IMG/VR virus record: IMGVR_UViG_3300042514_001512
DNA length: 64,000 bases
Reading direction: 5' to 3' (one strand)
Source: an uncultured virus (IMG/VR IMGVR_UViG_3300042514_001512)
Lineage: Duplodnaviria > Heunggongvirae > Uroviricota > Caudoviricetes
The notes under the pieces were generated by a model. The model searched no databases, had not been told where the DNA came from, and worked only from the letters and a program-made list of their open reading frames with translations. Position 1 is the stretch's first letter. Each line of letters starts with the position of its first letter. Position numbers and translations under genes: made by a program. This document shows, piece by piece, positions 1-64,000 of the stretch.

Positions 1-2610
1 CCAACAAATACTCCTACACCAACAAACACACCAACACCAGGATTATCACCAACCCAAACACCGACTAACACTCCAACTAACACTCAAACACCGACTAATA
101 CGACAACAAACACACCAACAAATACTCCAACAAACACACCAACAAATACACCAACTAAAACACCAACAAATACTGTAACACCAACAAATACTGTAACCCC
201 AACAAATACTGAAACGCCAACAAATACTCCCACCCCAACAAATACACTTACACCAACAAATACAGTAACACCAACAAATACTTCAACTCCAGCAAATACT
301 GAAACGCCAACAAATACACCAACACCAACAAATACCCTTACACCAACAAATACAGTAACACCAACAAATACACCTACACCAACTAAAACTCCAAGCCAAA
401 CGCCAACTAAAACTCCAACTAAAACTCCAACTAAAACTCCAACCCAAACTCCAACGCCAACTAAAACTCCAACCCAAACCCAAACTCCAACCCAAACTCC
501 AACTCCTACATCAACGTATATTCCGTCTTGGGACTGTAATGGTATTTATTGTTTTGACCCAGGTGATGGTACAGGATATTTTTCTACATTTGAAGAGTGT
601 GACAGTGTATGTAACACTTATGATTGTGTCGAGGGTAATTGTGTACAAAATTTAACTGGTGAGGGAGAATATGTTGGTATAATTGAGTGTTTAACTTTTT
701 GTTTACCAACACCAACTCCAACCCAAACACCAACTAATACACCAACTAACACTCCAACACCAACTGAAACGCCAACTAACACACCTACACCAACTGAAAC
801 GCCGACCCAAACACCAACCCAAACACCAACTAACACTTCAACACCAACTAACACTCCAACGCCAACTGAAACGCCAACTAATACTCCAACGCCAACTGAA
901 ACGCCAACTAACACACCTACACCAACTGAAACACCAACCCAAACACCAACTAACACACCTACACCAACTAACACACCTACACCAACTGAAACTCCAACCC
1001 AAACACCAACTAACACCCCAACGCCAACTAACACACCTACACCAACCCAAACACCAACCCAAACACCAACTAACACTCCAACACCAACTAACACACCTAC
1101 ACCAACTGAAACTCCAACCCAAACACCAACTAACACCCCAACGCCAACTGAAACTCCAACAAATACCCCAACTGAAACACCAACAAATACTCCAACTGAA
1201 ACGCCAACTGAAACGCCAACTAATACTCCAACCCAAACTAACACACCAAGTCCAACTGAAACTCCAACAAATACTCCAACTGAAACTCCAACAAATACCC
1301 CAACTGAAACTCCAACAAATACTCCAACTGAAACTCCAACAAATACGCCCACCCCAACTGAAACACCAACAAATACTCCAACTGAAACGCCAACCCCAAC
1401 TGAAACTCCAACAAATACCCCAACTGAAACTCCAACAAATACTCCAACTGAAACTCCAACAAATACGCCAACCCCAACTGAAACTCCAACAAATACACCA
1501 ACTGAAACTCCAACAAATACTCCAACAGAAACTCCTACCCAAACTCCGACCCAAACGCCAACTGAAACTCCGACAAATACTCCAACTGAAACTCCAACAA
1601 ATACCCCTACACCAACTAACACTCCGACACCAACAGTTACGCCAACACCAACTAACACTCCAACACCAACTGAAACGCCAACAAATACCCCAACTGAAAC
1701 TCCAACAAATACCCCAACTGAAACTCCAACAAATACTCCAACTGAAACTCCAACAAATACTCCAACTGAAACTCCAACAAATACACCAACCCCAACTGAA
1801 ACTCCAACAAATACCCCAACTGAAACTCCGACAAATACTCCTACCCAAACTGAAACACCAACAAATACTCCAACAAATACTCCAACGCCAACTCAAACTC
1901 CAACGCCAACTGAAACACCAACAAATACCCCAACTAACACTCCAACACCAACTCAAACACCTACACCAACTAACACTCCGACACCAACAGTCACACTTGG
2001 GTTAACTCCAACACCAACAAATACTTCAACCCCGACAAATACTATAACGCCAACAAATACCCCTACGCCAACAAATACTCCAACCCAAACACCGACTAAC
2101 ACCCCAACCCCAACAAATACACCAACCCAAACATCAACTAACACCCCAACCCAAACTAACACTCCAACAAATACACCAACTCAAACACCAACAAATACTC
2201 CAACAAATACTCTAACACCTACACCAACAAATACACCAACAAATACACCAACAAATACACCAACAAATACTGTGACTCCAACCCAAACACCAACTAACAC
2301 TCCAACCCAAACACCAACTAACACTCCAACACCAACTGAAACGCCAACACCAACACCAACAAATACACCAACAAATACACCAACTCAAACTCCAACTCAA
2401 ACTCCAACCCAAACACAAACAAATACTCCAACAAATACTGTAACTAACACCCAAACTCCAACAAATACGCCAACCCCAACTGAAACACCAACAAATACAC
2501 CAACTGAAACTCCAACAAATACTCCAACAAACACTCCAACAAATACGCCAACCCAAACTAACACTCCAACTAATACTGTAACACCAACAGTTACACCAAC
2601 ATCACCACCA
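1..2610 (+). repeat. Coding low-complexity tandem repeat (units such as ACTGAAACTCCAACAAATACTCCA = TETPTNTP), interrupted at ~517-705
   Basis: Visible C/A-rich degenerate repeats with synonymous third-position variation. Confidence 0.95.
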
Positions 2611-3807
2611 GAATTACCAATTTATACTGGTGAAACTGTTTGTGATATTCCATATAACATTAACACAGGGATTACAGGTTCTTGGCAGATTACAGTTCAG
2701 TTAGGTTCGTATGTGGGAACTGTTTCAAGTATTTTTAATGCATATCAGGTACCAGATAAGTTCCAAGTTTTTTGGAATGGGAATTTGGTTATTGATACAG
2801 GATTTAGGGGTAACGCTATTTTTAATCCACAATTAAATACCTTAGGATATCCAAGTGTTGTAGGTGGAGGTTTTGTTTCCACTTCTTGGACTAAATCAAC
2901 AGCGTTTCCTGATTTCGCAACAGTTGTGGTTACCGCACCTATTGATTCAACTAGATTTTATTTTAAATTGGGATGTCCGACTGTAACACCAACTCCAACC
3001 CAAACTCCAACCCAAACACCAACACCAACAAATACTCCAACTAATACTCCAACACCTACACCTTTACCGATAATACCACTATGTTCTGTATTAATTAATG
3101 GGGGTGTTGACGTATACGCCTATTTTCCATCATCAAATACTAACGTATTGTTAGGTAATTCTTTTCCTTTTTCCCCAGATATTGCACATACAACAACTAA
3201 ACTATGGTTGTATGATGGGACAATTCTAGAATATGACATAACATTAAGTCCTTGGTCGGCAACGTTCAACAGAACTATCGAATGCCCTTTAGGTGTTAAT
3301 TTAGGGAATGGTTTAGGCTCCATTACCAACACTGAGTTAATCTCAACAGACGATACAGTAACTCCTAATCAAATAATTGTTTTAGATATTACCACAAGTA
3401 CCGCAGTCTCAACTGTAATTGGAACACTAGGGGTTGGTAGGTATGTTTCGGGTGATATTTTATTAACAACTACAAATAAAATATTAGTTACTAATGAAGG
3501 TAATGATGGAGTATTCCTTAGTCAATATAGTTATCCGTCAGGTACTTTTGAAGTTGAGGTCGATATTACGTCAACCACAAGCCAACCGTATGGTTTATTT
3601 ATTGATAGTGGTAATATATATGTTTGTAACAGTGGTGGTGAAATATATAATGTTGATGTTAACTTCCCATACACACAAACATTATCTAATATCTCAGGAT
3701 TATTTGTTGGAGGAGCATCTCAAGTACTAAGTTGTTGTGATACTAACCTAAACTTACCACCAACTCCTACACCAACAAATACTCCAACACCTACACCAAT
3801 CGCATAA
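1..3807 (+). CDS. 5'-truncated giant Thr/Pro-rich (mucin-like) protein, >=1268 aa, with a Cys-rich module and C-terminal beta-rich domains; probable virion surface/fibre protein
   Basis: Frame +1 read by hand has no stop from base 1 to TAA at 3805-3807; the track's GTG at 2272 is internal. [14 protein letters not shown] repeats at 1-516 and ~706-2610. Globular parts include [24 protein letters not shown] and a propeller-like region ([29 protein letters not shown]). Confidence 0.85.
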
Positions 3808-3895
3808 CCAACAACAGAATTATTCATAAAAAAACTAAAGGGTAATACTTTATTAACAACAAATATTTTTTATATTTTATTTAAAAATAAAAACC

Positions 3896-5143
3896 ATGAA
3901 AATATTTGTTCAGATAGCCTCTTATCGTGACCCCCAACTTATCCCAACAATCAAATCAATGTTGGAGAATGCCAAAAACCCAAAAAATTTAGTAATCGGA
4001 ATTTGTCGTCAATACCATCCTGAGGATGGGTTTGATGATTTATCAGAATATGCTAAAGATAAACGATTTAGAGTTATTGATGTTTTATATTCTGACGCTA
4101 AAGGAGTTTGTTGGGCAAGAAACCAAGTTCAACAATTATATAAAGGTGAAGAATATACCCTACAAATAGACTCTCATATGAGATTTGAAAAATATTGGGA
4201 CGATACCTTAATCAAAATGGTTAAACAACTTCAAAAGAAAGGATTTGAGAAGCCTTTATTAACAGGATACGTATCTTCATTTGACCCGGACAATGACCCG
4301 GCAGGTAGAGTTACGGTACCTTGGAGAATGGCTTTTGATAGATTTATTCCTGAAGGAGCGGTATTCTTTTTACCTGAAACAATTCCTGGATGGGAAACCC
4401 TTAAAGAACCGGTTACTTCACGATTTTATTCTGCCCATATGGCATTCACTCTTGGTCAATTTAGCGTTGAAGTTCAACACGACCCTGAATTTTATTTTCA
4501 CGGAGAAGAGATATCAATCGCCGTTAGAGCATTCACTCACGGATATGATTTATTCCACCCACATAAAGTTGTGATTTGGCACGAATACACCCGTAAAGGT
4601 AGAACAAAACAATGGGACGACGATAAAGAGTGGGGTAAGAAAAATGAATTATCCCATAAAAAAAATCGTCAACTATTTGGTATGGATGGTGAAGAGGTAA
4701 CAATGGATTTTAGTTATTATGGATTTGGAACCGAAAGAACTTTAAAAGACTATGAGATTTATTCAGGTCTTAGATTTTCAAATAGAGCGGCACAACAATA
4801 TACTTTAGATAAACATTATGCTCCTAATCCAACAATTTATGAAACTGAAGAGGAATGGTTGGCAAGTTACGCTACTATTTTTAAACATTGTATTGATGTT
4901 GGTTTTACTCAAGTTCCAGAAAATGACTATGATTTTTGGGCGGTAATTTTTGAGGGTAGTAATGGTAATGAGTTATATAGGAAAGATGCGGATAAGGAAG
5001 AAATCAATCGATTAAAATCTGACAAAGACGGATATTGTAAAATATGGAGAGATTTTCAAACAACTGAAAAACCAAATAAATGGATTGTATGGCCACATAG
5101 TGAGTCTAAAGGTTGGTGTGATATAATAACAGGTAACTTATAA
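3896..5143 (+). CDS. GT60 / GlcNAc-family glycosyltransferase (Gnt1/OGNT-like polypeptide alpha-GlcNAc transferase)
   Basis: IFVQIASYRDP, KGVCWAR, LQIDSHMRF (DSH metal motif), FHGEE and HGYDLFHP match this family. Confidence 0.8.
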   Translation: MKIFVQIASYRDPQLIPTIKSMLENAKNPKNLVIGICRQYHPEDGFDDLSEYAKDKRFRVIDVLYSDAKGVCWARNQVQQLYKGEEYTLQIDSHMRFEKYWDDTLIKMVKQLQKKGFEKPLLTGYVSSFDPDNDPAGRVTVPWRMAFDRFIPEGAVFFLPETIPGWETLKEPVTSRFYSAHMAFTLGQFSVEVQHDPEFYFHGEEISIAVRAFTHGYDLFHPHKVVIWHEYTRKGRTKQWDDDKEWGKKNELSHKKNRQLFGMDGEEVTMDFSYYGFGTERTLKDYEIYSGLRFSNRAAQQYTLDKHYAPNPTIYETEEEWLASYATIFKHCIDVGFTQVPENDYDFWAVIFEGSNGNELYRKDADKEEINRLKSDKDGYCKIWRDFQTTEKPNKWIVWPHSESKGWCDIITGNL

Positions 5144-5145
5144 AA

Positions 5146-5994
5146 ATGGTTAAAATTTACGATGAATATGATTCATATTTAGAGGGAGGACATTTTTCAT
5201 CACCAAGAAAAAATTTGGGGAATAAATTGTTTATATATTCCGCTTGTAGAATAATTAGTGAACTATTAGGGTATGAGTTAATATCTCCCGAAAACGCGTT
5301 AGTAAGAAGAGAAGATACCGAAAATGGACAATATAAAGAAATCCTATTCCCATTTAAAGGTGTTAAAGGAAATATTGTGGATGACCCAATTAAAGTTATT
5401 CAAGATGGCGACATCATACAATTAGGTAGTATTGAAAATTTAATACAATCCTACCCAAATCATGGATTTTTAAATCAATCATATTTTTCAAAATATGATT
5501 ACATTAAACCATATAAGACTAAGGTTAAAGAATATTTTAAAAGTATCGTTAAAGATAAAAGGGTTGGTAACGATTTAGTAATTATGTTAAGAAGTAGTAA
5601 TTACGACGGAAGTTTTGTTTTACCCGACAGTTATTACCTTAATATTATATCTCAAGAAACTTTTGATAATTTATATATTTCATTTGACCATATAAACAAA
5701 CATCAATCATTAATTAATAAATTAGAGAAATATAACCCTAAATTAATTGATGGTGATATACTTGAAGTTTTTTCAGAAATCACATCATTTAATACAATAA
5801 TCGCCGCTCAAGGAACATTTTCTTTTTGGGCTTGTTTTTTATCTAACGCCAATAAAATATATTGGCCGATTACCAATGATGGTCCAAATTCCGGTAAAAA
5901 CTCAAATAACCCCGTGTTTAACTCATATGTTAATTTAACGGTCGATGATGAACCAAGATATGAATTAATAAACGTAACAGATATATACAAATGA
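5146..5994 (+). CDS. GT11-like (alpha-1,2-fucosyltransferase family) glycosyltransferase, divergent
   Basis: NLGNKLFIY (cf. GLGNQLFQY), MLRSSNY (cf. HIRRGDY), IAAQGTFSFWACFL (cf. IANSTFSWWAAYL). Confidence 0.7.
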   Translation: MVKIYDEYDSYLEGGHFSSPRKNLGNKLFIYSACRIISELLGYELISPENALVRREDTENGQYKEILFPFKGVKGNIVDDPIKVIQDGDIIQLGSIENLIQSYPNHGFLNQSYFSKYDYIKPYKTKVKEYFKSIVKDKRVGNDLVIMLRSSNYDGSFVLPDSYYLNIISQETFDNLYISFDHINKHQSLINKLEKYNPKLIDGDILEVFSEITSFNTIIAAQGTFSFWACFLSNANKIYWPITNDGPNSGKNSNNPVFNSYVNLTVDDEPRYELINVTDIYK

Positions 5995-6671
5995 TAAAAA
6001 CAATCAATTTTAGTCTTTTTGGTACTGAAATGAAGTATTACATGGGAGCCGAAAAAAATGTTATAATTAATAAAGAATTATTACCAGATTGGACAACCGT
6101 AATATATTACCATCCTCAAAACATAATTCAAGGTTATGTCGAAAAACTGTCTTCATTAGGTGCGACAATGGTGGATGTGTCAAATATAAAGTTAGGTGAT
6201 AAAGAATCAATTCACTTCCCATATTTTTGGAGATTTCTTTCATTTTTACAAGACAGTCCCTCAATAGTTAGAGATTTGGACAGTAGAATTTCTGAAAGAG
6301 AAGTAAAATATATTAGAAAATGGGAAGAAACAAATAAAGATTATTTTATTATCCGAGACCATCCGTGGCATGCACCCGTACCAAGTGGGTTATTTGGTAT
6401 TAAGAAAAAAATAGAAGAGTTTGAAAAACACTTTATTGAGTTTGTTAATATTGATGAGTTACGTTGGGGGTCCGACCAAGAAATTTTAAGAATTTATATG
6501 GAAAATATTAGTGACGAAAATGTGTTTTATTGTGGTTACGATATTCAAACCAATTATATACCTAGAGACGATAAAACTTTTTTTATTGGAATGCAAATGA
6601 ATGAAAATGATGAACCAACAGTCCCAAGTGGTGTACAGTGTTTAAATTACCTAAACGAAATAAATTTATAA
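5991..6671 (+). CDS. Putative GT-A glycosyltransferase
   Basis: FSLFG...KY, FWRF, RDLDSR (DxD), RDHPWH, GSDQ; lies in the GT cluster with an overlapping start/stop. Confidence 0.55.
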   Translation: MIKTINFSLFGTEMKYYMGAEKNVIINKELLPDWTTVIYYHPQNIIQGYVEKLSSLGATMVDVSNIKLGDKESIHFPYFWRFLSFLQDSPSIVRDLDSRISEREVKYIRKWEETNKDYFIIRDHPWHAPVPSGLFGIKKKIEEFEKHFIEFVNIDELRWGSDQEILRIYMENISDENVFYCGYDIQTNYIPRDDKTFFIGMQMNENDEPTVPSGVQCLNYLNEINL

Positions 6672-6672
6672 A

Positions 6673-7434
6673 ATGAAGTATTGTTTTACAACTTTGGCTG
6701 TCGGTGAGCCATATGAAGAATTAACCGCAAAGTTATACACAAGTTTAAGAGATAAAACTCAAAACTGTGAATTTTTTATAACAACAAATAACCCTAACTT
6801 CCCTGATTTAGGTGAAAAAATTCACATTAATAGAGAGTCATTACAAAGTCTACACGATTCTAAAGGTGGATTTAGTTTTCATTTAAATTATAAGTGTTTA
6901 TCAATTAAACACGTTTTGTCTAATGAAAAACAAATGTTATCATTAGACCCAGAATTTAAAAAATTTGATTACGTAATCTTTACTGACGGTGATTGGATTT
7001 TGGAAAGCGGGTTTTCTGAAGAGAAGATTTTAAATATGTTAAATTATATGGAAACTGAAGGATTTGATTTTGCATTTGAAAGACCTGCAAGTATCGGTGA
7101 TGGTAGACGAGACCCTGAAAATAGTTTCTATAGAGATAAAATTTATGATTATGATATATTAGAATATGATAAATGGGATGAGGCTCACGTTGTTAATGAA
7201 CAATGTTTGGTATTTAAAAATAATTATAAATTTAGATTTTTTGCTCAAAGATGGGAACAATTTTTATGGTATTCAATCCATAACGATATTAGAAACTACC
7301 CTGACGGTTTTGAGATTGGAGTATCGGCTTTAGAAGCAGGGATGAAATGGAACTACAATGGAGTGTTTAATCACTTTTTACAAGGATGTTTCGGATTTTA
7401 TACTAAACTTGGTGATTATCACATTAGATTTTAA
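6673..7434 (+). CDS. Putative GT-A glycosyltransferase / nucleotide-sugar transferase
   Basis: N-terminal FTTLAVG strand, FDYVIFTDGD (DxD); cluster context. Confidence 0.5.
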   Translation: MKYCFTTLAVGEPYEELTAKLYTSLRDKTQNCEFFITTNNPNFPDLGEKIHINRESLQSLHDSKGGFSFHLNYKCLSIKHVLSNEKQMLSLDPEFKKFDYVIFTDGDWILESGFSEEKILNMLNYMETEGFDFAFERPASIGDGRRDPENSFYRDKIYDYDILEYDKWDEAHVVNEQCLVFKNNYKFRFFAQRWEQFLWYSIHNDIRNYPDGFEIGVSALEAGMKWNYNGVFNHFLQGCFGFYTKLGDYHIRF

Positions 7435-7451
7435 TTATATATATATATATT

Positions 7452-7988
7452 ATGTCACACAAAGAACAACAAGATTTCCTAACGTATGTTAGAGACAAAT
7501 TCCCAAATAAATTTGAGAATTGTAGAGTTTTAGATATCGGCTCATTAGATATCAATGGTAATAACAGGTATTTGTTTACAAATTACGAATACATCGGACT
7601 AGATATTGGTGAAGGAAACAACGTAGATGTTGTATGTAGAGGTCACGAATATAATGATGAAAAATTATTTGACGTAATTGTGTCTTCAGAATGTTTTGAA
7701 CACGATGAATTTTGGGAATTAACAATAAAGAAAGGTATCGATTTACTTAAACCAAATGGCGTGTTTTTATTTACTTGCGCTACAACAGGTAGACCGGAAC
7801 ACGGAACAAAAAGAACATCACCAAGCGATAGTCCATTTACTTCAAGTTTAGAGAACGATTATTATCGAAATTTAGAAGAAGATGATATTCGACAATCAAT
7901 TAATGTTGATGAAATATTTTCAGAATATGAATTTCAGAGTAGACTAAATTGGCCACAAGATTTGTATTTTTGGGGTATTAAAAAATAA
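7452..7988 (+). CDS. Class I SAM-dependent methyltransferase
   Basis: VLDIGS motif I, YIGLD, FDVIVSSECFEH, LLKPNG. Confidence 0.85.
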   Translation: MSHKEQQDFLTYVRDKFPNKFENCRVLDIGSLDINGNNRYLFTNYEYIGLDIGEGNNVDVVCRGHEYNDEKLFDVIVSSECFEHDEFWELTIKKGIDLLKPNGVFLFTCATTGRPEHGTKRTSPSDSPFTSSLENDYYRNLEEDDIRQSINVDEIFSEYEFQSRLNWPQDLYFWGIKK

Positions 7989-7991
7989 AAT

Positions 7992-8915
7992 ATGAAATCA
8001 AAAATTGTAACGGCTTATTGGATGGATGTTGAGGGGTATCCATTTCAAGGAGTACTTCCAGTTAGAAAAATAAGATATCAAGGTTCTTTAATTTCTCATT
8101 GTACTGGTAGTGGACTACCGGTTATTTGCTATACTCATAGTAAAAATTATGACGAACTTAATGATATTAAAGTAAAGTATAATTTAACTAATTTAGAGTT
8201 GAAAATATTAGAATTATCTGATGTGAAATATCACACTGAAATTGAAATGATTAGAAATAATAATTTTGATACCGATTTGGATGGTAGAGGTCCTGAAATA
8301 ATGTGGGGAAAATTTGATGTGTTAGAAAGAGAACTTGACGGATTTGATAGGGTTTATTGGGTGGATGTTGGTTTACAACACCCGGGCATATTCCCTTGGA
8401 TGTACTCTAAAGTTCACAATGAGAATTCTGAAAATTTAGGCGTACCAACAAATTGGTGGGCTCATTTAGATGTGTTTAATTTTTCAAAATTAATTGATAG
8501 TGAAGTGTATGATAAATTAAATAAAATCTGTGAAAATAAAATAATGTTTGTTTGTTCATATGGTCCTCAAATAAGTTATCCGTTTTTAAATTATGGAATA
8601 TTAAACAAATCGTTTGAATCTCCATACCCGGTTGGTGGTATGTTTGGTGGGGATGTTCAAGTATTAAAGAAATATATAAATTTATTTTGGGAATTCACTG
8701 AGAAAATTTTAGAAAAAAACTTACTTTGTACAGAAGAAGTAATTATGAAACCGTCCTACGATTTAATTGATAACGATGAAAAGGTTACACTTATGTTTAA
8801 CGCGTTTGCGTCTGGGGAACACGATGATTATCACTACACTATGTGGAATGAAGGAAAAAATACACCAAAACCTTTCTATATGATGTGGCACAATATAAAA
8901 AATTTTAAAATATGA
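7992..8915 (+). CDS. HtrL/WlaTC-like glycosyltransferase
   Basis: IVTAYW, KFDVL, YWVDVGL, VGGMFGG, TEEVIM. Confidence 0.6.
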   Translation: MKSKIVTAYWMDVEGYPFQGVLPVRKIRYQGSLISHCTGSGLPVICYTHSKNYDELNDIKVKYNLTNLELKILELSDVKYHTEIEMIRNNNFDTDLDGRGPEIMWGKFDVLERELDGFDRVYWVDVGLQHPGIFPWMYSKVHNENSENLGVPTNWWAHLDVFNFSKLIDSEVYDKLNKICENKIMFVCSYGPQISYPFLNYGILNKSFESPYPVGGMFGGDVQVLKKYINLFWEFTEKILEKNLLCTEEVIMKPSYDLIDNDEKVTLMFNAFASGEHDDYHYTMWNEGKNTPKPFYMMWHNIKNFKI

Positions 8916-10588
8916 ATAAAATAACATTAGTAACCGGTTTATGGGATTTAGGTAGAGATAAACTCACCGAAGGGTGGTCTCGGACATATCAACATTATTT
9001 AGATAAATTTCAACAACTTTTACAAGTTGATGTAAATATGATAATTTTTGGTGATGAGGAATTAGAAAAATTTGTTTCAGAGAATAGACGTAATGAAAAT
9101 ACACAATTTGTTCGCAGAGAGTTATCTTGGTTTAAAAATAATGATTTTTATGATAAAATACAAAAGATAAGAACCAATCCTGATTGGTATAATCAAGTTG
9201 GTTGGTTAACAGAGTCAACTCAAGCTAAACTAGAGATGTATAACCCTTTAGTTATGTCTAAAATTTATCTTTTACACGACGCAAAAATTTTAGATAAGTT
9301 TAATTCAGAATATATGTTTTGGATTGACGCGGGATTAACAAATACAATTCACCCTGGATATTTTACAAGTGATAAGGTTTTAGATAAACTACCTAAGTTA
9401 GTTAAGAATTTCCATTTTGTTTGTTTTCCTTATGAAACAACTAGTGAGATTCACGGATTTAAATATCAAGAGTTATGTGAATTAGCAGGAAAACCTGTTA
9501 ATATGGTTGCAAGAGCAGGATTCTTTGGTGGAAAAAAAGATTTTATTTCTGAAATAAATAGTTTATACTATGGATTAATGAACGATACATTATCCCAAGG
9601 ATTGATGGGAACTGAAGAGTCGTTATTTACAATTATGACATACAAATACCCTAATTTAATTACTTATTCTGAAATTGAAGGTAATGGGTTAATGGGTAAA
9701 TTTTTTGAGGATTTAAAAGATATGACAGTTGAGGTAAAATCGGAAGTATCAAAAGATGTTGTTGTTAATAATTTGGACACATCAAAAGTTGGATTATACG
9801 TGATTACTTTTAACTCACCAAAACAATTGGAGGTTCTTATTCAGTCAATGTTAGATTACGATAAAGATTTTGTAGAGAAACCAAAGAAATTCTTATTAGA
9901 TAATTCAACTGATTTATCAACAACACCAAGATATCTTGAACTATGTGAACAATATGGTTTTGAACATATTAAAAAAAATAATATAGGTATTGTTGGTGGT
10001 AGAGTATTTGTTGCCGAACATTTTGATGAAACTGATTTGGATTTTTATTATTGGTTTGAAGATGACATGTCATTTTATCCTAAAAAGAATGAAGTTTGTA
10101 GAAATGGTTTTCCTCGTTTTGTGGGTAACTTATATCAAAAATCATTAGAGATTATTCAAAAAGAAAATTTTGATTTTTTAAAATTAAATTTTAGTGAATT
10201 TTACGGCTCAAACGATATTCAATTCTCATGGTATAATGTGCCCCAAGATTTCAGACAAAAACATTGGCCAAACAATCCTAAATTACCTGTACAAGGATTA
10301 GACACCAATTCCCCCAAAACAAAATTTGATGAAATACATATTCACAAAGGATTACCATATGTATTGGGTGAGATTTTTTTATGTAATTGGCCAATTGTAT
10401 TAACAAAAGAGGGTAATTATAAATGTTATTTAGAGACAAAATGGGCTCACCCTCACGAACAGGTACTAATGAGTTATTCTTATCAAGAAACGGTTAAAGG
10501 TAATATTAAACCGGGATTACTGTTATTAACACCAACAGAACACAATCGATTTGACCATTATGACGGCTCATTAAGAAAAGAAAGTTAG
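8912..10588 (+). CDS. Two-domain glycosyltransferase: HtrL/WlaTC-like N-terminus plus GT2-like C-terminus
   Basis: N-terminus: LVTGLWDLGR, FWIDAGL, AGFFGG, GTEESLF. C-terminus: YVITFNSP, LLDNST, NIGIVGGR, WFEDD. Confidence 0.65.
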   Translation: MNKITLVTGLWDLGRDKLTEGWSRTYQHYLDKFQQLLQVDVNMIIFGDEELEKFVSENRRNENTQFVRRELSWFKNNDFYDKIQKIRTNPDWYNQVGWLTESTQAKLEMYNPLVMSKIYLLHDAKILDKFNSEYMFWIDAGLTNTIHPGYFTSDKVLDKLPKLVKNFHFVCFPYETTSEIHGFKYQELCELAGKPVNMVARAGFFGGKKDFISEINSLYYGLMNDTLSQGLMGTEESLFTIMTYKYPNLITYSEIEGNGLMGKFFEDLKDMTVEVKSEVSKDVVVNNLDTSKVGLYVITFNSPKQLEVLIQSMLDYDKDFVEKPKKFLLDNSTDLSTTPRYLELCEQYGFEHIKKNNIGIVGGRVFVAEHFDETDLDFYYWFEDDMSFYPKKNEVCRNGFPRFVGNLYQKSLEIIQKENFDFLKLNFSEFYGSNDIQFSWYNVPQDFRQKHWPNNPKLPVQGLDTNSPKTKFDEIHIHKGLPYVLGEIFLCNWPIVLTKEGNYKCYLETKWAHPHEQVLMSYSYQETVKGNIKPGLLLLTPTEHNRFDHYDGSLRKES

Positions 10589-10710
10589 TTTAATATTTTA
10601 TCGTTTTTTTTTAAATTATCTTCAGCCCATAGTGGTTGAAGATTTGTGTAATGACAAAATTTACACATCCCTTCTTTAGTTTTTGATGATGATGATAAAT
10701 AAAAAATAAT
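10585..10710 (-). pseudogene. Relic C-terminus of an HNH homing endonuclease
   Basis: Minus strand reads IIFYLSSSSKTKEGMCKFCHYTNLQPLWAEDNLKKNDKILN*, matching the CHYTNLQPLW..N..K tail of phage HNH endonucleases. An in-frame stop lies just upstream and there is no DH motif. Confidence 0.7.
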
Positions 10711-10745
10711 TTTGTTTTATCAAGTATTTATAATAAAAACTTTAA

Positions 10746-11411
10746 ATGGATTTCTACATTAAGAAAAACGCAACCTTACCTGTGATTAAACTCCAAGTGG
10801 TGAAGGATGGTCGAAGTGACTATGATAGCTTCATGAAAACTATTGAGTTATCGGCAATATTCTTTTCAATGGTTGATTCTGATACAGGTATACCAAAAAT
10901 TAGTTCAAGACCGGCAGGATTTGTTGAGAAAACATTCTTAGACCCCAACGCCGAACCAGAATATTACATTTATTATCAATTTACCTCAAAAGACACTAAT
11001 AGAGTTGGTTCATATGAAGGACAATTTATGTTAAGAAACGATGATGGTGTTTTAATATTGCCAATACGTGAAAAATTAAACATCAACATCCAAGACTCAT
11101 TTATTGCGGATGACTTAGTTTATGATAGTTGTTATGTTTCAGAATTCCCTTGTTGTGTTAACGGACCTTTTGTTTCGACAACAACAACTTCTCCATGTCC
11201 AAGTTGTCCAACATGTCCTGAACCAACACCGACACCTCAACCAACAACAACTACTACGACATATAACCCAACAACAACAACAACCACACATTCGCCAACT
11301 CCAACACCAACATTAACACCAACGCCAGAACCCGAAATTTTAATCAATCCTATCTTAGTTGGTGAAGACCAATATTTGAGTGTTGGGGATAATGAATATT
11401 TAGAATATTAA
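10746..11411 (+). CDS. BppU-like virion protein with Cys/Thr/Pro-rich C-terminal tail
   Basis: N-terminal FYIKKNATLP...YQFTSKDT...G.YEGQF pattern; tail TTTTSPCPSCPTCPEPTPTPQPTTTTTT. Confidence 0.55.
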   Translation: MDFYIKKNATLPVIKLQVVKDGRSDYDSFMKTIELSAIFFSMVDSDTGIPKISSRPAGFVEKTFLDPNAEPEYYIYYQFTSKDTNRVGSYEGQFMLRNDDGVLILPIREKLNINIQDSFIADDLVYDSCYVSEFPCCVNGPFVSTTTTSPCPSCPTCPEPTPTPQPTTTTTTYNPTTTTTTHSPTPTPTLTPTPEPEILINPILVGEDQYLSVGDNEYLEY

Positions 11412-11458
11412 TAATCCATCTTTAAAAATTAAACTATTTATAAAATAAAAAACAAATT

Positions 11459-13936
11459 ATGGCATTAACAGGAAAAACAATTGGACAACTAACATATCTT
11501 TCGGGAGTAACAACGGATACATTATTTCCCGTAGAATTGAGTGGTGATACATACCATATAGCATATTCTGCGTTCACTAATTCAAACTATAACGAAGGAA
11601 CTTACGATAATTTATATTCATTCGCCACAGGTGGAACACTAACCGCTGGAAGTTATTATTTAATGACTGATTATCAAGCTTGTTATGACCAACCAAACTA
11701 TGATAATGTAAAAAATCCAATTACTACAGGTAACTATAAAACAGGAACAACCGAACCAATTTTATTATTGGCAATATCTACAACAGGATTTTCACCTACC
11801 GTATATTCTACATTATACCCTAATGATAACATAACATACGACATAACTTGGAATACCACTGAAATCACGAGTAGTCCTGCAAAAGGTAGAATCACTGAAA
11901 GAATTGATAACTTTAATAATAGAACTGATTATGATAACAGAAGTATTTTATTTAAAAGATATCATGGATATTCATATGAAGAAAATAGTCCATTAGGTGG
12001 TCTTGTTGGGATAAGTGGTTTAACAGGAACAATTGCCGTGTTATATGGTAACGCAAGTACCACATTTACCTCAAATTTCTCAACAGGGTCGATTGTTTCA
12101 GTACAAAATTTAAATCCTTCCTTTTTTGAAGTTATGTCTGTTGTAACCAATTCTTTGGCAATTATATCAGGTGTAACAATAAGTGAAACTACTAACTCAC
12201 CTTATTATTCTGGAAATGATGATGGTATAATGAGTTATTACCAACCTAATATAAGACAAAACCAAGTTTTTGAATATACAACATTTGGGGATGCTTTAGA
12301 TGTTAGTTCTGCGATAAATAACTACATTGGTAACCAATCCAATTTATATTTAGAAGATAATAGTGGACAGTTTTTATTGGCTAATAATGTGTTTTTAGAT
12401 GGGTCTTTTTTAAATAACACCATCGGTAACGGTTCTTATAATAACACATTTAATGATGATTGTGATAATAATCAAATAGGAGACAGATTTTATAATAACT
12501 CAACAAATGATGATTTTGATGGTAATATAATTGGAGAAAATTTTAGGAACAATTACATCACATCAAATTTCAATAATAATAGAATTGGTAGTGATTTTTA
12601 TAGTAACACTTTACTAGGTGGGTCTTTTTATAGAAACAATATTGGAAATGATTTTAATAATAATGTTTGGACTAATTCAGATTTTCAAAATAATGAAATA
12701 GGAAATCAGTTTAATGATAATAAAATTTATGATGACTTCTATAATAACGATATTGGTAATGGATATAATAACAATGAAAGTTATTCACAATTTTATCGTA
12801 ATTTAATTGGGAACGGATATAATAGTAATACCATATATTCAGAATTTTATGAAAATAATATTGAACACGTTTTTTATGATAATACTATTGGGACTAATTT
12901 AACTATTGGGTCATATGATTTTAGGGGTAATAGGATTGGAAATGACTTCGAAAATAATACGATTATTGTTAATTTTGAAAACAACAACATTTTAAATGAT
13001 TTTAATACTAATACCATATATTTTGAGTTTAGAAAAAATTCAATATTAAATGGTTTTAATCTAAATACAATTGGTGGAGTTAACAACTTGGGTCTTCTTT
13101 TTGAGAATAACCAAATTATGAATAACTTTAAGGGTAACGACATTCAAGGTAATTTTTGGAGTAACCAAATTAAAACAGATTTTAAAGGTAATGATATATT
13201 TGAGGAGTTTGGATATAATAACATAGGATTTGGGTGTTCACCTAATTCTTTTAGTGGTATCACAATACATAACAATATTGGTGATAATTTTTCATTTAAT
13301 ACTTGTTATGGTGTATTTTCGTACAACACAATAGGAACTAATTTCAATTCTAATGATGTACAAGATGGATTTGGTTTTGGTGGGGTATCTTATCAGGGAA
13401 ATAGAATTGGGAATAATTTTAATGATAATACTATTGGTGAATACTTCTACAATAATACGATACCTGATAACTTTACCGATAATACAGTTGGGGATTCATT
13501 CCAATGGAATATTGTTAATACCTATGTTGATAATATCGATTTCACCACAAACTATGGAAACATAAGTGGTATTACTTATAGTGCAACAGGAACTACGGCA
13601 ACTGATTCGTCATATGGTAGTATTAGTGGTACAACTAATGGTATAGGCGTTAACGCATTATTTCAAATTGATGTGGTTGGTGGAATTGTCACTAATGTTT
13701 CAATTATCAGTGGAGGAACATTATACTCAACTGGTAATACAGTAACAATATTAGGTAGTCAAATTGGTGGGACTGATGGTGTTGATAATGTTATTATTAC
13801 GGTTTCTAGTGTTAGTCAAACACCATCTGTTTATGAGGAGTACACTTGCAATATCTTTAAAAATTCTGCACTATTAAATAGATTATCTTACTATGATGGA
13901 AGTGACGTATTAAACATAAAAAATATAAACGAATAA
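11459..13936 (+). CDS. Tail fibre/spike-like protein with beta-helix repeats
   Basis: Many ~9-residue F-x-N-N-x-I-G repeats at ~12380-13530; Gly/Thr/Ser-rich ends. Confidence 0.6.
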   Translation: MALTGKTIGQLTYLSGVTTDTLFPVELSGDTYHIAYSAFTNSNYNEGTYDNLYSFATGGTLTAGSYYLMTDYQACYDQPNYDNVKNPITTGNYKTGTTEPILLLAISTTGFSPTVYSTLYPNDNITYDITWNTTEITSSPAKGRITERIDNFNNRTDYDNRSILFKRYHGYSYEENSPLGGLVGISGLTGTIAVLYGNASTTFTSNFSTGSIVSVQNLNPSFFEVMSVVTNSLAIISGVTISETTNSPYYSGNDDGIMSYYQPNIRQNQVFEYTTFGDALDVSSAINNYIGNQSNLYLEDNSGQFLLANNVFLDGSFLNNTIGNGSYNNTFNDDCDNNQIGDRFYNNSTNDDFDGNIIGENFRNNYITSNFNNNRIGSDFYSNTLLGGSFYRNNIGNDFNNNVWTNSDFQNNEIGNQFNDNKIYDDFYNNDIGNGYNNNESYSQFYRNLIGNGYNSNTIYSEFYENNIEHVFYDNTIGTNLTIGSYDFRGNRIGNDFENNTIIVNFENNNILNDFNTNTIYFEFRKNSILNGFNLNTIGGVNNLGLLFENNQIMNNFKGNDIQGNFWSNQIKTDFKGNDIFEEFGYNNIGFGCSPNSFSGITIHNNIGDNFSFNTCYGVFSYNTIGTNFNSNDVQDGFGFGGVSYQGNRIGNNFNDNTIGEYFYNNTIPDNFTDNTVGDSFQWNIVNTYVDNIDFTTNYGNISGITYSATGTTATDSSYGSISGTTNGIGVNALFQIDVVGGIVTNVSIISGGTLYSTGNTVTILGSQIGGTDGVDNVIITVSSVSQTPSVYEEYTCNIFKNSALLNRLSYYDGSDVLNIKNINE

Positions 13937-13938
13937 TA

Positions 13939-14901
13939 ATGACAACAAAATACATAGTAGATAATTTAACAGGACAAACCATAACGGGTGATATAACCAT
14001 AAATGGGAATTTAAGTGTTACCGGTGTTACAACAGGAAGTTTAGCAACCTATAAAGCACTACTAACTCAGTTAGGTTCTCAGACCGGTACAACCTTAAAT
14101 GATTTTAATGACGGTTTAATTATAGGCGAAACCTATACAATAACTGATTATGTTAGTGGTGATAGTTTTAGTAATGTCGCTAATGTAACGAGTGGAGTTA
14201 TAGACACAACGGGATGTGAATTTATTGCAACAGGAGAAACACCAACAAATTGGAGTAACGGTTCTACTTTAGTATCTAGCGGTAATTTAGTGGTAAAAGT
14301 ATTAGAAAACAATTTGGGATTTGACATTGAGTGGGTTAATGATGATGAATTCCAACCAGGATTTTATTTAGGTGTTAATTCAACCACAGGACCACTGTAT
14401 AATACTTTTAATAGAAACACAACATTCGTTCAAGGAGGAGGGTCTTCAATTTCATTTTTTGGACCTTTCATATCAGAAACTTTTGCAACACCTATTAGTT
14501 TTAACGAGAAGGATGATAGTGTTGTTGTTGCGATTTTTGATTTAAGTGAAGAACCTACACCAGTTTCAGATAATTTATATTATTTTCCTATTGAGATTCA
14601 AATTCAACAAGATACCGACACAACACCAATTGTAATAAGTGGAACTGTAGAATCATCATTTCCTATTAATGATACTAGTATTTCTTTGTTTTGTAATGGA
14701 AATTACATTCAATCACTTTACGGAGATGGTACAGTAAATGATATGTCAGAACTTATAACTTACTTAAACTCTTTACCAAATACAAGTTATTTAGGAACAT
14801 ATTCTAATGATGGAGATGGAGTTCTTTTAGAAATGTCAACCAATTTAGTAAATCAATTCTGTTCTAGTGGAACATTAACGTTTGAGGTATTCAACGATTA
14901 A
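13939..14901 (+). CDS. Hypothetical protein, probably virion fibre-associated
   Basis: QTITGDITINGNLSVTG fibre-like N-terminus; starts 2 bp after the previous gene. Confidence 0.5.
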   Translation: MTTKYIVDNLTGQTITGDITINGNLSVTGVTTGSLATYKALLTQLGSQTGTTLNDFNDGLIIGETYTITDYVSGDSFSNVANVTSGVIDTTGCEFIATGETPTNWSNGSTLVSSGNLVVKVLENNLGFDIEWVNDDEFQPGFYLGVNSTTGPLYNTFNRNTTFVQGGGSSISFFGPFISETFATPISFNEKDDSVVVAIFDLSEEPTPVSDNLYYFPIEIQIQQDTDTTPIVISGTVESSFPINDTSISLFCNGNYIQSLYGDGTVNDMSELITYLNSLPNTSYLGTYSNDGDGVLLEMSTNLVNQFCSSGTLTFEVFND

Positions 14902-14920
14902 ATTTATAAAATTTAAAAAA

Positions 14921-15160
14921 ATGATAAAATATATTAAAAGAAAAAGTGATAATAAGTTTCTACAATCTTTAGAAAATGATGTTTGGGTTGATAACTCAAA
15001 GGAGGCTTATGAAATGACATATAGAGAATGTGAGAATACAAAAACCACATTACTTAACACATATACTTCTGAAGAAATAACTGAAGTTTTTAATATGTTT
15101 AAGAGTAAACCAATGTCAAGAGAAGAAAAAAAAGAACTACTTAATTTACTAAAAAAATAA
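14921..15160 (+). CDS. Hypothetical protein (79 aa)
   Basis: In-frame ATG at 14921 after an A-rich leader preferred to the track's TTG at 14882. Confidence 0.6.
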   Translation: MIKYIKRKSDNKFLQSLENDVWVDNSKEAYEMTYRECENTKTTLLNTYTSEEITEVFNMFKSKPMSREEKKELLNLLKK

Positions 15161-15164
15161 CCCT

Positions 15165-15413
15165 ATGAGAATAAATATTTTAACAGAAAACGATAAGGTA
15201 GAACAAGTAAGAGAAGCTTGGGTAAATAAAAATGTTATGAAAATACCTTGCTCATCAACAGGAGAAGAACCTGCAACTCATTGGTTTTGCGCAATGGCAG
15301 GTTCTGAGGAAAAAATGAACTCTATTTACGCTAAGAAAAACTTATCTATTATGGAATTAGAAATTGGTCCAAAAGAATTTCTTAATAAATGGAATCTGAA
15401 AATTATAAGATAG
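15165..15413 (+). CDS. Hypothetical protein
   Basis: Operon-like spacing. Confidence 0.6.
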   Translation: MRINILTENDKVEQVREAWVNKNVMKIPCSSTGEEPATHWFCAMAGSEEKMNSIYAKKNLSIMELEIGPKEFLNKWNLKIIR

Positions 15414-16021
15414 TAAAAAATTTCATCAGTGATGATGAGGTTAATCTAATTGTTGATTGGGTAGATTCATTAAATCCTGAAGACGGTGACCCCAATTACC
15501 ACTTAAGTGAAATCTCAAAAACACTAAAGGGAAAATCTTGTGTTATAGACATCTCAAATACCGAACTTACAAACTACATTACAAACTTTCAATCAGTTTC
15601 TAAAGTTTCAAATCAAAAGACCCCCCAAATTATCAAAAATATTTTTAAAAGGATATCTGAAAAAAATAACCTACCCCTTGATAATATCTTTATTCAAGCG
15701 GTTGATATGAAAAAAGGTGGTAGAATACAACCCCACTATGACGCATCAATTGATGGTTACATAAATTATAAGTGTAACATAAGTGTGTTATCAGAAGATT
15801 ACAAAATTTTTATAGACGGTTCTTCACCTGTAATAGAACAAAAAGACTTATACTGTTTTGAGGCGTCTTTATACAAACATTGGACCGAAGAGTTTAACTC
15901 AAGAAGAGTTTTTTTAAGTTTTGGGTTTATAGTTCCATATCATGTTTTGGGTAGAACTCATGACGACCCAAGAGTTAGATTAAGTCAAAGAATTGTAAAA
16001 TATTTTCAAAAACTTAGTTGA
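15389..16021 (+). CDS. 2OG-Fe(II) dioxygenase (prolyl-hydroxylase-like)
   Basis: YKIVKNFISDDE start, PHYD (HxD), KH distal His, RRVFLSF (2OG-binding Arg). Confidence 0.75.
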   Translation: MESENYKIVKNFISDDEVNLIVDWVDSLNPEDGDPNYHLSEISKTLKGKSCVIDISNTELTNYITNFQSVSKVSNQKTPQIIKNIFKRISEKNNLPLDNIFIQAVDMKKGGRIQPHYDASIDGYINYKCNISVLSEDYKIFIDGSSPVIEQKDLYCFEASLYKHWTEEFNSRRVFLSFGFIVPYHVLGRTHDDPRVRLSQRIVKYFQKLS

Positions 16022-16046
16022 TATAAAACAAAACAAAACCTATATT
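16018..16046 (+). promoter_or_regulatory. Sigma70-like promoter of the DNA polymerase gene
   Basis: TTGATA-N17-TATATT. Confidence 0.5.
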
Positions 16047-16108
16047 TATTTACGAAGGTAAATGCCGACCTTATTCGGTAGCTAATACACCAACTAACAT
16101 AATTTATA

Positions 16109-18895
16109 GTGATAAGTCAAGAAGAAATTAAGTCGTTTCTTGAGGGGAGTGACCCTGAAGAACATATTGTGGCCATAGAGTTTGATTATGTCACAGATTC
16201 TATATACAAAATTAAAGAAATACCTGGTCAAGGTAAAATAATCAAAAAAGATACTTTCACGGCATTTGCTTGGGTTGGTGACTTAAGAGGTTTGAATTTT
16301 TATTCATCTTCTAAGGACCAACAGAAAGCGGCAATGACCAAATATGGTATTGTTATAGATAAGTTAGAAACTGAAGGTAATGAAAGATTAGAACAAGGAC
16401 TTAAGTTCATGGTCAAATCTTTAAAAGGATACCGAACATTAATACAATTTTTTAGGGACGGTGGGTTAGACCCATGGTCAGAACGAGCTAAAAATTTAAT
16501 CTTAGTTCTTCCTCCTGTAGAACAATATCTAATCTCAAGGGAGAAGAGGTTATTCAAAGGGTACGAGGAATATAATGACATCACGAGACTCGGATTCGAC
16601 TTAGAGACGACCTCTCTTGAACCTAAAGACGGTCGTATATTCATGATAGGAATCAAAACCAATAAAGGATTCCAAAGAGTTATTGAATGTGCTGACGAAG
16701 ACCAAGAAAGAAGAGGTATTGTAGAATTTTTTAGAATTATAGATGAATTAAAACCATCAATTATTGGTGGATATAACTCTTTTAACTTTGACTGGTTTTG
16801 GATATTCGAAAGATGTAAGGCTCTAAATTTAGACATTAAAAAGATATCAAAATCACTAAACCCATCAAGGCCAATCTCTCAAAAGGATGGTATGTTAAAA
16901 CTTGCTAACGAGGTTGAGAGATTTGTTCAAACAGGGTTATGGGGGTATAACATCATCGACATCATTCACTCTGTCCGTAGAGCTCAAGCAATTAACTCAA
17001 GTATTAAATCAGCGGGTTTGAAATATATAACTCAATACATTAACGCTGAAGCGCCTGACCGTGTATACATCCCCCATGAAGAAATTGGTTCTATGTATGC
17101 CAATAAAGAAGAGTTTTGGTTAAACGTAACTAATGGGAAATACAAGAGGGCGGATAAACCTGAGTTTAATAATTTAGACACTCGTTTTCCTGGTACCTAC
17201 ATTAAAGTTACAGGTGATAATATAGTTGAGCGTTATCTTGACGATGACTTAGAGGAAACGTTAACTGTCGATGATGAGTTCAATCAGGGAACGTTTCTAT
17301 TAGCATCAATGGTACCTACAACATATGAAAGAGTATCAACAATGGGTACCGCAACATTATGGAAAATGTTGATGTTAGCTTGGTCTCATAAATACAAATT
17401 AGCAATCCCAAAAAAACAAGAAAAGACAGAATTTGTTGGTGGTTTATCAAGACTACTTAAAGTAGGGTATTCAAGAAACGTATTAAAACTTGACTACTCT
17501 TCTCTATATCCATCAATTCAGTTAGTACATGACGTATTCCCTGAATGTGATGTTAGAGGGGCGATGAAAGGAATGTTATCTTATTTCCGTAATGCTCGTA
17601 TTATGTATAAAAACTTGGCGTCAGAATTTTATGATGTGGATAAAAAGAAATCATTATCTTATGACCGTAAACAATTACCGATTAAGATTTTTATTAACTC
17701 AATGTTTGGCGCGTTATCCGCACCTCAAGTATTTGCGTGGGGTGATATGTATATGGGGGAACAAATTACCTGTACAGGTAGACAATATCTTCGTCAGATG
17801 ATTAAGTTCTTTATTAAGAAAGGTTACACTCCACTTGTAATGGATACTGACGGTGTCAACTTTGCTAAACCTGAGGGGTGGGAAAATAGACGTTATATTG
17901 GTAAAGGTCTTAACTGGAAAGTTAAAGAAGGTAAGGAATACACTGGTGATGATTCGGACGTTGCAGAATTTAACGATTTATTCATGAGAGGTGAAATGGC
18001 TTTAGATACTGATGGTACTTGGCCGTCATGTATTAACTTGGCTCGTAAGAATTATGCTGTTATGGAGTCAAGTGGTAAAGTTAAATTAACTGGTAATACA
18101 ATTAAATCTAAAAAATTACCACTATACATTGAGGACTTTTTAGATAAAGGGGTTAAACAATTACTTGAGGGTAAAGGTCAAGAATTTGTTGAGTGGTACT
18201 ACGAGTATGTTCAGAAAATATTTAATTTAGAAATTCCTTTAATGAAAATTGCCCAAAGAGCTAAAGTTAAATTATCTTTAGATGATTATAAAAAACGTTG
18301 TACTCAAAAAACCAAAGCCGGCTCATTAATGAGTAGAATGGCTCATATGGAGTTAGCCATCAAACATAATCTAAACATTCAGTTAGGTGATGTTATTTAT
18401 TATGTAAATAACGGATTAAGAGCTTCTCATGGTGATGTTCAAAAAATTACTAAAGCTAACTATACTAAAAAAGAATTAGATTTATTTTCCCAAGAAAATG
18501 GTAAAGAACCTGAGAATAAAAGTACCTCAATAATACAACTTAATTGTTATATGTTAGAACCAACTGAGATTGAGAATAATCCAAACATGAAAGGTGAATA
18601 TAACATACAAAGAGCCATAACAACCTTTAATAAAAGAATTGCCCCCCTATTAGTAGTATTCAAAGAAGAAGTTAGAAACGGATTAATTGTAAACAATCCT
18701 GAAGACCGTGGTTTTTTTACTAAGGGACAATGTGAATTAATTAATGGAGTACCATTTAAAGAGGGTGACCAAGATACCTTAGAGGAAGTGTTAACTTTAT
18801 CTGATGGTGAAGTTAAATATTGGGATAAAAGAGGAATGAGCCCTGATTATATATATGAATTAGCTTCTGAAGGATGGGAAAAGTTTATAAATTAA
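16109..18895 (+). CDS. Family B DNA polymerase with 3'-5' exonuclease
   Basis: FDLETT, GYNSFNFDW, LDYSSLYPS, KIFINSMFG, MDTDG, KNYA. Confidence 0.95.
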   Translation: MISQEEIKSFLEGSDPEEHIVAIEFDYVTDSIYKIKEIPGQGKIIKKDTFTAFAWVGDLRGLNFYSSSKDQQKAAMTKYGIVIDKLETEGNERLEQGLKFMVKSLKGYRTLIQFFRDGGLDPWSERAKNLILVLPPVEQYLISREKRLFKGYEEYNDITRLGFDLETTSLEPKDGRIFMIGIKTNKGFQRVIECADEDQERRGIVEFFRIIDELKPSIIGGYNSFNFDWFWIFERCKALNLDIKKISKSLNPSRPISQKDGMLKLANEVERFVQTGLWGYNIIDIIHSVRRAQAINSSIKSAGLKYITQYINAEAPDRVYIPHEEIGSMYANKEEFWLNVTNGKYKRADKPEFNNLDTRFPGTYIKVTGDNIVERYLDDDLEETLTVDDEFNQGTFLLASMVPTTYERVSTMGTATLWKMLMLAWSHKYKLAIPKKQEKTEFVGGLSRLLKVGYSRNVLKLDYSSLYPSIQLVHDVFPECDVRGAMKGMLSYFRNARIMYKNLASEFYDVDKKKSLSYDRKQLPIKIFINSMFGALSAPQVFAWGDMYMGEQITCTGRQYLRQMIKFFIKKGYTPLVMDTDGVNFAKPEGWENRRYIGKGLNWKVKEGKEYTGDDSDVAEFNDLFMRGEMALDTDGTWPSCINLARKNYAVMESSGKVKLTGNTIKSKKLPLYIEDFLDKGVKQLLEGKGQEFVEWYYEYVQKIFNLEIPLMKIAQRAKVKLSLDDYKKRCTQKTKAGSLMSRMAHMELAIKHNLNIQLGDVIYYVNNGLRASHGDVQKITKANYTKKELDLFSQENGKEPENKSTSIIQLNCYMLEPTEIENNPNMKGEYNIQRAITTFNKRIAPLLVVFKEEVRNGLIVNNPEDRGFFTKGQCELINGVPFKEGDQDTLEEVLTLSDGEVKYWDKRGMSPDYIYELASEGWEKFIN

Positions 18896-19266
18896 CTTAA
18901 CTTTAATCCATCAGAGGATATAATGTACCAAACATCGTCCATCATAAGAAATTCAACACAAGCACCTTTATCGATTAAAATTTCGTCATAGTACTCGTCA
19001 ATTTTATTTTTACTAGGAACAATTAATACTTTTGTTAATGTTTTAATAACAATATATTCTGTAGTGTCTGAGTTTAAAGTTATTTTTGATTGTTCAACAT
19101 CTTTAACTAATATAAACTCTTCACCATTAGTACTATAATTAGGTTCTCTGACAACTAATCTAAGTTCGGGGTTTTGAGACATACTAACGGGCGGTTGAGT
19201 TTCTCTACCCCCAACAAATATTTTATCCCCAATTTGTTTTCTACCAAAATTTTTTCTTATTGTCAT
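18892..19266 (-). CDS. Hypothetical protein
   Basis: 124-aa ORF in the minus-strand operon, 1 bp after the neck gene. Confidence 0.7.
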   Translation of the reverse strand: MTIRKNFGRKQIGDKIFVGGRETQPPVSMSQNPELRLVVREPNYSTNGEEFILVKDVEQSKITLNSDTTEYIVIKTLTKVLIVPSKNKIDEYYDEILIDKGACVEFLMMDDVWYIISSDGLKLS

Positions 19267-19267
19267 A

Positions 19268-20389
19268 TTAGATTACATATATTTGTCTTGGCATTGCTCT
19301 AAACTTAAGTGATTTGTTTAAATTCTCCGCCAAAAGAGCTTCACGCTCCATTACTTTATCAGGTTTTAATCTGGCTAAAGTACCCTCAACACCAATTAAT
19401 TCCTCTACTAATTTAAGTTTTTCGTCTTTACCTTCAGTTAATAAACTAGTATAATCCATTGTTAATTCACTATCAGGTGTTTTAATGTTACCACTAAATT
19501 TACCTCTAACTCTACCTAAAGTTTCTTTACAAGTTGCGATGAAATATCTTCTAACCCATTGTTTTGCGGGGTTATTTAATTCGGGCCAAGAGAACTTATC
19601 TAAAGGAACATCTGAAGGCATTTTAATAATGTCAGGATTATTTTTTAAACATTTGTCTCTATCTTCAGGACCAACATCATAATACCAATACCATACTTTA
19701 CCCCTATTTAAATTTCTATTACCAAAATCAAATTTACCACCAGGTGTATTCATTAAATGAATTGCTTTTTTACCTTCAGGTAACGCAGTTATTGTATAGG
19801 TTAAATCTCCTGATATAATTCTTCTTTGAATATTAATTTCTTGCATTCTTAATAATATATCAAATGCCGGCATCATAAAATATGACCCCGTATTACCCAT
19901 TTGTGAAAAACCACCAGGTCCACCAATTCCACCACCGCCTAAACCTCCAAATGAAAAAGCATCAAAATATACACCATTTAAGTCTGATGGTGTAAACCAT
20001 AATAACTCGTTAATCTCTCTATGTGCGGGTATTTCGTAAATTTGTTGATTAGGTTCTAATTGTATATAGTCTTTTTTAAGGACCCAATCACCACCAGCTT
20101 GTAATCCAACAATTTTAGAATAGGCGTAAGTATATCTTGTTTCAAAGTCTAATGTCTTTGTAACAAAAGCTCTTGATAAAGATTGTGTGTCTAAGTTTAA
20201 TCCCCATAGATTTGACCACTGAGATTCAATTAACCAATTTTGTACGTATTGAGAATAGTCGTCAATTGCAAATTCCAATAACGTATCCATTTGTTCGTCC
20301 TCTAATTCAACCGAACGTAGAGGTGCCCCAAGTAAATGTCTTACTTTAGTATATAATGGGCTTCTTTCATTTTCTGGTATTATTGCCAT
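19268..20389 (-). CDS. Neck / head-tail adaptor protein (T4 gp13-like)
   Basis: LGAPLRSVELEDEQ and WVRRYFIATCKETLGRVRGKF patterns. Confidence 0.7.
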   Translation of the reverse strand: MAIIPENERSPLYTKVRHLLGAPLRSVELEDEQMDTLLEFAIDDYSQYVQNWLIESQWSNLWGLNLDTQSLSRAFVTKTLDFETRYTYAYSKIVGLQAGGDWVLKKDYIQLEPNQQIYEIPAHREINELLWFTPSDLNGVYFDAFSFGGLGGGGIGGPGGFSQMGNTGSYFMMPAFDILLRMQEINIQRRIISGDLTYTITALPEGKKAIHLMNTPGGKFDFGNRNLNRGKVWYWYYDVGPEDRDKCLKNNPDIIKMPSDVPLDKFSWPELNNPAKQWVRRYFIATCKETLGRVRGKFSGNIKTPDSELTMDYTSLLTEGKDEKLKLVEELIGVEGTLARLKPDKVMEREALLAENLNKSLKFRAMPRQIYVI

Positions 20390-20411
20390 GTTTTTCGTTT
20401 CTATATAAATA

Positions 20412-21950
20412 TCAATTTAGTCGGTAAATTAAATTAGATTCCGGGAAAACATATTGACCCCCGATTATCTTAGTATTTTTATTACTAAAAACTAACACTT
20501 CTTTATTATTTTTTGTAAATATTAACCAATCAGTTGAATATTTTTTAACATTTGCGGAACCTGAGACATGAATTTCACCATCAACATTTTTTATATAGGT
20601 GAACGGTTTAACCTGACTTGTTAATTTAACGCCATCAACTATGATTTCACAGTCAATACCATCAATCATATCTTCTTTACTTCCTAATTTACCAACAGAA
20701 ATAACGTTATCATCACCAAATTTTTTCTTAAGAATCTTAACTGTTTCATCCTCTCTTTTTTGTCCCCAACTATTAGTTTGAGTTAAAATTTTCATTAAGT
20801 TTTGAAATGTTGAGGAATTTTGAGAAAAAATTCTGAACTTATAATCATCTAGTACTTTAACAAGTTTTTTAACTTCACTAATTTGTTCAGATGGTGTTAG
20901 GCCAATCATTTTAATTTCAGGTTTATCTTGTTTTTTAAGTACTTGGTTAATATCGTTTAGTAGAACACAGAAACAACTATAATTTGTGTTTAATTTGTTA
21001 ATTACTGAACGTCCATCACTTTCTAAATTATAAACTCCTGACATCTCACCAGGGGCAAATTCGTTATTCTCATAAAAGTTTTCAGGAAAGACTTCTTTCA
21101 TCATTTTATTAACACTCATTTTAAAAATTTCTTTAACTTTTGGGTTGATATTAAATATAAATCTAATTGCCTCGTTAGTATCTCTACCACATCTTTCAGA
21201 TTTACCTTCAGAGATAACTGTTTTTAACATAAGACTTTCATTTAATTTAGATTCAACCTTTAATTGGTAAAGTTTGTTTACAAATTCCCAATTAACACAT
21301 TTCCAAAAGTTTTTAATATAGTCATCTTTTTTGTTTCTATATTTCAAATAGTAAGCATGTTCCCATAAATCTAATCCAAGTATTGGATAACCACCATCTT
21401 CAACAACGTTCATTAAAGGATTGTCTTGATTTGCTGTGGACACAATTTTTAATTTATTAGTCTTTGTTAAAACTAACCAAACCCATCCCGAACCAAATCG
21501 TTCTTTTGCAACTTCCTCAAATTTAATTCTAAATGAATTATAACTTTTGAAATCTTTATTAATTTGAGTTAAAACTTCACCGTGAGGTTTTTGAGTTTCA
21601 GGGGTTAACATTTTCCAAAATAACGCGTGGTTAAAAGCACCACCTGCGTTATTTCTAATGTTTTTATCAAATCTACTTATTGATTTTATAATTTCTTCTA
21701 ACTCTAAATCACCATATTTTTTTTTACTAAGAGCAGAATTTAATTTATCAACATAACCTTTATAATGTTTATTATAATGGTAGTTCATAGTTTCTGAGTC
21801 AATAAATTGTTTCAGGGCTGAGTAGGCGTATGGTAATCGTTCGATTCCAATTCTTTTCATTTCGTTTAAGAAAAGTTTTTGATTCTCATTTTTTTCAACC
21901 GTTTTAATTTTTTCGGTTATGAGGTCAATTTTTTTTTCAATATTTTTCAT
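20412..21950 (-). CDS. sod: Fe/Mn superoxide dismutase fused to a C-terminal PD-(D/E)xK-like domain
   Basis: LPYAYSAL, HYNKH, NNAGGAFNH, FGSGWVWL, NQDNP, DLWEHAYY. ATG at 21950 preferred to the track's TTG at 21989. Confidence 0.85.
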   Translation of the reverse strand: MKNIEKKIDLITEKIKTVEKNENQKLFLNEMKRIGIERLPYAYSALKQFIDSETMNYHYNKHYKGYVDKLNSALSKKKYGDLELEEIIKSISRFDKNIRNNAGGAFNHALFWKMLTPETQKPHGEVLTQINKDFKSYNSFRIKFEEVAKERFGSGWVWLVLTKTNKLKIVSTANQDNPLMNVVEDGGYPILGLDLWEHAYYLKYRNKKDDYIKNFWKCVNWEFVNKLYQLKVESKLNESLMLKTVISEGKSERCGRDTNEAIRFIFNINPKVKEIFKMSVNKMMKEVFPENFYENNEFAPGEMSGVYNLESDGRSVINKLNTNYSCFCVLLNDINQVLKKQDKPEIKMIGLTPSEQISEVKKLVKVLDDYKFRIFSQNSSTFQNLMKILTQTNSWGQKREDETVKILKKKFGDDNVISVGKLGSKEDMIDGIDCEIIVDGVKLTSQVKPFTYIKNVDGEIHVSGSANVKKYSTDWLIFTKNNKEVLVFSNKNTKIIGGQYVFPESNLIYRLN

Positions 21951-21990
21951 AAGGCTTATTTTATTATTATAAATAAGCGGAAGTTTCAAA

Positions 21991-23760
21991 TTATCTGCGA
22001 TTGTTTATTCTATTCATCACTTCTTCAATAAAGTCGGCCTTATCTAAATTGTCCCCCATAACGGTTTCAAATATATTTTTCTTCTTTATTAAAATGTCAT
22101 AAATCGCACCCTCAATAGTGTTTTCAAATATTGGGTAATAAACCGATACATTAGATTTTTGACCGTATCTGTACGCTCTATCTTCCGCTTGTGTGTGGTC
22201 TGACGGAACAAAAGATAAATCATTCATGATTACGGCCTCAGCGGCGGTTAAGGTTAACCCAACACCTGCGGCTTTTAAGTTACCAACAAAAACTGTAATC
22301 TTTTCATTATCCTGAAATTGGTCAACTGCGTGTTGTCTCATAGATTTAGAGGTTGACCCATCTAATCTAACCGCCTGTTTACCAAAATGGTCGGCAATTT
22401 TATTTAATGTATTTGTGAAATTAGTAAAAATAATAACCTTTTTTCCTTGGTCAATTATATTCTGAACTAATTCAATCGTATCGTTAATTTTTTCTTCAGC
22501 AATGACTTGTCTAACTTTCATTAACTTACTAAATTGTACCGTTAACGATGAAGATTCGTCTGTTTTATTTTCATACCAATCATAGTACTCTCCCATTAAA
22601 CCTTCATATAATTTAGATTTAAGTCTTAGGTAGACTGGCGATATTATTTTGTCAGGCAAATCAAGTACCTCAGTTTTTAAACGTCGTAATACTTGTCTTG
22701 AGGTTCGGTCTCTTAATTCCTCTAAGTTAGATGCCCCCGTAACATTCCAAACTTTTCTATTTCCCGCTTTAAATTGGTAACCTTGACAATACCTAATAGC
22801 ATATGCCATCCAATTCTGAGCTACGGGACTCTCAATGAGTGATAACAAGTTAAAATAATTCATTGGTCTTGATGTCATTGGTGTTCCTGTTAACAACCAA
22901 AGTTTATCAACACTTTTAACAAAACTATTAACTAATTTAGTTCTTTGTGCTTGACCGTTTTGTAAATAATGGGCCTCATCAATAATGATTATACCAAAAT
23001 TACTTTTATATATTTCAGATTTTTCTTTATCTTTTAAATCGTAAAAATTTTTAAGAATATCGTAATTAACAATTACAAAATCGTGTTCTTGGGAAAAGTT
23101 TTTACCTTCGGCAATATAAACACTCCTATCTGTGTAGTTTTCAATCTCTCTTAGCCAATTTATTTTTAAAGAAGCGGGACAAATAATTAATATTTTCTTA
23201 ACGCCTGTTTCTAAAGCGGCAATAATGGTGGAAGTTGTTTTACCTAAACCCATATCATCTGCGAGAATAAATCTTTTAGACCCGGCAAGTTTCTCAATGG
23301 CAATTTTTTGATGTTCTAATGGAGGTCTGTGAGAGTACTTTGAATAATCTATCTCAACATTTTTAATTGTGTGTGTCTTAATTAAAGCTCCTTTAGGTAA
23401 CCAAAACTCGTGTATAGTTTCCCCCGATAACACTTTTCCCCAAACATGATAGGCTTTCTCTTTCTCAACCAATAACTTCTCAACCCAAACTTGTTCAGGT
23501 ATTGTAGTTAATAATTTTTCGTCAGCAATTTTTTTGGCAAAGTAAGGGTCAAGGTCAACCCATTTTTTTCCAACTTTAGGTGTTACATCGTAATAATTAA
23601 TAATATAATCAGATTGGGCTCTTGTGGGATAAAATTTCTTATTAGATTCTTTTTGAGTTTTTAATTTTAGGATATAGTTATTTGCGCCTGAATAAGTTTC
23701 AAGTAACTCTAATGCTCTTCTCTCTAATAGAGGTTTGTTATTTTCTATATTATTTTCCAA
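21991..23760 (-). CDS. SNF2-family helicase (SMARCAL1/HARP-like)
   Basis: LADDMGLGKT, DEAH, LTGTP, QAEDRAYRYGQ. Confidence 0.92.
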   Translation of the reverse strand: MENNIENNKPLLERRALELLETYSGANNYILKLKTQKESNKKFYPTRAQSDYIINYYDVTPKVGKKWVDLDPYFAKKIADEKLLTTIPEQVWVEKLLVEKEKAYHVWGKVLSGETIHEFWLPKGALIKTHTIKNVEIDYSKYSHRPPLEHQKIAIEKLAGSKRFILADDMGLGKTTSTIIAALETGVKKILIICPASLKINWLREIENYTDRSVYIAEGKNFSQEHDFVIVNYDILKNFYDLKDKEKSEIYKSNFGIIIIDEAHYLQNGQAQRTKLVNSFVKSVDKLWLLTGTPMTSRPMNYFNLLSLIESPVAQNWMAYAIRYCQGYQFKAGNRKVWNVTGASNLEELRDRTSRQVLRRLKTEVLDLPDKIISPVYLRLKSKLYEGLMGEYYDWYENKTDESSSLTVQFSKLMKVRQVIAEEKINDTIELVQNIIDQGKKVIIFTNFTNTLNKIADHFGKQAVRLDGSTSKSMRQHAVDQFQDNEKITVFVGNLKAAGVGLTLTAAEAVIMNDLSFVPSDHTQAEDRAYRYGQKSNVSVYYPIFENTIEGAIYDILIKKKNIFETVMGDNLDKADFIEEVMNRINNRR

Positions 23761-23778
23761 AAGATTTGGTTTGAGTTA

Positions 23779-23807
23779 AAAATAAGTAATCTTTTAATAT
23801 TTATCAA
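23779..23807 (-). promoter_or_regulatory. Possible sigma70-like promoter of the SNF2 gene
   Basis: TTGATA-N17-TATTTT on the minus strand; overlaps the plus-strand TATTTAT box, so it may be incidental. Confidence 0.3.
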
Positions 23808-23808
23808 T

Positions 23809-24324
23809 ATGTCAACTAATAAAGTACCAATTACTCGAATAGGGAAATTCTTTGGAGATGAAGATTTTAATTTAGACCTTTCAATAGGGGAGGAATGGTT
23901 ATATGGTGATATGAACTTCACATTAGTTCTTTATCGTATTGATAGACTGAAAACAAAAACCGATGATGTTTATGGTGAAACTGTTAGTGATGGTATTAAA
24001 TTTTTACCACCAATAGAGTTTAAAGGGTATGTTCAAATTATGGCACCTGAAAATAAATATTTAGGTAATTCAAAAATAGAACAATTTGAGCCGGGTAATA
24101 TTAAAGTGTCAGTTTACCAAAGACAATTGGATGAATTAGGTGTTGATATTAGTTATGGTGACTATATTGGTTACTATGAAACAGAAGATAGAGTTAGATA
24201 CTATACCGTAAATAATGACGGAAGAGTCATCTCAGATAATAAACACACGTATGCAGGGTTTAAACCGTTTTATAGAACTATTATGGCGTCAGCGGTTACT
24301 AATAACGAATTTAGAGGTTTATAA
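23809..24324 (+). CDS. Head closure / neck protein (T4 gp14-like)
   Basis: LYRID...DDVYGE pattern; position between neck and tail genes. Confidence 0.55.
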   Translation: MSTNKVPITRIGKFFGDEDFNLDLSIGEEWLYGDMNFTLVLYRIDRLKTKTDDVYGETVSDGIKFLPPIEFKGYVQIMAPENKYLGNSKIEQFEPGNIKVSVYQRQLDELGVDISYGDYIGYYETEDRVRYYTVNNDGRVISDNKHTYAGFKPFYRTIMASAVTNNEFRGL

Positions 24325-24620
24325 TGAAAATAGTAATAACAGAATCTCAAGTGGAGGTATTAAGAAGAGTATACGAAATAAGTGACCTTGTTGATTACGT
24401 TATCCATCATTTGAATAATGATATTAGAAGTGGTGGACCAGGTAATAGACCTGACAATTTTGGGGTATATGAAAATTGGGTAACCCAAAGAGTTAGTGAT
24501 ATGTTTAAACGTAGAAACCCTAATATTGAATATAAAAAACTTGATTTTTTAATGATTATGTCAGAAGTGTATAACGATAAACTAAAAAGAGGATTCAAAG
24601 AAGCCCTAAAAAAAAGATGA
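24324..24620 (+). CDS. Hypothetical protein (MKIVITESQ N-terminus)
   Basis: Overlapping stop/start with both neighbours. Confidence 0.7.
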   Translation: MKIVITESQVEVLRRVYEISDLVDYVIHHLNNDIRSGGPGNRPDNFGVYENWVTQRVSDMFKRRNPNIEYKKLDFLMIMSEVYNDKLKRGFKEALKKR

Positions 24621-25054
24621 AAATACTAATTACAGAAACACAGGACCATGATAATTCTGAGGATAAGTTTAAAGGTGAAAGAGTTATGGTTTATTATAAT
24701 TTACACAAACATACTTTTTCTGTGTCGTATAAATCAAAAGTTATTTTACATGCCGATTACGTTAAATTAAAAGATGTTGAGTTTAGAGTTAGAAAGGCTG
24801 GTAAAGAACGAGTTAGACGTGAAATGGTAAAAAATGTTCACGCATTTGTTATTGGTGATTTAGTTGATTATTGTCAGTCGCCATGTAAAAATATTCCTAA
24901 AGAACCAACGGATAATGTAATAACGTATAACCCTTATAAGTATGATAGTTTTGTATATAAATCGAATAAAAAACCAATATACAAAACAAAAGAAATTGAT
25001 ATGATTAATTTAAAAAACAAATTATTCGTAATAAAAAAAATAAAAAAACATTAA
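24617..25054 (+). CDS. Phage hypothetical protein (MKILITETQ N-terminus)
   Basis: VYYNLHK, KNVHAFVIG and YNPYK motifs recalled from other phage proteins. Confidence 0.7.
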   Translation: MKILITETQDHDNSEDKFKGERVMVYYNLHKHTFSVSYKSKVILHADYVKLKDVEFRVRKAGKERVRREMVKNVHAFVIGDLVDYCQSPCKNIPKEPTDNVITYNPYKYDSFVYKSNKKPIYKTKEIDMINLKNKLFVIKKIKKH

Positions 25055-25055
25055 A

Positions 25056-26090
25056 ATGCCATTACCTAAAATTAAAAAAAACATTCCTTTGACACAGTCA
25101 AAAACTCTTTTACCTAGAAGACAGGAATTGGTTGATAAGATTAATAGGGATGGTACCTATCTCCCTAAATCAATATTACATGCCGACTTGGACGGTGGGT
25201 TTTTAAATTTTGTTAAAACAGATTTAAAAACTGTTGTTGACGGAAAGGTAATACCTATGGTTGATATTTTAGTTACAACTCAGAATTGGTCTCAATTCAC
25301 GGAAACTTGGAACATTCAAAATATTGATAAAAATGTCGAGCCCCCATTCATAACAGTTGTTCGTATTCCTGAAGTTAAGTTTGGAACTAATCCCGCAACA
25401 CTATACAATATTCCTAATAGAAAACAATATTTCTACGCACAAGTACCTACTTGGGACGGACAAAGACACGGAGCGGACATTTATAAAATACCACAACCTG
25501 TACCTGTTGATATAACATATAATGTTAAGATAGTATGTAATAGAATGAGAGAACTAAACAGTTTCAATAAAAATGTAATTGAGATGTTTGCGTCAAAACA
25601 AGCCTATACTGTGATTAAAGGACATTATATTCCAATAGTAATGGGTAATATTAGTGATGAATCGGTATTTGATTTGGAAAAAAGAAAATATTATGTACAA
25701 AGTTATGAATTTATATTACTTGGTTTTTTAATTGATGAAGATGAGTTTGAAGTTTCTCCTGCAATTTCAAGAGTATTACAAGTTGTTGAGTTTGAAACAC
25801 AGACAACAAGAAAACAACCAAAAAAACTTTCAAACCCCGCAAGTACAACTTTAGATGTTTTATTTGTCGTTGGAAATAATATTATTACACAAATTTTTGA
25901 TTATACTGTTGACCTAAATTTAGGTGAAACCGATAATGTTGAATCGTTTGAGGTGTACATTAATAACGACTATTATGGCTCTGATATTGAACAAATTCAA
26001 ATAAACACTAACGACACTCTTAAATTAATTATTGTTAAAAATGATGACACAAAAGACAGTATAATTAAGCTCAATAATCTATTGGTTTAA
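25056..26090 (+). CDS. Tail terminator / sheath stabiliser (T4 gp15-like)
   Basis: PQPVPVDITYNVKI pattern; directly upstream of the sheath gene. Confidence 0.55.
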   Translation: MPLPKIKKNIPLTQSKTLLPRRQELVDKINRDGTYLPKSILHADLDGGFLNFVKTDLKTVVDGKVIPMVDILVTTQNWSQFTETWNIQNIDKNVEPPFITVVRIPEVKFGTNPATLYNIPNRKQYFYAQVPTWDGQRHGADIYKIPQPVPVDITYNVKIVCNRMRELNSFNKNVIEMFASKQAYTVIKGHYIPIVMGNISDESVFDLEKRKYYVQSYEFILLGFLIDEDEFEVSPAISRVLQVVEFETQTTRKQPKKLSNPASTTLDVLFVVGNNIITQIFDYTVDLNLGETDNVESFEVYINNDYYGSDIEQIQINTNDTLKLIIVKNDDTKDSIIKLNNLLV

Positions 26091-26251
26091 TTCTCTCCGT
26101 ATATATCGGGTTTTCCTTTACATTTCTCAACAATAAGTCTTTCTAAGAAACGATACATCTTTATCCCTCTTTTTTCACAATAGGTCTTTAAGATATCATG
26201 AGCCTCAATCGATATCTTTAAATTCTTTATTTTTTTTTCGTTGTTATCCAT
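26087..26251 (-). CDS. 54-aa ribbon-helix-helix-like DNA-binding protein (not in the ORF track)
   Basis: MDNNEKKIKNLKISIEAHDILKTYCEKRGIKMYRFLERLIVEKCKGKPDIYGEN*; TATTTAT box upstream on the minus strand (26286-26292). Confidence 0.7.
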   Translation of the reverse strand: MDNNEKKIKNLKISIEAHDILKTYCEKRGIKMYRFLERLIVEKCKGKPDIYGEN

Positions 26252-26299
26252 GGTAGAAAAAAGGCAGAATTTATTCTCCCTAATAATAAATACTTATAG

Positions 26300-26336
26300 G
26301 AAAGTAAAGTGTTTTGGTTTTTTTTATAATATTTAT
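26300..26336 (+). promoter_or_regulatory. Candidate late promoter of the sheath gene
   Basis: GAAAGTAAAG-N20-TATTTAT; same arrangement before the tube gene. Confidence 0.55.
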
Positions 26337-26371
26337 CAATAAAATAAATTAATTAAGAAAACACAAGACTA

Positions 26372-29300
26372 ATGGCAACAAACAGTAAAGTATTTGTATC
26401 ACCTGGAGTGTATACTTCTGAAGTCGATTTAAGTTTCGTAGCACAGAGTGTAGGGGTTACTACACTAGGTATTGTAGGGGAGACATTAAAAGGTCCAGCC
26501 TTCGAACCTATTTTTATTACAAACTTCGACGAATTCTCAACTTACTTTGGGGGAAGTTCTCCCGAAAAATTCATAAATACTCAAATACCAAAATATGAAG
26601 CGGCGTATATCGCTAAATCTTATTTACAACAATCTAACCAATTGTTTGTTACAAGAATATTAGGTTTATCAGGGTATGATGCGGGTCCATCATGGACAAT
26701 AACAACTAAAGCAAATGTAGACCCAGCAACAGTAGATTTCTATTGTGAAAGTGCTACTACGGTTAACTGTATTGACACATGTGTTGATTATAAAGTAGTT
26801 GACTTTGCAATTGATTTCTCAGGTTGTAATAACAGTTTTGGTTCAATATCATTTATTAACCCAACACAAATTCCGGCAGAAATTGCTGAGAAATTAGACA
26901 TTCCTTACGAATTGTTTGACGGAAGTTTATCAACTGTTCGTACAAACATGACTAACCAAATTTTTGATATTCTAAACGAACCGTCTTCAGAAAACACCTC
27001 TATTTATTATTACGGGCCAATTTCAGGAGACACTTACGAAGCGTTTAGTCCTATCTTTACAGCAGAAACAAATGTATATGGTGTTAATAATGTTGATGCT
27101 AACCTTATTGATTACGCGGCACCAGAAAATGACCCTTGGTATTATAGTTTATTTGATAATCTTGGTAATGCAGCATATAGTGGTTATTCATTTTGGTCTA
27201 TTGTCACAGGTTTAACTTTAACACCACCTGTTATAACAACGACAACAACATTACCAGGAACTACAACAACAACAACTACAAATCCTTGTATTACACCAAC
27301 CCCAATATCAACAACAACTACAACAACTGCTGCACCTGTTAATTGTTATACAGGAACTTTAATTGGTAGAATTTATGTGTTTTCAGGAACTGCGTTTACT
27401 GATTATGATGATTTAGTAATAGCAACACTTCGTTCAAGAGGTTTGGCGACATACTCAACAGATGATGGACCTGTTTATGAGGTTAGCGGATTAACAGATG
27501 TTACTATGGATTGTTTAGGTGCATATTCAGGTGTAACTAAAAACCCATATGCGACATTTGGTATTAATATTACAAATAAAGATGGTAACACGTATTTCTT
27601 TGAAACATCATTCCAAAATTCTGACCCTAAGTATTTACCAAAAGTATTTGGTTCATCTAACTTTGCAAAACCAAGAACAGTAGTTCCTTTATTTGTTGAA
27701 GAAAGATTCCAAGCTTTATTAAACTACGGATGGAGAAAAGGGTTTATTAGAGGTTTAAGTTGTAACTTAACAGCTTTACCTAACGCAAGACAAGGTTCTG
27801 ACCCTACATCAATCGCTTGGTATTTAGAACAATATCAATCACCAACATCACCGTGGGTAGTATCGGAATTAAGAGGTAACAAAGTTTACAACTTATTTAA
27901 ATTTACAACAATTGCCGATGGTGAGGCGGCTAACACGGAGGTTAAAATTTCAATAGCAAACATTTCATTTAACAATGGAACATTTGACGTATTAGTTAGA
28001 GATTTCTTTGATTCGGACTCAAGTCCAGTTGTTATTGAAAAATTCACTAACTGTAATATGGACCCTAATGATAATGCGTTCATTGCGAAGAAAATTGGTA
28101 CTATTGACGGTGAGTATGAATTGAATTCTAAATACGTTATGATTGAACTTAATGAAGACGCACCAATTGACGCATTACCTTGTGGATTCTTAGGATTTAA
28201 TTTTAGAGAATATGCGGGTGTTAGACCTCCATTCCCAATTATTAAACAAAAATATGATTTTCCAGGTGAGGTAGTATATAATCCACCATTTGGTTTATCT
28301 TCAGGAGCTGACGATATTACAAGAAGTAATGGTGATAATGTACGTAGAACTTATTTAGGTATTTCTGATACTATAGGTATTGACGTTGATTACTACTATT
28401 ACAAAGGTAAACAACTTCCTTTAGATATTTGTAGTGATTCTACGGGTGAAGATTGGAACTTTAGAAGTAGAGGATTCCATATGGATATTGATGCAAGTGG
28501 TATTACTATACCTAATGCATTTGTAACAAGTGGAACCCCAGCATTCTATTGTGGTAGTGCACCGTTTACTAAAGACCCTGATACAGAAGCTAACCCTTAC
28601 TACAGAATTTTTGCTCGTAAGTTCTCATTCTTAGTACAAGGAGGATTTGACGGATGGGATATCTATAGAGAACATAGAACAAACAGTGATAGATTCGTAT
28701 TAGGTAGAAATGGTTATTTAAAAGGTTCATGTCCATCAATCAAATATCCTACGGCGACAGGTTGGGGGGCATTTAAACAAATTACGGTTGGAGATAATAC
28801 ACAAGGTTACGCTAACACCGATTACTACGCTTACTTATTAGGACAAAAAACTTTTGTTAATCCTGAAGCGGTTAATATTAATTTATTTGTTACACCTGGT
28901 ATCGATTATGTAAATCATTCTAACTTAGTTGAAAGTGCAGTTGATATGATTGAAAATGATAGAGCTGACTCACTTTATGTTTGTACAACTCCTGACTTTA
29001 ACATGTTTGTTCCAACAACAACTAATACACAGGATTTAATTTATCCACAAGAAGCGGTTGATAATTTAGACACTGCAGGAATAGACTCTAACTATACCGC
29101 AACTTACTACCCATGGGTATTAACAAGAGATACTGTAAACAACACACAAATCTATCTACCTGCAACTGCTGAGGTTACAAGAAACTTAGCTTTAACAGAT
29201 AACATTGCATTCCCTTGGTTCGCCGCGGCGGGTTACACAAGAGGTATTGTAAATGCTATTAAAGCACGTAAGAAGTTAACACAAGAGGATAGAGATACTT

Positions 29301-29707
29301 TATATCAAGGTCGTCTTAACCCAATTGCAACTTTCTCTGATGTTGGAACCGTAATTTGGGGTAATAAAACACTACAAGTTAGACAATCAGCTCTTGATAG
29401 AATTAACGTAAGAAGATTATTACTTCAAGCTCGTAAATTAATTTCAGCGGTATCTGTAAGATTACTGTTTGAACAAAACGACCAAAAAGTAAGACAAGAT
29501 TTCTTAGATGCGGTTAACCCTATATTAGACGCAATCAGAAGAGACAGAGGTTTATACGATTTCCGTGTAACAGTTTCTTCAGACGCGGCTGACTTAGATA
29601 GAAACCAAATGACGGGTAAAATCTACGTTAAACCTACAAAGTCGTTAGAATTTATAGACATTACGTTCTATATTACTCCAACAGGTGCATCTTTTGAGAA
29701 CATCTAA
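26372..29707 (+). CDS. Contractile tail sheath protein (gp18-like)
   Basis: VSPGVYTSEVDLS, WFAAAGYTRG, WGNKTLQ, DRINVRRL. Confidence 0.95.
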   Translation: MATNSKVFVSPGVYTSEVDLSFVAQSVGVTTLGIVGETLKGPAFEPIFITNFDEFSTYFGGSSPEKFINTQIPKYEAAYIAKSYLQQSNQLFVTRILGLSGYDAGPSWTITTKANVDPATVDFYCESATTVNCIDTCVDYKVVDFAIDFSGCNNSFGSISFINPTQIPAEIAEKLDIPYELFDGSLSTVRTNMTNQIFDILNEPSSENTSIYYYGPISGDTYEAFSPIFTAETNVYGVNNVDANLIDYAAPENDPWYYSLFDNLGNAAYSGYSFWSIVTGLTLTPPVITTTTTLPGTTTTTTTNPCITPTPISTTTTTTAAPVNCYTGTLIGRIYVFSGTAFTDYDDLVIATLRSRGLATYSTDDGPVYEVSGLTDVTMDCLGAYSGVTKNPYATFGINITNKDGNTYFFETSFQNSDPKYLPKVFGSSNFAKPRTVVPLFVEERFQALLNYGWRKGFIRGLSCNLTALPNARQGSDPTSIAWYLEQYQSPTSPWVVSELRGNKVYNLFKFTTIADGEAANTEVKISIANISFNNGTFDVLVRDFFDSDSSPVVIEKFTNCNMDPNDNAFIAKKIGTIDGEYELNSKYVMIELNEDAPIDALPCGFLGFNFREYAGVRPPFPIIKQKYDFPGEVVYNPPFGLSSGADDITRSNGDNVRRTYLGISDTIGIDVDYYYYKGKQLPLDICSDSTGEDWNFRSRGFHMDIDASGITIPNAFVTSGTPAFYCGSAPFTKDPDTEANPYYRIFARKFSFLVQGGFDGWDIYREHRTNSDRFVLGRNGYLKGSCPSIKYPTATGWGAFKQITVGDNTQGYANTDYYAYLLGQKTFVNPEAVNINLFVTPGIDYVNHSNLVESAVDMIENDRADSLYVCTTPDFNMFVPTTTNTQDLIYPQEAVDNLDTAGIDSNYTATYYPWVLTRDTVNNTQIYLPATAEVTRNLALTDNIAFPWFAAAGYTRGIVNAIKARKKLTQEDRDTLYQGRLNPIATFSDVGTVIWGNKTLQVRQSALDRINVRRLLLQARKLISAVSVRLLFEQNDQKVRQDFLDAVNPILDAIRRDRGLYDFRVTVSSDAADLDRNQMTGKIYVKPTKSLEFIDITFYITPTGASFENI

Positions 29708-29718
29708 AATAAAATAAC

Positions 29719-29749
29719 AAACAAGTCGACATAAAACCTCGGCTTGTTT
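29719..29749 (+). terminator. Stem-loop after the sheath gene
   Basis: AAACAAGTCGA / TCGGCTTGTTT, 11 bp with one G-U pair; weak U tract. Confidence 0.4.
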
Positions 29750-29764
29750 AGCCAAATAGTGAAA

Positions 29765-30586
29765 ATGATAAATAAAAAAAGAATAGTAGAAGGTATTGAT
29801 GAAGAGGGAACACCTGACATGAAATACTATTCATTTGACTGGGATGACAACATACTGATAATGCCGACTAAGATTATCTTAAAGGATGAGGAAGGTAATG
29901 ATGTTGGTATGTCAACTGAGGATTTTGCGGAATATAGAACAGATATAGGTGAAGAACCGTTTGACTATGAAGGTCATTCTATTGTAGGGTTTAGTGATGA
30001 ACCATTTAAATATTTTGGTGTTGCGGGAGACAAACAATTTATTGTGGACTCTATGTTAGCAAAACCAGGTCCTGCTTGGCCTGATTTTGTGGAGGCGTTA
30101 AATAACGGGTCTATTTTTTCTATCGTTACCGCTAGAGGTCACACCCCTTCGGTAATTAAAGAGGCGGTATACAACCTAATTGTTTCAAATAAAAATGGAA
30201 TTAACTCAGACGAGTTAGTTAAGAACTTAGAAAAATTTCGACACATTGCCGATGAGGGTGATTTAAATAAACGTGAAATTATACGTGAATATTTAGACCT
30301 TTGTAGATTTTATCCTGTGAGTTATGGAGAAGGCTCGGCAACAAATCCCGAAGAAGGAAAAATTAAAGCTTTAAAAGAATTTGTTGAGTATATTAAAGAA
30401 GTTTCTGAACAAATTAAGAAGAAAGCGTATTTAAAGAATAAAATAACTAATAACTTTTTACCTATAATTGGTTTTTCAGATGATGATTTAAGAAATGTGG
30501 AAAAAGTTAAAAGTCATTTTGAAAATGAGCCAGATAATATAATTAAGACTTATTCTACTGCAGGAGGAATTAAAAAAGAATATTAA
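29765..30586 (+). CDS. HAD-superfamily phosphatase-like protein
   Basis: FDWDDN (motif I), VTARGH (II), GKIK (III), FSDDD (IV); ATG at 29765 preferred. Confidence 0.7.
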   Translation: MINKKRIVEGIDEEGTPDMKYYSFDWDDNILIMPTKIILKDEEGNDVGMSTEDFAEYRTDIGEEPFDYEGHSIVGFSDEPFKYFGVAGDKQFIVDSMLAKPGPAWPDFVEALNNGSIFSIVTARGHTPSVIKEAVYNLIVSNKNGINSDELVKNLEKFRHIADEGDLNKREIIREYLDLCRFYPVSYGEGSATNPEEGKIKALKEFVEYIKEVSEQIKKKAYLKNKITNNFLPIIGFSDDDLRNVEKVKSHFENEPDNIIKTYSTAGGIKKEY

Positions 30587-30633
30587 TAAATAAAACTAGA
30601 TACTTATATGCTAAGAATAATTTTTTAAATCTT

Positions 30634-30671
30634 GAAAGTAAAGATAAAAAATTTATTTGGAGATATTTATA
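30634..30671 (+). promoter_or_regulatory. Candidate late promoter of the tube gene
   Basis: GAAAGTAAAG-N20-TATTTATA. Confidence 0.55.
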
Positions 30672-30711
30672 GAAAACAAAATAAACACAAAATAACAAAA
30701 AAAGAAAGAAA

Positions 30712-31200
30712 ATGGCTGATTTATTGATGAAAATGCCGATACCGTATGAACCAAAAAGACAAAACAGGTTCATTCTTCGGTTCCCAACAACATTGGGTAT
30801 TAACGAATGGTTCGTTGAATCTACGTCAAGACCACATATAACTATAAACCCTGTTGAGATTCCCTTCTTAAACACTTCAACCTATGTTGCAGGTCGTTTT
30901 ACTTGGGGAACTCTTAACGTTAAATTCCGTGACCCTATTGGTCCGTCTGCGTCTCAAGCTCTTATGGAGTGGGTACGTCTATGTGCTGAATCAGTGACAG
31001 GTCGTATGGGTTATGCCGCAGGATACAAAAAGAACGTCGATTTAGAAATGTTAGACCCAACTGGTGTTGTTGTTGAGAAATGGATTTTAGAGGGAACATT
31101 CTTATCGGATGTTAACTTTGACTCATTGGCTTATAATACAGACGCTTTAGCAAGTATCACAGCTACAATGCGAATGGACCGTTGTATATTAGTTTATTGA
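30712..31200 (+). CDS. Tail tube protein (gp19-like)
   Basis: YEPKRQNRF, YVAGRFTWG, LDPTGVVVEKWILEG; follows the sheath gene. Confidence 0.9.
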   Translation: MADLLMKMPIPYEPKRQNRFILRFPTTLGINEWFVESTSRPHITINPVEIPFLNTSTYVAGRFTWGTLNVKFRDPIGPSASQALMEWVRLCAESVTGRMGYAAGYKKNVDLEMLDPTGVVVEKWILEGTFLSDVNFDSLAYNTDALASITATMRMDRCILVY

Positions 31201-31237
31201 TTTTTAACTATTAAAATATTTCAGTCAAAATATATTT

Positions 31238-31269
31238 AAATCCACATGCTTAGGTATGTGGATTTTTTT
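31238..31269 (+). terminator. Rho-independent terminator
   Basis: AAATCCACATGC-TTAG-GTATGTGGATTT followed by a T run. Confidence 0.75.
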
Positions 31270-31325
31270 GTTTCTATTTAAAAAAAAAGAAATTACTGTA
31301 TATTTTATTATAAAAGACAAACAAT

Positions 31326-32084
31326 ATGGACCAAAGTATCATTGACGCAGGAACGGAGAGTTTTAACTTACCTCACGATATAGTACAACTACCTTCAGGT
31401 GGTGTATTTTATAAATCAAAAAAGAAATCAATTAAAGTCGGTTACTTGACCGCAAATGACGAAAACGCATTGATGGGGGCAACACAAATGAGTAATGATA
31501 ATATCATTATGACTTTATTACGTAGTAAAATTTATGAACACGATTTAAGACCTGAAGAATTATTGGACGGTGATATTGAGGCTATTCTTATTTTCTTACG
31601 TAACACTTCATTTGGACCTGAATATAAAATATCAGTAACTGACCCCAAAACAAGTAAACCTTTTTCACATACAGTAGTATTGGATGAGTTAAACATTAAA
31701 AAAACACAACACCAACCTGACGAAAATGGTGTTTTTACAACAACATTACCAAAATCAGGAGTTTCGGTTAAATTAAAACCATTAAGTTTTGCTGAAACAA
31801 CTGAAATCAGTAAAATGGCTGACCAATATCCTGTAGGAAGAACGGCGCCAGTCATTACTTGGAGACTAGCAAAACAAATTATTGAAATTAACGGGAATGA
31901 TTCCAAGGAACAAATTTCAAATTTCGTTAACTCAATGCCAATTATGGATTCTAAGTATATCCGTAATTTTATTAGAGAAAATCAACCTTCATTAGATTTA
32001 GTAAAATCAGTAAAAGCCCCTTCAGGAGACTTGGTATCTTTCGAGATTACCTTTGGGGTGGAGTTTTTTCGGCCTTTCTTCTAA
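31326..32084 (+). CDS. Tail/baseplate hub assembly chaperone (gp26-like)
   Basis: VQLPSGGVFY, YLTANDE; lies between tube and tape measure genes; ends EFFRPFF*. Confidence 0.7.
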   Translation: MDQSIIDAGTESFNLPHDIVQLPSGGVFYKSKKKSIKVGYLTANDENALMGATQMSNDNIIMTLLRSKIYEHDLRPEELLDGDIEAILIFLRNTSFGPEYKISVTDPKTSKPFSHTVVLDELNIKKTQHQPDENGVFTTTLPKSGVSVKLKPLSFAETTEISKMADQYPVGRTAPVITWRLAKQIIEINGNDSKEQISNFVNSMPIMDSKYIRNFIRENQPSLDLVKSVKAPSGDLVSFEITFGVEFFRPFF

Positions 32085-32229
32085 TCACAAACAATTTTTA
32101 ATTGAGGAGTATTATTTTTTGGCGAGATTTATAAGATTATCTTATACTGAATTTCACATTATGCCAACTTATATGCGAAAGTACCTAATCGATAGAATTA
32201 TTGAGGACAATACACCTAAAAACGGTTAG
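32068..32229 (+). CDS. +1-frame extension of the chaperone (putative frameshift product)
   Basis: FGLSSNHKQFLIEEYYFLARFIRLSYTEFHIMPTYMRKYLIDRIIEDNTPKNG*; fills the gap to the next gene and has no early ATG. Confidence 0.65.
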   Translation, partial: FGLSSNHKQFLIEEYYFLARFIRLSYTEFHIMPTYMRKYLIDRIIEDNTPKNG

Positions 32230-32273
32230 TAAAATTGTTTTTGGTGTATTTATACATATATAATATTTAAACT

Positions 32274-34214
32274 ATGGCAGGACCTGAAGATAACGAACTT
32301 GGTGGTGACTTTTTAAGTAAAGTCCAAGGAGCCCTCGAACAGAGTGTTGGTAGAATTACCGACGCTTTGGCGACTAATTTACGTGCTGGAGATATTGCGA
32401 AACAAATTCAAGAAATTGACGATAAAGCAATAACGATTGTTAAATCTTTTGGGCAAGGTCGTGAAAACATTGTTAATTTAAAGGCGGCTATGGCTGACGC
32501 AGCCTCTGAAGTTGAACGAATGGGTGGTAGTTTTGATAATATTGTCAGTATCCAAAAAGACGTTGCCGAAGCCTTAGGGAGAAATTTAATACTAACATCA
32601 AGTTCTTATAAAGATTTATATGCAACTTCCGAAGTTACAGGCGAATCCGCAAAAACCCTTGTTACTAATTTTAAAGATGCGGGTATGTCCGTATACCAAG
32701 TGGCGGGTGAAATGAATAAAGTTGTTAATATTGCTAGAGAGTCGGGTGTTAACGCTCAGGCGGTTAGTAAAGAGGTTGTTGCAAATATGACCGCATTAAA
32801 TAAATTTAATTTTGAGGGTGGTGTTACAGGTTTGGCTAAGATGGCGGCCCAAGCGTCGTTATTAAGAATTGACATGAATACTGCGTTAAAATTTGCTGAT
32901 GAGGTATTTGACCCTGAAGGGGCTATTAAAATGGCTGCGGCAATGCAAAGATTAGGTGTGGCAAATTCTGAGTTATTAGACCCATTAAGATTAATGGATA
33001 TGGCTCAAAATGACCCTGCGGAGCTTCAAAATCAACTTTCTAAAATGACCGAACAATTTGTTCAGTTAAATGAAAAGGGGCAATTTGAAATTATGCCAGG
33101 GTCTAAAAGACAATTAAGGGAACTTTCTAAAGAGTTAAATATTCCATACGAACAATTAACCAAAATGGCGTTAGGTAGTGTTGAGGCTGCCGACAAAATG
33201 CAGAAAATTAAATTCCCTGAAGGTGCATTTACTGAAGAACAAAAAGGTTTGATTGCCAGTATGGCTGAAATGGGTGAAGGGGGTGAATATAAAATTCAAT
33301 TAGGTGGGAAAGAGTTAGGTATTAATGAGGCAATTGAAAAATTGCAAAAAGACCCCGACCAAATGAAGGCTCTTAAAGATATGGCGACACCTAAAAGTAT
33401 GGAGGAGTTAGCCAAAGACCAACTAACAATTTCAAAATCTATGGATAAGTCGTTAGAGTCTATTGCCAATAGAACAGGACGAGCATTGGCTGGTAGTAAA
33501 ATTGCTAATCAAGCCTTAGAAGCTCCAAAACTATTATACGATGCGGGAGCTGAAGCCTTATCTGGGGATAAATTAAGTAGTAGAAATATTAGAAGTGGTT
33601 TAGGTTCAGGGGCAGAAGAAGTTTTAGGTTCAATTAACAAGATATTTAAAGGTGAAGGTTCTTTAAGTGATACTTTTAATGTGGTTAAAGATAGTATGTC
33701 AACTAGTGCCAAATTTGTAGACGGAGCTTGGTCTCAGGCATTAGATAAGGGGGCCGCAGCGGCATCAAATTTGGCAAAAGAACAAAACATTTTTCTTGAA
33801 ATGTTACAAAATGGTAGTAAAAAATTAGGTAATGCTTTTATGACTTCCGAAAATATACCCACAACAACTGCGAAAGATATGTTAAAGTTACCTGGTCAAA
33901 ATGTTGAATTTTTACCTGAAGATACTTTAGCGTCGTTCACTAAAGGTAAGGATGTTTTATCGGCGTTAATGGGTTCTAATAATAGAAATGAACCCCCAAC
34001 ACAAAGAATGACCGATTCAGGGCCTGTTAATATTAATTTAAACATAACCGCACCTCCAAATATTGATACTTCTCAACTTATGTTAGCCTTTGAAAATTCA
34101 GGAGTTAAAGAAGCTATGGTTACTGCGGTTACTAAAGGTCGATATAATAATGGATTAACCGCCCCAACATCTAATCAAACACAATTGATGGAAATGGCGA
34201 GTATGAGAGTCTAA
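32274..34214 (+). CDS. Tape measure protein (putative)
   Basis: 646 aa, Ala/Met/Gln/Lys-rich helical composition; canonical position after tube and chaperone. Confidence 0.7.
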   Translation: MAGPEDNELGGDFLSKVQGALEQSVGRITDALATNLRAGDIAKQIQEIDDKAITIVKSFGQGRENIVNLKAAMADAASEVERMGGSFDNIVSIQKDVAEALGRNLILTSSSYKDLYATSEVTGESAKTLVTNFKDAGMSVYQVAGEMNKVVNIARESGVNAQAVSKEVVANMTALNKFNFEGGVTGLAKMAAQASLLRIDMNTALKFADEVFDPEGAIKMAAAMQRLGVANSELLDPLRLMDMAQNDPAELQNQLSKMTEQFVQLNEKGQFEIMPGSKRQLRELSKELNIPYEQLTKMALGSVEAADKMQKIKFPEGAFTEEQKGLIASMAEMGEGGEYKIQLGGKELGINEAIEKLQKDPDQMKALKDMATPKSMEELAKDQLTISKSMDKSLESIANRTGRALAGSKIANQALEAPKLLYDAGAEALSGDKLSSRNIRSGLGSGAEEVLGSINKIFKGEGSLSDTFNVVKDSMSTSAKFVDGAWSQALDKGAAAASNLAKEQNIFLEMLQNGSKKLGNAFMTSENIPTTTAKDMLKLPGQNVEFLPEDTLASFTKGKDVLSALMGSNNRNEPPTQRMTDSGPVNINLNITAPPNIDTSQLMLAFENSGVKEAMVTAVTKGRYNNGLTAPTSNQTQLMEMASMRV

Positions 34215-34253
34215 AAATAAACATAATGTCTATTTATAATAAAATTATAGAAA

Positions 34254-37200
34254 ATGCCTGATAGTACATTATCGTTTGTTAACAGTTCTTCATTTAGAAA
34301 TGCGTTATTAGCCACAAATTTGGACCCATATGATGTACCTGGTGTTTATACCCCACCCTCAGGACCTATTGCTTATGAAATACAACAAACAGTAAGTAGT
34401 GTTATTGATTCACCCGATGGTTTAATTGCAAATGACCCATTTGCTGCGATATTATATCCATTAAATGAATACGGGCCTAATGGTGGTTTTAATACGACTA
34501 TCACATACAATGGACCTCCATTGCCCGTTAACTCTAATCAAGGGGAGTACAGCCCAACAGATACAGTATTAGACTTAGTTAATGAGTTTTATATCGACGC
34601 CGCATATATTGAAAACATATATGGACCTTCTGGTGGGTTTAATGATATGGTAGTTATTACGGATATCCAAAACAATAATAAAATTTATCAACCTTATTGG
34701 AATCCACCAACATTTGTACCGTCTTCTTATACACCATATAGTATATTATTTTCAGATAACCCAAATGGAACTGATGGTTCATTATCTCAGGATTCTTATA
34801 TTGCTAAAATTGGGGCGGAACAACTTAATTACTTATTCCAACAAAGAATTGCTGCTGAGATATTTCAAAATACTGTTGGTCAAGTTAACTTAGATTCTTT
34901 AAGTGACCCTTTTGAGGCGGCCTTAATTGCCACAGGACAAGAACCATTAATTTATAAAAACTATAGAATTACTGTTCCTGAAAATCCTATTGTTGCGGCT
35001 TTTGATTTGGCAACTAGATTAGCAAGTGCTTATTGGCCTGTTTCTATGATTCCTGGTGATTACTTCACACAACAACACAAGCCAGGATTTTTATCACAAC
35101 AAACATCAAACGCTTTAAATGTTATTAATCAACTAACGGGAGGGTTTTTAGGTCCAATTCTAAACACATCTAGAAGTGCATCTGAATTATTTTTGGCCAA
35201 TACGGGTAACGGTCAAAGGTCAGTTTTATTTCGTAATATTGATTATAACAGATATCAACCTGATTATAAAAATCAATATGGTGGATTATTAGGCGTTGCT
35301 CAAGGTTTGGTTAATTTAGCTGTTAATTTAATCAATCCTAATAATGGAACTTTAGTTGGTGGTTATTATGTTGGCAGTAGAAATGCGGAACCATCAACAA
35401 TAACATCACCAGCAAATCAAATACCAGTTAATGTCTTTGGACAACAGGACCCTGTGCCTGTTTATGGACCTTCAGAACTTGCAATATTATATGAAGGTAA
35501 TAATGAAGTGTTAAAATTTGGTCTTGCGGCAAAACCATTAAGTGATGGTGGTGGTATTGACGGACAATTTGTATGGACTTCACCTAAATATAAAGGTAAT
35601 GCTGGTTTTAATGCAACACCTGGTGGAGGTACAGGTAGTTTAGACCCTGAGTTTAACCAAGTTAGTAGTTACTATACAAGAGATGAGTCAACTAATATAA
35701 CATTCAAAGAGACTTCAATTTTAGACCAAACTCAAAGATTAATTGAGTCTGCGGATAATGTTACGGGTATTTCTCGTTTAAAACATGTTGGTAATGCAAT
35801 TAACCAAGTTAGTAAGGTATTCCATGATGGATATAAAGAAATAACTAAAGGTTCTCAAGTATTATCTTACACTGATTTTACTACGGGGGCAGAAAAAGGA
35901 ATTGAATATTGTCGTGTATTCACTAAGGATACTCCTTATTACACTTACGCCGATTTACAAAAAACTGATGGTATTACTACTTCGGGTAGACGTTTTAGTA
36001 ATTCTGTATTTGATAACACATATAACTTAAACATTGCACCACTTAAAAACCCTGGTTCAACAAATATTCAAATGAATAACCAAGGTAAATTAGTCGCTAA
36101 AAAATATATGTTTTCCATTGAGAATTTAGCTTGGAGAACTTCAAGTAGACCAGGATTTACATATGATGAATTACCTACATGTGAGAAAGGGCCTAATGGG
36201 GGTAGAGTTATGTGGTTCCCACCTTATGATTTAAAATTCTCAGACCAAAGTTCTGCAAATTGGAATTCACAATCATTCTTAGGTAGACCTGAGCCAATTT
36301 ATACGTATAAAGATACAAGTAGAACAGGAACACTTTCTTGGAAAATTATTGTTGACCACCCTTCTGTTATGAATGTTATTGTTGAAAAACAATTAAAGGG
36401 TCAAAGTAAAGAAAAGTTAAATTCAATCATTGATTCGTTCTTTGCGGGTTGTGTGAAGTATGATATCTATCAATTAGGTCTTAAATTTAATACAATACCA
36501 ACTAAGGATTTATATACTTATCAAGAGATATTAAATAACCCTAGAATAACTAAAGAAGAGTTACAAGGTGTTAATCAATCTATTCCTAAGGATAACCCTG
36601 GTGGGGTGGTGTCAAAAGAATTTAAAGACCCTGCAAATAATAATAATAAGGCGGACACACCTGACAATTCAGGCGTTGAATTTGAAAACGAATTTAACGA
36701 ATTAGCATTCTATTTTTACAACGATATTCCCGACCCTAACACAAATAAAATAGTTTCGTCAGTACCTTATCAAGTAACCTATGGAAGTTATACCGCGTCA
36801 TCATTCATTAGTAATTATGTAGATAAAGCCAATGCAGTATTTGCGCCGAATTTAAGTTATTGTACAACAAACTCATCATATTGTGATACTAATAAAAAAG
36901 TTAAAGAGTTTTATGATACGGTAATTATCGACAACTTTAATACAATTGACAATGCGGATAACGGTTTTATTAAAAAGGCGTTTAATTTATTAAAAGAAAA
37001 AAACGCAACAATTAATTTAACTTTAGTTGGTTCGGCTTCAGCACCTGCCTCAGTACCATATAACATAAATCTTTCTAAAAGAAGAAATGATTCTGTTTTA
37101 CAATATCTTAAAATTAGAGGTAAAGAAATTGGGTGTGATATAACACCGTTTATTGATAGTAAAAAATTTATTTTAAATGAATCCGCTTCAGGTGAAACAG

Positions 37201-39335
37201 AAACTGTGGTGATACCAAAATCGATATCTGGAGGTGCGGGGGCGTCGGTTAATTGTACGACTGATATTAAAAATGGTTCGGGTGTTGTTACATCTAATTC
37301 ACAAATTTATTCGGTTGATGCTATGGCTTGTAGACGTGTTAAAATTGTGTCTAAAGTTGTTATACCACCATCTGAAAGTAAAAACGATAACGACCCAACA
37401 ACAACACAAACCTCAACACCTCCTAAAACTATTGACATAACAGTTAAACCAAAAACACCAAAACCTACGGTCAGTATTGAGAAAAAACTTAAAGAAGGTA
37501 TTGGGAAACGAATATTAAGACAATTACTTTCGGAATGTGACTATTTCCAAGTGATTGAGGAAAATGTTCCGATGTTATATGATTCGATAAAAGAAAAAAT
37601 AAAATACTTTAATCCCGCGTTTCACTCTATGACACCTGAAGGATTAAATGCTCGTTTAACATTCTTAAATCAATGTGTTAGACCTGGAGAGACAATTCCA
37701 ACCATAGGTCCTGACGGTAAGCCAAAATACAATGACGCTGTTAACACATCATTTGGTGCTCCGCCTGTATTGATATTACGCATTGGTGACTTCTATAATA
37801 CAAAAATAATACCTAAGAGTGTTTCATTTACATATGAACCATTATTATATGACATGAACCCTGAAGGTATTGGTATTCAACCAATGATTGCCAATGTTAC
37901 AATGAACTTTGATTTCATTGGTGGTATGGGTCTTGCAAAACCAGTTGAACAATTACAAAACGCGTTATCGTTTAATTATTACGCAAACACTGAGATTTAT
38001 GATGAGAGGTCGGTATGGACTGAAGATACCTCAGCATTAGATAAAACTTTAATGGAATCCATATTACAAAGTCAACCTGTTGAAACTGTTGACAATGTTG
38101 ATAACCAAATTCAAAATGATTTCGGTAATACAATAGGTGACATCGTTAATTTCAACAGAGTTGTTGGAGGTGAAACTGGTGAAATTAGTTATGGAGTTAT
38201 TATGGATAAGATGTTGTCTGAGACAACTTCATATTTTAATTCTTTATATAATCAATTGGAAAGTATTGTGTTACAAACTAATTATGGTGTGTTACAATTA
38301 GTTAATCAATACAGAGATTATCGAGATGGTCCTTTAAACGTAGGAACCGTTAGTTACCCAACTGAGATTTATGGTAAACCGTTAATTTCAAAAACATCGG
38401 GTAATGACAAAGTTAATTTATTCCAAGAATTGTTGGATAAATGCATTGTTGACATTGAGAATGGACTTAATCCAATAATTGCTGAATTAGATACTAACAA
38501 CTATCCGGATATACTCCCTAATGAATTTAGTGTCATAAAAACTAATATGATATCTTATTTAAAACAGGTTTATTTAACTTTACCTAATAGTACACAAAAA
38601 ATTGTTACTGATTTAACAGTTAAAGAACAAAACTATGTACAAGTAATTAGAAAATTAATTGTTGTCAATGATAAGACTGATGGTAAAAAATTAGAAAACG
38701 GAACACCATTAGTATATAGTATTAGTGGTACTTCAAAAGTTAGTGAAAGTACTAAACAATCGGACCCTTTAATTGGGGATACCTATGATGAGTTTACAAC
38801 TGATTGTACTAAAATATACAAAGCACTTAATGATTTTTTAAAGGTGTTAAATGCTAAAGAAATTATCACAAACACATATGAAAATACGGGGGATTTTAAA
38901 ACTGCGGACAATTCTTTCTTTACCGATGTTTATAAGAAAGAGTTCTTCATGATGGTTGGTAGAAACTTTAGTGATAAAAATAAATTACAGGAGTTTAAAA
39001 CATTTATATTAACCGCAAACATTTCATCAAATAAAAAGTTAACGAAGAAGTTTGATGATGTTACTGATGATTTAGCTAAAGAATATAGTAAAGAAATTAA
39101 AAAAGAAGAAAAAATATTTTCAGATTTTAGAAAAAGTTCTGAATATAAAACATATATTGAAAGTCCTGATGATATTTTATATCCCGCAGGAAAAACAAGG
39201 GTTTTTGATTATACAACAGTACCTGACCCAGCAACAGAGGCGGCTCAAAAGAAATTATTAACTGATTTATTTACGACAGTAAACTTAGAACCTGCTAATA
39301 CTAAAATCTTTACTGGTAAAATTAAATTTGATTAA
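34254..39335 (+). CDS. Large baseplate/tube-initiator-like protein with an internal OmpA-like domain
   Basis: FPPYDLKFSD...FLGRPEPIYTY...RTGTLSWKI and PPVLILRIGDFY; GSASAP...YNINLSKRR...CRRVKI. Confidence 0.6.
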   Translation: MPDSTLSFVNSSSFRNALLATNLDPYDVPGVYTPPSGPIAYEIQQTVSSVIDSPDGLIANDPFAAILYPLNEYGPNGGFNTTITYNGPPLPVNSNQGEYSPTDTVLDLVNEFYIDAAYIENIYGPSGGFNDMVVITDIQNNNKIYQPYWNPPTFVPSSYTPYSILFSDNPNGTDGSLSQDSYIAKIGAEQLNYLFQQRIAAEIFQNTVGQVNLDSLSDPFEAALIATGQEPLIYKNYRITVPENPIVAAFDLATRLASAYWPVSMIPGDYFTQQHKPGFLSQQTSNALNVINQLTGGFLGPILNTSRSASELFLANTGNGQRSVLFRNIDYNRYQPDYKNQYGGLLGVAQGLVNLAVNLINPNNGTLVGGYYVGSRNAEPSTITSPANQIPVNVFGQQDPVPVYGPSELAILYEGNNEVLKFGLAAKPLSDGGGIDGQFVWTSPKYKGNAGFNATPGGGTGSLDPEFNQVSSYYTRDESTNITFKETSILDQTQRLIESADNVTGISRLKHVGNAINQVSKVFHDGYKEITKGSQVLSYTDFTTGAEKGIEYCRVFTKDTPYYTYADLQKTDGITTSGRRFSNSVFDNTYNLNIAPLKNPGSTNIQMNNQGKLVAKKYMFSIENLAWRTSSRPGFTYDELPTCEKGPNGGRVMWFPPYDLKFSDQSSANWNSQSFLGRPEPIYTYKDTSRTGTLSWKIIVDHPSVMNVIVEKQLKGQSKEKLNSIIDSFFAGCVKYDIYQLGLKFNTIPTKDLYTYQEILNNPRITKEELQGVNQSIPKDNPGGVVSKEFKDPANNNNKADTPDNSGVEFENEFNELAFYFYNDIPDPNTNKIVSSVPYQVTYGSYTASSFISNYVDKANAVFAPNLSYCTTNSSYCDTNKKVKEFYDTVIIDNFNTIDNADNGFIKKAFNLLKEKNATINLTLVGSASAPASVPYNINLSKRRNDSVLQYLKIRGKEIGCDITPFIDSKKFILNESASGETETVVIPKSISGGAGASVNCTTDIKNGSGVVTSNSQIYSVDAMACRRVKIVSKVVIPPSESKNDNDPTTTQTSTPPKTIDITVKPKTPKPTVSIEKKLKEGIGKRILRQLLSECDYFQVIEENVPMLYDSIKEKIKYFNPAFHSMTPEGLNARLTFLNQCVRPGETIPTIGPDGKPKYNDAVNTSFGAPPVLILRIGDFYNTKIIPKSVSFTYEPLLYDMNPEGIGIQPMIANVTMNFDFIGGMGLAKPVEQLQNALSFNYYANTEIYDERSVWTEDTSALDKTLMESILQSQPVETVDNVDNQIQNDFGNTIGDIVNFNRVVGGETGEISYGVIMDKMLSETTSYFNSLYNQLESIVLQTNYGVLQLVNQYRDYRDGPLNVGTVSYPTEIYGKPLISKTSGNDKVNLFQELLDKCIVDIENGLNPIIAELDTNNYPDILPNEFSVIKTNMISYLKQVYLTLPNSTQKIVTDLTVKEQNYVQVIRKLIVVNDKTDGKKLENGTPLVYSISGTSKVSESTKQSDPLIGDTYDEFTTDCTKIYKALNDFLKVLNAKEIITNTYENTGDFKTADNSFFTDVYKKEFFMMVGRNFSDKNKLQEFKTFILTANISSNKKLTKKFDDVTDDLAKEYSKEIKKEEKIFSDFRKSSEYKTYIESPDDILYPAGKTRVFDYTTVPDPATEAAQKKLLTDLFTTVNLEPANTKIFTGKIKFD

Positions 39336-39337
39336 TT

Positions 39338-39664
39338 ATGGCGTCAAAACAATATTATAATAGATATAATGATTTTATTTTAAATGGACAACAGACCGTT
39401 GTTCCTTATATTACGTTGCCAAGTAAAAGTACTGATAAACGATACATTTATAAGGCAGGACAGTCTAGATTAGATAAAATGTCGCAACAGTATTATGGTT
39501 CACCATTCTTTGGTTGGGTAATAATGCAGGCAAATCCAATTTATGGAGGACAAGAGTGGAACATTAGTGACGGTTCTATCTTGACAATTCCATTTCCTTT
39601 AGTAGCTTCTTTACAGGATTATAAAAATCAATTGGATAATCATTTCTTTTATTATGGTAGGTGA
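39338..39664 (+). CDS. LysM-like baseplate wedge protein (gp53-like)
   Basis: RLDKMSQQYYGSPFFGWVIMQANP...GSILTIP. Confidence 0.75.
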   Translation: MASKQYYNRYNDFILNGQQTVVPYITLPSKSTDKRYIYKAGQSRLDKMSQQYYGSPFFGWVIMQANPIYGGQEWNISDGSILTIPFPLVASLQDYKNQLDNHFFYYGR

Positions 39665-42600
39665 CACAGAAAATATTTTAGTCGAATTTGACTATAACAA
39701 CATAACAATCGTAGACCCAAACAAAGTTATCGATATAAATGGTAACGCGAAAGAACGATTTATTAAACAAGAAGATTTAGTTTTTTATGCTAACTTGGAG
39801 TGTAAAGTTTTACCAAGAACTAAACTAGCCGTTGGTGTTGCAAATAACGACCAAATTCAAACAGTTTCTATTGCAACAATCAATTTCTTAAAACCTGGTG
39901 ATAAGACATTTTTAGATAATAGTTATACTGACGAAATTACAGGTAAAAATAGTGTTACGGGTGAAGGGGTTAATCAACCTAAAAAAAATTCAATTAGTAA
40001 TCCTAACAAACCTGCGGATTTTTTCTTAAGACAAAGTATTAATTCTGGTGGAAAACCAGGGGCGACCGATAACGGATTACTTGGCATAACATCAATTAAT
40101 ATTAGACAAGGTTTAGATTTTTTACCAACAATCAATGTGCAACTTGAAGACGTAAAAGGTAAAGCGTTATTTGAATCAGGAGATAATTCACCTTATGCTG
40201 CGTTCTTTAATTTACCTTACCCACTTTTCCATTTAACGATTAAAGGTTATTATGGCAAGGCAATTAAATTAGGACTTATGTTACAATCTTTTAGTTCAAG
40301 ATATGACACATATAGTGGAAATTTTAAAATTGATTTAAAGTTTTATACTTACAAATATACAATCTTAAGTGAGATTACTATGGCCGCATTGACTGCGACC
40401 CCTCACATGTATAAATCAAGAATTAAGGTTCAAACAACACAAGGAAGTACTGATAGTAAATTTGTTAAAGTTGAGGATGGTGTTGTTGAAGGTGGGTATC
40501 AAAAAGTTAAAGAAATGTATAGTGAATATAAATCAAAAGGTATGATACCTGATGATTTTCCCGAAATCACTTTGGTTCAAATGCAAGAAAGAATTGAGAA
40601 TTTTATTAAAAATGTGTTGGATAGTTTTACTAAACAAAATTTGGACCCATTAACTAATTTAGATGTTTATCAAAAAACTCTTAATGATTATTCCGGTAAT
40701 GTTTATTATTTTAATGGTTCATCATGGTTTGAAAAGTATATGGATAAGAACACTGCTTTTGTATTAACCAATGGTAATAAAGTTTACACTTTTAAACCTG
40801 AAATTAGTTTACAAAATAGAGTTACCGCAAAGGCAGAATTAGATGGATATGTAAAAAAATATAATGAGTTATTAGATGGTAATGAAACTGTGGGAGCAAA
40901 TGGTTCATATAAGATTAATAATAAAACAACTAAAATAACAATACCTAATGGTATTAAATCACCAGACACTTTTATCCCAAAACCTGAGATTACAGAAAAA
41001 GATATTGATTTAGTTCAAAGTTATCGATTAGTTAAAGGTGTAAAAACCACACCAACCGACACACAACTTGCGGCATACCAAGCCGAATTGATTAAAAATA
41101 AAGTGTTTAATACCCCTGTTATTAAAAACGCGGACGGTAATATTGAACTAATAAAAGATTATTACATTTTTGAAGGTACAAACACATTTATTGATAATAT
41201 TGATAAAATGGGTAAAAAATTAAAAGTTTTTAGAGAACAAATACAAGAAGAACTTACAAAGGCTCTTTCAGAATTGTTACAAAGTAAGGATAATGGTATT
41301 GGGTTTGTACCTAACATTAGAAATGTTCTTGCCGTTGTTTTTGCCAATGGAGAGGCGTTCTTAAGATTAATGGACGATGTTCACACGAAAGCTTGGGATA
41401 AGAGAGATTCTACAATTAGAAAAAACTCTATATTTAATAGTCAAACCGCTGGTGCGTCACAAGACAATTTAAGTAGTGGTAATAACAAGGAACAACCTAT
41501 ATATCCTTGGCCACAAATGATTAAAGAAACCTCAGGGACAGACGGGCACGAAAAGTTTGAGATTGTTTATCCTGGTGATTCTTCAGTGATTACTCAGACA
41601 AAAGGATTTTTAGCGGATGAATGGCCTGAAGTTGAATTTGTTGAAGAATTTATACGAGGTTATGTGGAAAGAACTTCACCTCCGTCAGATAGTACCGCAT
41701 CTCCAAATGAGTTAACGGAACCTCAAAGAATTTCGGTGGACGCTATTGAATTTCCAATTAAAAATGACGTTTATGGTAATAAAGAAGAAGTTAAGTTTTT
41801 TTATGAAATATATGAGAGAGTTTTATTAACAACCTTTTATTCAAGACTTGGTAGATGTAACGACTTTATATCTGATTCGGATAAAGTTACAACTATTATT
41901 GCTGACGCTGAGAATATTAACATACTTAAAAGTTTATCAAATGATAATCCATTTATAATTCAAAAACTTAAAGAATATGCCTATACTGGTGAAAATTTTG
42001 AGACTGTCCTTAGACATATTTCAAATGAAGGTTTGGGGGAAAGTTGGCAAAATTTTATTAGAGGTATTTTTAATACAAAATATATTAAAAACTTAGTTAA
42101 TAATTCTAGTTTTGAATTTATTAATGAACAAATCCTTAAGGATAGTTTATCACAACCAATGGTTTCATTACCAAGTGAAACTCAATTTGCGGAATATATT
42201 AATGATTCAACAACATCCAACGAATATGATTTTGCGGATACATACCCTTTTACAAATAAAAATTGGGTTAAAAAATATTTGGCAAATAGTAACACAGTGT
42301 TAGATGAAAAATCGGCTTTTGATACAACACAAATATTAACGTACACTTCGGATAATAAAATTATTACGAATATTGCATCTTATGATTCAGGCAAAAAACC
42401 ATTTACTAACTTTATTTCAGAAATAACAGTGACTCCCACAGAGTATAGTACAACTGTTGGTATGAAAGCGTTTTATGAGACAAGAAAAAACGATTATAAA
42501 AATCAATTATTTACTGAAGGTAATTTAAAGTACAATAATTATAATGGTCTTGTAACTAGTGAACAAACAGTGTCTATGTTTAATACACCGTATTTTATTA

Positions 42601-45600
42601 ATGCAATTCAACAAGGTGTAAGTAATTTTAGAAATTTTAGTGAGACACCATATACTGAAGCCGCGTACCTTTTCTTAAATAGTTTACCATTGTCTACTCT
42701 ACGAGAAAAGTATAAAACAAAAAATGAGTCTGATGATTTAAATTATATTTTTGCAACACTGAATAAATTTGGTGGAGTACATAAAATACCATATTCTTGG
42801 GTTTTAAAATACGGTTCAATATGGCACCGTTATAAAAAGTATGTTGAAACTGGCGTTGATATTATAGGGGTTTCTTGGGCTAATTTTGATTATCTTAATA
42901 ACTATGACCCTGTTAATAGTTTACCATCAACAATGTATACATTTAGTGCTAGTACTCAAATTGGTATTGTTGATATTGTTTTAGAGAATAATGTAACAAT
43001 TGGTGGGGAAGTATCTACAACAATTAACACAGGATTTTATCCTAAATTAATTAATGATTTTAATGTCTTTTACCAAGGATTTGAAATTTTCTCGGCGTAC
43101 ACTAGTACCGCAATTCAAGAAGGGATTAAATCAGGGTTTACGTTAAATTATGTTGATAAGGCTATTATTAGCAAATCAGAAGGTTTTGATACTTCAATAC
43201 CTAATAGAGATTTAAGAATATTTCCTTGGACAGTATCTGTAAATACTTTAGATAATATATCTTCATTTATATTCCCATCCCAAGGTTCATTAGTTAATCA
43301 AACAAACAATGAATGTTTTGATGCAAATACAGGAGAAATAAAATTTGAAGTTATGGGTAATAAGTCAATGTATGATGGTTCAGTTAGAACTTTTTGGACA
43401 GCACCCAATTACGGATATTTTGATGATAGTAAAATAGTTAAGGTTAATCCGGACCAATACCTAAAAGAAATTTTTTCAGGAAAAAGTTTTCAAGAAAATT
43501 ATTCATTAAATGGCGTAATTACTCAATATTCAAATATTAGTGAAATGTTTTCTGTTTTCGAAAAGGATGTTTTAGATTTATTTGAAGTTGAGTTTTTAAA
43601 TTTTTCAAAATCAAAATATGATTATAGTTCGGAAGGTGTCGGTGCAAACGATTCCAATACCGCTAAATTGTTTAAGAACTTTCAAGTTTTAATGATTGAG
43701 TTGATGAAGCAACCTAAAATAACAGGGTCAACAGGTGAAGATTATGTAAGAAATGCTCAATCTGTACAACTTACAAATATTACTAATCTATTAACTAGAT
43801 TTATTAATAATGATGTTGTATTTAAAAACGGAAATCCGTCTAACTACGATAAAAAATTATTTTATACGTTCTCAAACTATGATATTACCGACCCATATAT
43901 TTTGGACAAATACACACTATTAACGCCAAATGCAGTTCCTGTAAATGGTGGAACAACTACATTATCTTCATCAAAAAGTTTATACCCTAATGAGTGGACT
44001 ACATTAGAAACTTATGTTGGTTTTTCAGAAATCCCGCAATTAGTTTATGGAAATAACGGTTCGTACATTACTGACTTTTTTGTTGACTTAAACATTTCTT
44101 TTACGGTTAATAATATAATTAATTTTTCACCAATAATTAAAATTTATGCGACTCAGAAATTAAAAGAGTCCACGATGAATAAAAAAAAATTCATTGGTTT
44201 AATGGATGAGTATTTGAAAAAGTCTTTAGATTTTAAAAATAAAATATTTAATAATTTAATTATTAAACTACAAAAAGCTTTACCCGATGTTAATAACACA
44301 GTACAAACGACAATTGATTCTGTTTTAGAGGGACCACAAACAAAGGTTGAATTATGGGAATCATTTAAGGCAATAAATGATAAATGGATTTCAGGTAATG
44401 ATTTTAAAACTAAAACATTATTTGAGGATGTTTTATTGTTAGATAGAGCGAGTAGAAATATTGGTGATAAGATATTGGTTGATGTTTTTAAATTAAAAAA
44501 CAGATTAATTAATATAAACCCTAAAGCGACAATGCTTAGTTTTGTACAATCAATATTAGTTGAAAATAACTTTGTTGTAATGAATTTACCGTCATATGTT
44601 AATTTCTATAATGTACAAGATGCGGTTAAAAACCCAAAACCAAAGGTTGAAGGAACATTAGAGTTTGCTAATACACTATTTGGAACTTTCATGAACGTTG
44701 ATTATAGAGAATCAAGTGCTAAAATGGTTTGTTTTTTTGGTGGTAAACCAAGTGAACAATTAGATTTAAAAAACAATGTTGATTTTAGATATAGAAATGA
44801 CGCGTTTGATTTAAGAAGAGCTAGTGATAATCCGTTAGTTGAAGATTTAACTAATAAGAATGATTGGGATAAATCAAATAAAGTTGTAGGGTTTAATGTT
44901 GATATTGGACCTCAAAATCAGTCTATGTTTTATGGGTTTACTGTTTCCCAAGATGCTGGTCAAGCCACTGCAGAATCTCTTGAAGTGTTAAATCAAATGG
45001 CCAATCAAGGTGGTAATAGGGGAGGTGCAACACAAAGTAACTCATTATATAACCTATACAAAAATAGAAGTTATTCTTGTAATGTATCCATGATGGGTAA
45101 TGCTATGATACAACCAACAATGTACTTCAATTTAAGATACGTCCCAATGTTTAGTGGGCCTTATATGATTACAAGTGTTAATCATAGTATATCACCAGGT
45201 AGTTTTGAAACAATTATTGAAGGTATTAGACAACCAACCGCATCATTACCTAAAATTGATAATTATTTACAAACATTAAAAACTAATTTATTACAATCTA
45301 TTATTGAAAAGAATAAACTTGATACTCAGAAAAAAAATGCGGAAACAAAAGTTAATAGTACTAATGTAATTGGTCAGTCAACTGAGGTTAATAACCAAGC
45401 AACACAACAAGATAGCACCACAGCAAATGATACTATTCAGGAAACTTGTCAACCAAATTCTAAATATGCTCAATGGACACCATTAACAGGGCCGTCAACA
45501 ACAACATTAAATTATAAGAGTGTTATTGGTACTATTGTTAGTCTAACAAATGATATTAAATTACAAAAAGTTATTTTTTCCTCAATTTATATATCGTCAA

Positions 45601-46394
45601 ATAATAATAACACCTTAACAACTTATGAGAATAACTTTGCGGGTATAACTATAGACCAAGATTGGGGTGAATCATCTACGTATTTTGTTGATAAATATTT
45701 TTATTGCTCAAGCCAAAATATACCTAACGCCACATTCTCAGACTCAACTCAATCAGTCAAATTTTTAGTTGAAAGATGGTCACAAAGAATGAGTTTATTA
45801 TCCAATGACAGTGCATCGGAAATTGCTAAATTTTGGATATTAAATGCTAACACATCTGTTACTGATAAAAAATTAAATCCTGTTAATGTTTACGACCAAA
45901 TGTCGTCAATAGATAAAGGAAATATTGAAACTAAAGTACAATCGGCGATTAATGAGTTTAATACTCAAACGGGACAACTTAATGTGGGGTCAACACCACC
46001 AGTAACACCACCATTAATTGATACATACACTTACGCAGTAACAACACCACCATTATTTGAAAATTTAAAGGTTATTGTGGACCCATCGGTCGATGGACTA
46101 AGAAATATATTTCAAATAGAGTATGGTTATAATATTACTGCGGAGTGTCATGAGGGTAGTGGTTCAGGACAACAATTTGGGACTAATTATGTTTCAACAA
46201 ATAAACAAAAATTTGAAATTGATTTACAAGGGTTATTAACAGAATCTGGTTGTAATAATGTGTCGAAAAGTGAGTATACAGGAACTTATAAATACCAAAT
46301 AACGGTATTTACTAAACCTGTTAAACCTGATGGGTCACTTGATACGTCAAGAAACGATTTTTACAAAAGTTATCCTGTAACTTTCACTTTGTAA
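39654..46394 (+). CDS. Very large baseplate hub-like protein (2246 aa)
   Basis: SCNVSMMGNAMIQP...SGPYMITSVNHSISPGSFET resembles gp27/gpD-type hub C-termini; follows the LysM gene. Confidence 0.55.
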   Translation: MVGDTENILVEFDYNNITIVDPNKVIDINGNAKERFIKQEDLVFYANLECKVLPRTKLAVGVANNDQIQTVSIATINFLKPGDKTFLDNSYTDEITGKNSVTGEGVNQPKKNSISNPNKPADFFLRQSINSGGKPGATDNGLLGITSINIRQGLDFLPTINVQLEDVKGKALFESGDNSPYAAFFNLPYPLFHLTIKGYYGKAIKLGLMLQSFSSRYDTYSGNFKIDLKFYTYKYTILSEITMAALTATPHMYKSRIKVQTTQGSTDSKFVKVEDGVVEGGYQKVKEMYSEYKSKGMIPDDFPEITLVQMQERIENFIKNVLDSFTKQNLDPLTNLDVYQKTLNDYSGNVYYFNGSSWFEKYMDKNTAFVLTNGNKVYTFKPEISLQNRVTAKAELDGYVKKYNELLDGNETVGANGSYKINNKTTKITIPNGIKSPDTFIPKPEITEKDIDLVQSYRLVKGVKTTPTDTQLAAYQAELIKNKVFNTPVIKNADGNIELIKDYYIFEGTNTFIDNIDKMGKKLKVFREQIQEELTKALSELLQSKDNGIGFVPNIRNVLAVVFANGEAFLRLMDDVHTKAWDKRDSTIRKNSIFNSQTAGASQDNLSSGNNKEQPIYPWPQMIKETSGTDGHEKFEIVYPGDSSVITQTKGFLADEWPEVEFVEEFIRGYVERTSPPSDSTASPNELTEPQRISVDAIEFPIKNDVYGNKEEVKFFYEIYERVLLTTFYSRLGRCNDFISDSDKVTTIIADAENINILKSLSNDNPFIIQKLKEYAYTGENFETVLRHISNEGLGESWQNFIRGIFNTKYIKNLVNNSSFEFINEQILKDSLSQPMVSLPSETQFAEYINDSTTSNEYDFADTYPFTNKNWVKKYLANSNTVLDEKSAFDTTQILTYTSDNKIITNIASYDSGKKPFTNFISEITVTPTEYSTTVGMKAFYETRKNDYKNQLFTEGNLKYNNYNGLVTSEQTVSMFNTPYFINAIQQGVSNFRNFSETPYTEAAYLFLNSLPLSTLREKYKTKNESDDLNYIFATLNKFGGVHKIPYSWVLKYGSIWHRYKKYVETGVDIIGVSWANFDYLNNYDPVNSLPSTMYTFSASTQIGIVDIVLENNVTIGGEVSTTINTGFYPKLINDFNVFYQGFEIFSAYTSTAIQEGIKSGFTLNYVDKAIISKSEGFDTSIPNRDLRIFPWTVSVNTLDNISSFIFPSQGSLVNQTNNECFDANTGEIKFEVMGNKSMYDGSVRTFWTAPNYGYFDDSKIVKVNPDQYLKEIFSGKSFQENYSLNGVITQYSNISEMFSVFEKDVLDLFEVEFLNFSKSKYDYSSEGVGANDSNTAKLFKNFQVLMIELMKQPKITGSTGEDYVRNAQSVQLTNITNLLTRFINNDVVFKNGNPSNYDKKLFYTFSNYDITDPYILDKYTLLTPNAVPVNGGTTTLSSSKSLYPNEWTTLETYVGFSEIPQLVYGNNGSYITDFFVDLNISFTVNNIINFSPIIKIYATQKLKESTMNKKKFIGLMDEYLKKSLDFKNKIFNNLIIKLQKALPDVNNTVQTTIDSVLEGPQTKVELWESFKAINDKWISGNDFKTKTLFEDVLLLDRASRNIGDKILVDVFKLKNRLININPKATMLSFVQSILVENNFVVMNLPSYVNFYNVQDAVKNPKPKVEGTLEFANTLFGTFMNVDYRESSAKMVCFFGGKPSEQLDLKNNVDFRYRNDAFDLRRASDNPLVEDLTNKNDWDKSNKVVGFNVDIGPQNQSMFYGFTVSQDAGQATAESLEVLNQMANQGGNRGGATQSNSLYNLYKNRSYSCNVSMMGNAMIQPTMYFNLRYVPMFSGPYMITSVNHSISPGSFETIIEGIRQPTASLPKIDNYLQTLKTNLLQSIIEKNKLDTQKKNAETKVNSTNVIGQSTEVNNQATQQDSTTANDTIQETCQPNSKYAQWTPLTGPSTTTLNYKSVIGTIVSLTNDIKLQKVIFSSIYISSNNNNTLTTYENNFAGITIDQDWGESSTYFVDKYFYCSSQNIPNATFSDSTQSVKFLVERWSQRMSLLSNDSASEIAKFWILNANTSVTDKKLNPVNVYDQMSSIDKGNIETKVQSAINEFNTQTGQLNVGSTPPVTPPLIDTYTYAVTTPPLFENLKVIVDPSVDGLRNIFQIEYGYNITAECHEGSGSGQQFGTNYVSTNKQKFEIDLQGLLTESGCNNVSKSEYTGTYKYQITVFTKPVKPDGSLDTSRNDFYKSYPVTFTL

Positions 46395-46433
46395 TTTTCT
46401 AATAATAAACGATATTTATATATAAACACTATT

Positions 46434-46658
46434 ATGGACACAAAATTAATATTAGACAACTATTTAGGTAAAAACACCAGAAGCACTGAGAAAGACTTGG
46501 GTAATGGTTCTAAACAAGTTTGCGATTTAGACACAGGAGATTGTTATACTATCAGAATGAAGGATGGTTTAATTGAAAGAGTTGACAATACAATGACAAA
46601 AAATAAAAAAATTCAGGTTGAAACTCTAACAGGAGTGAAACAACTTTTAAACGGGTAA
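46434..46658 (+). CDS. Hypothetical protein
   Basis: TATTTATA box upstream; 74 aa. Confidence 0.7.
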   Translation: MDTKLILDNYLGKNTRSTEKDLGNGSKQVCDLDTGDCYTIRMKDGLIERVDNTMTKNKKIQVETLTGVKQLLNG

Positions 46659-46662
46659 TCAA

Positions 46663-47349
46663 ATGAAAAGAGTAGACAACAGAATTATTGAGGAAATCTC
46701 AAGATATAAATCAATTAACGATTATATTTTTGAACAAGAGGCAACATTACCTCCACCACCTGAAGAAGGTATTTTACCTCCTGCAGACCCAAGTGCGTTA
46801 CCACCACCTCCTGCTGATGCGGGAGCATTACCACCACCTCCTGGTATTGAACCACCTGCGGCACCTGGTGCAGTACCAACCCCTGTTGATATTGCAACTG
46901 ACCCTGATGTTGAAAAAGTTGGTGAAGAAAAAGGTAAGACTGAGGAACTTGATATTAGTGACTTAGTTAATTCCCAAAAACAAGTAGAAAAAAAACAAGA
47001 AGAATATTTTGATAATTTATTCAAACATCTTACAGATTTAGAAGGTAAATTAGGTGAAATGGATAATATCATGAATAAGTTGAATGACTTAGAAATGAAA
47101 GTTGAGAAATATAGAGAAAAAACACCTCAAGAGAAATTAGAACTTAGAAGTTTAGATTCTGGTCCATTTAATCAAAAATTATCAGATTTCTTTGAAGATA
47201 AAGAAGAAGATATGGAAAAGTCGGGAAAAAATGAATATATCTTAACCCAAGATGAGGTTGAGGATTACTCACCAGTAGATATCAAAAAGACTTTTAGAAA
47301 TTTTGAAGATTTGGATAATCAAATCGATTCCTTCAAACAAGTCAAGTAA
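46663..47349 (+). CDS. Hypothetical protein with a polyproline segment and coiled coil
   Basis: LPPPP repeats followed by an acidic heptad region. Confidence 0.75.
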   Translation: MKRVDNRIIEEISRYKSINDYIFEQEATLPPPPEEGILPPADPSALPPPPADAGALPPPPGIEPPAAPGAVPTPVDIATDPDVEKVGEEKGKTEELDISDLVNSQKQVEKKQEEYFDNLFKHLTDLEGKLGEMDNIMNKLNDLEMKVEKYREKTPQEKLELRSLDSGPFNQKLSDFFEDKEEDMEKSGKNEYILTQDEVEDYSPVDIKKTFRNFEDLDNQIDSFKQVK

Positions 47350-47354
47350 AATAT

Positions 47355-47377
47355 AAAACGGTCTTCGGACCGTTTTT
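47355..47377 (+). terminator. Rho-independent terminator with a C(UUCG)G tetraloop
   Basis: AAAACGGTC-TTCG-GACCGTTTTT. Confidence 0.85.
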
Positions 47378-47391
47378 AGTTTAAAATTTAT

Positions 47392-47420
47392 TTGACAAAC
47401 ACTCAGATTCTACTTATACT
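47392..47420 (+). promoter_or_regulatory. Sigma70-like promoter of the replication operon
   Basis: TTGACA-N17-TATACT. Confidence 0.7.
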
Positions 47421-47455
47421 TATGATAATATAAATCATTAAATACTTTAACAACT

Positions 47456-48307
47456 ATGGCGACAAATTCATTAGACGCAGTTTTAGCTCAATACGAGCAG
47501 GCAAAACAAGGTGGTTCTTCTAACACCTCAAAATTCACACAAGAAGAAAGAATGAAAAAATACTTTGCAGCTATCCTTAAAGATACTGAAAAACAAGGGC
47601 AACGAAGACTACGTATTTTACCAACACCCGACGGTTCTTCACCATTTAAAGAAGTTTGGTATCACGAAATTCAAGTTGACGGTAAATTTCAAAAATTTTA
47701 TGACCCGGGTAAGAATGACAACGAGCGTTCACCATTGAATGAAGTTTATGAAGAACTACGCTCAACAGGAAAAGAGTCTGACAAAGAATTAGCAAAACAA
47801 TATTTATCTCGTAAATTTTACATTGTTAAAGTTATGGACCGTGATAACGAGTCTGATGGGGTTAAGTTTTGGAGATTCAAACACAACTACAAAAATGAGG
47901 GGATTTTAGATAAGATTATTCCTATTTGGAGAGCTAAAGGTGATATTACTGACCCTGATAACGGTCGTGACATTATTCTTGAATTAACCAAAGCAAAAAC
48001 ACCTAAAGGTGCCACTTACACAGTTATTCAAACTGTTATGTATGATGACCCATCTCCTGTACACGAAAATAAACAAACCGCGGATTCTTGGATTAATGAT
48101 GAGTTAACATGGGAAGATGTTTATTCTAAAAAACCTGAAGAATACCTTGAAGCTATTGCTCGTGGAGAAACACCACGTTGGGATTCTGACAAAGGCGGTT
48201 TTGTATACGAAAACAATCTTGAGACAACAACATCTTTTGGTGGTAAAACTGAACCAATCGTTGACCCACAAGCAAATGATGATAGTGACACCGAATTACC
48301 TTTCTAA
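47456..48307 (+). CDS. Single-stranded DNA-binding protein (gp32-like)
   Basis: RLRILP, PFKEVWYH, GVKFWRF, DITDPDNGRDI; acidic tail ending LPF. Confidence 0.8.
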   Translation: MATNSLDAVLAQYEQAKQGGSSNTSKFTQEERMKKYFAAILKDTEKQGQRRLRILPTPDGSSPFKEVWYHEIQVDGKFQKFYDPGKNDNERSPLNEVYEELRSTGKESDKELAKQYLSRKFYIVKVMDRDNESDGVKFWRFKHNYKNEGILDKIIPIWRAKGDITDPDNGRDIILELTKAKTPKGATYTVIQTVMYDDPSPVHENKQTADSWINDELTWEDVYSKKPEEYLEAIARGETPRWDSDKGGFVYENNLETTTSFGGKTEPIVDPQANDDSDTELPF

Positions 48308-48319
48308 TTAAACTTTAAC

Positions 48320-48353
48320 ATAGACACTTGGTATTACTGAGTGTCTATTTTTT
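48320..48353 (+). terminator. Rho-independent terminator
   Basis: ATAGACACTTGGT-ATT-ACTGAGTGTCTAT followed by a T run. Confidence 0.7.
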
Positions 48354-48386
48354 ATAGTTCAAAACAATAATTTAATTTAACCTAAC

Positions 48387-49370
48387 ATGGCAATAAGAAA
48401 GAAAACATTCTCGTTAGAGGATATAAAGAGTAAATTCTCTACAAAAACAAAATACAAACCTGAAAGTTTCTATAACTGTGGTGAAGCATTTATGGATGCC
48501 TGCGGATTACCTGGACCTGTAATGGGGGGCATTAATATGTTCTTGGGACATTCAAACACCTCAAAAACAACTGCAATGATATTAGCGGCGGCAGATGCTC
48601 AGAAAAAAGGACATTTACCTGTTCTTATTATAACGGAAAAAAAATGGTCTTGGGAACACGCTATTGAATTAGGATTACAGGCTGAAAAAAATGAACTTGG
48701 AGAATATGATGGAATGTTTATCTTTAATGACTCATTTGATGTTATTGAACAAGCAACTGAGTTTATTAATAATATTCTTGATTCACAAGAAAAAGGAGAT
48801 ATACCATATAGTCTATTATTTTTATGGGATAGCATCGGTTCCATTCCATGTCAGATGACATTCGATGGAAAGGGTGGTGGCATGTTCAACGCAAAGGTAT
48901 TAGCCGATAAAATTGGAATGGGGATTCATTCGCGTATCTCAAAATCAAAAAAAGAAGATTATCCGTATTATAATACTTTAGTTATTTTAAATCAACCGTG
49001 GGTTCTCTTAGCTGACGGACCATTTGGACAACCCGAAATTAAAGCGAAAGGGGGTGAGGCAGTATGGTTAGCTAGTAGTTTAATATTCTTATTTGGTAAT
49101 CAGAAAAAGGCAGGTATTAATCATATTGACGCCACTAAAAATGGCAGAAAGGTGTCGTTCGCAATTAGAACAAGGATATCTATTTTGAAAAATCACGTAA
49201 ATGGTTTAGGATATAAGGATGTCAAAATAATCGCAGTACCACAAGGATATATTGCTGATACAAAAGAAGCTTTGGATAACTACAAAAAAGAGTACTCGGA
49301 TTATTGGGCGACAAAATTAGGGTATTCTGATTATTCTTTGGACGAATCTACTGATGACATTGACGAGTAA
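48387..49370 (+). CDS. RecA/UvsX-like recombinase
   Basis: Walker A-like GHSNTSKT, Walker B FLWDSIGS, ILNQ, KGG, KNHV. Confidence 0.8.
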   Translation: MAIRKKTFSLEDIKSKFSTKTKYKPESFYNCGEAFMDACGLPGPVMGGINMFLGHSNTSKTTAMILAAADAQKKGHLPVLIITEKKWSWEHAIELGLQAEKNELGEYDGMFIFNDSFDVIEQATEFINNILDSQEKGDIPYSLLFLWDSIGSIPCQMTFDGKGGGMFNAKVLADKIGMGIHSRISKSKKEDYPYYNTLVILNQPWVLLADGPFGQPEIKAKGGEAVWLASSLIFLFGNQKKAGINHIDATKNGRKVSFAIRTRISILKNHVNGLGYKDVKIIAVPQGYIADTKEALDNYKKEYSDYWATKLGYSDYSLDESTDDIDE

Positions 49371-49401
49371 AAAATATTTTCAAATTACTTAAAAATTTTA
49401 A

Positions 49402-50406
49402 ATGGTCAAAACATTAATTGTTGATGGTAACAATTTATTAAAAATAGGATTTCACGGAGTTAAAGATTTTTACCACAACGGAAAACACATAGGAGGGTTA
49501 TGGCATTTTATCAACACAATTAGACGTTTTATTGACGAACAAAATTTTGATAAAGTTGTTGTTATGTGGGATGGGGATGATAACTCGTCTACCCGCAAAC
49601 TTATTTACCCCCAGTATAAAAAAAAACCACTTATAACCGAAGATTTTAAAGACCAATCTTTTGGAGAACAAAAAGAGAGAGTTAAACAATATTTGGAGGA
49701 ATGTTATATAAGACAAATTGATATAGATAATAACGAAGGTGACGATTTGATTGCGTACTACTGCCAAATATCTGAAGACGAAATTAAAACTATTTTTTCG
49801 GGAGATAAAGATTTGACACAACTTATCTCAGATAAGGTTTCAGTTTATTCCCCAAACTCAAAACAAGTGTATAAAAATGGAGATAAAATAAAGATTCAAT
49901 TCCATGAATTTCCGCATCAGAATATTAAAACATATAAAATATTATCGGGTGATAAGTCAGATAATATAGATGGAATTTATTATTTGGGTGAAAAAACTTT
50001 AGTTAAATTATTTCCTGAATTGCTTGACCAAACGGTAACTATTACCGATATTTTAATAAAGGCGGAAACTCTTTTAAAAGAAGATAAAGGTAATAAATCG
50101 TTACAAAATTTATTATCAGGTAAAACTAAAACAGGTGTATACGGTGAAGAATTTTTTATTATTAATGAAAAAATAATAGACTTATCAAAACCATTAATCA
50201 CCGATGAAGCGAAAGAATTAGTTGAATTATATTATCGAGAAAGTTTAGACCCTGATGGTAGAGGGTATAGGAATCTTTTAAAGATGATGATGCAAGACGG
50301 GTTCTTTAAATTCCTACCAAAAATAGACAATGCTTGGGTTGACTTTGTTCGTCCATACATGAAATTAACAAGAAAAGAAAAAAGAAATTACAAACAAATA
50401 AAATAA
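49402..50406 (+). CDS. 5'-3' exonuclease / T4 RNase H-like flap endonuclease
   Basis: LIVDGNNL, YPQYK, EGDDLIA, SGDKDLTQL, GDKSDNIDGI..LGEKT. Confidence 0.9.
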   Translation: MVKTLIVDGNNLLKIGFHGVKDFYHNGKHIGGLWHFINTIRRFIDEQNFDKVVVMWDGDDNSSTRKLIYPQYKKKPLITEDFKDQSFGEQKERVKQYLEECYIRQIDIDNNEGDDLIAYYCQISEDEIKTIFSGDKDLTQLISDKVSVYSPNSKQVYKNGDKIKIQFHEFPHQNIKTYKILSGDKSDNIDGIYYLGEKTLVKLFPELLDQTVTITDILIKAETLLKEDKGNKSLQNLLSGKTKTGVYGEEFFIINEKIIDLSKPLITDEAKELVELYYRESLDPDGRGYRNLLKMMMQDGFFKFLPKIDNAWVDFVRPYMKLTRKEKRNYKQIK

Positions 50407-50408
50407 AT

Positions 50409-50861
50409 ATGAAAGAGCAAGAATCAACAAAATTAGAATTTTTAATGATGGTAAATGATAATATCATTGTACAAAGATATTTTAATGTTAGGAACTTTAA
50501 CCCTGACGGTAAAAACTCATTAGAGCTTTATAACCTGTTAGCTAATTTTAGTTATGATATTAAGTATCAACTAAAAATGAAAACCGCATCATACATGATT
50601 GATAATCATTATGAAATTATCAACAATCCTACAATATTAGACACATCGTATATTGATGGTCCTGAATATTTTAATGTGTATATTAAGATGGGTGATGTGA
50701 CAATTTGTCAGAGACAGTTCGACGCAAAAATATACCCACCTAAGATAAGATACACCGTAGACGTACGCCCACACCTAAAAAATTTACTTATGTCTTTGAC
50801 TGACATTTTTTCATCTGAAAATTTAACACTCGAGTACCTTGGACTTCCTTTAAAAGGGTAA
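50409..50861 (+). CDS. Hypothetical protein
   Basis: 150-aa ORF within the replication operon. Confidence 0.75.
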   Translation: MKEQESTKLEFLMMVNDNIIVQRYFNVRNFNPDGKNSLELYNLLANFSYDIKYQLKMKTASYMIDNHYEIINNPTILDTSYIDGPEYFNVYIKMGDVTICQRQFDAKIYPPKIRYTVDVRPHLKNLLMSLTDIFSSENLTLEYLGLPLKG

Positions 50862-50890
50862 TATTTATCAAATACAACAATGAAAAAACT

Positions 50891-52273
50891 ATGGCGTCAA
50901 ACAAAAATTTCGAATATCTAGGTAGCAGTTTTCAGCTACAATTATTAAACCAAATTATTATCGATAAAGACTTTGCGAGGTCTATTCTTGATGTGATTGA
51001 AACAAATTACTTTGAAAACAAATACTTCAAAATAATTATTCAGATGGTTAAAGAATATTACACAAAGTATGAACATGCACCAGCATTTGACACTTTAGAA
51101 CAAATCACCAAATCTGAATTACAACAGGAATTAGCGTCAAAAATTGTTATTGATACTATTAATAAAATCAAAGAAGCTCCACTTGAGGGTGGGGAATTTG
51201 TTCAGGAAAAAGCTATGAAATTCTGTAAACAACAAGAATTACAGAAAGTAATGAACAAAGCTCAAAAAATCATCGATGGAGGTGAATTTGAAAACTATGA
51301 TAAAGTAGAACAATTAGTGAGGAACGCTTTACAAGTTGGGGAAAGAGAAGATGGACAATCTGATGTATTTTTCAATTTAAGTGAGGTTTTAAATGAGGAT
51401 TATCGTCATCCAATACCAATGGGTATCCCAGGTATTGATAGACTCTTAAAAGGAGGTTTGGCTAAAGGAGAAATCGGTGTAGTGTTAGCTCCTACTGGGG
51501 TTGGTAAATCAACACTACTAACAAAAGTTGCAAATCACGCTTTTAATTTAGGGTATAACGTATTACAAATCTTCTTTGAAGATAACCCAAAGATTATTCA
51601 AAGAAAACATATTACTTTATGGACAAAGGTTCATCCTGATGAATTGTCCTTAAAGAAAGAGGAAGTTATGATTAAAGTACAAGAGGTAAAAGATACAATG
51701 ACCAATAAATTAATCTTAAAAAAACTTCCATCTGATACCGTAACTATGTTACAAATTAAAAATCAAATTAGAAAAATGATTGCCGATGGAGTAAGAGTTG
51801 ATATGGTATTATTAGATTATATTGACTGTGTTGTTCCTGATAGGAATTTAAGTGATGAATGGAAATCTGAAGGTTCGGTTATGAGAGCATTTGAATCAAT
51901 GTGTCACGAGTTGGATTTAGTTGGATGGACCGCAACTCAAGGTAACAGAAGTTCAATTTCGTCTGATGTAGTAACTACCGACCAAATGGGTGGTTCTATT
52001 AAAAAAGCACAAGTTGGACACGTAATCATTACCGTGGCAAAATCCCTACAACAAAAAGAAATGAAACTAGCAACAATAGCAATTACTAAATCTCGTATTG
52101 GTGATGATGGGGTTGTGTTTGAAAATTGTAAATTTGATAATGGAATGTTAGAGATTGATACCGAAAGTTCGGTTACATTCTTAGGACTAGAGGGACAACA
52201 AGAAGAGAGAAACCGTCAACGAGTTAAAGACTTGTTAGACAAAAGAAAAGAAAAACAACAAACACAAAACTAA
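50891..52273 (+). CDS. Replicative DnaB-like helicase (gp41-like)
   Basis: [27 protein letters not shown]. Confidence 0.9.
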
Positions 52274-52281
52274 AAAAAAAC

Positions 52282-53229
52282 ATGGAAAAAATTTTAATAG
52301 AGAATCCAAATAGATTCGTTATTTTCCCAATCGAGCACAATGATATTTGGGAATATTACAAACAACATCAAGCGGCTTTCTGGACTGCGGAAGAGGTTGA
52401 TTTATCAAATGATATTAGAGATTGGGAAAACTTATCAGATAATGAGAGATTTTTCGTAAAAAACGTCTTATCATTCTTTGCGGCATCCGATGGTATTGTT
52501 AATGAAAATTTGGCAGAAAACTTCTTAAAAGAAGTCCAATACCCTGAAGCAAAATTCTTTTACGGATTTCAGTTAATGGCAGAAAATATTCACTCTTTAA
52601 TGTATTCATTACTTATTGATACCTATGTGTCAAACCCACAAGAAAAAGATGAATGCTTTCACGCTATTGATAGATTACCTGCGGTACAAAAAAAGGCAAA
52701 ATGGGCTTTAAATTGGATAGAGAACTCAACATTTGAAGAAAGATTAATTGCTTTTGCGGCGGTTGAAGGTATCTTTTTTTCAGGTTCGTTCTGTGCTATT
52801 TTTTGGTTAAAGTCTCGAGGTATTTTACAAGGACTATGTAATGCAAACACTTTGATTTTCAAAGATGAGAACTTACACTGTGACTTTGCAATTCATTTAT
52901 TAAATAATCACATTGAAAACAAACCAAGTGAGAAAAGAATTAGAGAAATTTTATTATCCGCATTAGAGATTGAAAAAGAATTCATTATTGAGTCATTACC
53001 AATATCTTTAATTGGGATGAATTCAAATTTAATGAAACAATATCTTGAATTTGTTACTGATGGTTTATTACTTAAACTTGGATGTAAAAAAGAATTTAAT
53101 GTGGACCAACCATTTAAATTTATGGAACAAATTGCGGTAGAAACAAAAGGTAATTTTTTTGAATCAAGGACTATGGAATACCAAAAAGCTAAATTGAACG
53201 AAACATTGTCATTTACGGATGATTTTTAA
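52282..53229 (+). CDS. nrdB: Ribonucleotide reductase class Ia beta subunit
   Basis: [44 protein letters not shown]. Confidence 0.95.
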
Positions 53230-53239
53230 ATAAAAATAT

Positions 53240-55672
53240 ATGATGTCATTAAAAATTAAAAAAAGAGGGGGCGATGAGGTGTCCTTTAATCCTCAGAAAA
53301 TTTATCAGAGAGTTAAGAAAGCCGCTAAAGGGTTAAATGTTAATTCTGATGAAATTTTTATTAAAGTTATTACTTCGGTACCTACCGAGGGTAGTATAAC
53401 AACAAAAGAGTTAGATAAGTTAGTGTACGAAATTGCGGCGGCATATACTGGTAGTCATCACGATTATTCAAGATTAGCTTCATCAGTTGCAATATCTTCA
53501 TATCACAAAGAAACTAATCATAGTTTTAGTGAAACAATGACAGAATTGTACAATAATGGTATTGTTAATGAGATATTAATGAAAACTATTGAAAAATATG
53601 GTTCAGAAAATATTGATAAAATAATTAATCATGAGAATGATTATAATTTTGATTATTTTGCTTGGCGCTCATTACAAGAAATGTATTTGTTAAAGTTATC
53701 TAGTGGTAAGGTTATTGAAAGACCACAACACATGTATATGAGAGTTGCCTTATGGGTGACTAAAACATTTGAAGAGGCAGTTGAATATTACAATTCATTA
53801 TCAAATCAATTGATTTCACCAGCAACACCTATCATGATTAATGCGGGGACAAAGACACCTCAGTTAGCGTCATGTGTATTACATTACAATAATTCCGATT
53901 CCCGCAAAGGTTTATTAGGGACATTGAGTGACATTTCAACGTACTCCTCTGACGCGGCAGGTATCGGACTTTCAATGTCAAATATTAGAAGTAAAGAAAG
54001 TAGAATTTCAAGTTCAGGAGGATTTGCGGGTGGACTTTTAAAATATTTAAAAATAGTTAATGAGTCACTTAGATTCTTTAACCAACAAGGTCGTAGACCA
54101 GGTAGTGCTGCTATCTATATTGAACCTTGGCATAAAGATATTATTGATTTATTAGAGATTAAGAAAAATACAGGTTCGGAAGAAATGAGAGCTCGTGATT
54201 TATTTACCGCACTTTGGATTCCTGATAATTTCATGCGAGCGGTTGAAAATAATGATGATTGGTATTTATTCTGCCCTAACGACATTATCTCAAATAATAT
54301 TAAACCATTACAAGAGTGTTATGGAAATGAGTACGAAGAAAATTATAAATTAGCTGTCAGCAAAGGTCTTGGTAAAAAAGTTAAGGCTCAAGATATTTGG
54401 AATAAAATTATTGAATCTCAGATTGAAACTGGAGTCCCTTATTTATGTTCTAAAGATAATGCGAATAAGAAAACAAATCACCAAAATATTGGTGTAATTA
54501 AACAATCTAATTTGTGTAACGAGATTTATCAATTTACTGATGAGAATACTACCGCAATTTGTACCTTGTCTTCTATGGTTTTAAAGAACTTCATTATTGA
54601 CGGTAAATTTGACTTTAGATTATTATACAGTGAGGTTAGAAAAGTTGTTAGAGCTTTAAATAAAGTTGTTGATATTAATAGCTACTCCACTGAAAAAGGA
54701 CGTAAAGGTGGTCTTGAACAAAGAGCAATTGCGATTGGAACTCAAGGTCTTGCGGATGTCTTTTATCTAATGGATTATATTTTTACTTCTGAAGAAGCAA
54801 AGTCATTGAATAAAGATATTTTTGAAACTATCTATTATGCGGCTATCAGCGAAAGTAATGAATTATGTAGAACTGAAGAATACCAACCATACAAATTCTT
54901 TGAGGGGTCACCAATGTCTAAAGGAGAATTCCAATTTGATATGTGGGGATTAAAAAAAGAAGGTTTATCGGGTTATTGGGATTGGGACACGTTAAAAGAA
55001 GACGTTAAAAAATATGGGGTATGTAACTCTTTATTTACGGCACAAATGCCTGTTGCGTCTTCAGCTAAAATCACTGGGTCTTTTGAAATGACAGAACCGG
55101 CTCACTCAGCTTTGTTTAATAGACGTGTTGTTGGTGGAGAAATTTTGATTGTAAATAAATATTTAATCAATGATTTTGAAAAAATTGGTATTTGGTCTGA
55201 GGATTTAAAAAATGAAATAATTATGAATGAAGGTTCAGTTCAAGGGATTAACTTTAACCATTATTTAGACCCTGAAGACAAAAATTACAATAAAAAAGTT
55301 AAACGTATTGAACATCTACTTCCTAAGTACAAAACTATATGGGAAATTTCCCAAAGAGATTTGATTGATATGGCTGCGGATAGAGGTCCTTTTATTGACC
55401 AATCACAATCAATGAATATCTACATGTCAGCACCAACATTACCTAAAATTTCTTCGGCACATTTTCATGGATGGAGACAAGGATTAAAAACTCTTTGTTA
55501 TTATGTTAGAACTAAGGCGATTTCTACAGGAGCAAAACATTTAGCTATGGACATCTCTAAAGTTGAAAAACCAAAGATTGAAAAACAAATACCAAAATTG
55601 GATGTTATACCTTTTGACCCAACAATTAAACCAAAGGATTCAGAATTTGAATGTTTTGGATGTGGGTCTTAA
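53240..55672 (+). CDS. nrdA: Ribonucleotide reductase class Ia alpha subunit with ATP cone
   Basis: ERPQHMYMR, PATP, SNLCNEI, MPVASS, CYYVRT, C-terminal CFGCGS. Confidence 0.96.
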   Translation: MMSLKIKKRGGDEVSFNPQKIYQRVKKAAKGLNVNSDEIFIKVITSVPTEGSITTKELDKLVYEIAAAYTGSHHDYSRLASSVAISSYHKETNHSFSETMTELYNNGIVNEILMKTIEKYGSENIDKIINHENDYNFDYFAWRSLQEMYLLKLSSGKVIERPQHMYMRVALWVTKTFEEAVEYYNSLSNQLISPATPIMINAGTKTPQLASCVLHYNNSDSRKGLLGTLSDISTYSSDAAGIGLSMSNIRSKESRISSSGGFAGGLLKYLKIVNESLRFFNQQGRRPGSAAIYIEPWHKDIIDLLEIKKNTGSEEMRARDLFTALWIPDNFMRAVENNDDWYLFCPNDIISNNIKPLQECYGNEYEENYKLAVSKGLGKKVKAQDIWNKIIESQIETGVPYLCSKDNANKKTNHQNIGVIKQSNLCNEIYQFTDENTTAICTLSSMVLKNFIIDGKFDFRLLYSEVRKVVRALNKVVDINSYSTEKGRKGGLEQRAIAIGTQGLADVFYLMDYIFTSEEAKSLNKDIFETIYYAAISESNELCRTEEYQPYKFFEGSPMSKGEFQFDMWGLKKEGLSGYWDWDTLKEDVKKYGVCNSLFTAQMPVASSAKITGSFEMTEPAHSALFNRRVVGGEILIVNKYLINDFEKIGIWSEDLKNEIIMNEGSVQGINFNHYLDPEDKNYNKKVKRIEHLLPKYKTIWEISQRDLIDMAADRGPFIDQSQSMNIYMSAPTLPKISSAHFHGWRQGLKTLCYYVRTKAISTGAKHLAMDISKVEKPKIEKQIPKLDVIPFDPTIKPKDSEFECFGCGS

Positions 55673-55696
55673 TATAAAATAGAAAATTACAACATT

Positions 55697-55723
55697 AATC
55701 ACGGCAAACTGTCGTGATTTTTT
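55697..55723 (+). terminator. Rho-independent terminator after nrdA
   Basis: AATCACGGCA-AAC-TGTCGTGATT followed by a T run. Confidence 0.65.
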
Positions 55724-55770
55724 ATTTTACTCTATTTATAAGAAATAATCACGACACTATATTTATTGAT

Positions 55771-56229
55771 ATGGCAAATGGAACTACATATGGGATTAAT
55801 TTTCCTTTTAGAGATTCTTATGATGGTAAGTATTTAGACCTTTCTGAGGTAAATGATGAAGAAATCAGAACTGATTTAATTCATCTTTTATTGACTAGAA
55901 AAGGTACTCGATATTATTTACCTGATTTTGGTACAAGACTATATGAGTTTATATTTGAACCTTTAGATGGACCTACGTTTTCAGAAATTGAAGCGGAGAT
56001 TAGAGCCTCTGTTGAAGAGTATATTCCAGGAATAACAATTACTAAGATTGACATAAGTGCGGCTTCCGAAGGGGAGGAAAATAAAGGTACTTATATAAAC
56101 GACAACGACGAAAGAGTTTACCGAGTTTCTGATATTGGAACTTTAGAACATACTGCAAGAGTTAAAATTGATTACATCATTACTAATGATGCTTTTAACA
56201 ATTCAGATTTTGTAATTATAAATATTTAA
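55771..56229 (+). CDS. Baseplate wedge protein gp25/GPW family
   Basis: GINFPF, LLLTRKGTRYYLPDFGTRLYEFIFEP; ATG at 55771 preferred to GTG at 55714. Confidence 0.9.
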   Translation: MANGTTYGINFPFRDSYDGKYLDLSEVNDEEIRTDLIHLLLTRKGTRYYLPDFGTRLYEFIFEPLDGPTFSEIEAEIRASVEEYIPGITITKIDISAASEGEENKGTYINDNDERVYRVSDIGTLEHTARVKIDYIITNDAFNNSDFVIINI

Positions 56230-56235
56230 TGATAT

Positions 56236-58074
56236 ATGGCTAACAAGAAAATATCATACACAACTAGAGACTTCCAATCAATTAGAACTGAGTTAATAAA
56301 TTTTACAAGAACTTATTATCCTGACACTATTGATAACTTTAACGACGCCTCAGTTTTTTCAGTATTGTTGGACTTAAACGCAGCTGTAACTGACAACTTA
56401 CAATTTAACATTGATAGAAGTGTTCAGGAAACTGTATTACAATATGCACAACAAAGGTCATCAATTTTTAATATTGCAAGAACTTACGGATTAAAAGTTC
56501 CTGGGCTTAGACCGTCAGTCTCATTAGTTGACTTTTCAATTACGGTACCCGCATTTGGGGATAAGGAAGATTTAAGATACTGTGGTATCTTAAGAAGAGG
56601 TTCCCAAGCTAATGGTGCTGGTCAAGTTTTTGAAACAATTTACGATATTGACTTTACATCAGCAATAAACGCCGAAGGTTATCCTAATAGATTAAAAATA
56701 CCTAATTTTGATTCTAATAATAAATTAATTAATTATACCATTGTTAAAAGAGAAACTGTTGTTAATGGTATTACAAAAGTTTTTAAAAGAGTTATAACAT
56801 CGTCTGATGTTAAACCATTTTTAGAAATATTTTTACCTGAAAAAAATGTATTAGGGGTTACAAGTGTTTTATTAAAAGATGGCACGCAATACGCTAATAT
56901 TCCTACTACCCAAGAATTTTTAGGTTCCAACAATAGATGGTATGAAGTTAAAGCGTTAGTTGAAGATAGAGTATTTATTGAAGACCCAACAAAAGTTTCT
57001 GATAATCCGGGAATTAAAGTGGGTAAGTACGTCCAAACAAATGATAAATTTATTACTGAGTACACACCTGAAGGATTTTTTAAAATGACATATGGTGGTG
57101 GTAGTCAATCTGCGGATGAACAATTAAGGGAGTTTGCAAAAAATGGGTTCACATTAGATTTAAATAAATATTCAAATAACTTTGCTTTAGGTAGTGTTCT
57201 TAAAGCTAATAGCACCTTATTTGTACAATACCGAGTTGGTGGTGGAACAGGAACTAATTTAGGTGTTAATATTATTAATCAAATAGGTACAGTTTCATTC
57301 TTTGTTAATGGTCCGTCAGAATCAGTTAATACAAGTGTTGTTAATTCATTACGTTGTACTAACGTTGTTGCGGCAATTGGTGGGGCAAATTACCCAACAA
57401 CAGAAGAAGTTAGAAACTTAGTGGCATTTAACTTTGCCGCTCAAAATAGAGCCGTAACGGTTAATGACTACGATTCTATAATTAGAACAATGCCGTCACA
57501 ATTTGGGGCACCTGCTAAAGTTGCGATTACCGAAGAAAATAATAAAATTAAAATTCAGATGTTATCTTATGACGAATCTGGTAATTTAACTGAAATTGTG
57601 TCAAACACATTAAAAAATAACGTTGCTAACTACCTATCAAACTATAGAATGATTAATGATTACATTTCTATTCAAAGTGCTAATGTTGTTGATTTAGGTG
57701 TTACTATTGATGTGGTATTAGATAATAGTCAAAACCAAGGAGCGGTTATTTCTCAAATAATTACTATTGTATCTGAGTTCTTTAGTCCTGGTAACAGACA
57801 GATGGGGGAAAATGTGTATGTTTCCGACCTTAGAAGATTAGTCCAAAGTGAAAACGGGGTTATTGCGGTTTCAGATATGTTATTCTTTAACAAGGTTGGT
57901 GGTCAATATTCTTCATCACAAACATCACAATCTTATATAGACACTAATACGAAACAGATTGGTTTAGTTGATGACACTATTTTTGCCGAACCAAGTCAGA
58001 CCTATCAAATCCGATATCCCAACAAAGATATCAACATCAGAGTCAAAAATCTAAAAACGGTTAATTTTTCTTGA
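56236..58074 (+). CDS. Baseplate wedge protein (gp6 / baseplate J-like)
   Basis: RDFQSIRTELI, YRVGGG, AQNRAVTVNDY. Confidence 0.85.
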   Translation: MANKKISYTTRDFQSIRTELINFTRTYYPDTIDNFNDASVFSVLLDLNAAVTDNLQFNIDRSVQETVLQYAQQRSSIFNIARTYGLKVPGLRPSVSLVDFSITVPAFGDKEDLRYCGILRRGSQANGAGQVFETIYDIDFTSAINAEGYPNRLKIPNFDSNNKLINYTIVKRETVVNGITKVFKRVITSSDVKPFLEIFLPEKNVLGVTSVLLKDGTQYANIPTTQEFLGSNNRWYEVKALVEDRVFIEDPTKVSDNPGIKVGKYVQTNDKFITEYTPEGFFKMTYGGGSQSADEQLREFAKNGFTLDLNKYSNNFALGSVLKANSTLFVQYRVGGGTGTNLGVNIINQIGTVSFFVNGPSESVNTSVVNSLRCTNVVAAIGGANYPTTEEVRNLVAFNFAAQNRAVTVNDYDSIIRTMPSQFGAPAKVAITEENNKIKIQMLSYDESGNLTEIVSNTLKNNVANYLSNYRMINDYISIQSANVVDLGVTIDVVLDNSQNQGAVISQIITIVSEFFSPGNRQMGENVYVSDLRRLVQSENGVIAVSDMLFFNKVGGQYSSSQTSQSYIDTNTKQIGLVDDTIFAEPSQTYQIRYPNKDINIRVKNLKTVNFS

Positions 58075-58146
58075 TAATTTATTTTCAAAATAAATGAATT
58101 ATCATTTGAAAATAGTATATAAACTATTTATCAAAAAAAGACCAAT

Positions 58147-61100
58147 ATGTCCAACTCGTATAGAATAAGAACCAAACCTGGTGTTGATAGTTCAATTAAG
58201 ATTTTAATTGACCAAGAGTTTGAATATTTAGAGATTCTTTCTCTAAAAATATTACAAAGCCAAATTTACACAAGACAGTGTTCCGACTATGGAGTTATTG
58301 TTGGTAGAGTTAGTATTAATAATGGTTTTGGTATTCCTAACGCAAAAGTATCTGTTTTCATACCTTTGGACAGTATGGACGAAAACGACCCTGTTATTTC
58401 TGAGTTATATCCTTACAAAACTTTATCAGATTTAAATGAAGATGGGTATAGATATAATCTATTACCTTATAAACAACAACATCCAGGTCATAATCCTACG
58501 GGGACCTTCTTTACAAGAGAAGATGTGTTAATCAACCCAACTCTTATTGAAGTTTACGACAAGTACTATAAGTATAATGCGATAACTAATGACAGTGGGG
58601 ATTATATGATATTTGGGGTGCCTGTAGGGGCTCAAACGGTTGTTGTTGACCTTGACCTTTCAGATATTGGTGAGTTCTCTTTAGCACCACAAGATTTAAT
58701 TAGAATGGGGATTACTACAGAATCACAAGTTTCTGGAACAAACTTTAAATCATCTACAAATTTACGAGAATTACCTCAAATCATTACTTTCGTTAGAAAC
58801 CTTGAAGTTGAACCATTATGGGGTCAACCTGAAATTTGTAATTTAGGTATTACAAGAACTGATTTTGATTTATCCGCAGAATTTAATATTAACATTACAC
58901 CTACCGCGATTTTTATGGGTTCTTTAGTATCATCTATAGAAGAACAGTATGTTAAGAAGAGTTGTAAACCAACCTTAACCTCAGGGGCACTTTGTTCTTT
59001 AGTTGCGGGGCCTGGTGAGATATTAGCAATTAGACACACAATTGCTCAAGATTCTAACGGACGACCTATATTAGAAACAATTGATTTGGAATCAGGGGGA
59101 CAAGTTATTGATGAAAATGGTACTTGGCTTGTGGATTTGCCGATGAACTTGGATTATGTTATCACTAATGAGTTTGGTGAACAAGTTATTTCAGACGACC
59201 CAAAAAATGGTATCCCAACAAAAGGTAGGTATCGATTTAAAGTTAAATGGAACCAATCACCATCAGTTTCTGCTGACCCTATTAAAAGGGGGTATTTTTT
59301 AGTTCCAAATATTAAAGAGTACGGGTGGAGAAAAACTGGAAATATTAACGTAGACCCACTTACTAATAATACCGCAACTATCTTAAATCGAGACGCCGCG
59401 CAAAGGTCATACGCATTCAGTTTAGATTGGGCGGATTATGGATTAACGGGGACATCCATGGGTAATCAAATGATTGATGAGGCGATTAGGTGTGAAGATA
59501 AATTTTACGAGTTTCAATACAATAAGGTTTATACTGTGTCACAATTAATTACTCAATATAGAAATGGGTATGGTAATTGGAGAATTATTGCGATAAAAGA
59601 TATTTTAGATAGCGATGTTAACTGTTCTAGCGACAATAATAAGTTTCCAACAAATGATGCGGTTTATAGATTTGATTTACTTTATCTCTTATTCACAATA
59701 ATGATGTTTGTGTTTAGACCGATATTATATGTGTTATTACTAGTAGTACACATTTTAGCTTTTTTTTTAATGATTGTTGGCCCTATATTAGCAATCATCG
59801 CGGTAATCGTTATTCTTATTGTTATTACTGTCTGTACACTTATTAATGGGATTATATGGATTATTAACATCTTAGGTAGTTTAGATTATTTGGATTGTCC
59901 TGATGGTGGTGATATTGAGAGAGCGGTTGACCTCCTGTTAAATTTATATAAAAAATTTACTAATTTAAGACTCCCTAATTTATCATATCCCGACTGTGAA
60001 TTCTGTCAATGTACTGATGGAGACGCAATCACAATTGACGTTTCACAGTATCCATCTGCGGTGGCTAGTACTCAACAAACCGCTCAAGAAGCCGGAATTA
60101 ACGCAGTTTTAACCCCCTTTGAACTTTCAACAAGCTATAACGCGACCTCACCATTTAATACGGATAACCTTGTTTATGAAAGTTTATTTGCGGGCACACC
60201 ATTAGGTAACGCTAACCAAGCAAATAATCCATTAAAAGCTCAAACACGTACACCGCAAATTAAAAAAGTGACGGGTGGTGGGGGTAATCAAGGTAATGAT
60301 TATGAGTTTACAACAAGTTTAACTCAAGCGGAAAGATTAAATTTATTTAATACTAAAGCAAAGTTTTTCAGAAACGACATTAATAATAATCCTGGTGGCG
60401 GTGTTAATATAATTAACGTTTCATTTAATCCTAACGATATTGGTGTTACTCACCAAGATAATGTTATTGTACTTATGGTAGAACCTGGCTCGGCGGACAC
60501 TTTTCTACCGGGTAATTTAATAACTTTTCAAGACCCTACAAACTCTACTGACCCTAATATAACAGGGTTTACGTCTATTAATGATTATGGTACTACAAGT
60601 AGTACAGGTACTACGGTTAATAATAAACCAGGTAGTACTTCAAATGTTGGTAATATTACAGTCCAATATGCCGATTATGCCAATGCTAATGGCCCTGCAT
60701 TGACTAAAACATATACTAGTCAACAAGCTGAGGATGATGTGCAGTACGCAAAATTCCCAATGGATGTTGAGTATTTCCAAGTAATTACCGCACAGACTTA
60801 TTCCGACTATTTGACAATATGTAACCAACCAGGAAGTTTTGGTACTTATCATGGTTTAAACAATAGATTTATTGATAACCATATGAAGTTCAATAGAATT
60901 TATGGTAAACCTTTTAGTTTAGGATTTTGGATAAATGAGTTAAATATTAATTATCCCACTGGATTTCCACTATTAAAACCTAGTACTTATTTCCCTGAAT
61001 TTAATGAACAAATTGTTGTTTTTTTAGTTAGAGGGGTTGACCCGTATTCTACAAGAAGTAATTGTGAATACGACCTCAGTGTTTTGTATGGTGATGTTGT

Positions 61101-63627
61101 GACAGCTTCTTCAATTTCTAATACATGGGGTTTTACTAACAGAGTAAAAGTTACTAGTGGTGTTGGTGGGGCACCTAAATATCATTTAAATCAACCAATT
61201 AAACCTGGTTTTAAAAATATTAGACATAATTTAACAAATAATTTTGATACCGATACTTATAGTAACCAAAATTTATATTTTGATTCCTTCCATTATCAAC
61301 CGAGTCCGACTGGCCCCGCGGCTTTTAGTGGATTTAATTCTAATTTACAAACTTACTATTCTTCATTAGATAATGGTAGTATGTTGTTCACACCTCAAGT
61401 TGGTACTCCTAATTTAGATACTGGTTTTAATTCTGACACAACTTACGGTGTTAATGTTGATGGTAACATTAATTACTTTGCTAGAGAATTTAATTCACAA
61501 CCAGGTTTATATGACCCAAATACATATAACTACCTCGCTCCCATAAATCCTTATAATGTTCCAAACACTAATTTTCCAAACACTGTAAGTCGTGGATATT
61601 ACGATAATGAAATTATTGAAGGAGGGTCTGGAATGTATTGTCAAACTTTTGTAAGAAGTCTTAGCACACCAGCAGCTATGGGTGGAACCTACGACTATAA
61701 TTCATATTATTATGCACCAAAATACCCTATTGCTAACATGTCATATAATTTGGGTGGTGCTCGAAAAATAATAATGAGGTCAGATAGATTACCTACATCT
61801 ACTACATTACAAAATAATTTAAATAATAGTTTTGCATTACATAACAATGTTAATTTCTCAGTATATTCGATTAGTGATGATGGTACTTCAGTGCAAGCTC
61901 AAGGTGTTGGTGGTGGACAATCGGGAAGTATAACGGGTAATACTGCGGACTCATTAAGTGATGGTGAGACGGAACCTCAAATTATTAGTTCTGTTATTGA
62001 CTCATTCAACTGTGGGGCGATGATTAATTTAGATTGTTATAAAGAGGTTAATGGTGAGTTAGTTGTTGACTATACCGGACCTTGTGGGTATACCTTTTGG
62101 AATCAGAAACTGGTAACAAAGGGATGTTATACTTTTGTAACTACAATTTTTTTATCATTAGTCTCAGACTTTAAATTATTAACCGAGTGGGTTAGTCGTT
62201 TATTAATAACATTTGCCGCATGTCGAAACGTGTGGGGGCATCTGTTCACAAATAATTGGATTAATGGTACTTTATACGCATTTAATTTTAATAATGATGT
62301 CACATTTACATCTCCATTATCACCAAATCCAAATCAAGCAAGATATTCTTATTGTGATGATGTGGTTATATTTCATAATACTACTAACACATTTTATTAT
62401 CGAAGTAGCCCATGGGACCGAACTGACTTTATTGGGCAAAATAGAGCAACACCAAATACTTTTACTTCGGCATTATTTGGGGGGTATGGTGGAAATATGT
62501 ATAATTTATTATACCCAACGACCATTATGGATTTAGGCCCAAGAAATGATTATTTACAAGATATTGTAATGTCAGATAAATATGATGGATATGTCGCTAA
62601 TAAATTAAAATCAACTACTTTCTCAGATGTTACTGAATTATTAAATTTGTTCGTAATTACTAGGCTGGCTAATTCAAGTTTCTTACAACTATTAATTGGT
62701 GGAGGAAATGTGTTCTCATATTTTAGTAGAGTTAAAAATATGGTTGATGGGGATTACGCTCAGTCGATTTCAATTAATTCAGAACTTGGAGTCGCACCAT
62801 TTCAATCGGCAAATTACCCCGACAGACCTGGACAAGATTCTATTTATATTAATACGCTTTCGGATGATGACCAAGTATTTGGAATATTCTACCAATCAGA
62901 TACAAGACTAAGAGATTTAATTAGCCCAAAAAGGACAATTATTGACGATACTGTTCCGGCAACTAATGTGTGTGCGTTTAGTAATATTGAAGTTTCTTCC
63001 CAGGACGTTCCATTTTATCAATGGGAAGTTAGGACAAATAAAGTTGGTTCAAACGATAGTATTTTTGGTAGTCAAGTTAATGGGTGGATGACTGACCCGT
63101 TATCTACAACTAGTTTCTTTACTAAGAAATATCAAAGTTTAGATAGAATAGAATCAGCGTCAAGATATTTTAGAACTAATTCTACCGCAATGACTAAGTA
63201 CTTTAAGGGTTATCTATATAGTGTTGAACCAAAGACCGTTACAGGTGTTTGTAGTATTTTTGGTAATGTTTTAACAATTTATTCTCCCATTCCACAACTT
63301 TTACAAGAAGGGTTTGTATTAAGTGCCGCAGGGATTATTCCAAACACTACGATAATAAGTCAATTAACTGTAACATTACCAAGTACAGCTGCGGGTGGTT
63401 CAGGTACTTATCTTATTGATACTCCGCAAAATTTTGTTGGAGGGCCATTTACCGCAGTAGGGTTTATATATAGCGCGGTATTAAGTACTCAAGACCAAAA
63501 CACCCCTAAAGGTAGAGTAATAAACACAGGAGCTCCTTTCTATTTCTATTTTGGTTTGAAGAGAGGTGGTACCGCATTTGATAGATTTGTGATTAAATGG
63601 GTCGATACTAATAATATAACTGCGTAA
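58147..63627 (+). CDS. Large baseplate-region protein (1826 aa) with an Ig-like N-terminus and a long hydrophobic tract
   Basis: GVIVGRV...GIPNAKVSVF, TNDSGDYMIFGVP; hydrophobic residues ~511-579. Confidence 0.6.
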   Translation: MSNSYRIRTKPGVDSSIKILIDQEFEYLEILSLKILQSQIYTRQCSDYGVIVGRVSINNGFGIPNAKVSVFIPLDSMDENDPVISELYPYKTLSDLNEDGYRYNLLPYKQQHPGHNPTGTFFTREDVLINPTLIEVYDKYYKYNAITNDSGDYMIFGVPVGAQTVVVDLDLSDIGEFSLAPQDLIRMGITTESQVSGTNFKSSTNLRELPQIITFVRNLEVEPLWGQPEICNLGITRTDFDLSAEFNINITPTAIFMGSLVSSIEEQYVKKSCKPTLTSGALCSLVAGPGEILAIRHTIAQDSNGRPILETIDLESGGQVIDENGTWLVDLPMNLDYVITNEFGEQVISDDPKNGIPTKGRYRFKVKWNQSPSVSADPIKRGYFLVPNIKEYGWRKTGNINVDPLTNNTATILNRDAAQRSYAFSLDWADYGLTGTSMGNQMIDEAIRCEDKFYEFQYNKVYTVSQLITQYRNGYGNWRIIAIKDILDSDVNCSSDNNKFPTNDAVYRFDLLYLLFTIMMFVFRPILYVLLLVVHILAFFLMIVGPILAIIAVIVILIVITVCTLINGIIWIINILGSLDYLDCPDGGDIERAVDLLLNLYKKFTNLRLPNLSYPDCEFCQCTDGDAITIDVSQYPSAVASTQQTAQEAGINAVLTPFELSTSYNATSPFNTDNLVYESLFAGTPLGNANQANNPLKAQTRTPQIKKVTGGGGNQGNDYEFTTSLTQAERLNLFNTKAKFFRNDINNNPGGGVNIINVSFNPNDIGVTHQDNVIVLMVEPGSADTFLPGNLITFQDPTNSTDPNITGFTSINDYGTTSSTGTTVNNKPGSTSNVGNITVQYADYANANGPALTKTYTSQQAEDDVQYAKFPMDVEYFQVITAQTYSDYLTICNQPGSFGTYHGLNNRFIDNHMKFNRIYGKPFSLGFWINELNINYPTGFPLLKPSTYFPEFNEQIVVFLVRGVDPYSTRSNCEYDLSVLYGDVVTASSISNTWGFTNRVKVTSGVGGAPKYHLNQPIKPGFKNIRHNLTNNFDTDTYSNQNLYFDSFHYQPSPTGPAAFSGFNSNLQTYYSSLDNGSMLFTPQVGTPNLDTGFNSDTTYGVNVDGNINYFAREFNSQPGLYDPNTYNYLAPINPYNVPNTNFPNTVSRGYYDNEIIEGGSGMYCQTFVRSLSTPAAMGGTYDYNSYYYAPKYPIANMSYNLGGARKIIMRSDRLPTSTTLQNNLNNSFALHNNVNFSVYSISDDGTSVQAQGVGGGQSGSITGNTADSLSDGETEPQIISSVIDSFNCGAMINLDCYKEVNGELVVDYTGPCGYTFWNQKLVTKGCYTFVTTIFLSLVSDFKLLTEWVSRLLITFAACRNVWGHLFTNNWINGTLYAFNFNNDVTFTSPLSPNPNQARYSYCDDVVIFHNTTNTFYYRSSPWDRTDFIGQNRATPNTFTSALFGGYGGNMYNLLYPTTIMDLGPRNDYLQDIVMSDKYDGYVANKLKSTTFSDVTELLNLFVITRLANSSFLQLLIGGGNVFSYFSRVKNMVDGDYAQSISINSELGVAPFQSANYPDRPGQDSIYINTLSDDDQVFGIFYQSDTRLRDLISPKRTIIDDTVPATNVCAFSNIEVSSQDVPFYQWEVRTNKVGSNDSIFGSQVNGWMTDPLSTTSFFTKKYQSLDRIESASRYFRTNSTAMTKYFKGYLYSVEPKTVTGVCSIFGNVLTIYSPIPQLLQEGFVLSAAGIIPNTTIISQLTVTLPSTAAGGSGTYLIDTPQNFVGGPFTAVGFIYSAVLSTQDQNTPKGRVINTGAPFYFYFGLKRGGTAFDRFVIKWVDTNNITA

Positions 63628-63628
63628 T

Positions 63629-64000
63629 ATGGGGAATAGAATAGATACTCGAGTAGTTTTAGGGTCATTAAGGTACAAGTCGGCACCTGACACAAACCTA
63701 ATGTTTAATGTACCTTTAGTTCAAACTAATAAGGAGAATATTGAATTTGATAGGAATATTAATATTGACTTACAACAAGTTTTTGATGATGAAAGACAAA
63801 AATCCGACACATTTAGACCTGTATGCAAGTTCTCATTATTATTTAACAATTCTTATAGTGGGTCAACTAATTACGTACCATTAGAAAATAATTTATATTA
63901 TGTTAACGCTGTTGCAGCTGCTAAACTACAATGTGGGTATAATCCACAAACTGTTCTTTGGTCAGGGTTTCCACAATATAATGAGTTTGACTTTGTTCGC
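63629..64000 (+). CDS. 3'-truncated hypothetical (probably structural) protein
   Basis: ATG 1 bp after the previous stop; MGNRIDTRVVLGSLRYKSAPD... open to the window end. Confidence 0.75.
   Translation, partial: MGNRIDTRVVLGSLRYKSAPDTNLMFNVPLVQTNKENIEFDRNINIDLQQVFDDERQKSDTFRPVCKFSLLFNNSYSGSTNYVPLENNLYYVNAVAAAKLQCGYNPQTVLWSGFPQYNEFDFVR

Follow-up and report, generated by a model that had tools for sequence, protein, structure and literature searches.

The window analyzed here, a 64,000-nucleotide stretch of DNA from an uncultured virus of the Caudoviricetes (IMG/VR IMGVR_UViG_3300042514_001512), opens on a gene for a giant Thr/Pro protein, followed on the same strand by a GT60 homologue, five cassette genes and a tandem GT-A enzyme (Table 1). 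The first-pass annotation had described about 800 codons of Thr-Pro repeats, an 88-bp gap and seven tightly packed genes, and our measurements agree: 840 of the 1268 residues of the first open reading frame lie in Thr/Pro-rich windows, 88 bp separate it from the GT60 start, and the seven enzyme genes are spaced by 2, -4, 1, 17, 3 and -4 bp. Assemblies in 3 of the 4 runs listed span the junction of the Thr/Pro gene and GT60 (3548-4135 or further), and independent assemblies carry 4598-9934 in single contigs; all four runs may be sources of the present DNA. RNA runs contained only 5-6% of the window's sequence words, promoter and terminator counts equaled those of shuffled controls, no tRNAs were found in the window, and its PolB is without a close cultured relative.

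Table 1. Features of the Thr/Pro-GT60 locus and candidate acceptors further downstream.
Coordinates	Strand	Feature	Basis or remark
1..3807	+	Giant Thr/Pro protein, 5'-truncated	Probable fibre or decoration protein and presumed acceptor
3896..5143	+	Soluble 415-aa homologue of GT60 polypeptide alpha-HexNAc-transferases; conserved left anchor, presumably the initiator	PF11397, fold
5146..5994	+	Divergent GT11-like (fucosyltransferase-type) protein, cassette gene 1; weak	PF01531, PHROG
5991..6671	+	Putative GT-A glycosyltransferase (DLD motif), cassette gene 2	ESM Atlas clusters; lead only
6673..7434	+	Putative GT-A glycosyltransferase (DGD motif), cassette gene 3	Conserved D residues
7452..7988	+	SAM-dependent methyltransferase, cassette gene 4; presumed sugar O-methylation or chain cap (substrate inferred)	PF13489, PHROG
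7992..8915	+	Single-domain HtrL/YibB-like GT-A protein, cassette gene 5	hhalign
8912..10588	+	Tandem GT-A/GT-A enzyme (HtrL_YibB + second GT-A domain); conserved anchor on the right, presumably extending the core	PF09612, fold
10746..11411	+	Conserved domain of about 120 aa (BppU-N-like, lead) with variable Thr/Pro tail; second presumed acceptor	ESM Atlas
11459..13936	+	Asn-rich repeat protein, probably beta-helical fibre; variable, outside conserved module	Sequence
13939..14901	+	Fibre-type protein (putative), variable	Sequence
15389..16021	+	Possible 2OG-Fe(II) oxygenase; outside conserved module	HxD...H by eye
26372..29707	+	Tail sheath with 39-residue Thr-rich insertion (residues 282-320); candidate acceptor tract	PHROG

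The first open reading frame is open at its 5' end and encodes 465 Thr and 246 Pro; its share of Thr/Pro-rich windows classes it as carrying a dense Thr/Ser/Pro acceptor domain. Between residues 234 and 805, 283 of the 286 alternating positions hold Thr, written in mixed synonymous codons, indicating that the repeat is maintained at the protein level. The complete gene is seen in a near-identical locus, L001 (99.2% DNA identity across 10.9 kb), where the product has 1776 aa, 1197 of them in Thr/Pro-rich windows. The full-length protein begins with a conserved Cys-containing module, which lies beyond the window edge and is present in 49 loci; zinc fingers were the only matches to its profile and we took them as chance. 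The rest consists of long T-x alternating tracts, small globular domains and a beta-propeller-like C-terminal domain, whose profile matches designed beta-propellers (E 3e-10). A middle domain recurs in ORF370 of the cultured Xanthomonas phage XacN1, a match to a PHROG virion structural family.

The enzyme encoded next to it belongs to GT60, as the first-pass annotation had proposed. It matched the Pfam family GlcNAc (PF11397) with an E-value of 3.5e-70 and 237.7 bits, against a curated cut-off of 21. For its structure model (pLDDT 96.6), ppGalNAc-Ts were 31 of the 32 Foldseek matches among those listed, and mucin ppGalNAc-transferases were the best structural matches (Z 21.7 and 20.3; next 17.3). 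D92, H94, E205 and H229 were invariant in 81 of 81 GT60 sequences, with D92-S-H94 as the DxH metal motif, and the invariant DxH, a GEE-type motif and the second His are shared with the animal and apicomplexan ppGalNAc-Ts (GT27). Unlike those enzymes, the phage GT60 has no membrane anchor and no detected ricin lectin domain; identity is 11-18%, and sequence and profile searches of the PDB returned nothing relevant and no sequence-level GT27 match. It also carries an extra C-terminal beta domain (about 325-415). Fold and motifs suggest a polypeptide acceptor. Characterized GT60s act on protein, Gnt1 on hydroxyproline (PMC6939170). In the literature searched, with subscription journals mostly outside its coverage, we found neither enzyme-assay or glycopeptide data on a phage or bacterial GT60 nor a paper on such enzymes with Thr/Pro acceptors.

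Among the middle genes, the SAM methyltransferase recognized earlier was upheld (PF13489, E 1.1e-7; PHROG 32762, E 5e-54). The GT11-like call for the first gene was only partly sustained: its product matched a PHROG glycosyltransferase (E 1.3e-4), but its PF01531 match (E 0.0056, 16.4 bits) fell under the curated cut-off of 23.9. PF01531 reached E<0.01 for 24 of 47 homologues (best 2.4e-4), the family profile gave no GT match in the PDB, and the profile match to a cassette GT11 was not significant; judged by its sequence, the protein is GT11-like at most, a weak assignment. Genes 2 and 3 had been singled out as two DxD proteins. Their DLD and DGD motifs are there, and the nearest ESM Atlas clusters of gene 2 ('putative glycosyltransferase', 0.98; GT8/nucleotide-diphospho-sugar transferase, 0.92-0.93) are a lead in the same direction, but neither product had a glycosyltransferase match in Pfam, PHROGs or NCBIfam. 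In gene 3, D107 was invariant and D105 nearly so among 17 hand-picked cassette proteins; its family profile found no GT in the PDB, and its profile match to the HtrL-like protein was not significant. Gene 5, read earlier as HtrL-like, has no Pfam match but resembles the N-half of the tandem enzyme (hhalign 98.4%, E 6e-15).

The tandem enzyme itself had been called HtrL plus GT2. The N-half is indeed HtrL_YibB (PF09612, E 5e-17, 62.8 bits, cut-off 24.1), scoring 64.9 bits with the NCBIfam equivalog TIGR02192, below its 264.9; the C-half has a GT-A fold but no Pfam GT2 match. The whole model (pLDDT 85.6) matched Mimivirus R699 at the top, along with LH3, LARGE1 and chondroitin polymerase, and the halves taken separately matched BoGT6a (N-half, Z 13.1) and B4GALNT1 (C-half, Z 13.8). 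None of the seven enzymes has a hydrophobic segment (maximum 19-residue hydropathy 0.78). In place of the label 'eukaryote-style', the enzymes are better described as soluble and cytoplasmic (predicted), and bacteria commonly carry this module too.

Downstream, the gene at 10746 fell near an ESM Atlas BppU_N cluster (0.93), with that family on 18% of cluster members, and its type carries a Thr/Pro tract in 46 of 70 loci. The Asn-rich repeat protein has homologues in 10 of 80 loci and no family match. The tail sheath (PHROG, E 7e-54) is a certain virion protein; an insertion like its own was present in 16 of 44 related sheaths and absent from 28. The possible oxygenase falls outside the module. 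It has no family match in Pfam, PHROGs or NCBIfam, and it occurs in 3 of the 80 loci, in 2 of the 15 genomes of relatives and in none of 3 cultured GT60 phages. Its presence in just two of the 15 genomes makes Thr, not hydroxyproline, the likely acceptor. A Skp1-type system, with hydroxyproline produced by the oxygenase and serving GT60 as acceptor in place of Thr, would accord with the acceptor of Gnt1 (PMC6939170), with the Pro-rich tracts and with a weak similarity of the oxygenase to prolyl-4-hydroxylases (E 0.2); given that distribution, established for this one oxygenase family, and poly-Thr tracts that contain little Pro, we regard it as very unlikely. Glycosylation of phage DNA bases against restriction by the oxygenase, methyltransferase and GTs is less credible still. 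DNA-modifying phage GTs have been reported, and a DNA polymerase gene lies downstream of the locus, but the GT60 fold is that of polypeptide transferases, the oxygenase is unlinked, and such hypermodification leaves the Thr/Pro association in phages and bacteria unexplained.

The order Thr/Pro gene, GT60, variable cassette and HtrL fusion is conserved over 80 related phage loci. Immediately before GT60 lies a mucin-like gene in 63 of the 73 loci in which an upstream gene is present, so that the adjacency proposed for checking across relatives was confirmed. A mucin-like gene occurs somewhere in the examined stretch of 79 of 80 loci; downstream of GT60, 3 of 351 collected ORFs are mucin-like, all beyond the HtrL fusion, which is present in 62 of 70 complete loci. 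Those 70 loci contain 42 middle-gene arrangements, and a relative with a 99.8% identical GT60 carries a wholly different cassette. Rather than forming a fixed pathway, the five middle genes are one of at least 42 exchangeable cassettes. The window had been described as free of nucleotide-sugar genes; some relatives carry such genes in the cassette (6 of 42 arrangements). The GT60 phage family is very large (7385 of 7999 scored proteins at E<=1e-10).

Could the cassette instead modify host LPS, capsule or glycoproteins against superinfection, with GT60 alone, or nothing, acting on phage proteins? Polymorphic GT islands of jumbo cyanophages have been read as host-surface modifiers (PMC7824862, PMC12801897), cassette families across relatives include the GT2, 10, 11 and 25 of those islands, and HtrL has been reported from lipooligosaccharide outer-core loci. 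Against this, the seven soluble enzymes and the Pfam hits of 89 cassette representatives (about 4 in 10 without a Pfam hit) include no flippase, ligase, polymerase or lipid-carrier transferase, the cassette sits between a probably protein-acting initiator and Thr/Pro genes, and XacN1 virions stain for sugar, as described below. We consider host-surface conversion unlikely.

Joint presence of GT60 and Thr/Pro tracts was also examined beyond this lineage. All 9 jumbo genomes with PF11397 have 22-141 TPTxTPT-coding matches, 2 of the 9 having been found via the repeat pattern, and all 7 without PF11397 have none, which bears out the co-occurrence that the first-pass annotation had suggested checking. 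Phage GT60s fall at no fewer than three separate places of a quick tree, each beside, or in genomes with, Thr/Pro proteins. In bacteria, a Thr/Pro protein was found at 23 of 78 GT60 loci versus 0 of 80 nrdA control loci, the controls being lower in GC (0.39 versus 0.54); the other 55 had no tract within up to 6 kb. These counts are not independent, as kin share both traits. Among VgrG spikes of type VI secretion, a Ser/Thr-Pro tail was present in 19 of 19 loci with a nearby GT60, and PF11397 in 30 of 30 further genomes with tailed VgrG. Two genomes combined a VgrG stopping early with an interrupted GT60, and one a tail-less VgrG with no GT60. Here 21 of 79 VgrG loci were left out, having <5 kb downstream and no GT60; the test for PF11397 took in 30 of the 31 loci with a tail and 6 of the 8 below the threshold, and two were second copies in already positive genomes. 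On visual inspection, three of these 6 below-threshold loci carry short Thr/Pro tails alongside an intact GT60 and cannot count as true negatives.

There is counter-evidence. PF11397 was absent from 14 of 25 long viral contigs chosen by Thr-Pro pattern (L126 and L135 left out of the count), including 6 of the 8 that were at least 90% complete, and one genome (G007) has two Thr/Pro-rich proteins and no PF11397. In a tail-tube-anchored sample, 6 of 10 contigs were positive, the four negatives being 21-60% complete and the test underpowered. A supposed Thr/Pro tract beside GT60 in G006 was rejected as a pattern match antisense to the ORF.

The module is also carried by cultured phages. XacN1, Xoo-sp13, RAS14 and CM1 have GT60 (45-50% identity), HtrL-like (28-29%; for gene 5, in XacN1, Xoo-sp13 and RAS14) and HtrL-fusion (38-43%) homologues in the same order, with neighbours checked in 3 of the 4; in XacN1 these are ORF334-330. 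Thr/Pro tracts occur in 16 of 471 XacN1 ORFs. XacN1 differs in that its GT60 lies about 12 kb from the nearest upstream tract gene, and in phage lineage and host. As for sugar on virions, the expectation was supported for this cultured relative only: at least two XacN1 virion proteins are Schiff-stained (PMC5852040). The available text of that paper names two GTs only, neither GT60, HtrL proteins nor Thr/Pro tracts among what it describes, and does not tie the bands to genes; they could be host-made. GT60 might alternatively serve non-virion Thr/Pro proteins, host-membrane or released, or merely help repeats to fold or stay soluble during assembly. Most Thr/Pro proteins have no structural annotation, and some of the bacterial partners look like secreted proteins (Por secretion tail, subtilase). 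Tracts are, on the other side, found in recognizable virion proteins (the tail sheath, XacN1 ORF325 and ORF370, and a baseplate/fibre-connector-like protein of G027), XacN1 Thr/Pro genes directly precede sheath genes, and visual inspection of the N-terminus of the full-length Thr/Pro protein revealed no signal peptide. A non-virion target therefore appears improbable, more so than host-surface conversion.

A GT60 relative and swappable chain-building enzymes behind a giant Thr/Pro protein indicate that the phage most likely sugar-coats its own fibre proteins in a strain-specific way. Observed are the enzyme family and its fold, the conservation of catalytic residues, the order of the genes, the exchange of cassettes and the co-occurrence with Thr/Pro tracts; on this base the genes point to a probable cytoplasmic, stepwise O-glycosylation of Thr on fibre and tail proteins with serotype-like variation. 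An infecting phage would make the pathway in the host cytoplasm for its own structural proteins. GT60 would use a host UDP-sugar to attach an N-acetylhexosamine (alpha-GlcNAc by family precedent, or possibly GalNAc) to the Thr residues of T-x-T-P tracts. The conserved tandem enzyme may then extend the chain by one or two sugars, in a role comparable to that of PgtA on Skp1, and 1-8 exchangeable middle genes would supply the terminal sugars together with methyl, carbamoyl or amino/acetyl groups. As the genes are exchanged, each strain would have its own glycan 'serotype'. Glycosylated tracts would form stiff, protease-resistant stalks that hold adhesion domains off the particle and mask the virion surface, a presumptive virion glycocalyx.

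Thr-rich acceptors of GT60 are known from trypanosome mucins. Gram-positive serine-rich repeat adhesins are likewise O-glycosylated stepwise in the cytoplasm along a repeat stalk, by GtfA/GtfB and strain-variable accessory GTs encoded beside the substrate; that system has a GT-B (GT4) initiator that acts on Ser, together with an accessory Sec system, whereas the phage has a GT-A GT60, presumed Thr-Pro acceptors and no secretion. Giant viruses (Mimivirus R699, PBCV-1) also encode soluble GTs, and GT60-like folds occur in Pandoravirus and Megaviridae, but their hosts are eukaryotic and their acceptors of collagen or capsid type. The GT60 system is presumably like GT27 mucin-type O-glycosylation in the way it works and is not a member of it, having no type II membrane enzyme. 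With the protist GT60s (Dictyostelium/Toxoplasma Gnt1, Trypanosoma cruzi polypeptide alpha-GlcNAc-transferase) the phage enzyme shares PF11397, solubility in the case of Gnt1, and succession by a two-domain GT, as PgtA follows Gnt1 (PMC6939170). It differs in being clustered with its presumed acceptors, with no prolyl hydroxylase recognized by family match at the locus and no Golgi anchor, and in its extra beta domain and variable extension cassette. Mycobacteriophage GTs also decorate virion proteins (Freeman et al. 2023 as cited in PMC12619734), there at the C-termini of capsid and tail-tube subunits and here presumably on long internal Thr/Pro tracts with a GT60 initiator. Comparable traits are described for moraphages, aquatic 200-307 kb myophages with PolB, predicted Bacteroidota hosts, four core GT orthogroups and variable islands, and the accessible part of their description (PMC12619734) makes no mention of GT60, threonine, proline or mucin.

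The chances seem to us evenly balanced that GT60 with Ser/Thr-Pro tracts makes up a mucin-type O-glycosylation system of the cytoplasm that is widespread among prokaryotes and has so far escaped description. It would have been taken up repeatedly, both by secreted bacterial proteins and by contractile injection machines (those of several jumbo-phage lineages, of a type VI secretion VgrG subfamily and of an Afp-like locus). In the present abundant freshwater phage lineage it would coat the virion with a glycocalyx, and exchange of the cassette between the two conserved anchor genes would change the outer part of this coat, producing glycan serotypes under diversifying selection. Since cultured phages carry the module, the hypothesis is directly testable. 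To our knowledge, virion glycosylation is known in very few phages. Likely functions would follow for HtrL/YibB domains and prokaryotic GT60s, glycosylated type VI secretion spikes are predicted, and a soluble, prokaryote-adapted polypeptide HexNAc-transferase (predicted) with about 90 extension and tailoring protein clusters may be a resource for glyco-engineering. If true, a very large phage family would possess a multi-step mucin-like pathway, with serotype-like variation comparable to that of bacterial O-antigen loci on the side of the virus.

We first-pass annotated a Thr/Pro gene followed, after an 88-bp gap, by seven packed genes, and re-examination of the sequence confirmed this layout. 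The proposed GT60 initiator (3896-5143) also proved to be a member of that family, matching PF11397 with an E value of 3.5e-70. Foldseek comparison of its model (pLDDT 96.6) returned ppGalNAc-transferases as 31 of the 32 matches listed, and an exhaustive structure search of 48,161 chains gave these enzymes Z scores of 21.7 (rmsd 3.6, 281 residues aligned) and 20.3, the best of the other GT-A enzymes reaching 17.3. D92-x-H94, E205 and H229 were invariant across 81 GT60 sequences of 33-89% identity. Characterised GT60s transfer alpha-GlcNAc to protein (PMC6939170). Two to four tandem GT60 domains were seen in many database proteins (P0121-P0134 and others) of up to 2461 aa.

The full-length Thr/Pro protein, read from a 99%-identical locus (L001), was 1776 aa long and modular: a Cys-containing N-terminal module (present in 49 fetched loci) is combined with Thr-alternating tracts and small domains, and the C-terminal domain, common to other Thr/Pro genes, is propeller-like. 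Among relatives, the gene directly upstream of GT60 ranged from less than 200 to more than 3300 aa, and the tips in a complete relative, G027, included SprB, BspA-type LRR, DUF285 and Fib_succ_major domains. Because the anchor is conserved, the stalk elastic and the tips exchangeable, we infer a design that suggests a fibre or decoration protein.

Adjacency of GT60 and Thr/Pro genes, which the first-pass annotation had singled out for checking, extended across relatives: 63 of 73 directly upstream genes were mucin-like, and 79 of 80 loci held such a gene. Homologues of the second presumed acceptor, 10746-11411, carried a tract in 46 of 70 cases. The two features also occurred together in jumbo phages, where nine GT60-positive genomes, two of them originally picked up by the repeat pattern, had 22-141 TPTxTPT-coding matches, against none in seven GT60-negative genomes (five XacN1 tail-sheath relatives, plus two mentioned in the publication on that phage). 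Tracts were spread genome-wide, in 16 of 471 ORFs of Xanthomonas phage XacN1 and 11 of 333 in G027, and the proteins bearing them included the window's tail sheath and members of PHROG virion families. As counter-evidence, 14 of 25 phage contigs with Thr/Pro tracts lacked GT60, including 6 of the 8 near-complete ones. A hydroxyproline route and DNA modification, two rival readings of the system, both lost support because the possible 2OG-Fe(II) oxygenase (15389-16021) was unlinked to the GT60 module in the related loci and genomes compared.

Model and fold searches showed 8912-10588, the HtrL fusion, to be a tandem pair of GT-A domains, and the whole protein matched Mimivirus R699, LH3, LARGE1 and chondroitin polymerase in fold. 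At the level of fold, this lends support to HtrL/YibB domains acting as glycosyltransferases. The fusion was found in 62 of 70 complete loci, where it always closed the cassette (39 of 42 arrangements). Fourteen arrangements gave it a long N-terminal extension, which was a methyltransferase in both cases examined (TylF, FkbM).

We compared the best 80 of 360 viral loci and found 42 arrangements between GT60 and the 10746 homologue in 70 complete loci. Pfam searches of 89 cassette representatives returned GT2, GT7, GT10, GT11, GT25, GT32-type, GT34 and PLOD-type glycosyltransferases, together with many methyltransferases, a carbamoyltransferase, DegT and GNAT proteins, an epimerase and a nucleotidyltransferase. 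With classes assigned by hand from these results, a methyltransferase or extended fusion was present in 30 of 42 arrangements and nucleotide-sugar genes in 6 of 42. Three of the window's cassette genes were GT-like on weak evidence. Among locus pairs, which are not independent, 10 of 59 with GT60 identity of at least 97% had no inner gene in common, and 11 of 1026 below 80% had all in common; on these sequence comparisons, therefore, cassette content does not follow GT60 descent. In L002, whose GT60 is 99.8% identical, alignment to the window stopped at the GT60 stop codon (5143) and resumed at the fusion start (8909), with four different genes between. Conserved ends and an exchanged middle are, as read from these alignments, the pattern of a serotype locus.

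Such a polymorphic cassette could instead modify the host surface, as cyanophage polymorphic GT islands are usually taken to do (PMC7824862, PMC12801897). The glycosylation proposed for this phage's own virion has a precedent in kind, virion glycosylation in phages being already known. GT60 of the window's kind occurred in only 4 of 50,697 phage records (XacN1, Xoo-sp13, CM1 and RAS14); all three examined also had an HtrL-like gene and the fusion, with an annotated carbamoyltransferase between them in two. Schiff staining revealed at least two XacN1 virion glycoproteins, which the authors suggest are made by phage glycosyltransferases; the available text of that paper gives the bands without gene names (PMC5852040).

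The phage is a large T4-like myophage of low GC (28-37% outside the repeat), and family searches also found neck, tail sheath, tube, baseplate hub and wedge genes in the window. Related records reached 322 kb, and the sequencing runs containing the stretch were lake and freshwater metagenomes. The closest cellular relatives of its ribonucleotide reductase were mostly Bacteroidota (41-47%), and its GT60 clustered with Saprospiraceae-type sequences in a quick tree, a hint, without proof, of a Bacteroidota host.

Locations of features and side observations
Feature	Location	Remark
Family B polymerase	16109	Family search
Tail sheath with 39-residue Thr-rich insertion	26372-29707	Insertion in 16 of 44 related sheaths
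Neck protein with Gly-rich insertion	19268-20389 (-)	Low-complexity tract without Thr
Fe/Mn superoxide dismutase domain	20412-21989 (-)	Long fused C-terminal region of no assigned function
Protein with long Pro/Ala-rich segment	46663-47349	Low-complexity tract without Thr
Distant phage GT60 adjoining FkbM-type methyltransferase	G003 (L242:747-5169)	Gene beside GT60 GDP-mannose 4,6-dehydratase-like by motif
Divergent 339-aa GT60 (27%), unrelated phage	G006 (L240:9586-11323)	Adjoins 242-aa protein of no assigned family; no true Thr/Pro tract
Two Thr/Pro-rich proteins adjoining 306-aa protein, GT60-negative phage contig (82% complete)	G007 (L251:9683-16055)	306-aa protein RgpF-type transferase-like by eye, possibly another initiator; no match in Pfam, PHROG or NCBIfam
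GT60 and HtrL fusion, Saprospiraceae/Bacteroidia chromosomes	L085:6504-11092, L086:6675-12589, L294	GT60 identity 61-69%; divergent from twin-arginine-like Thr/Ser/Pro-repeat protein with Por secretion tail
Small Thr/Pro-tailed bacterial proteins adjoining GT60	L309:5215-5940, L311:5230, L338:2880-3476, L354:7563-8243, L357:1524-2033	Some with twin-arginine-like leader, some with PqqD-like start (by eye); candidate RiPP-like glycopeptide precursors
Sphingobacterium GT60 behind peptidase-C39 ABC transporter and radical-SAM-like genes	L345:1-7308	Suggesting a glycosylated RiPP cluster
GT60 in type VI secretion cluster with Ser/Thr-Pro-tailed VgrG	L329:5950-11131, L306, L343, L348, L451-L529	

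We also examined bacterial GT60 loci. A Thr/Pro protein lay within up to 6 kb in 23 of 78 further loci against 0 of 80 nrdA loci, sets that differ in GC; counting against the proposed GT60/Thr-Pro link, the tract was not nearby in most bacterial GT60 loci. Partners included a Saprospiraceae Por-secretion-tail protein, small twin-arginine proteins, a subtilase and a Sphingomonas protein in a setting labelled Afp-like by eye.

The most telling setting was type VI secretion, where GT60 lay within clusters encoding a VgrG (homologous to the phage tail spike) that terminates in repeats such as (TP)n, TEPPP or SEEPPP. In a search begun from VgrG (79 loci), GT60 lay nearby in 19, and every one of these had the tail. 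A further 31 tailed VgrG loci had no GT60 in the fetched flank, but PF11397 was detected in each of the 30 genomes tested from this group; on six chromosomes, those with comparable coordinates, it lay upstream of vgrG at a distance of about 24-26 kb. Two genomes (L502 and L527) combined an early-stopping VgrG with an interrupted GT60, an apparent joint decay, and one genome with a tail-less VgrG had no GT60. The tailed VgrG is a predicted glycosylated spike. The GT60s of the XacN1 group were sister to those of type VI secretion (98%, quick tree); the latter represent one or two lineages rather than 49 events, and are independent of the freshwater phages. Among the papers listed by literature searches, none reported the GT60/Thr-Pro link, the cassette exchange or the type VI secretion parallel.

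Glycosylation of serine-rich-repeat adhesins works like the proposed phage system, as does mucin-type glycosylation, but the phage system is a member of neither pathway. We consider it likely, from sequence and predicted structure, that the phage runs its own cytoplasmic O-glycosylation, in which GT60 would start an O-linked chain on Thr of fibre and tail proteins, the tandem GT-A enzyme would extend it and the exchangeable cassette would complete the glycan.
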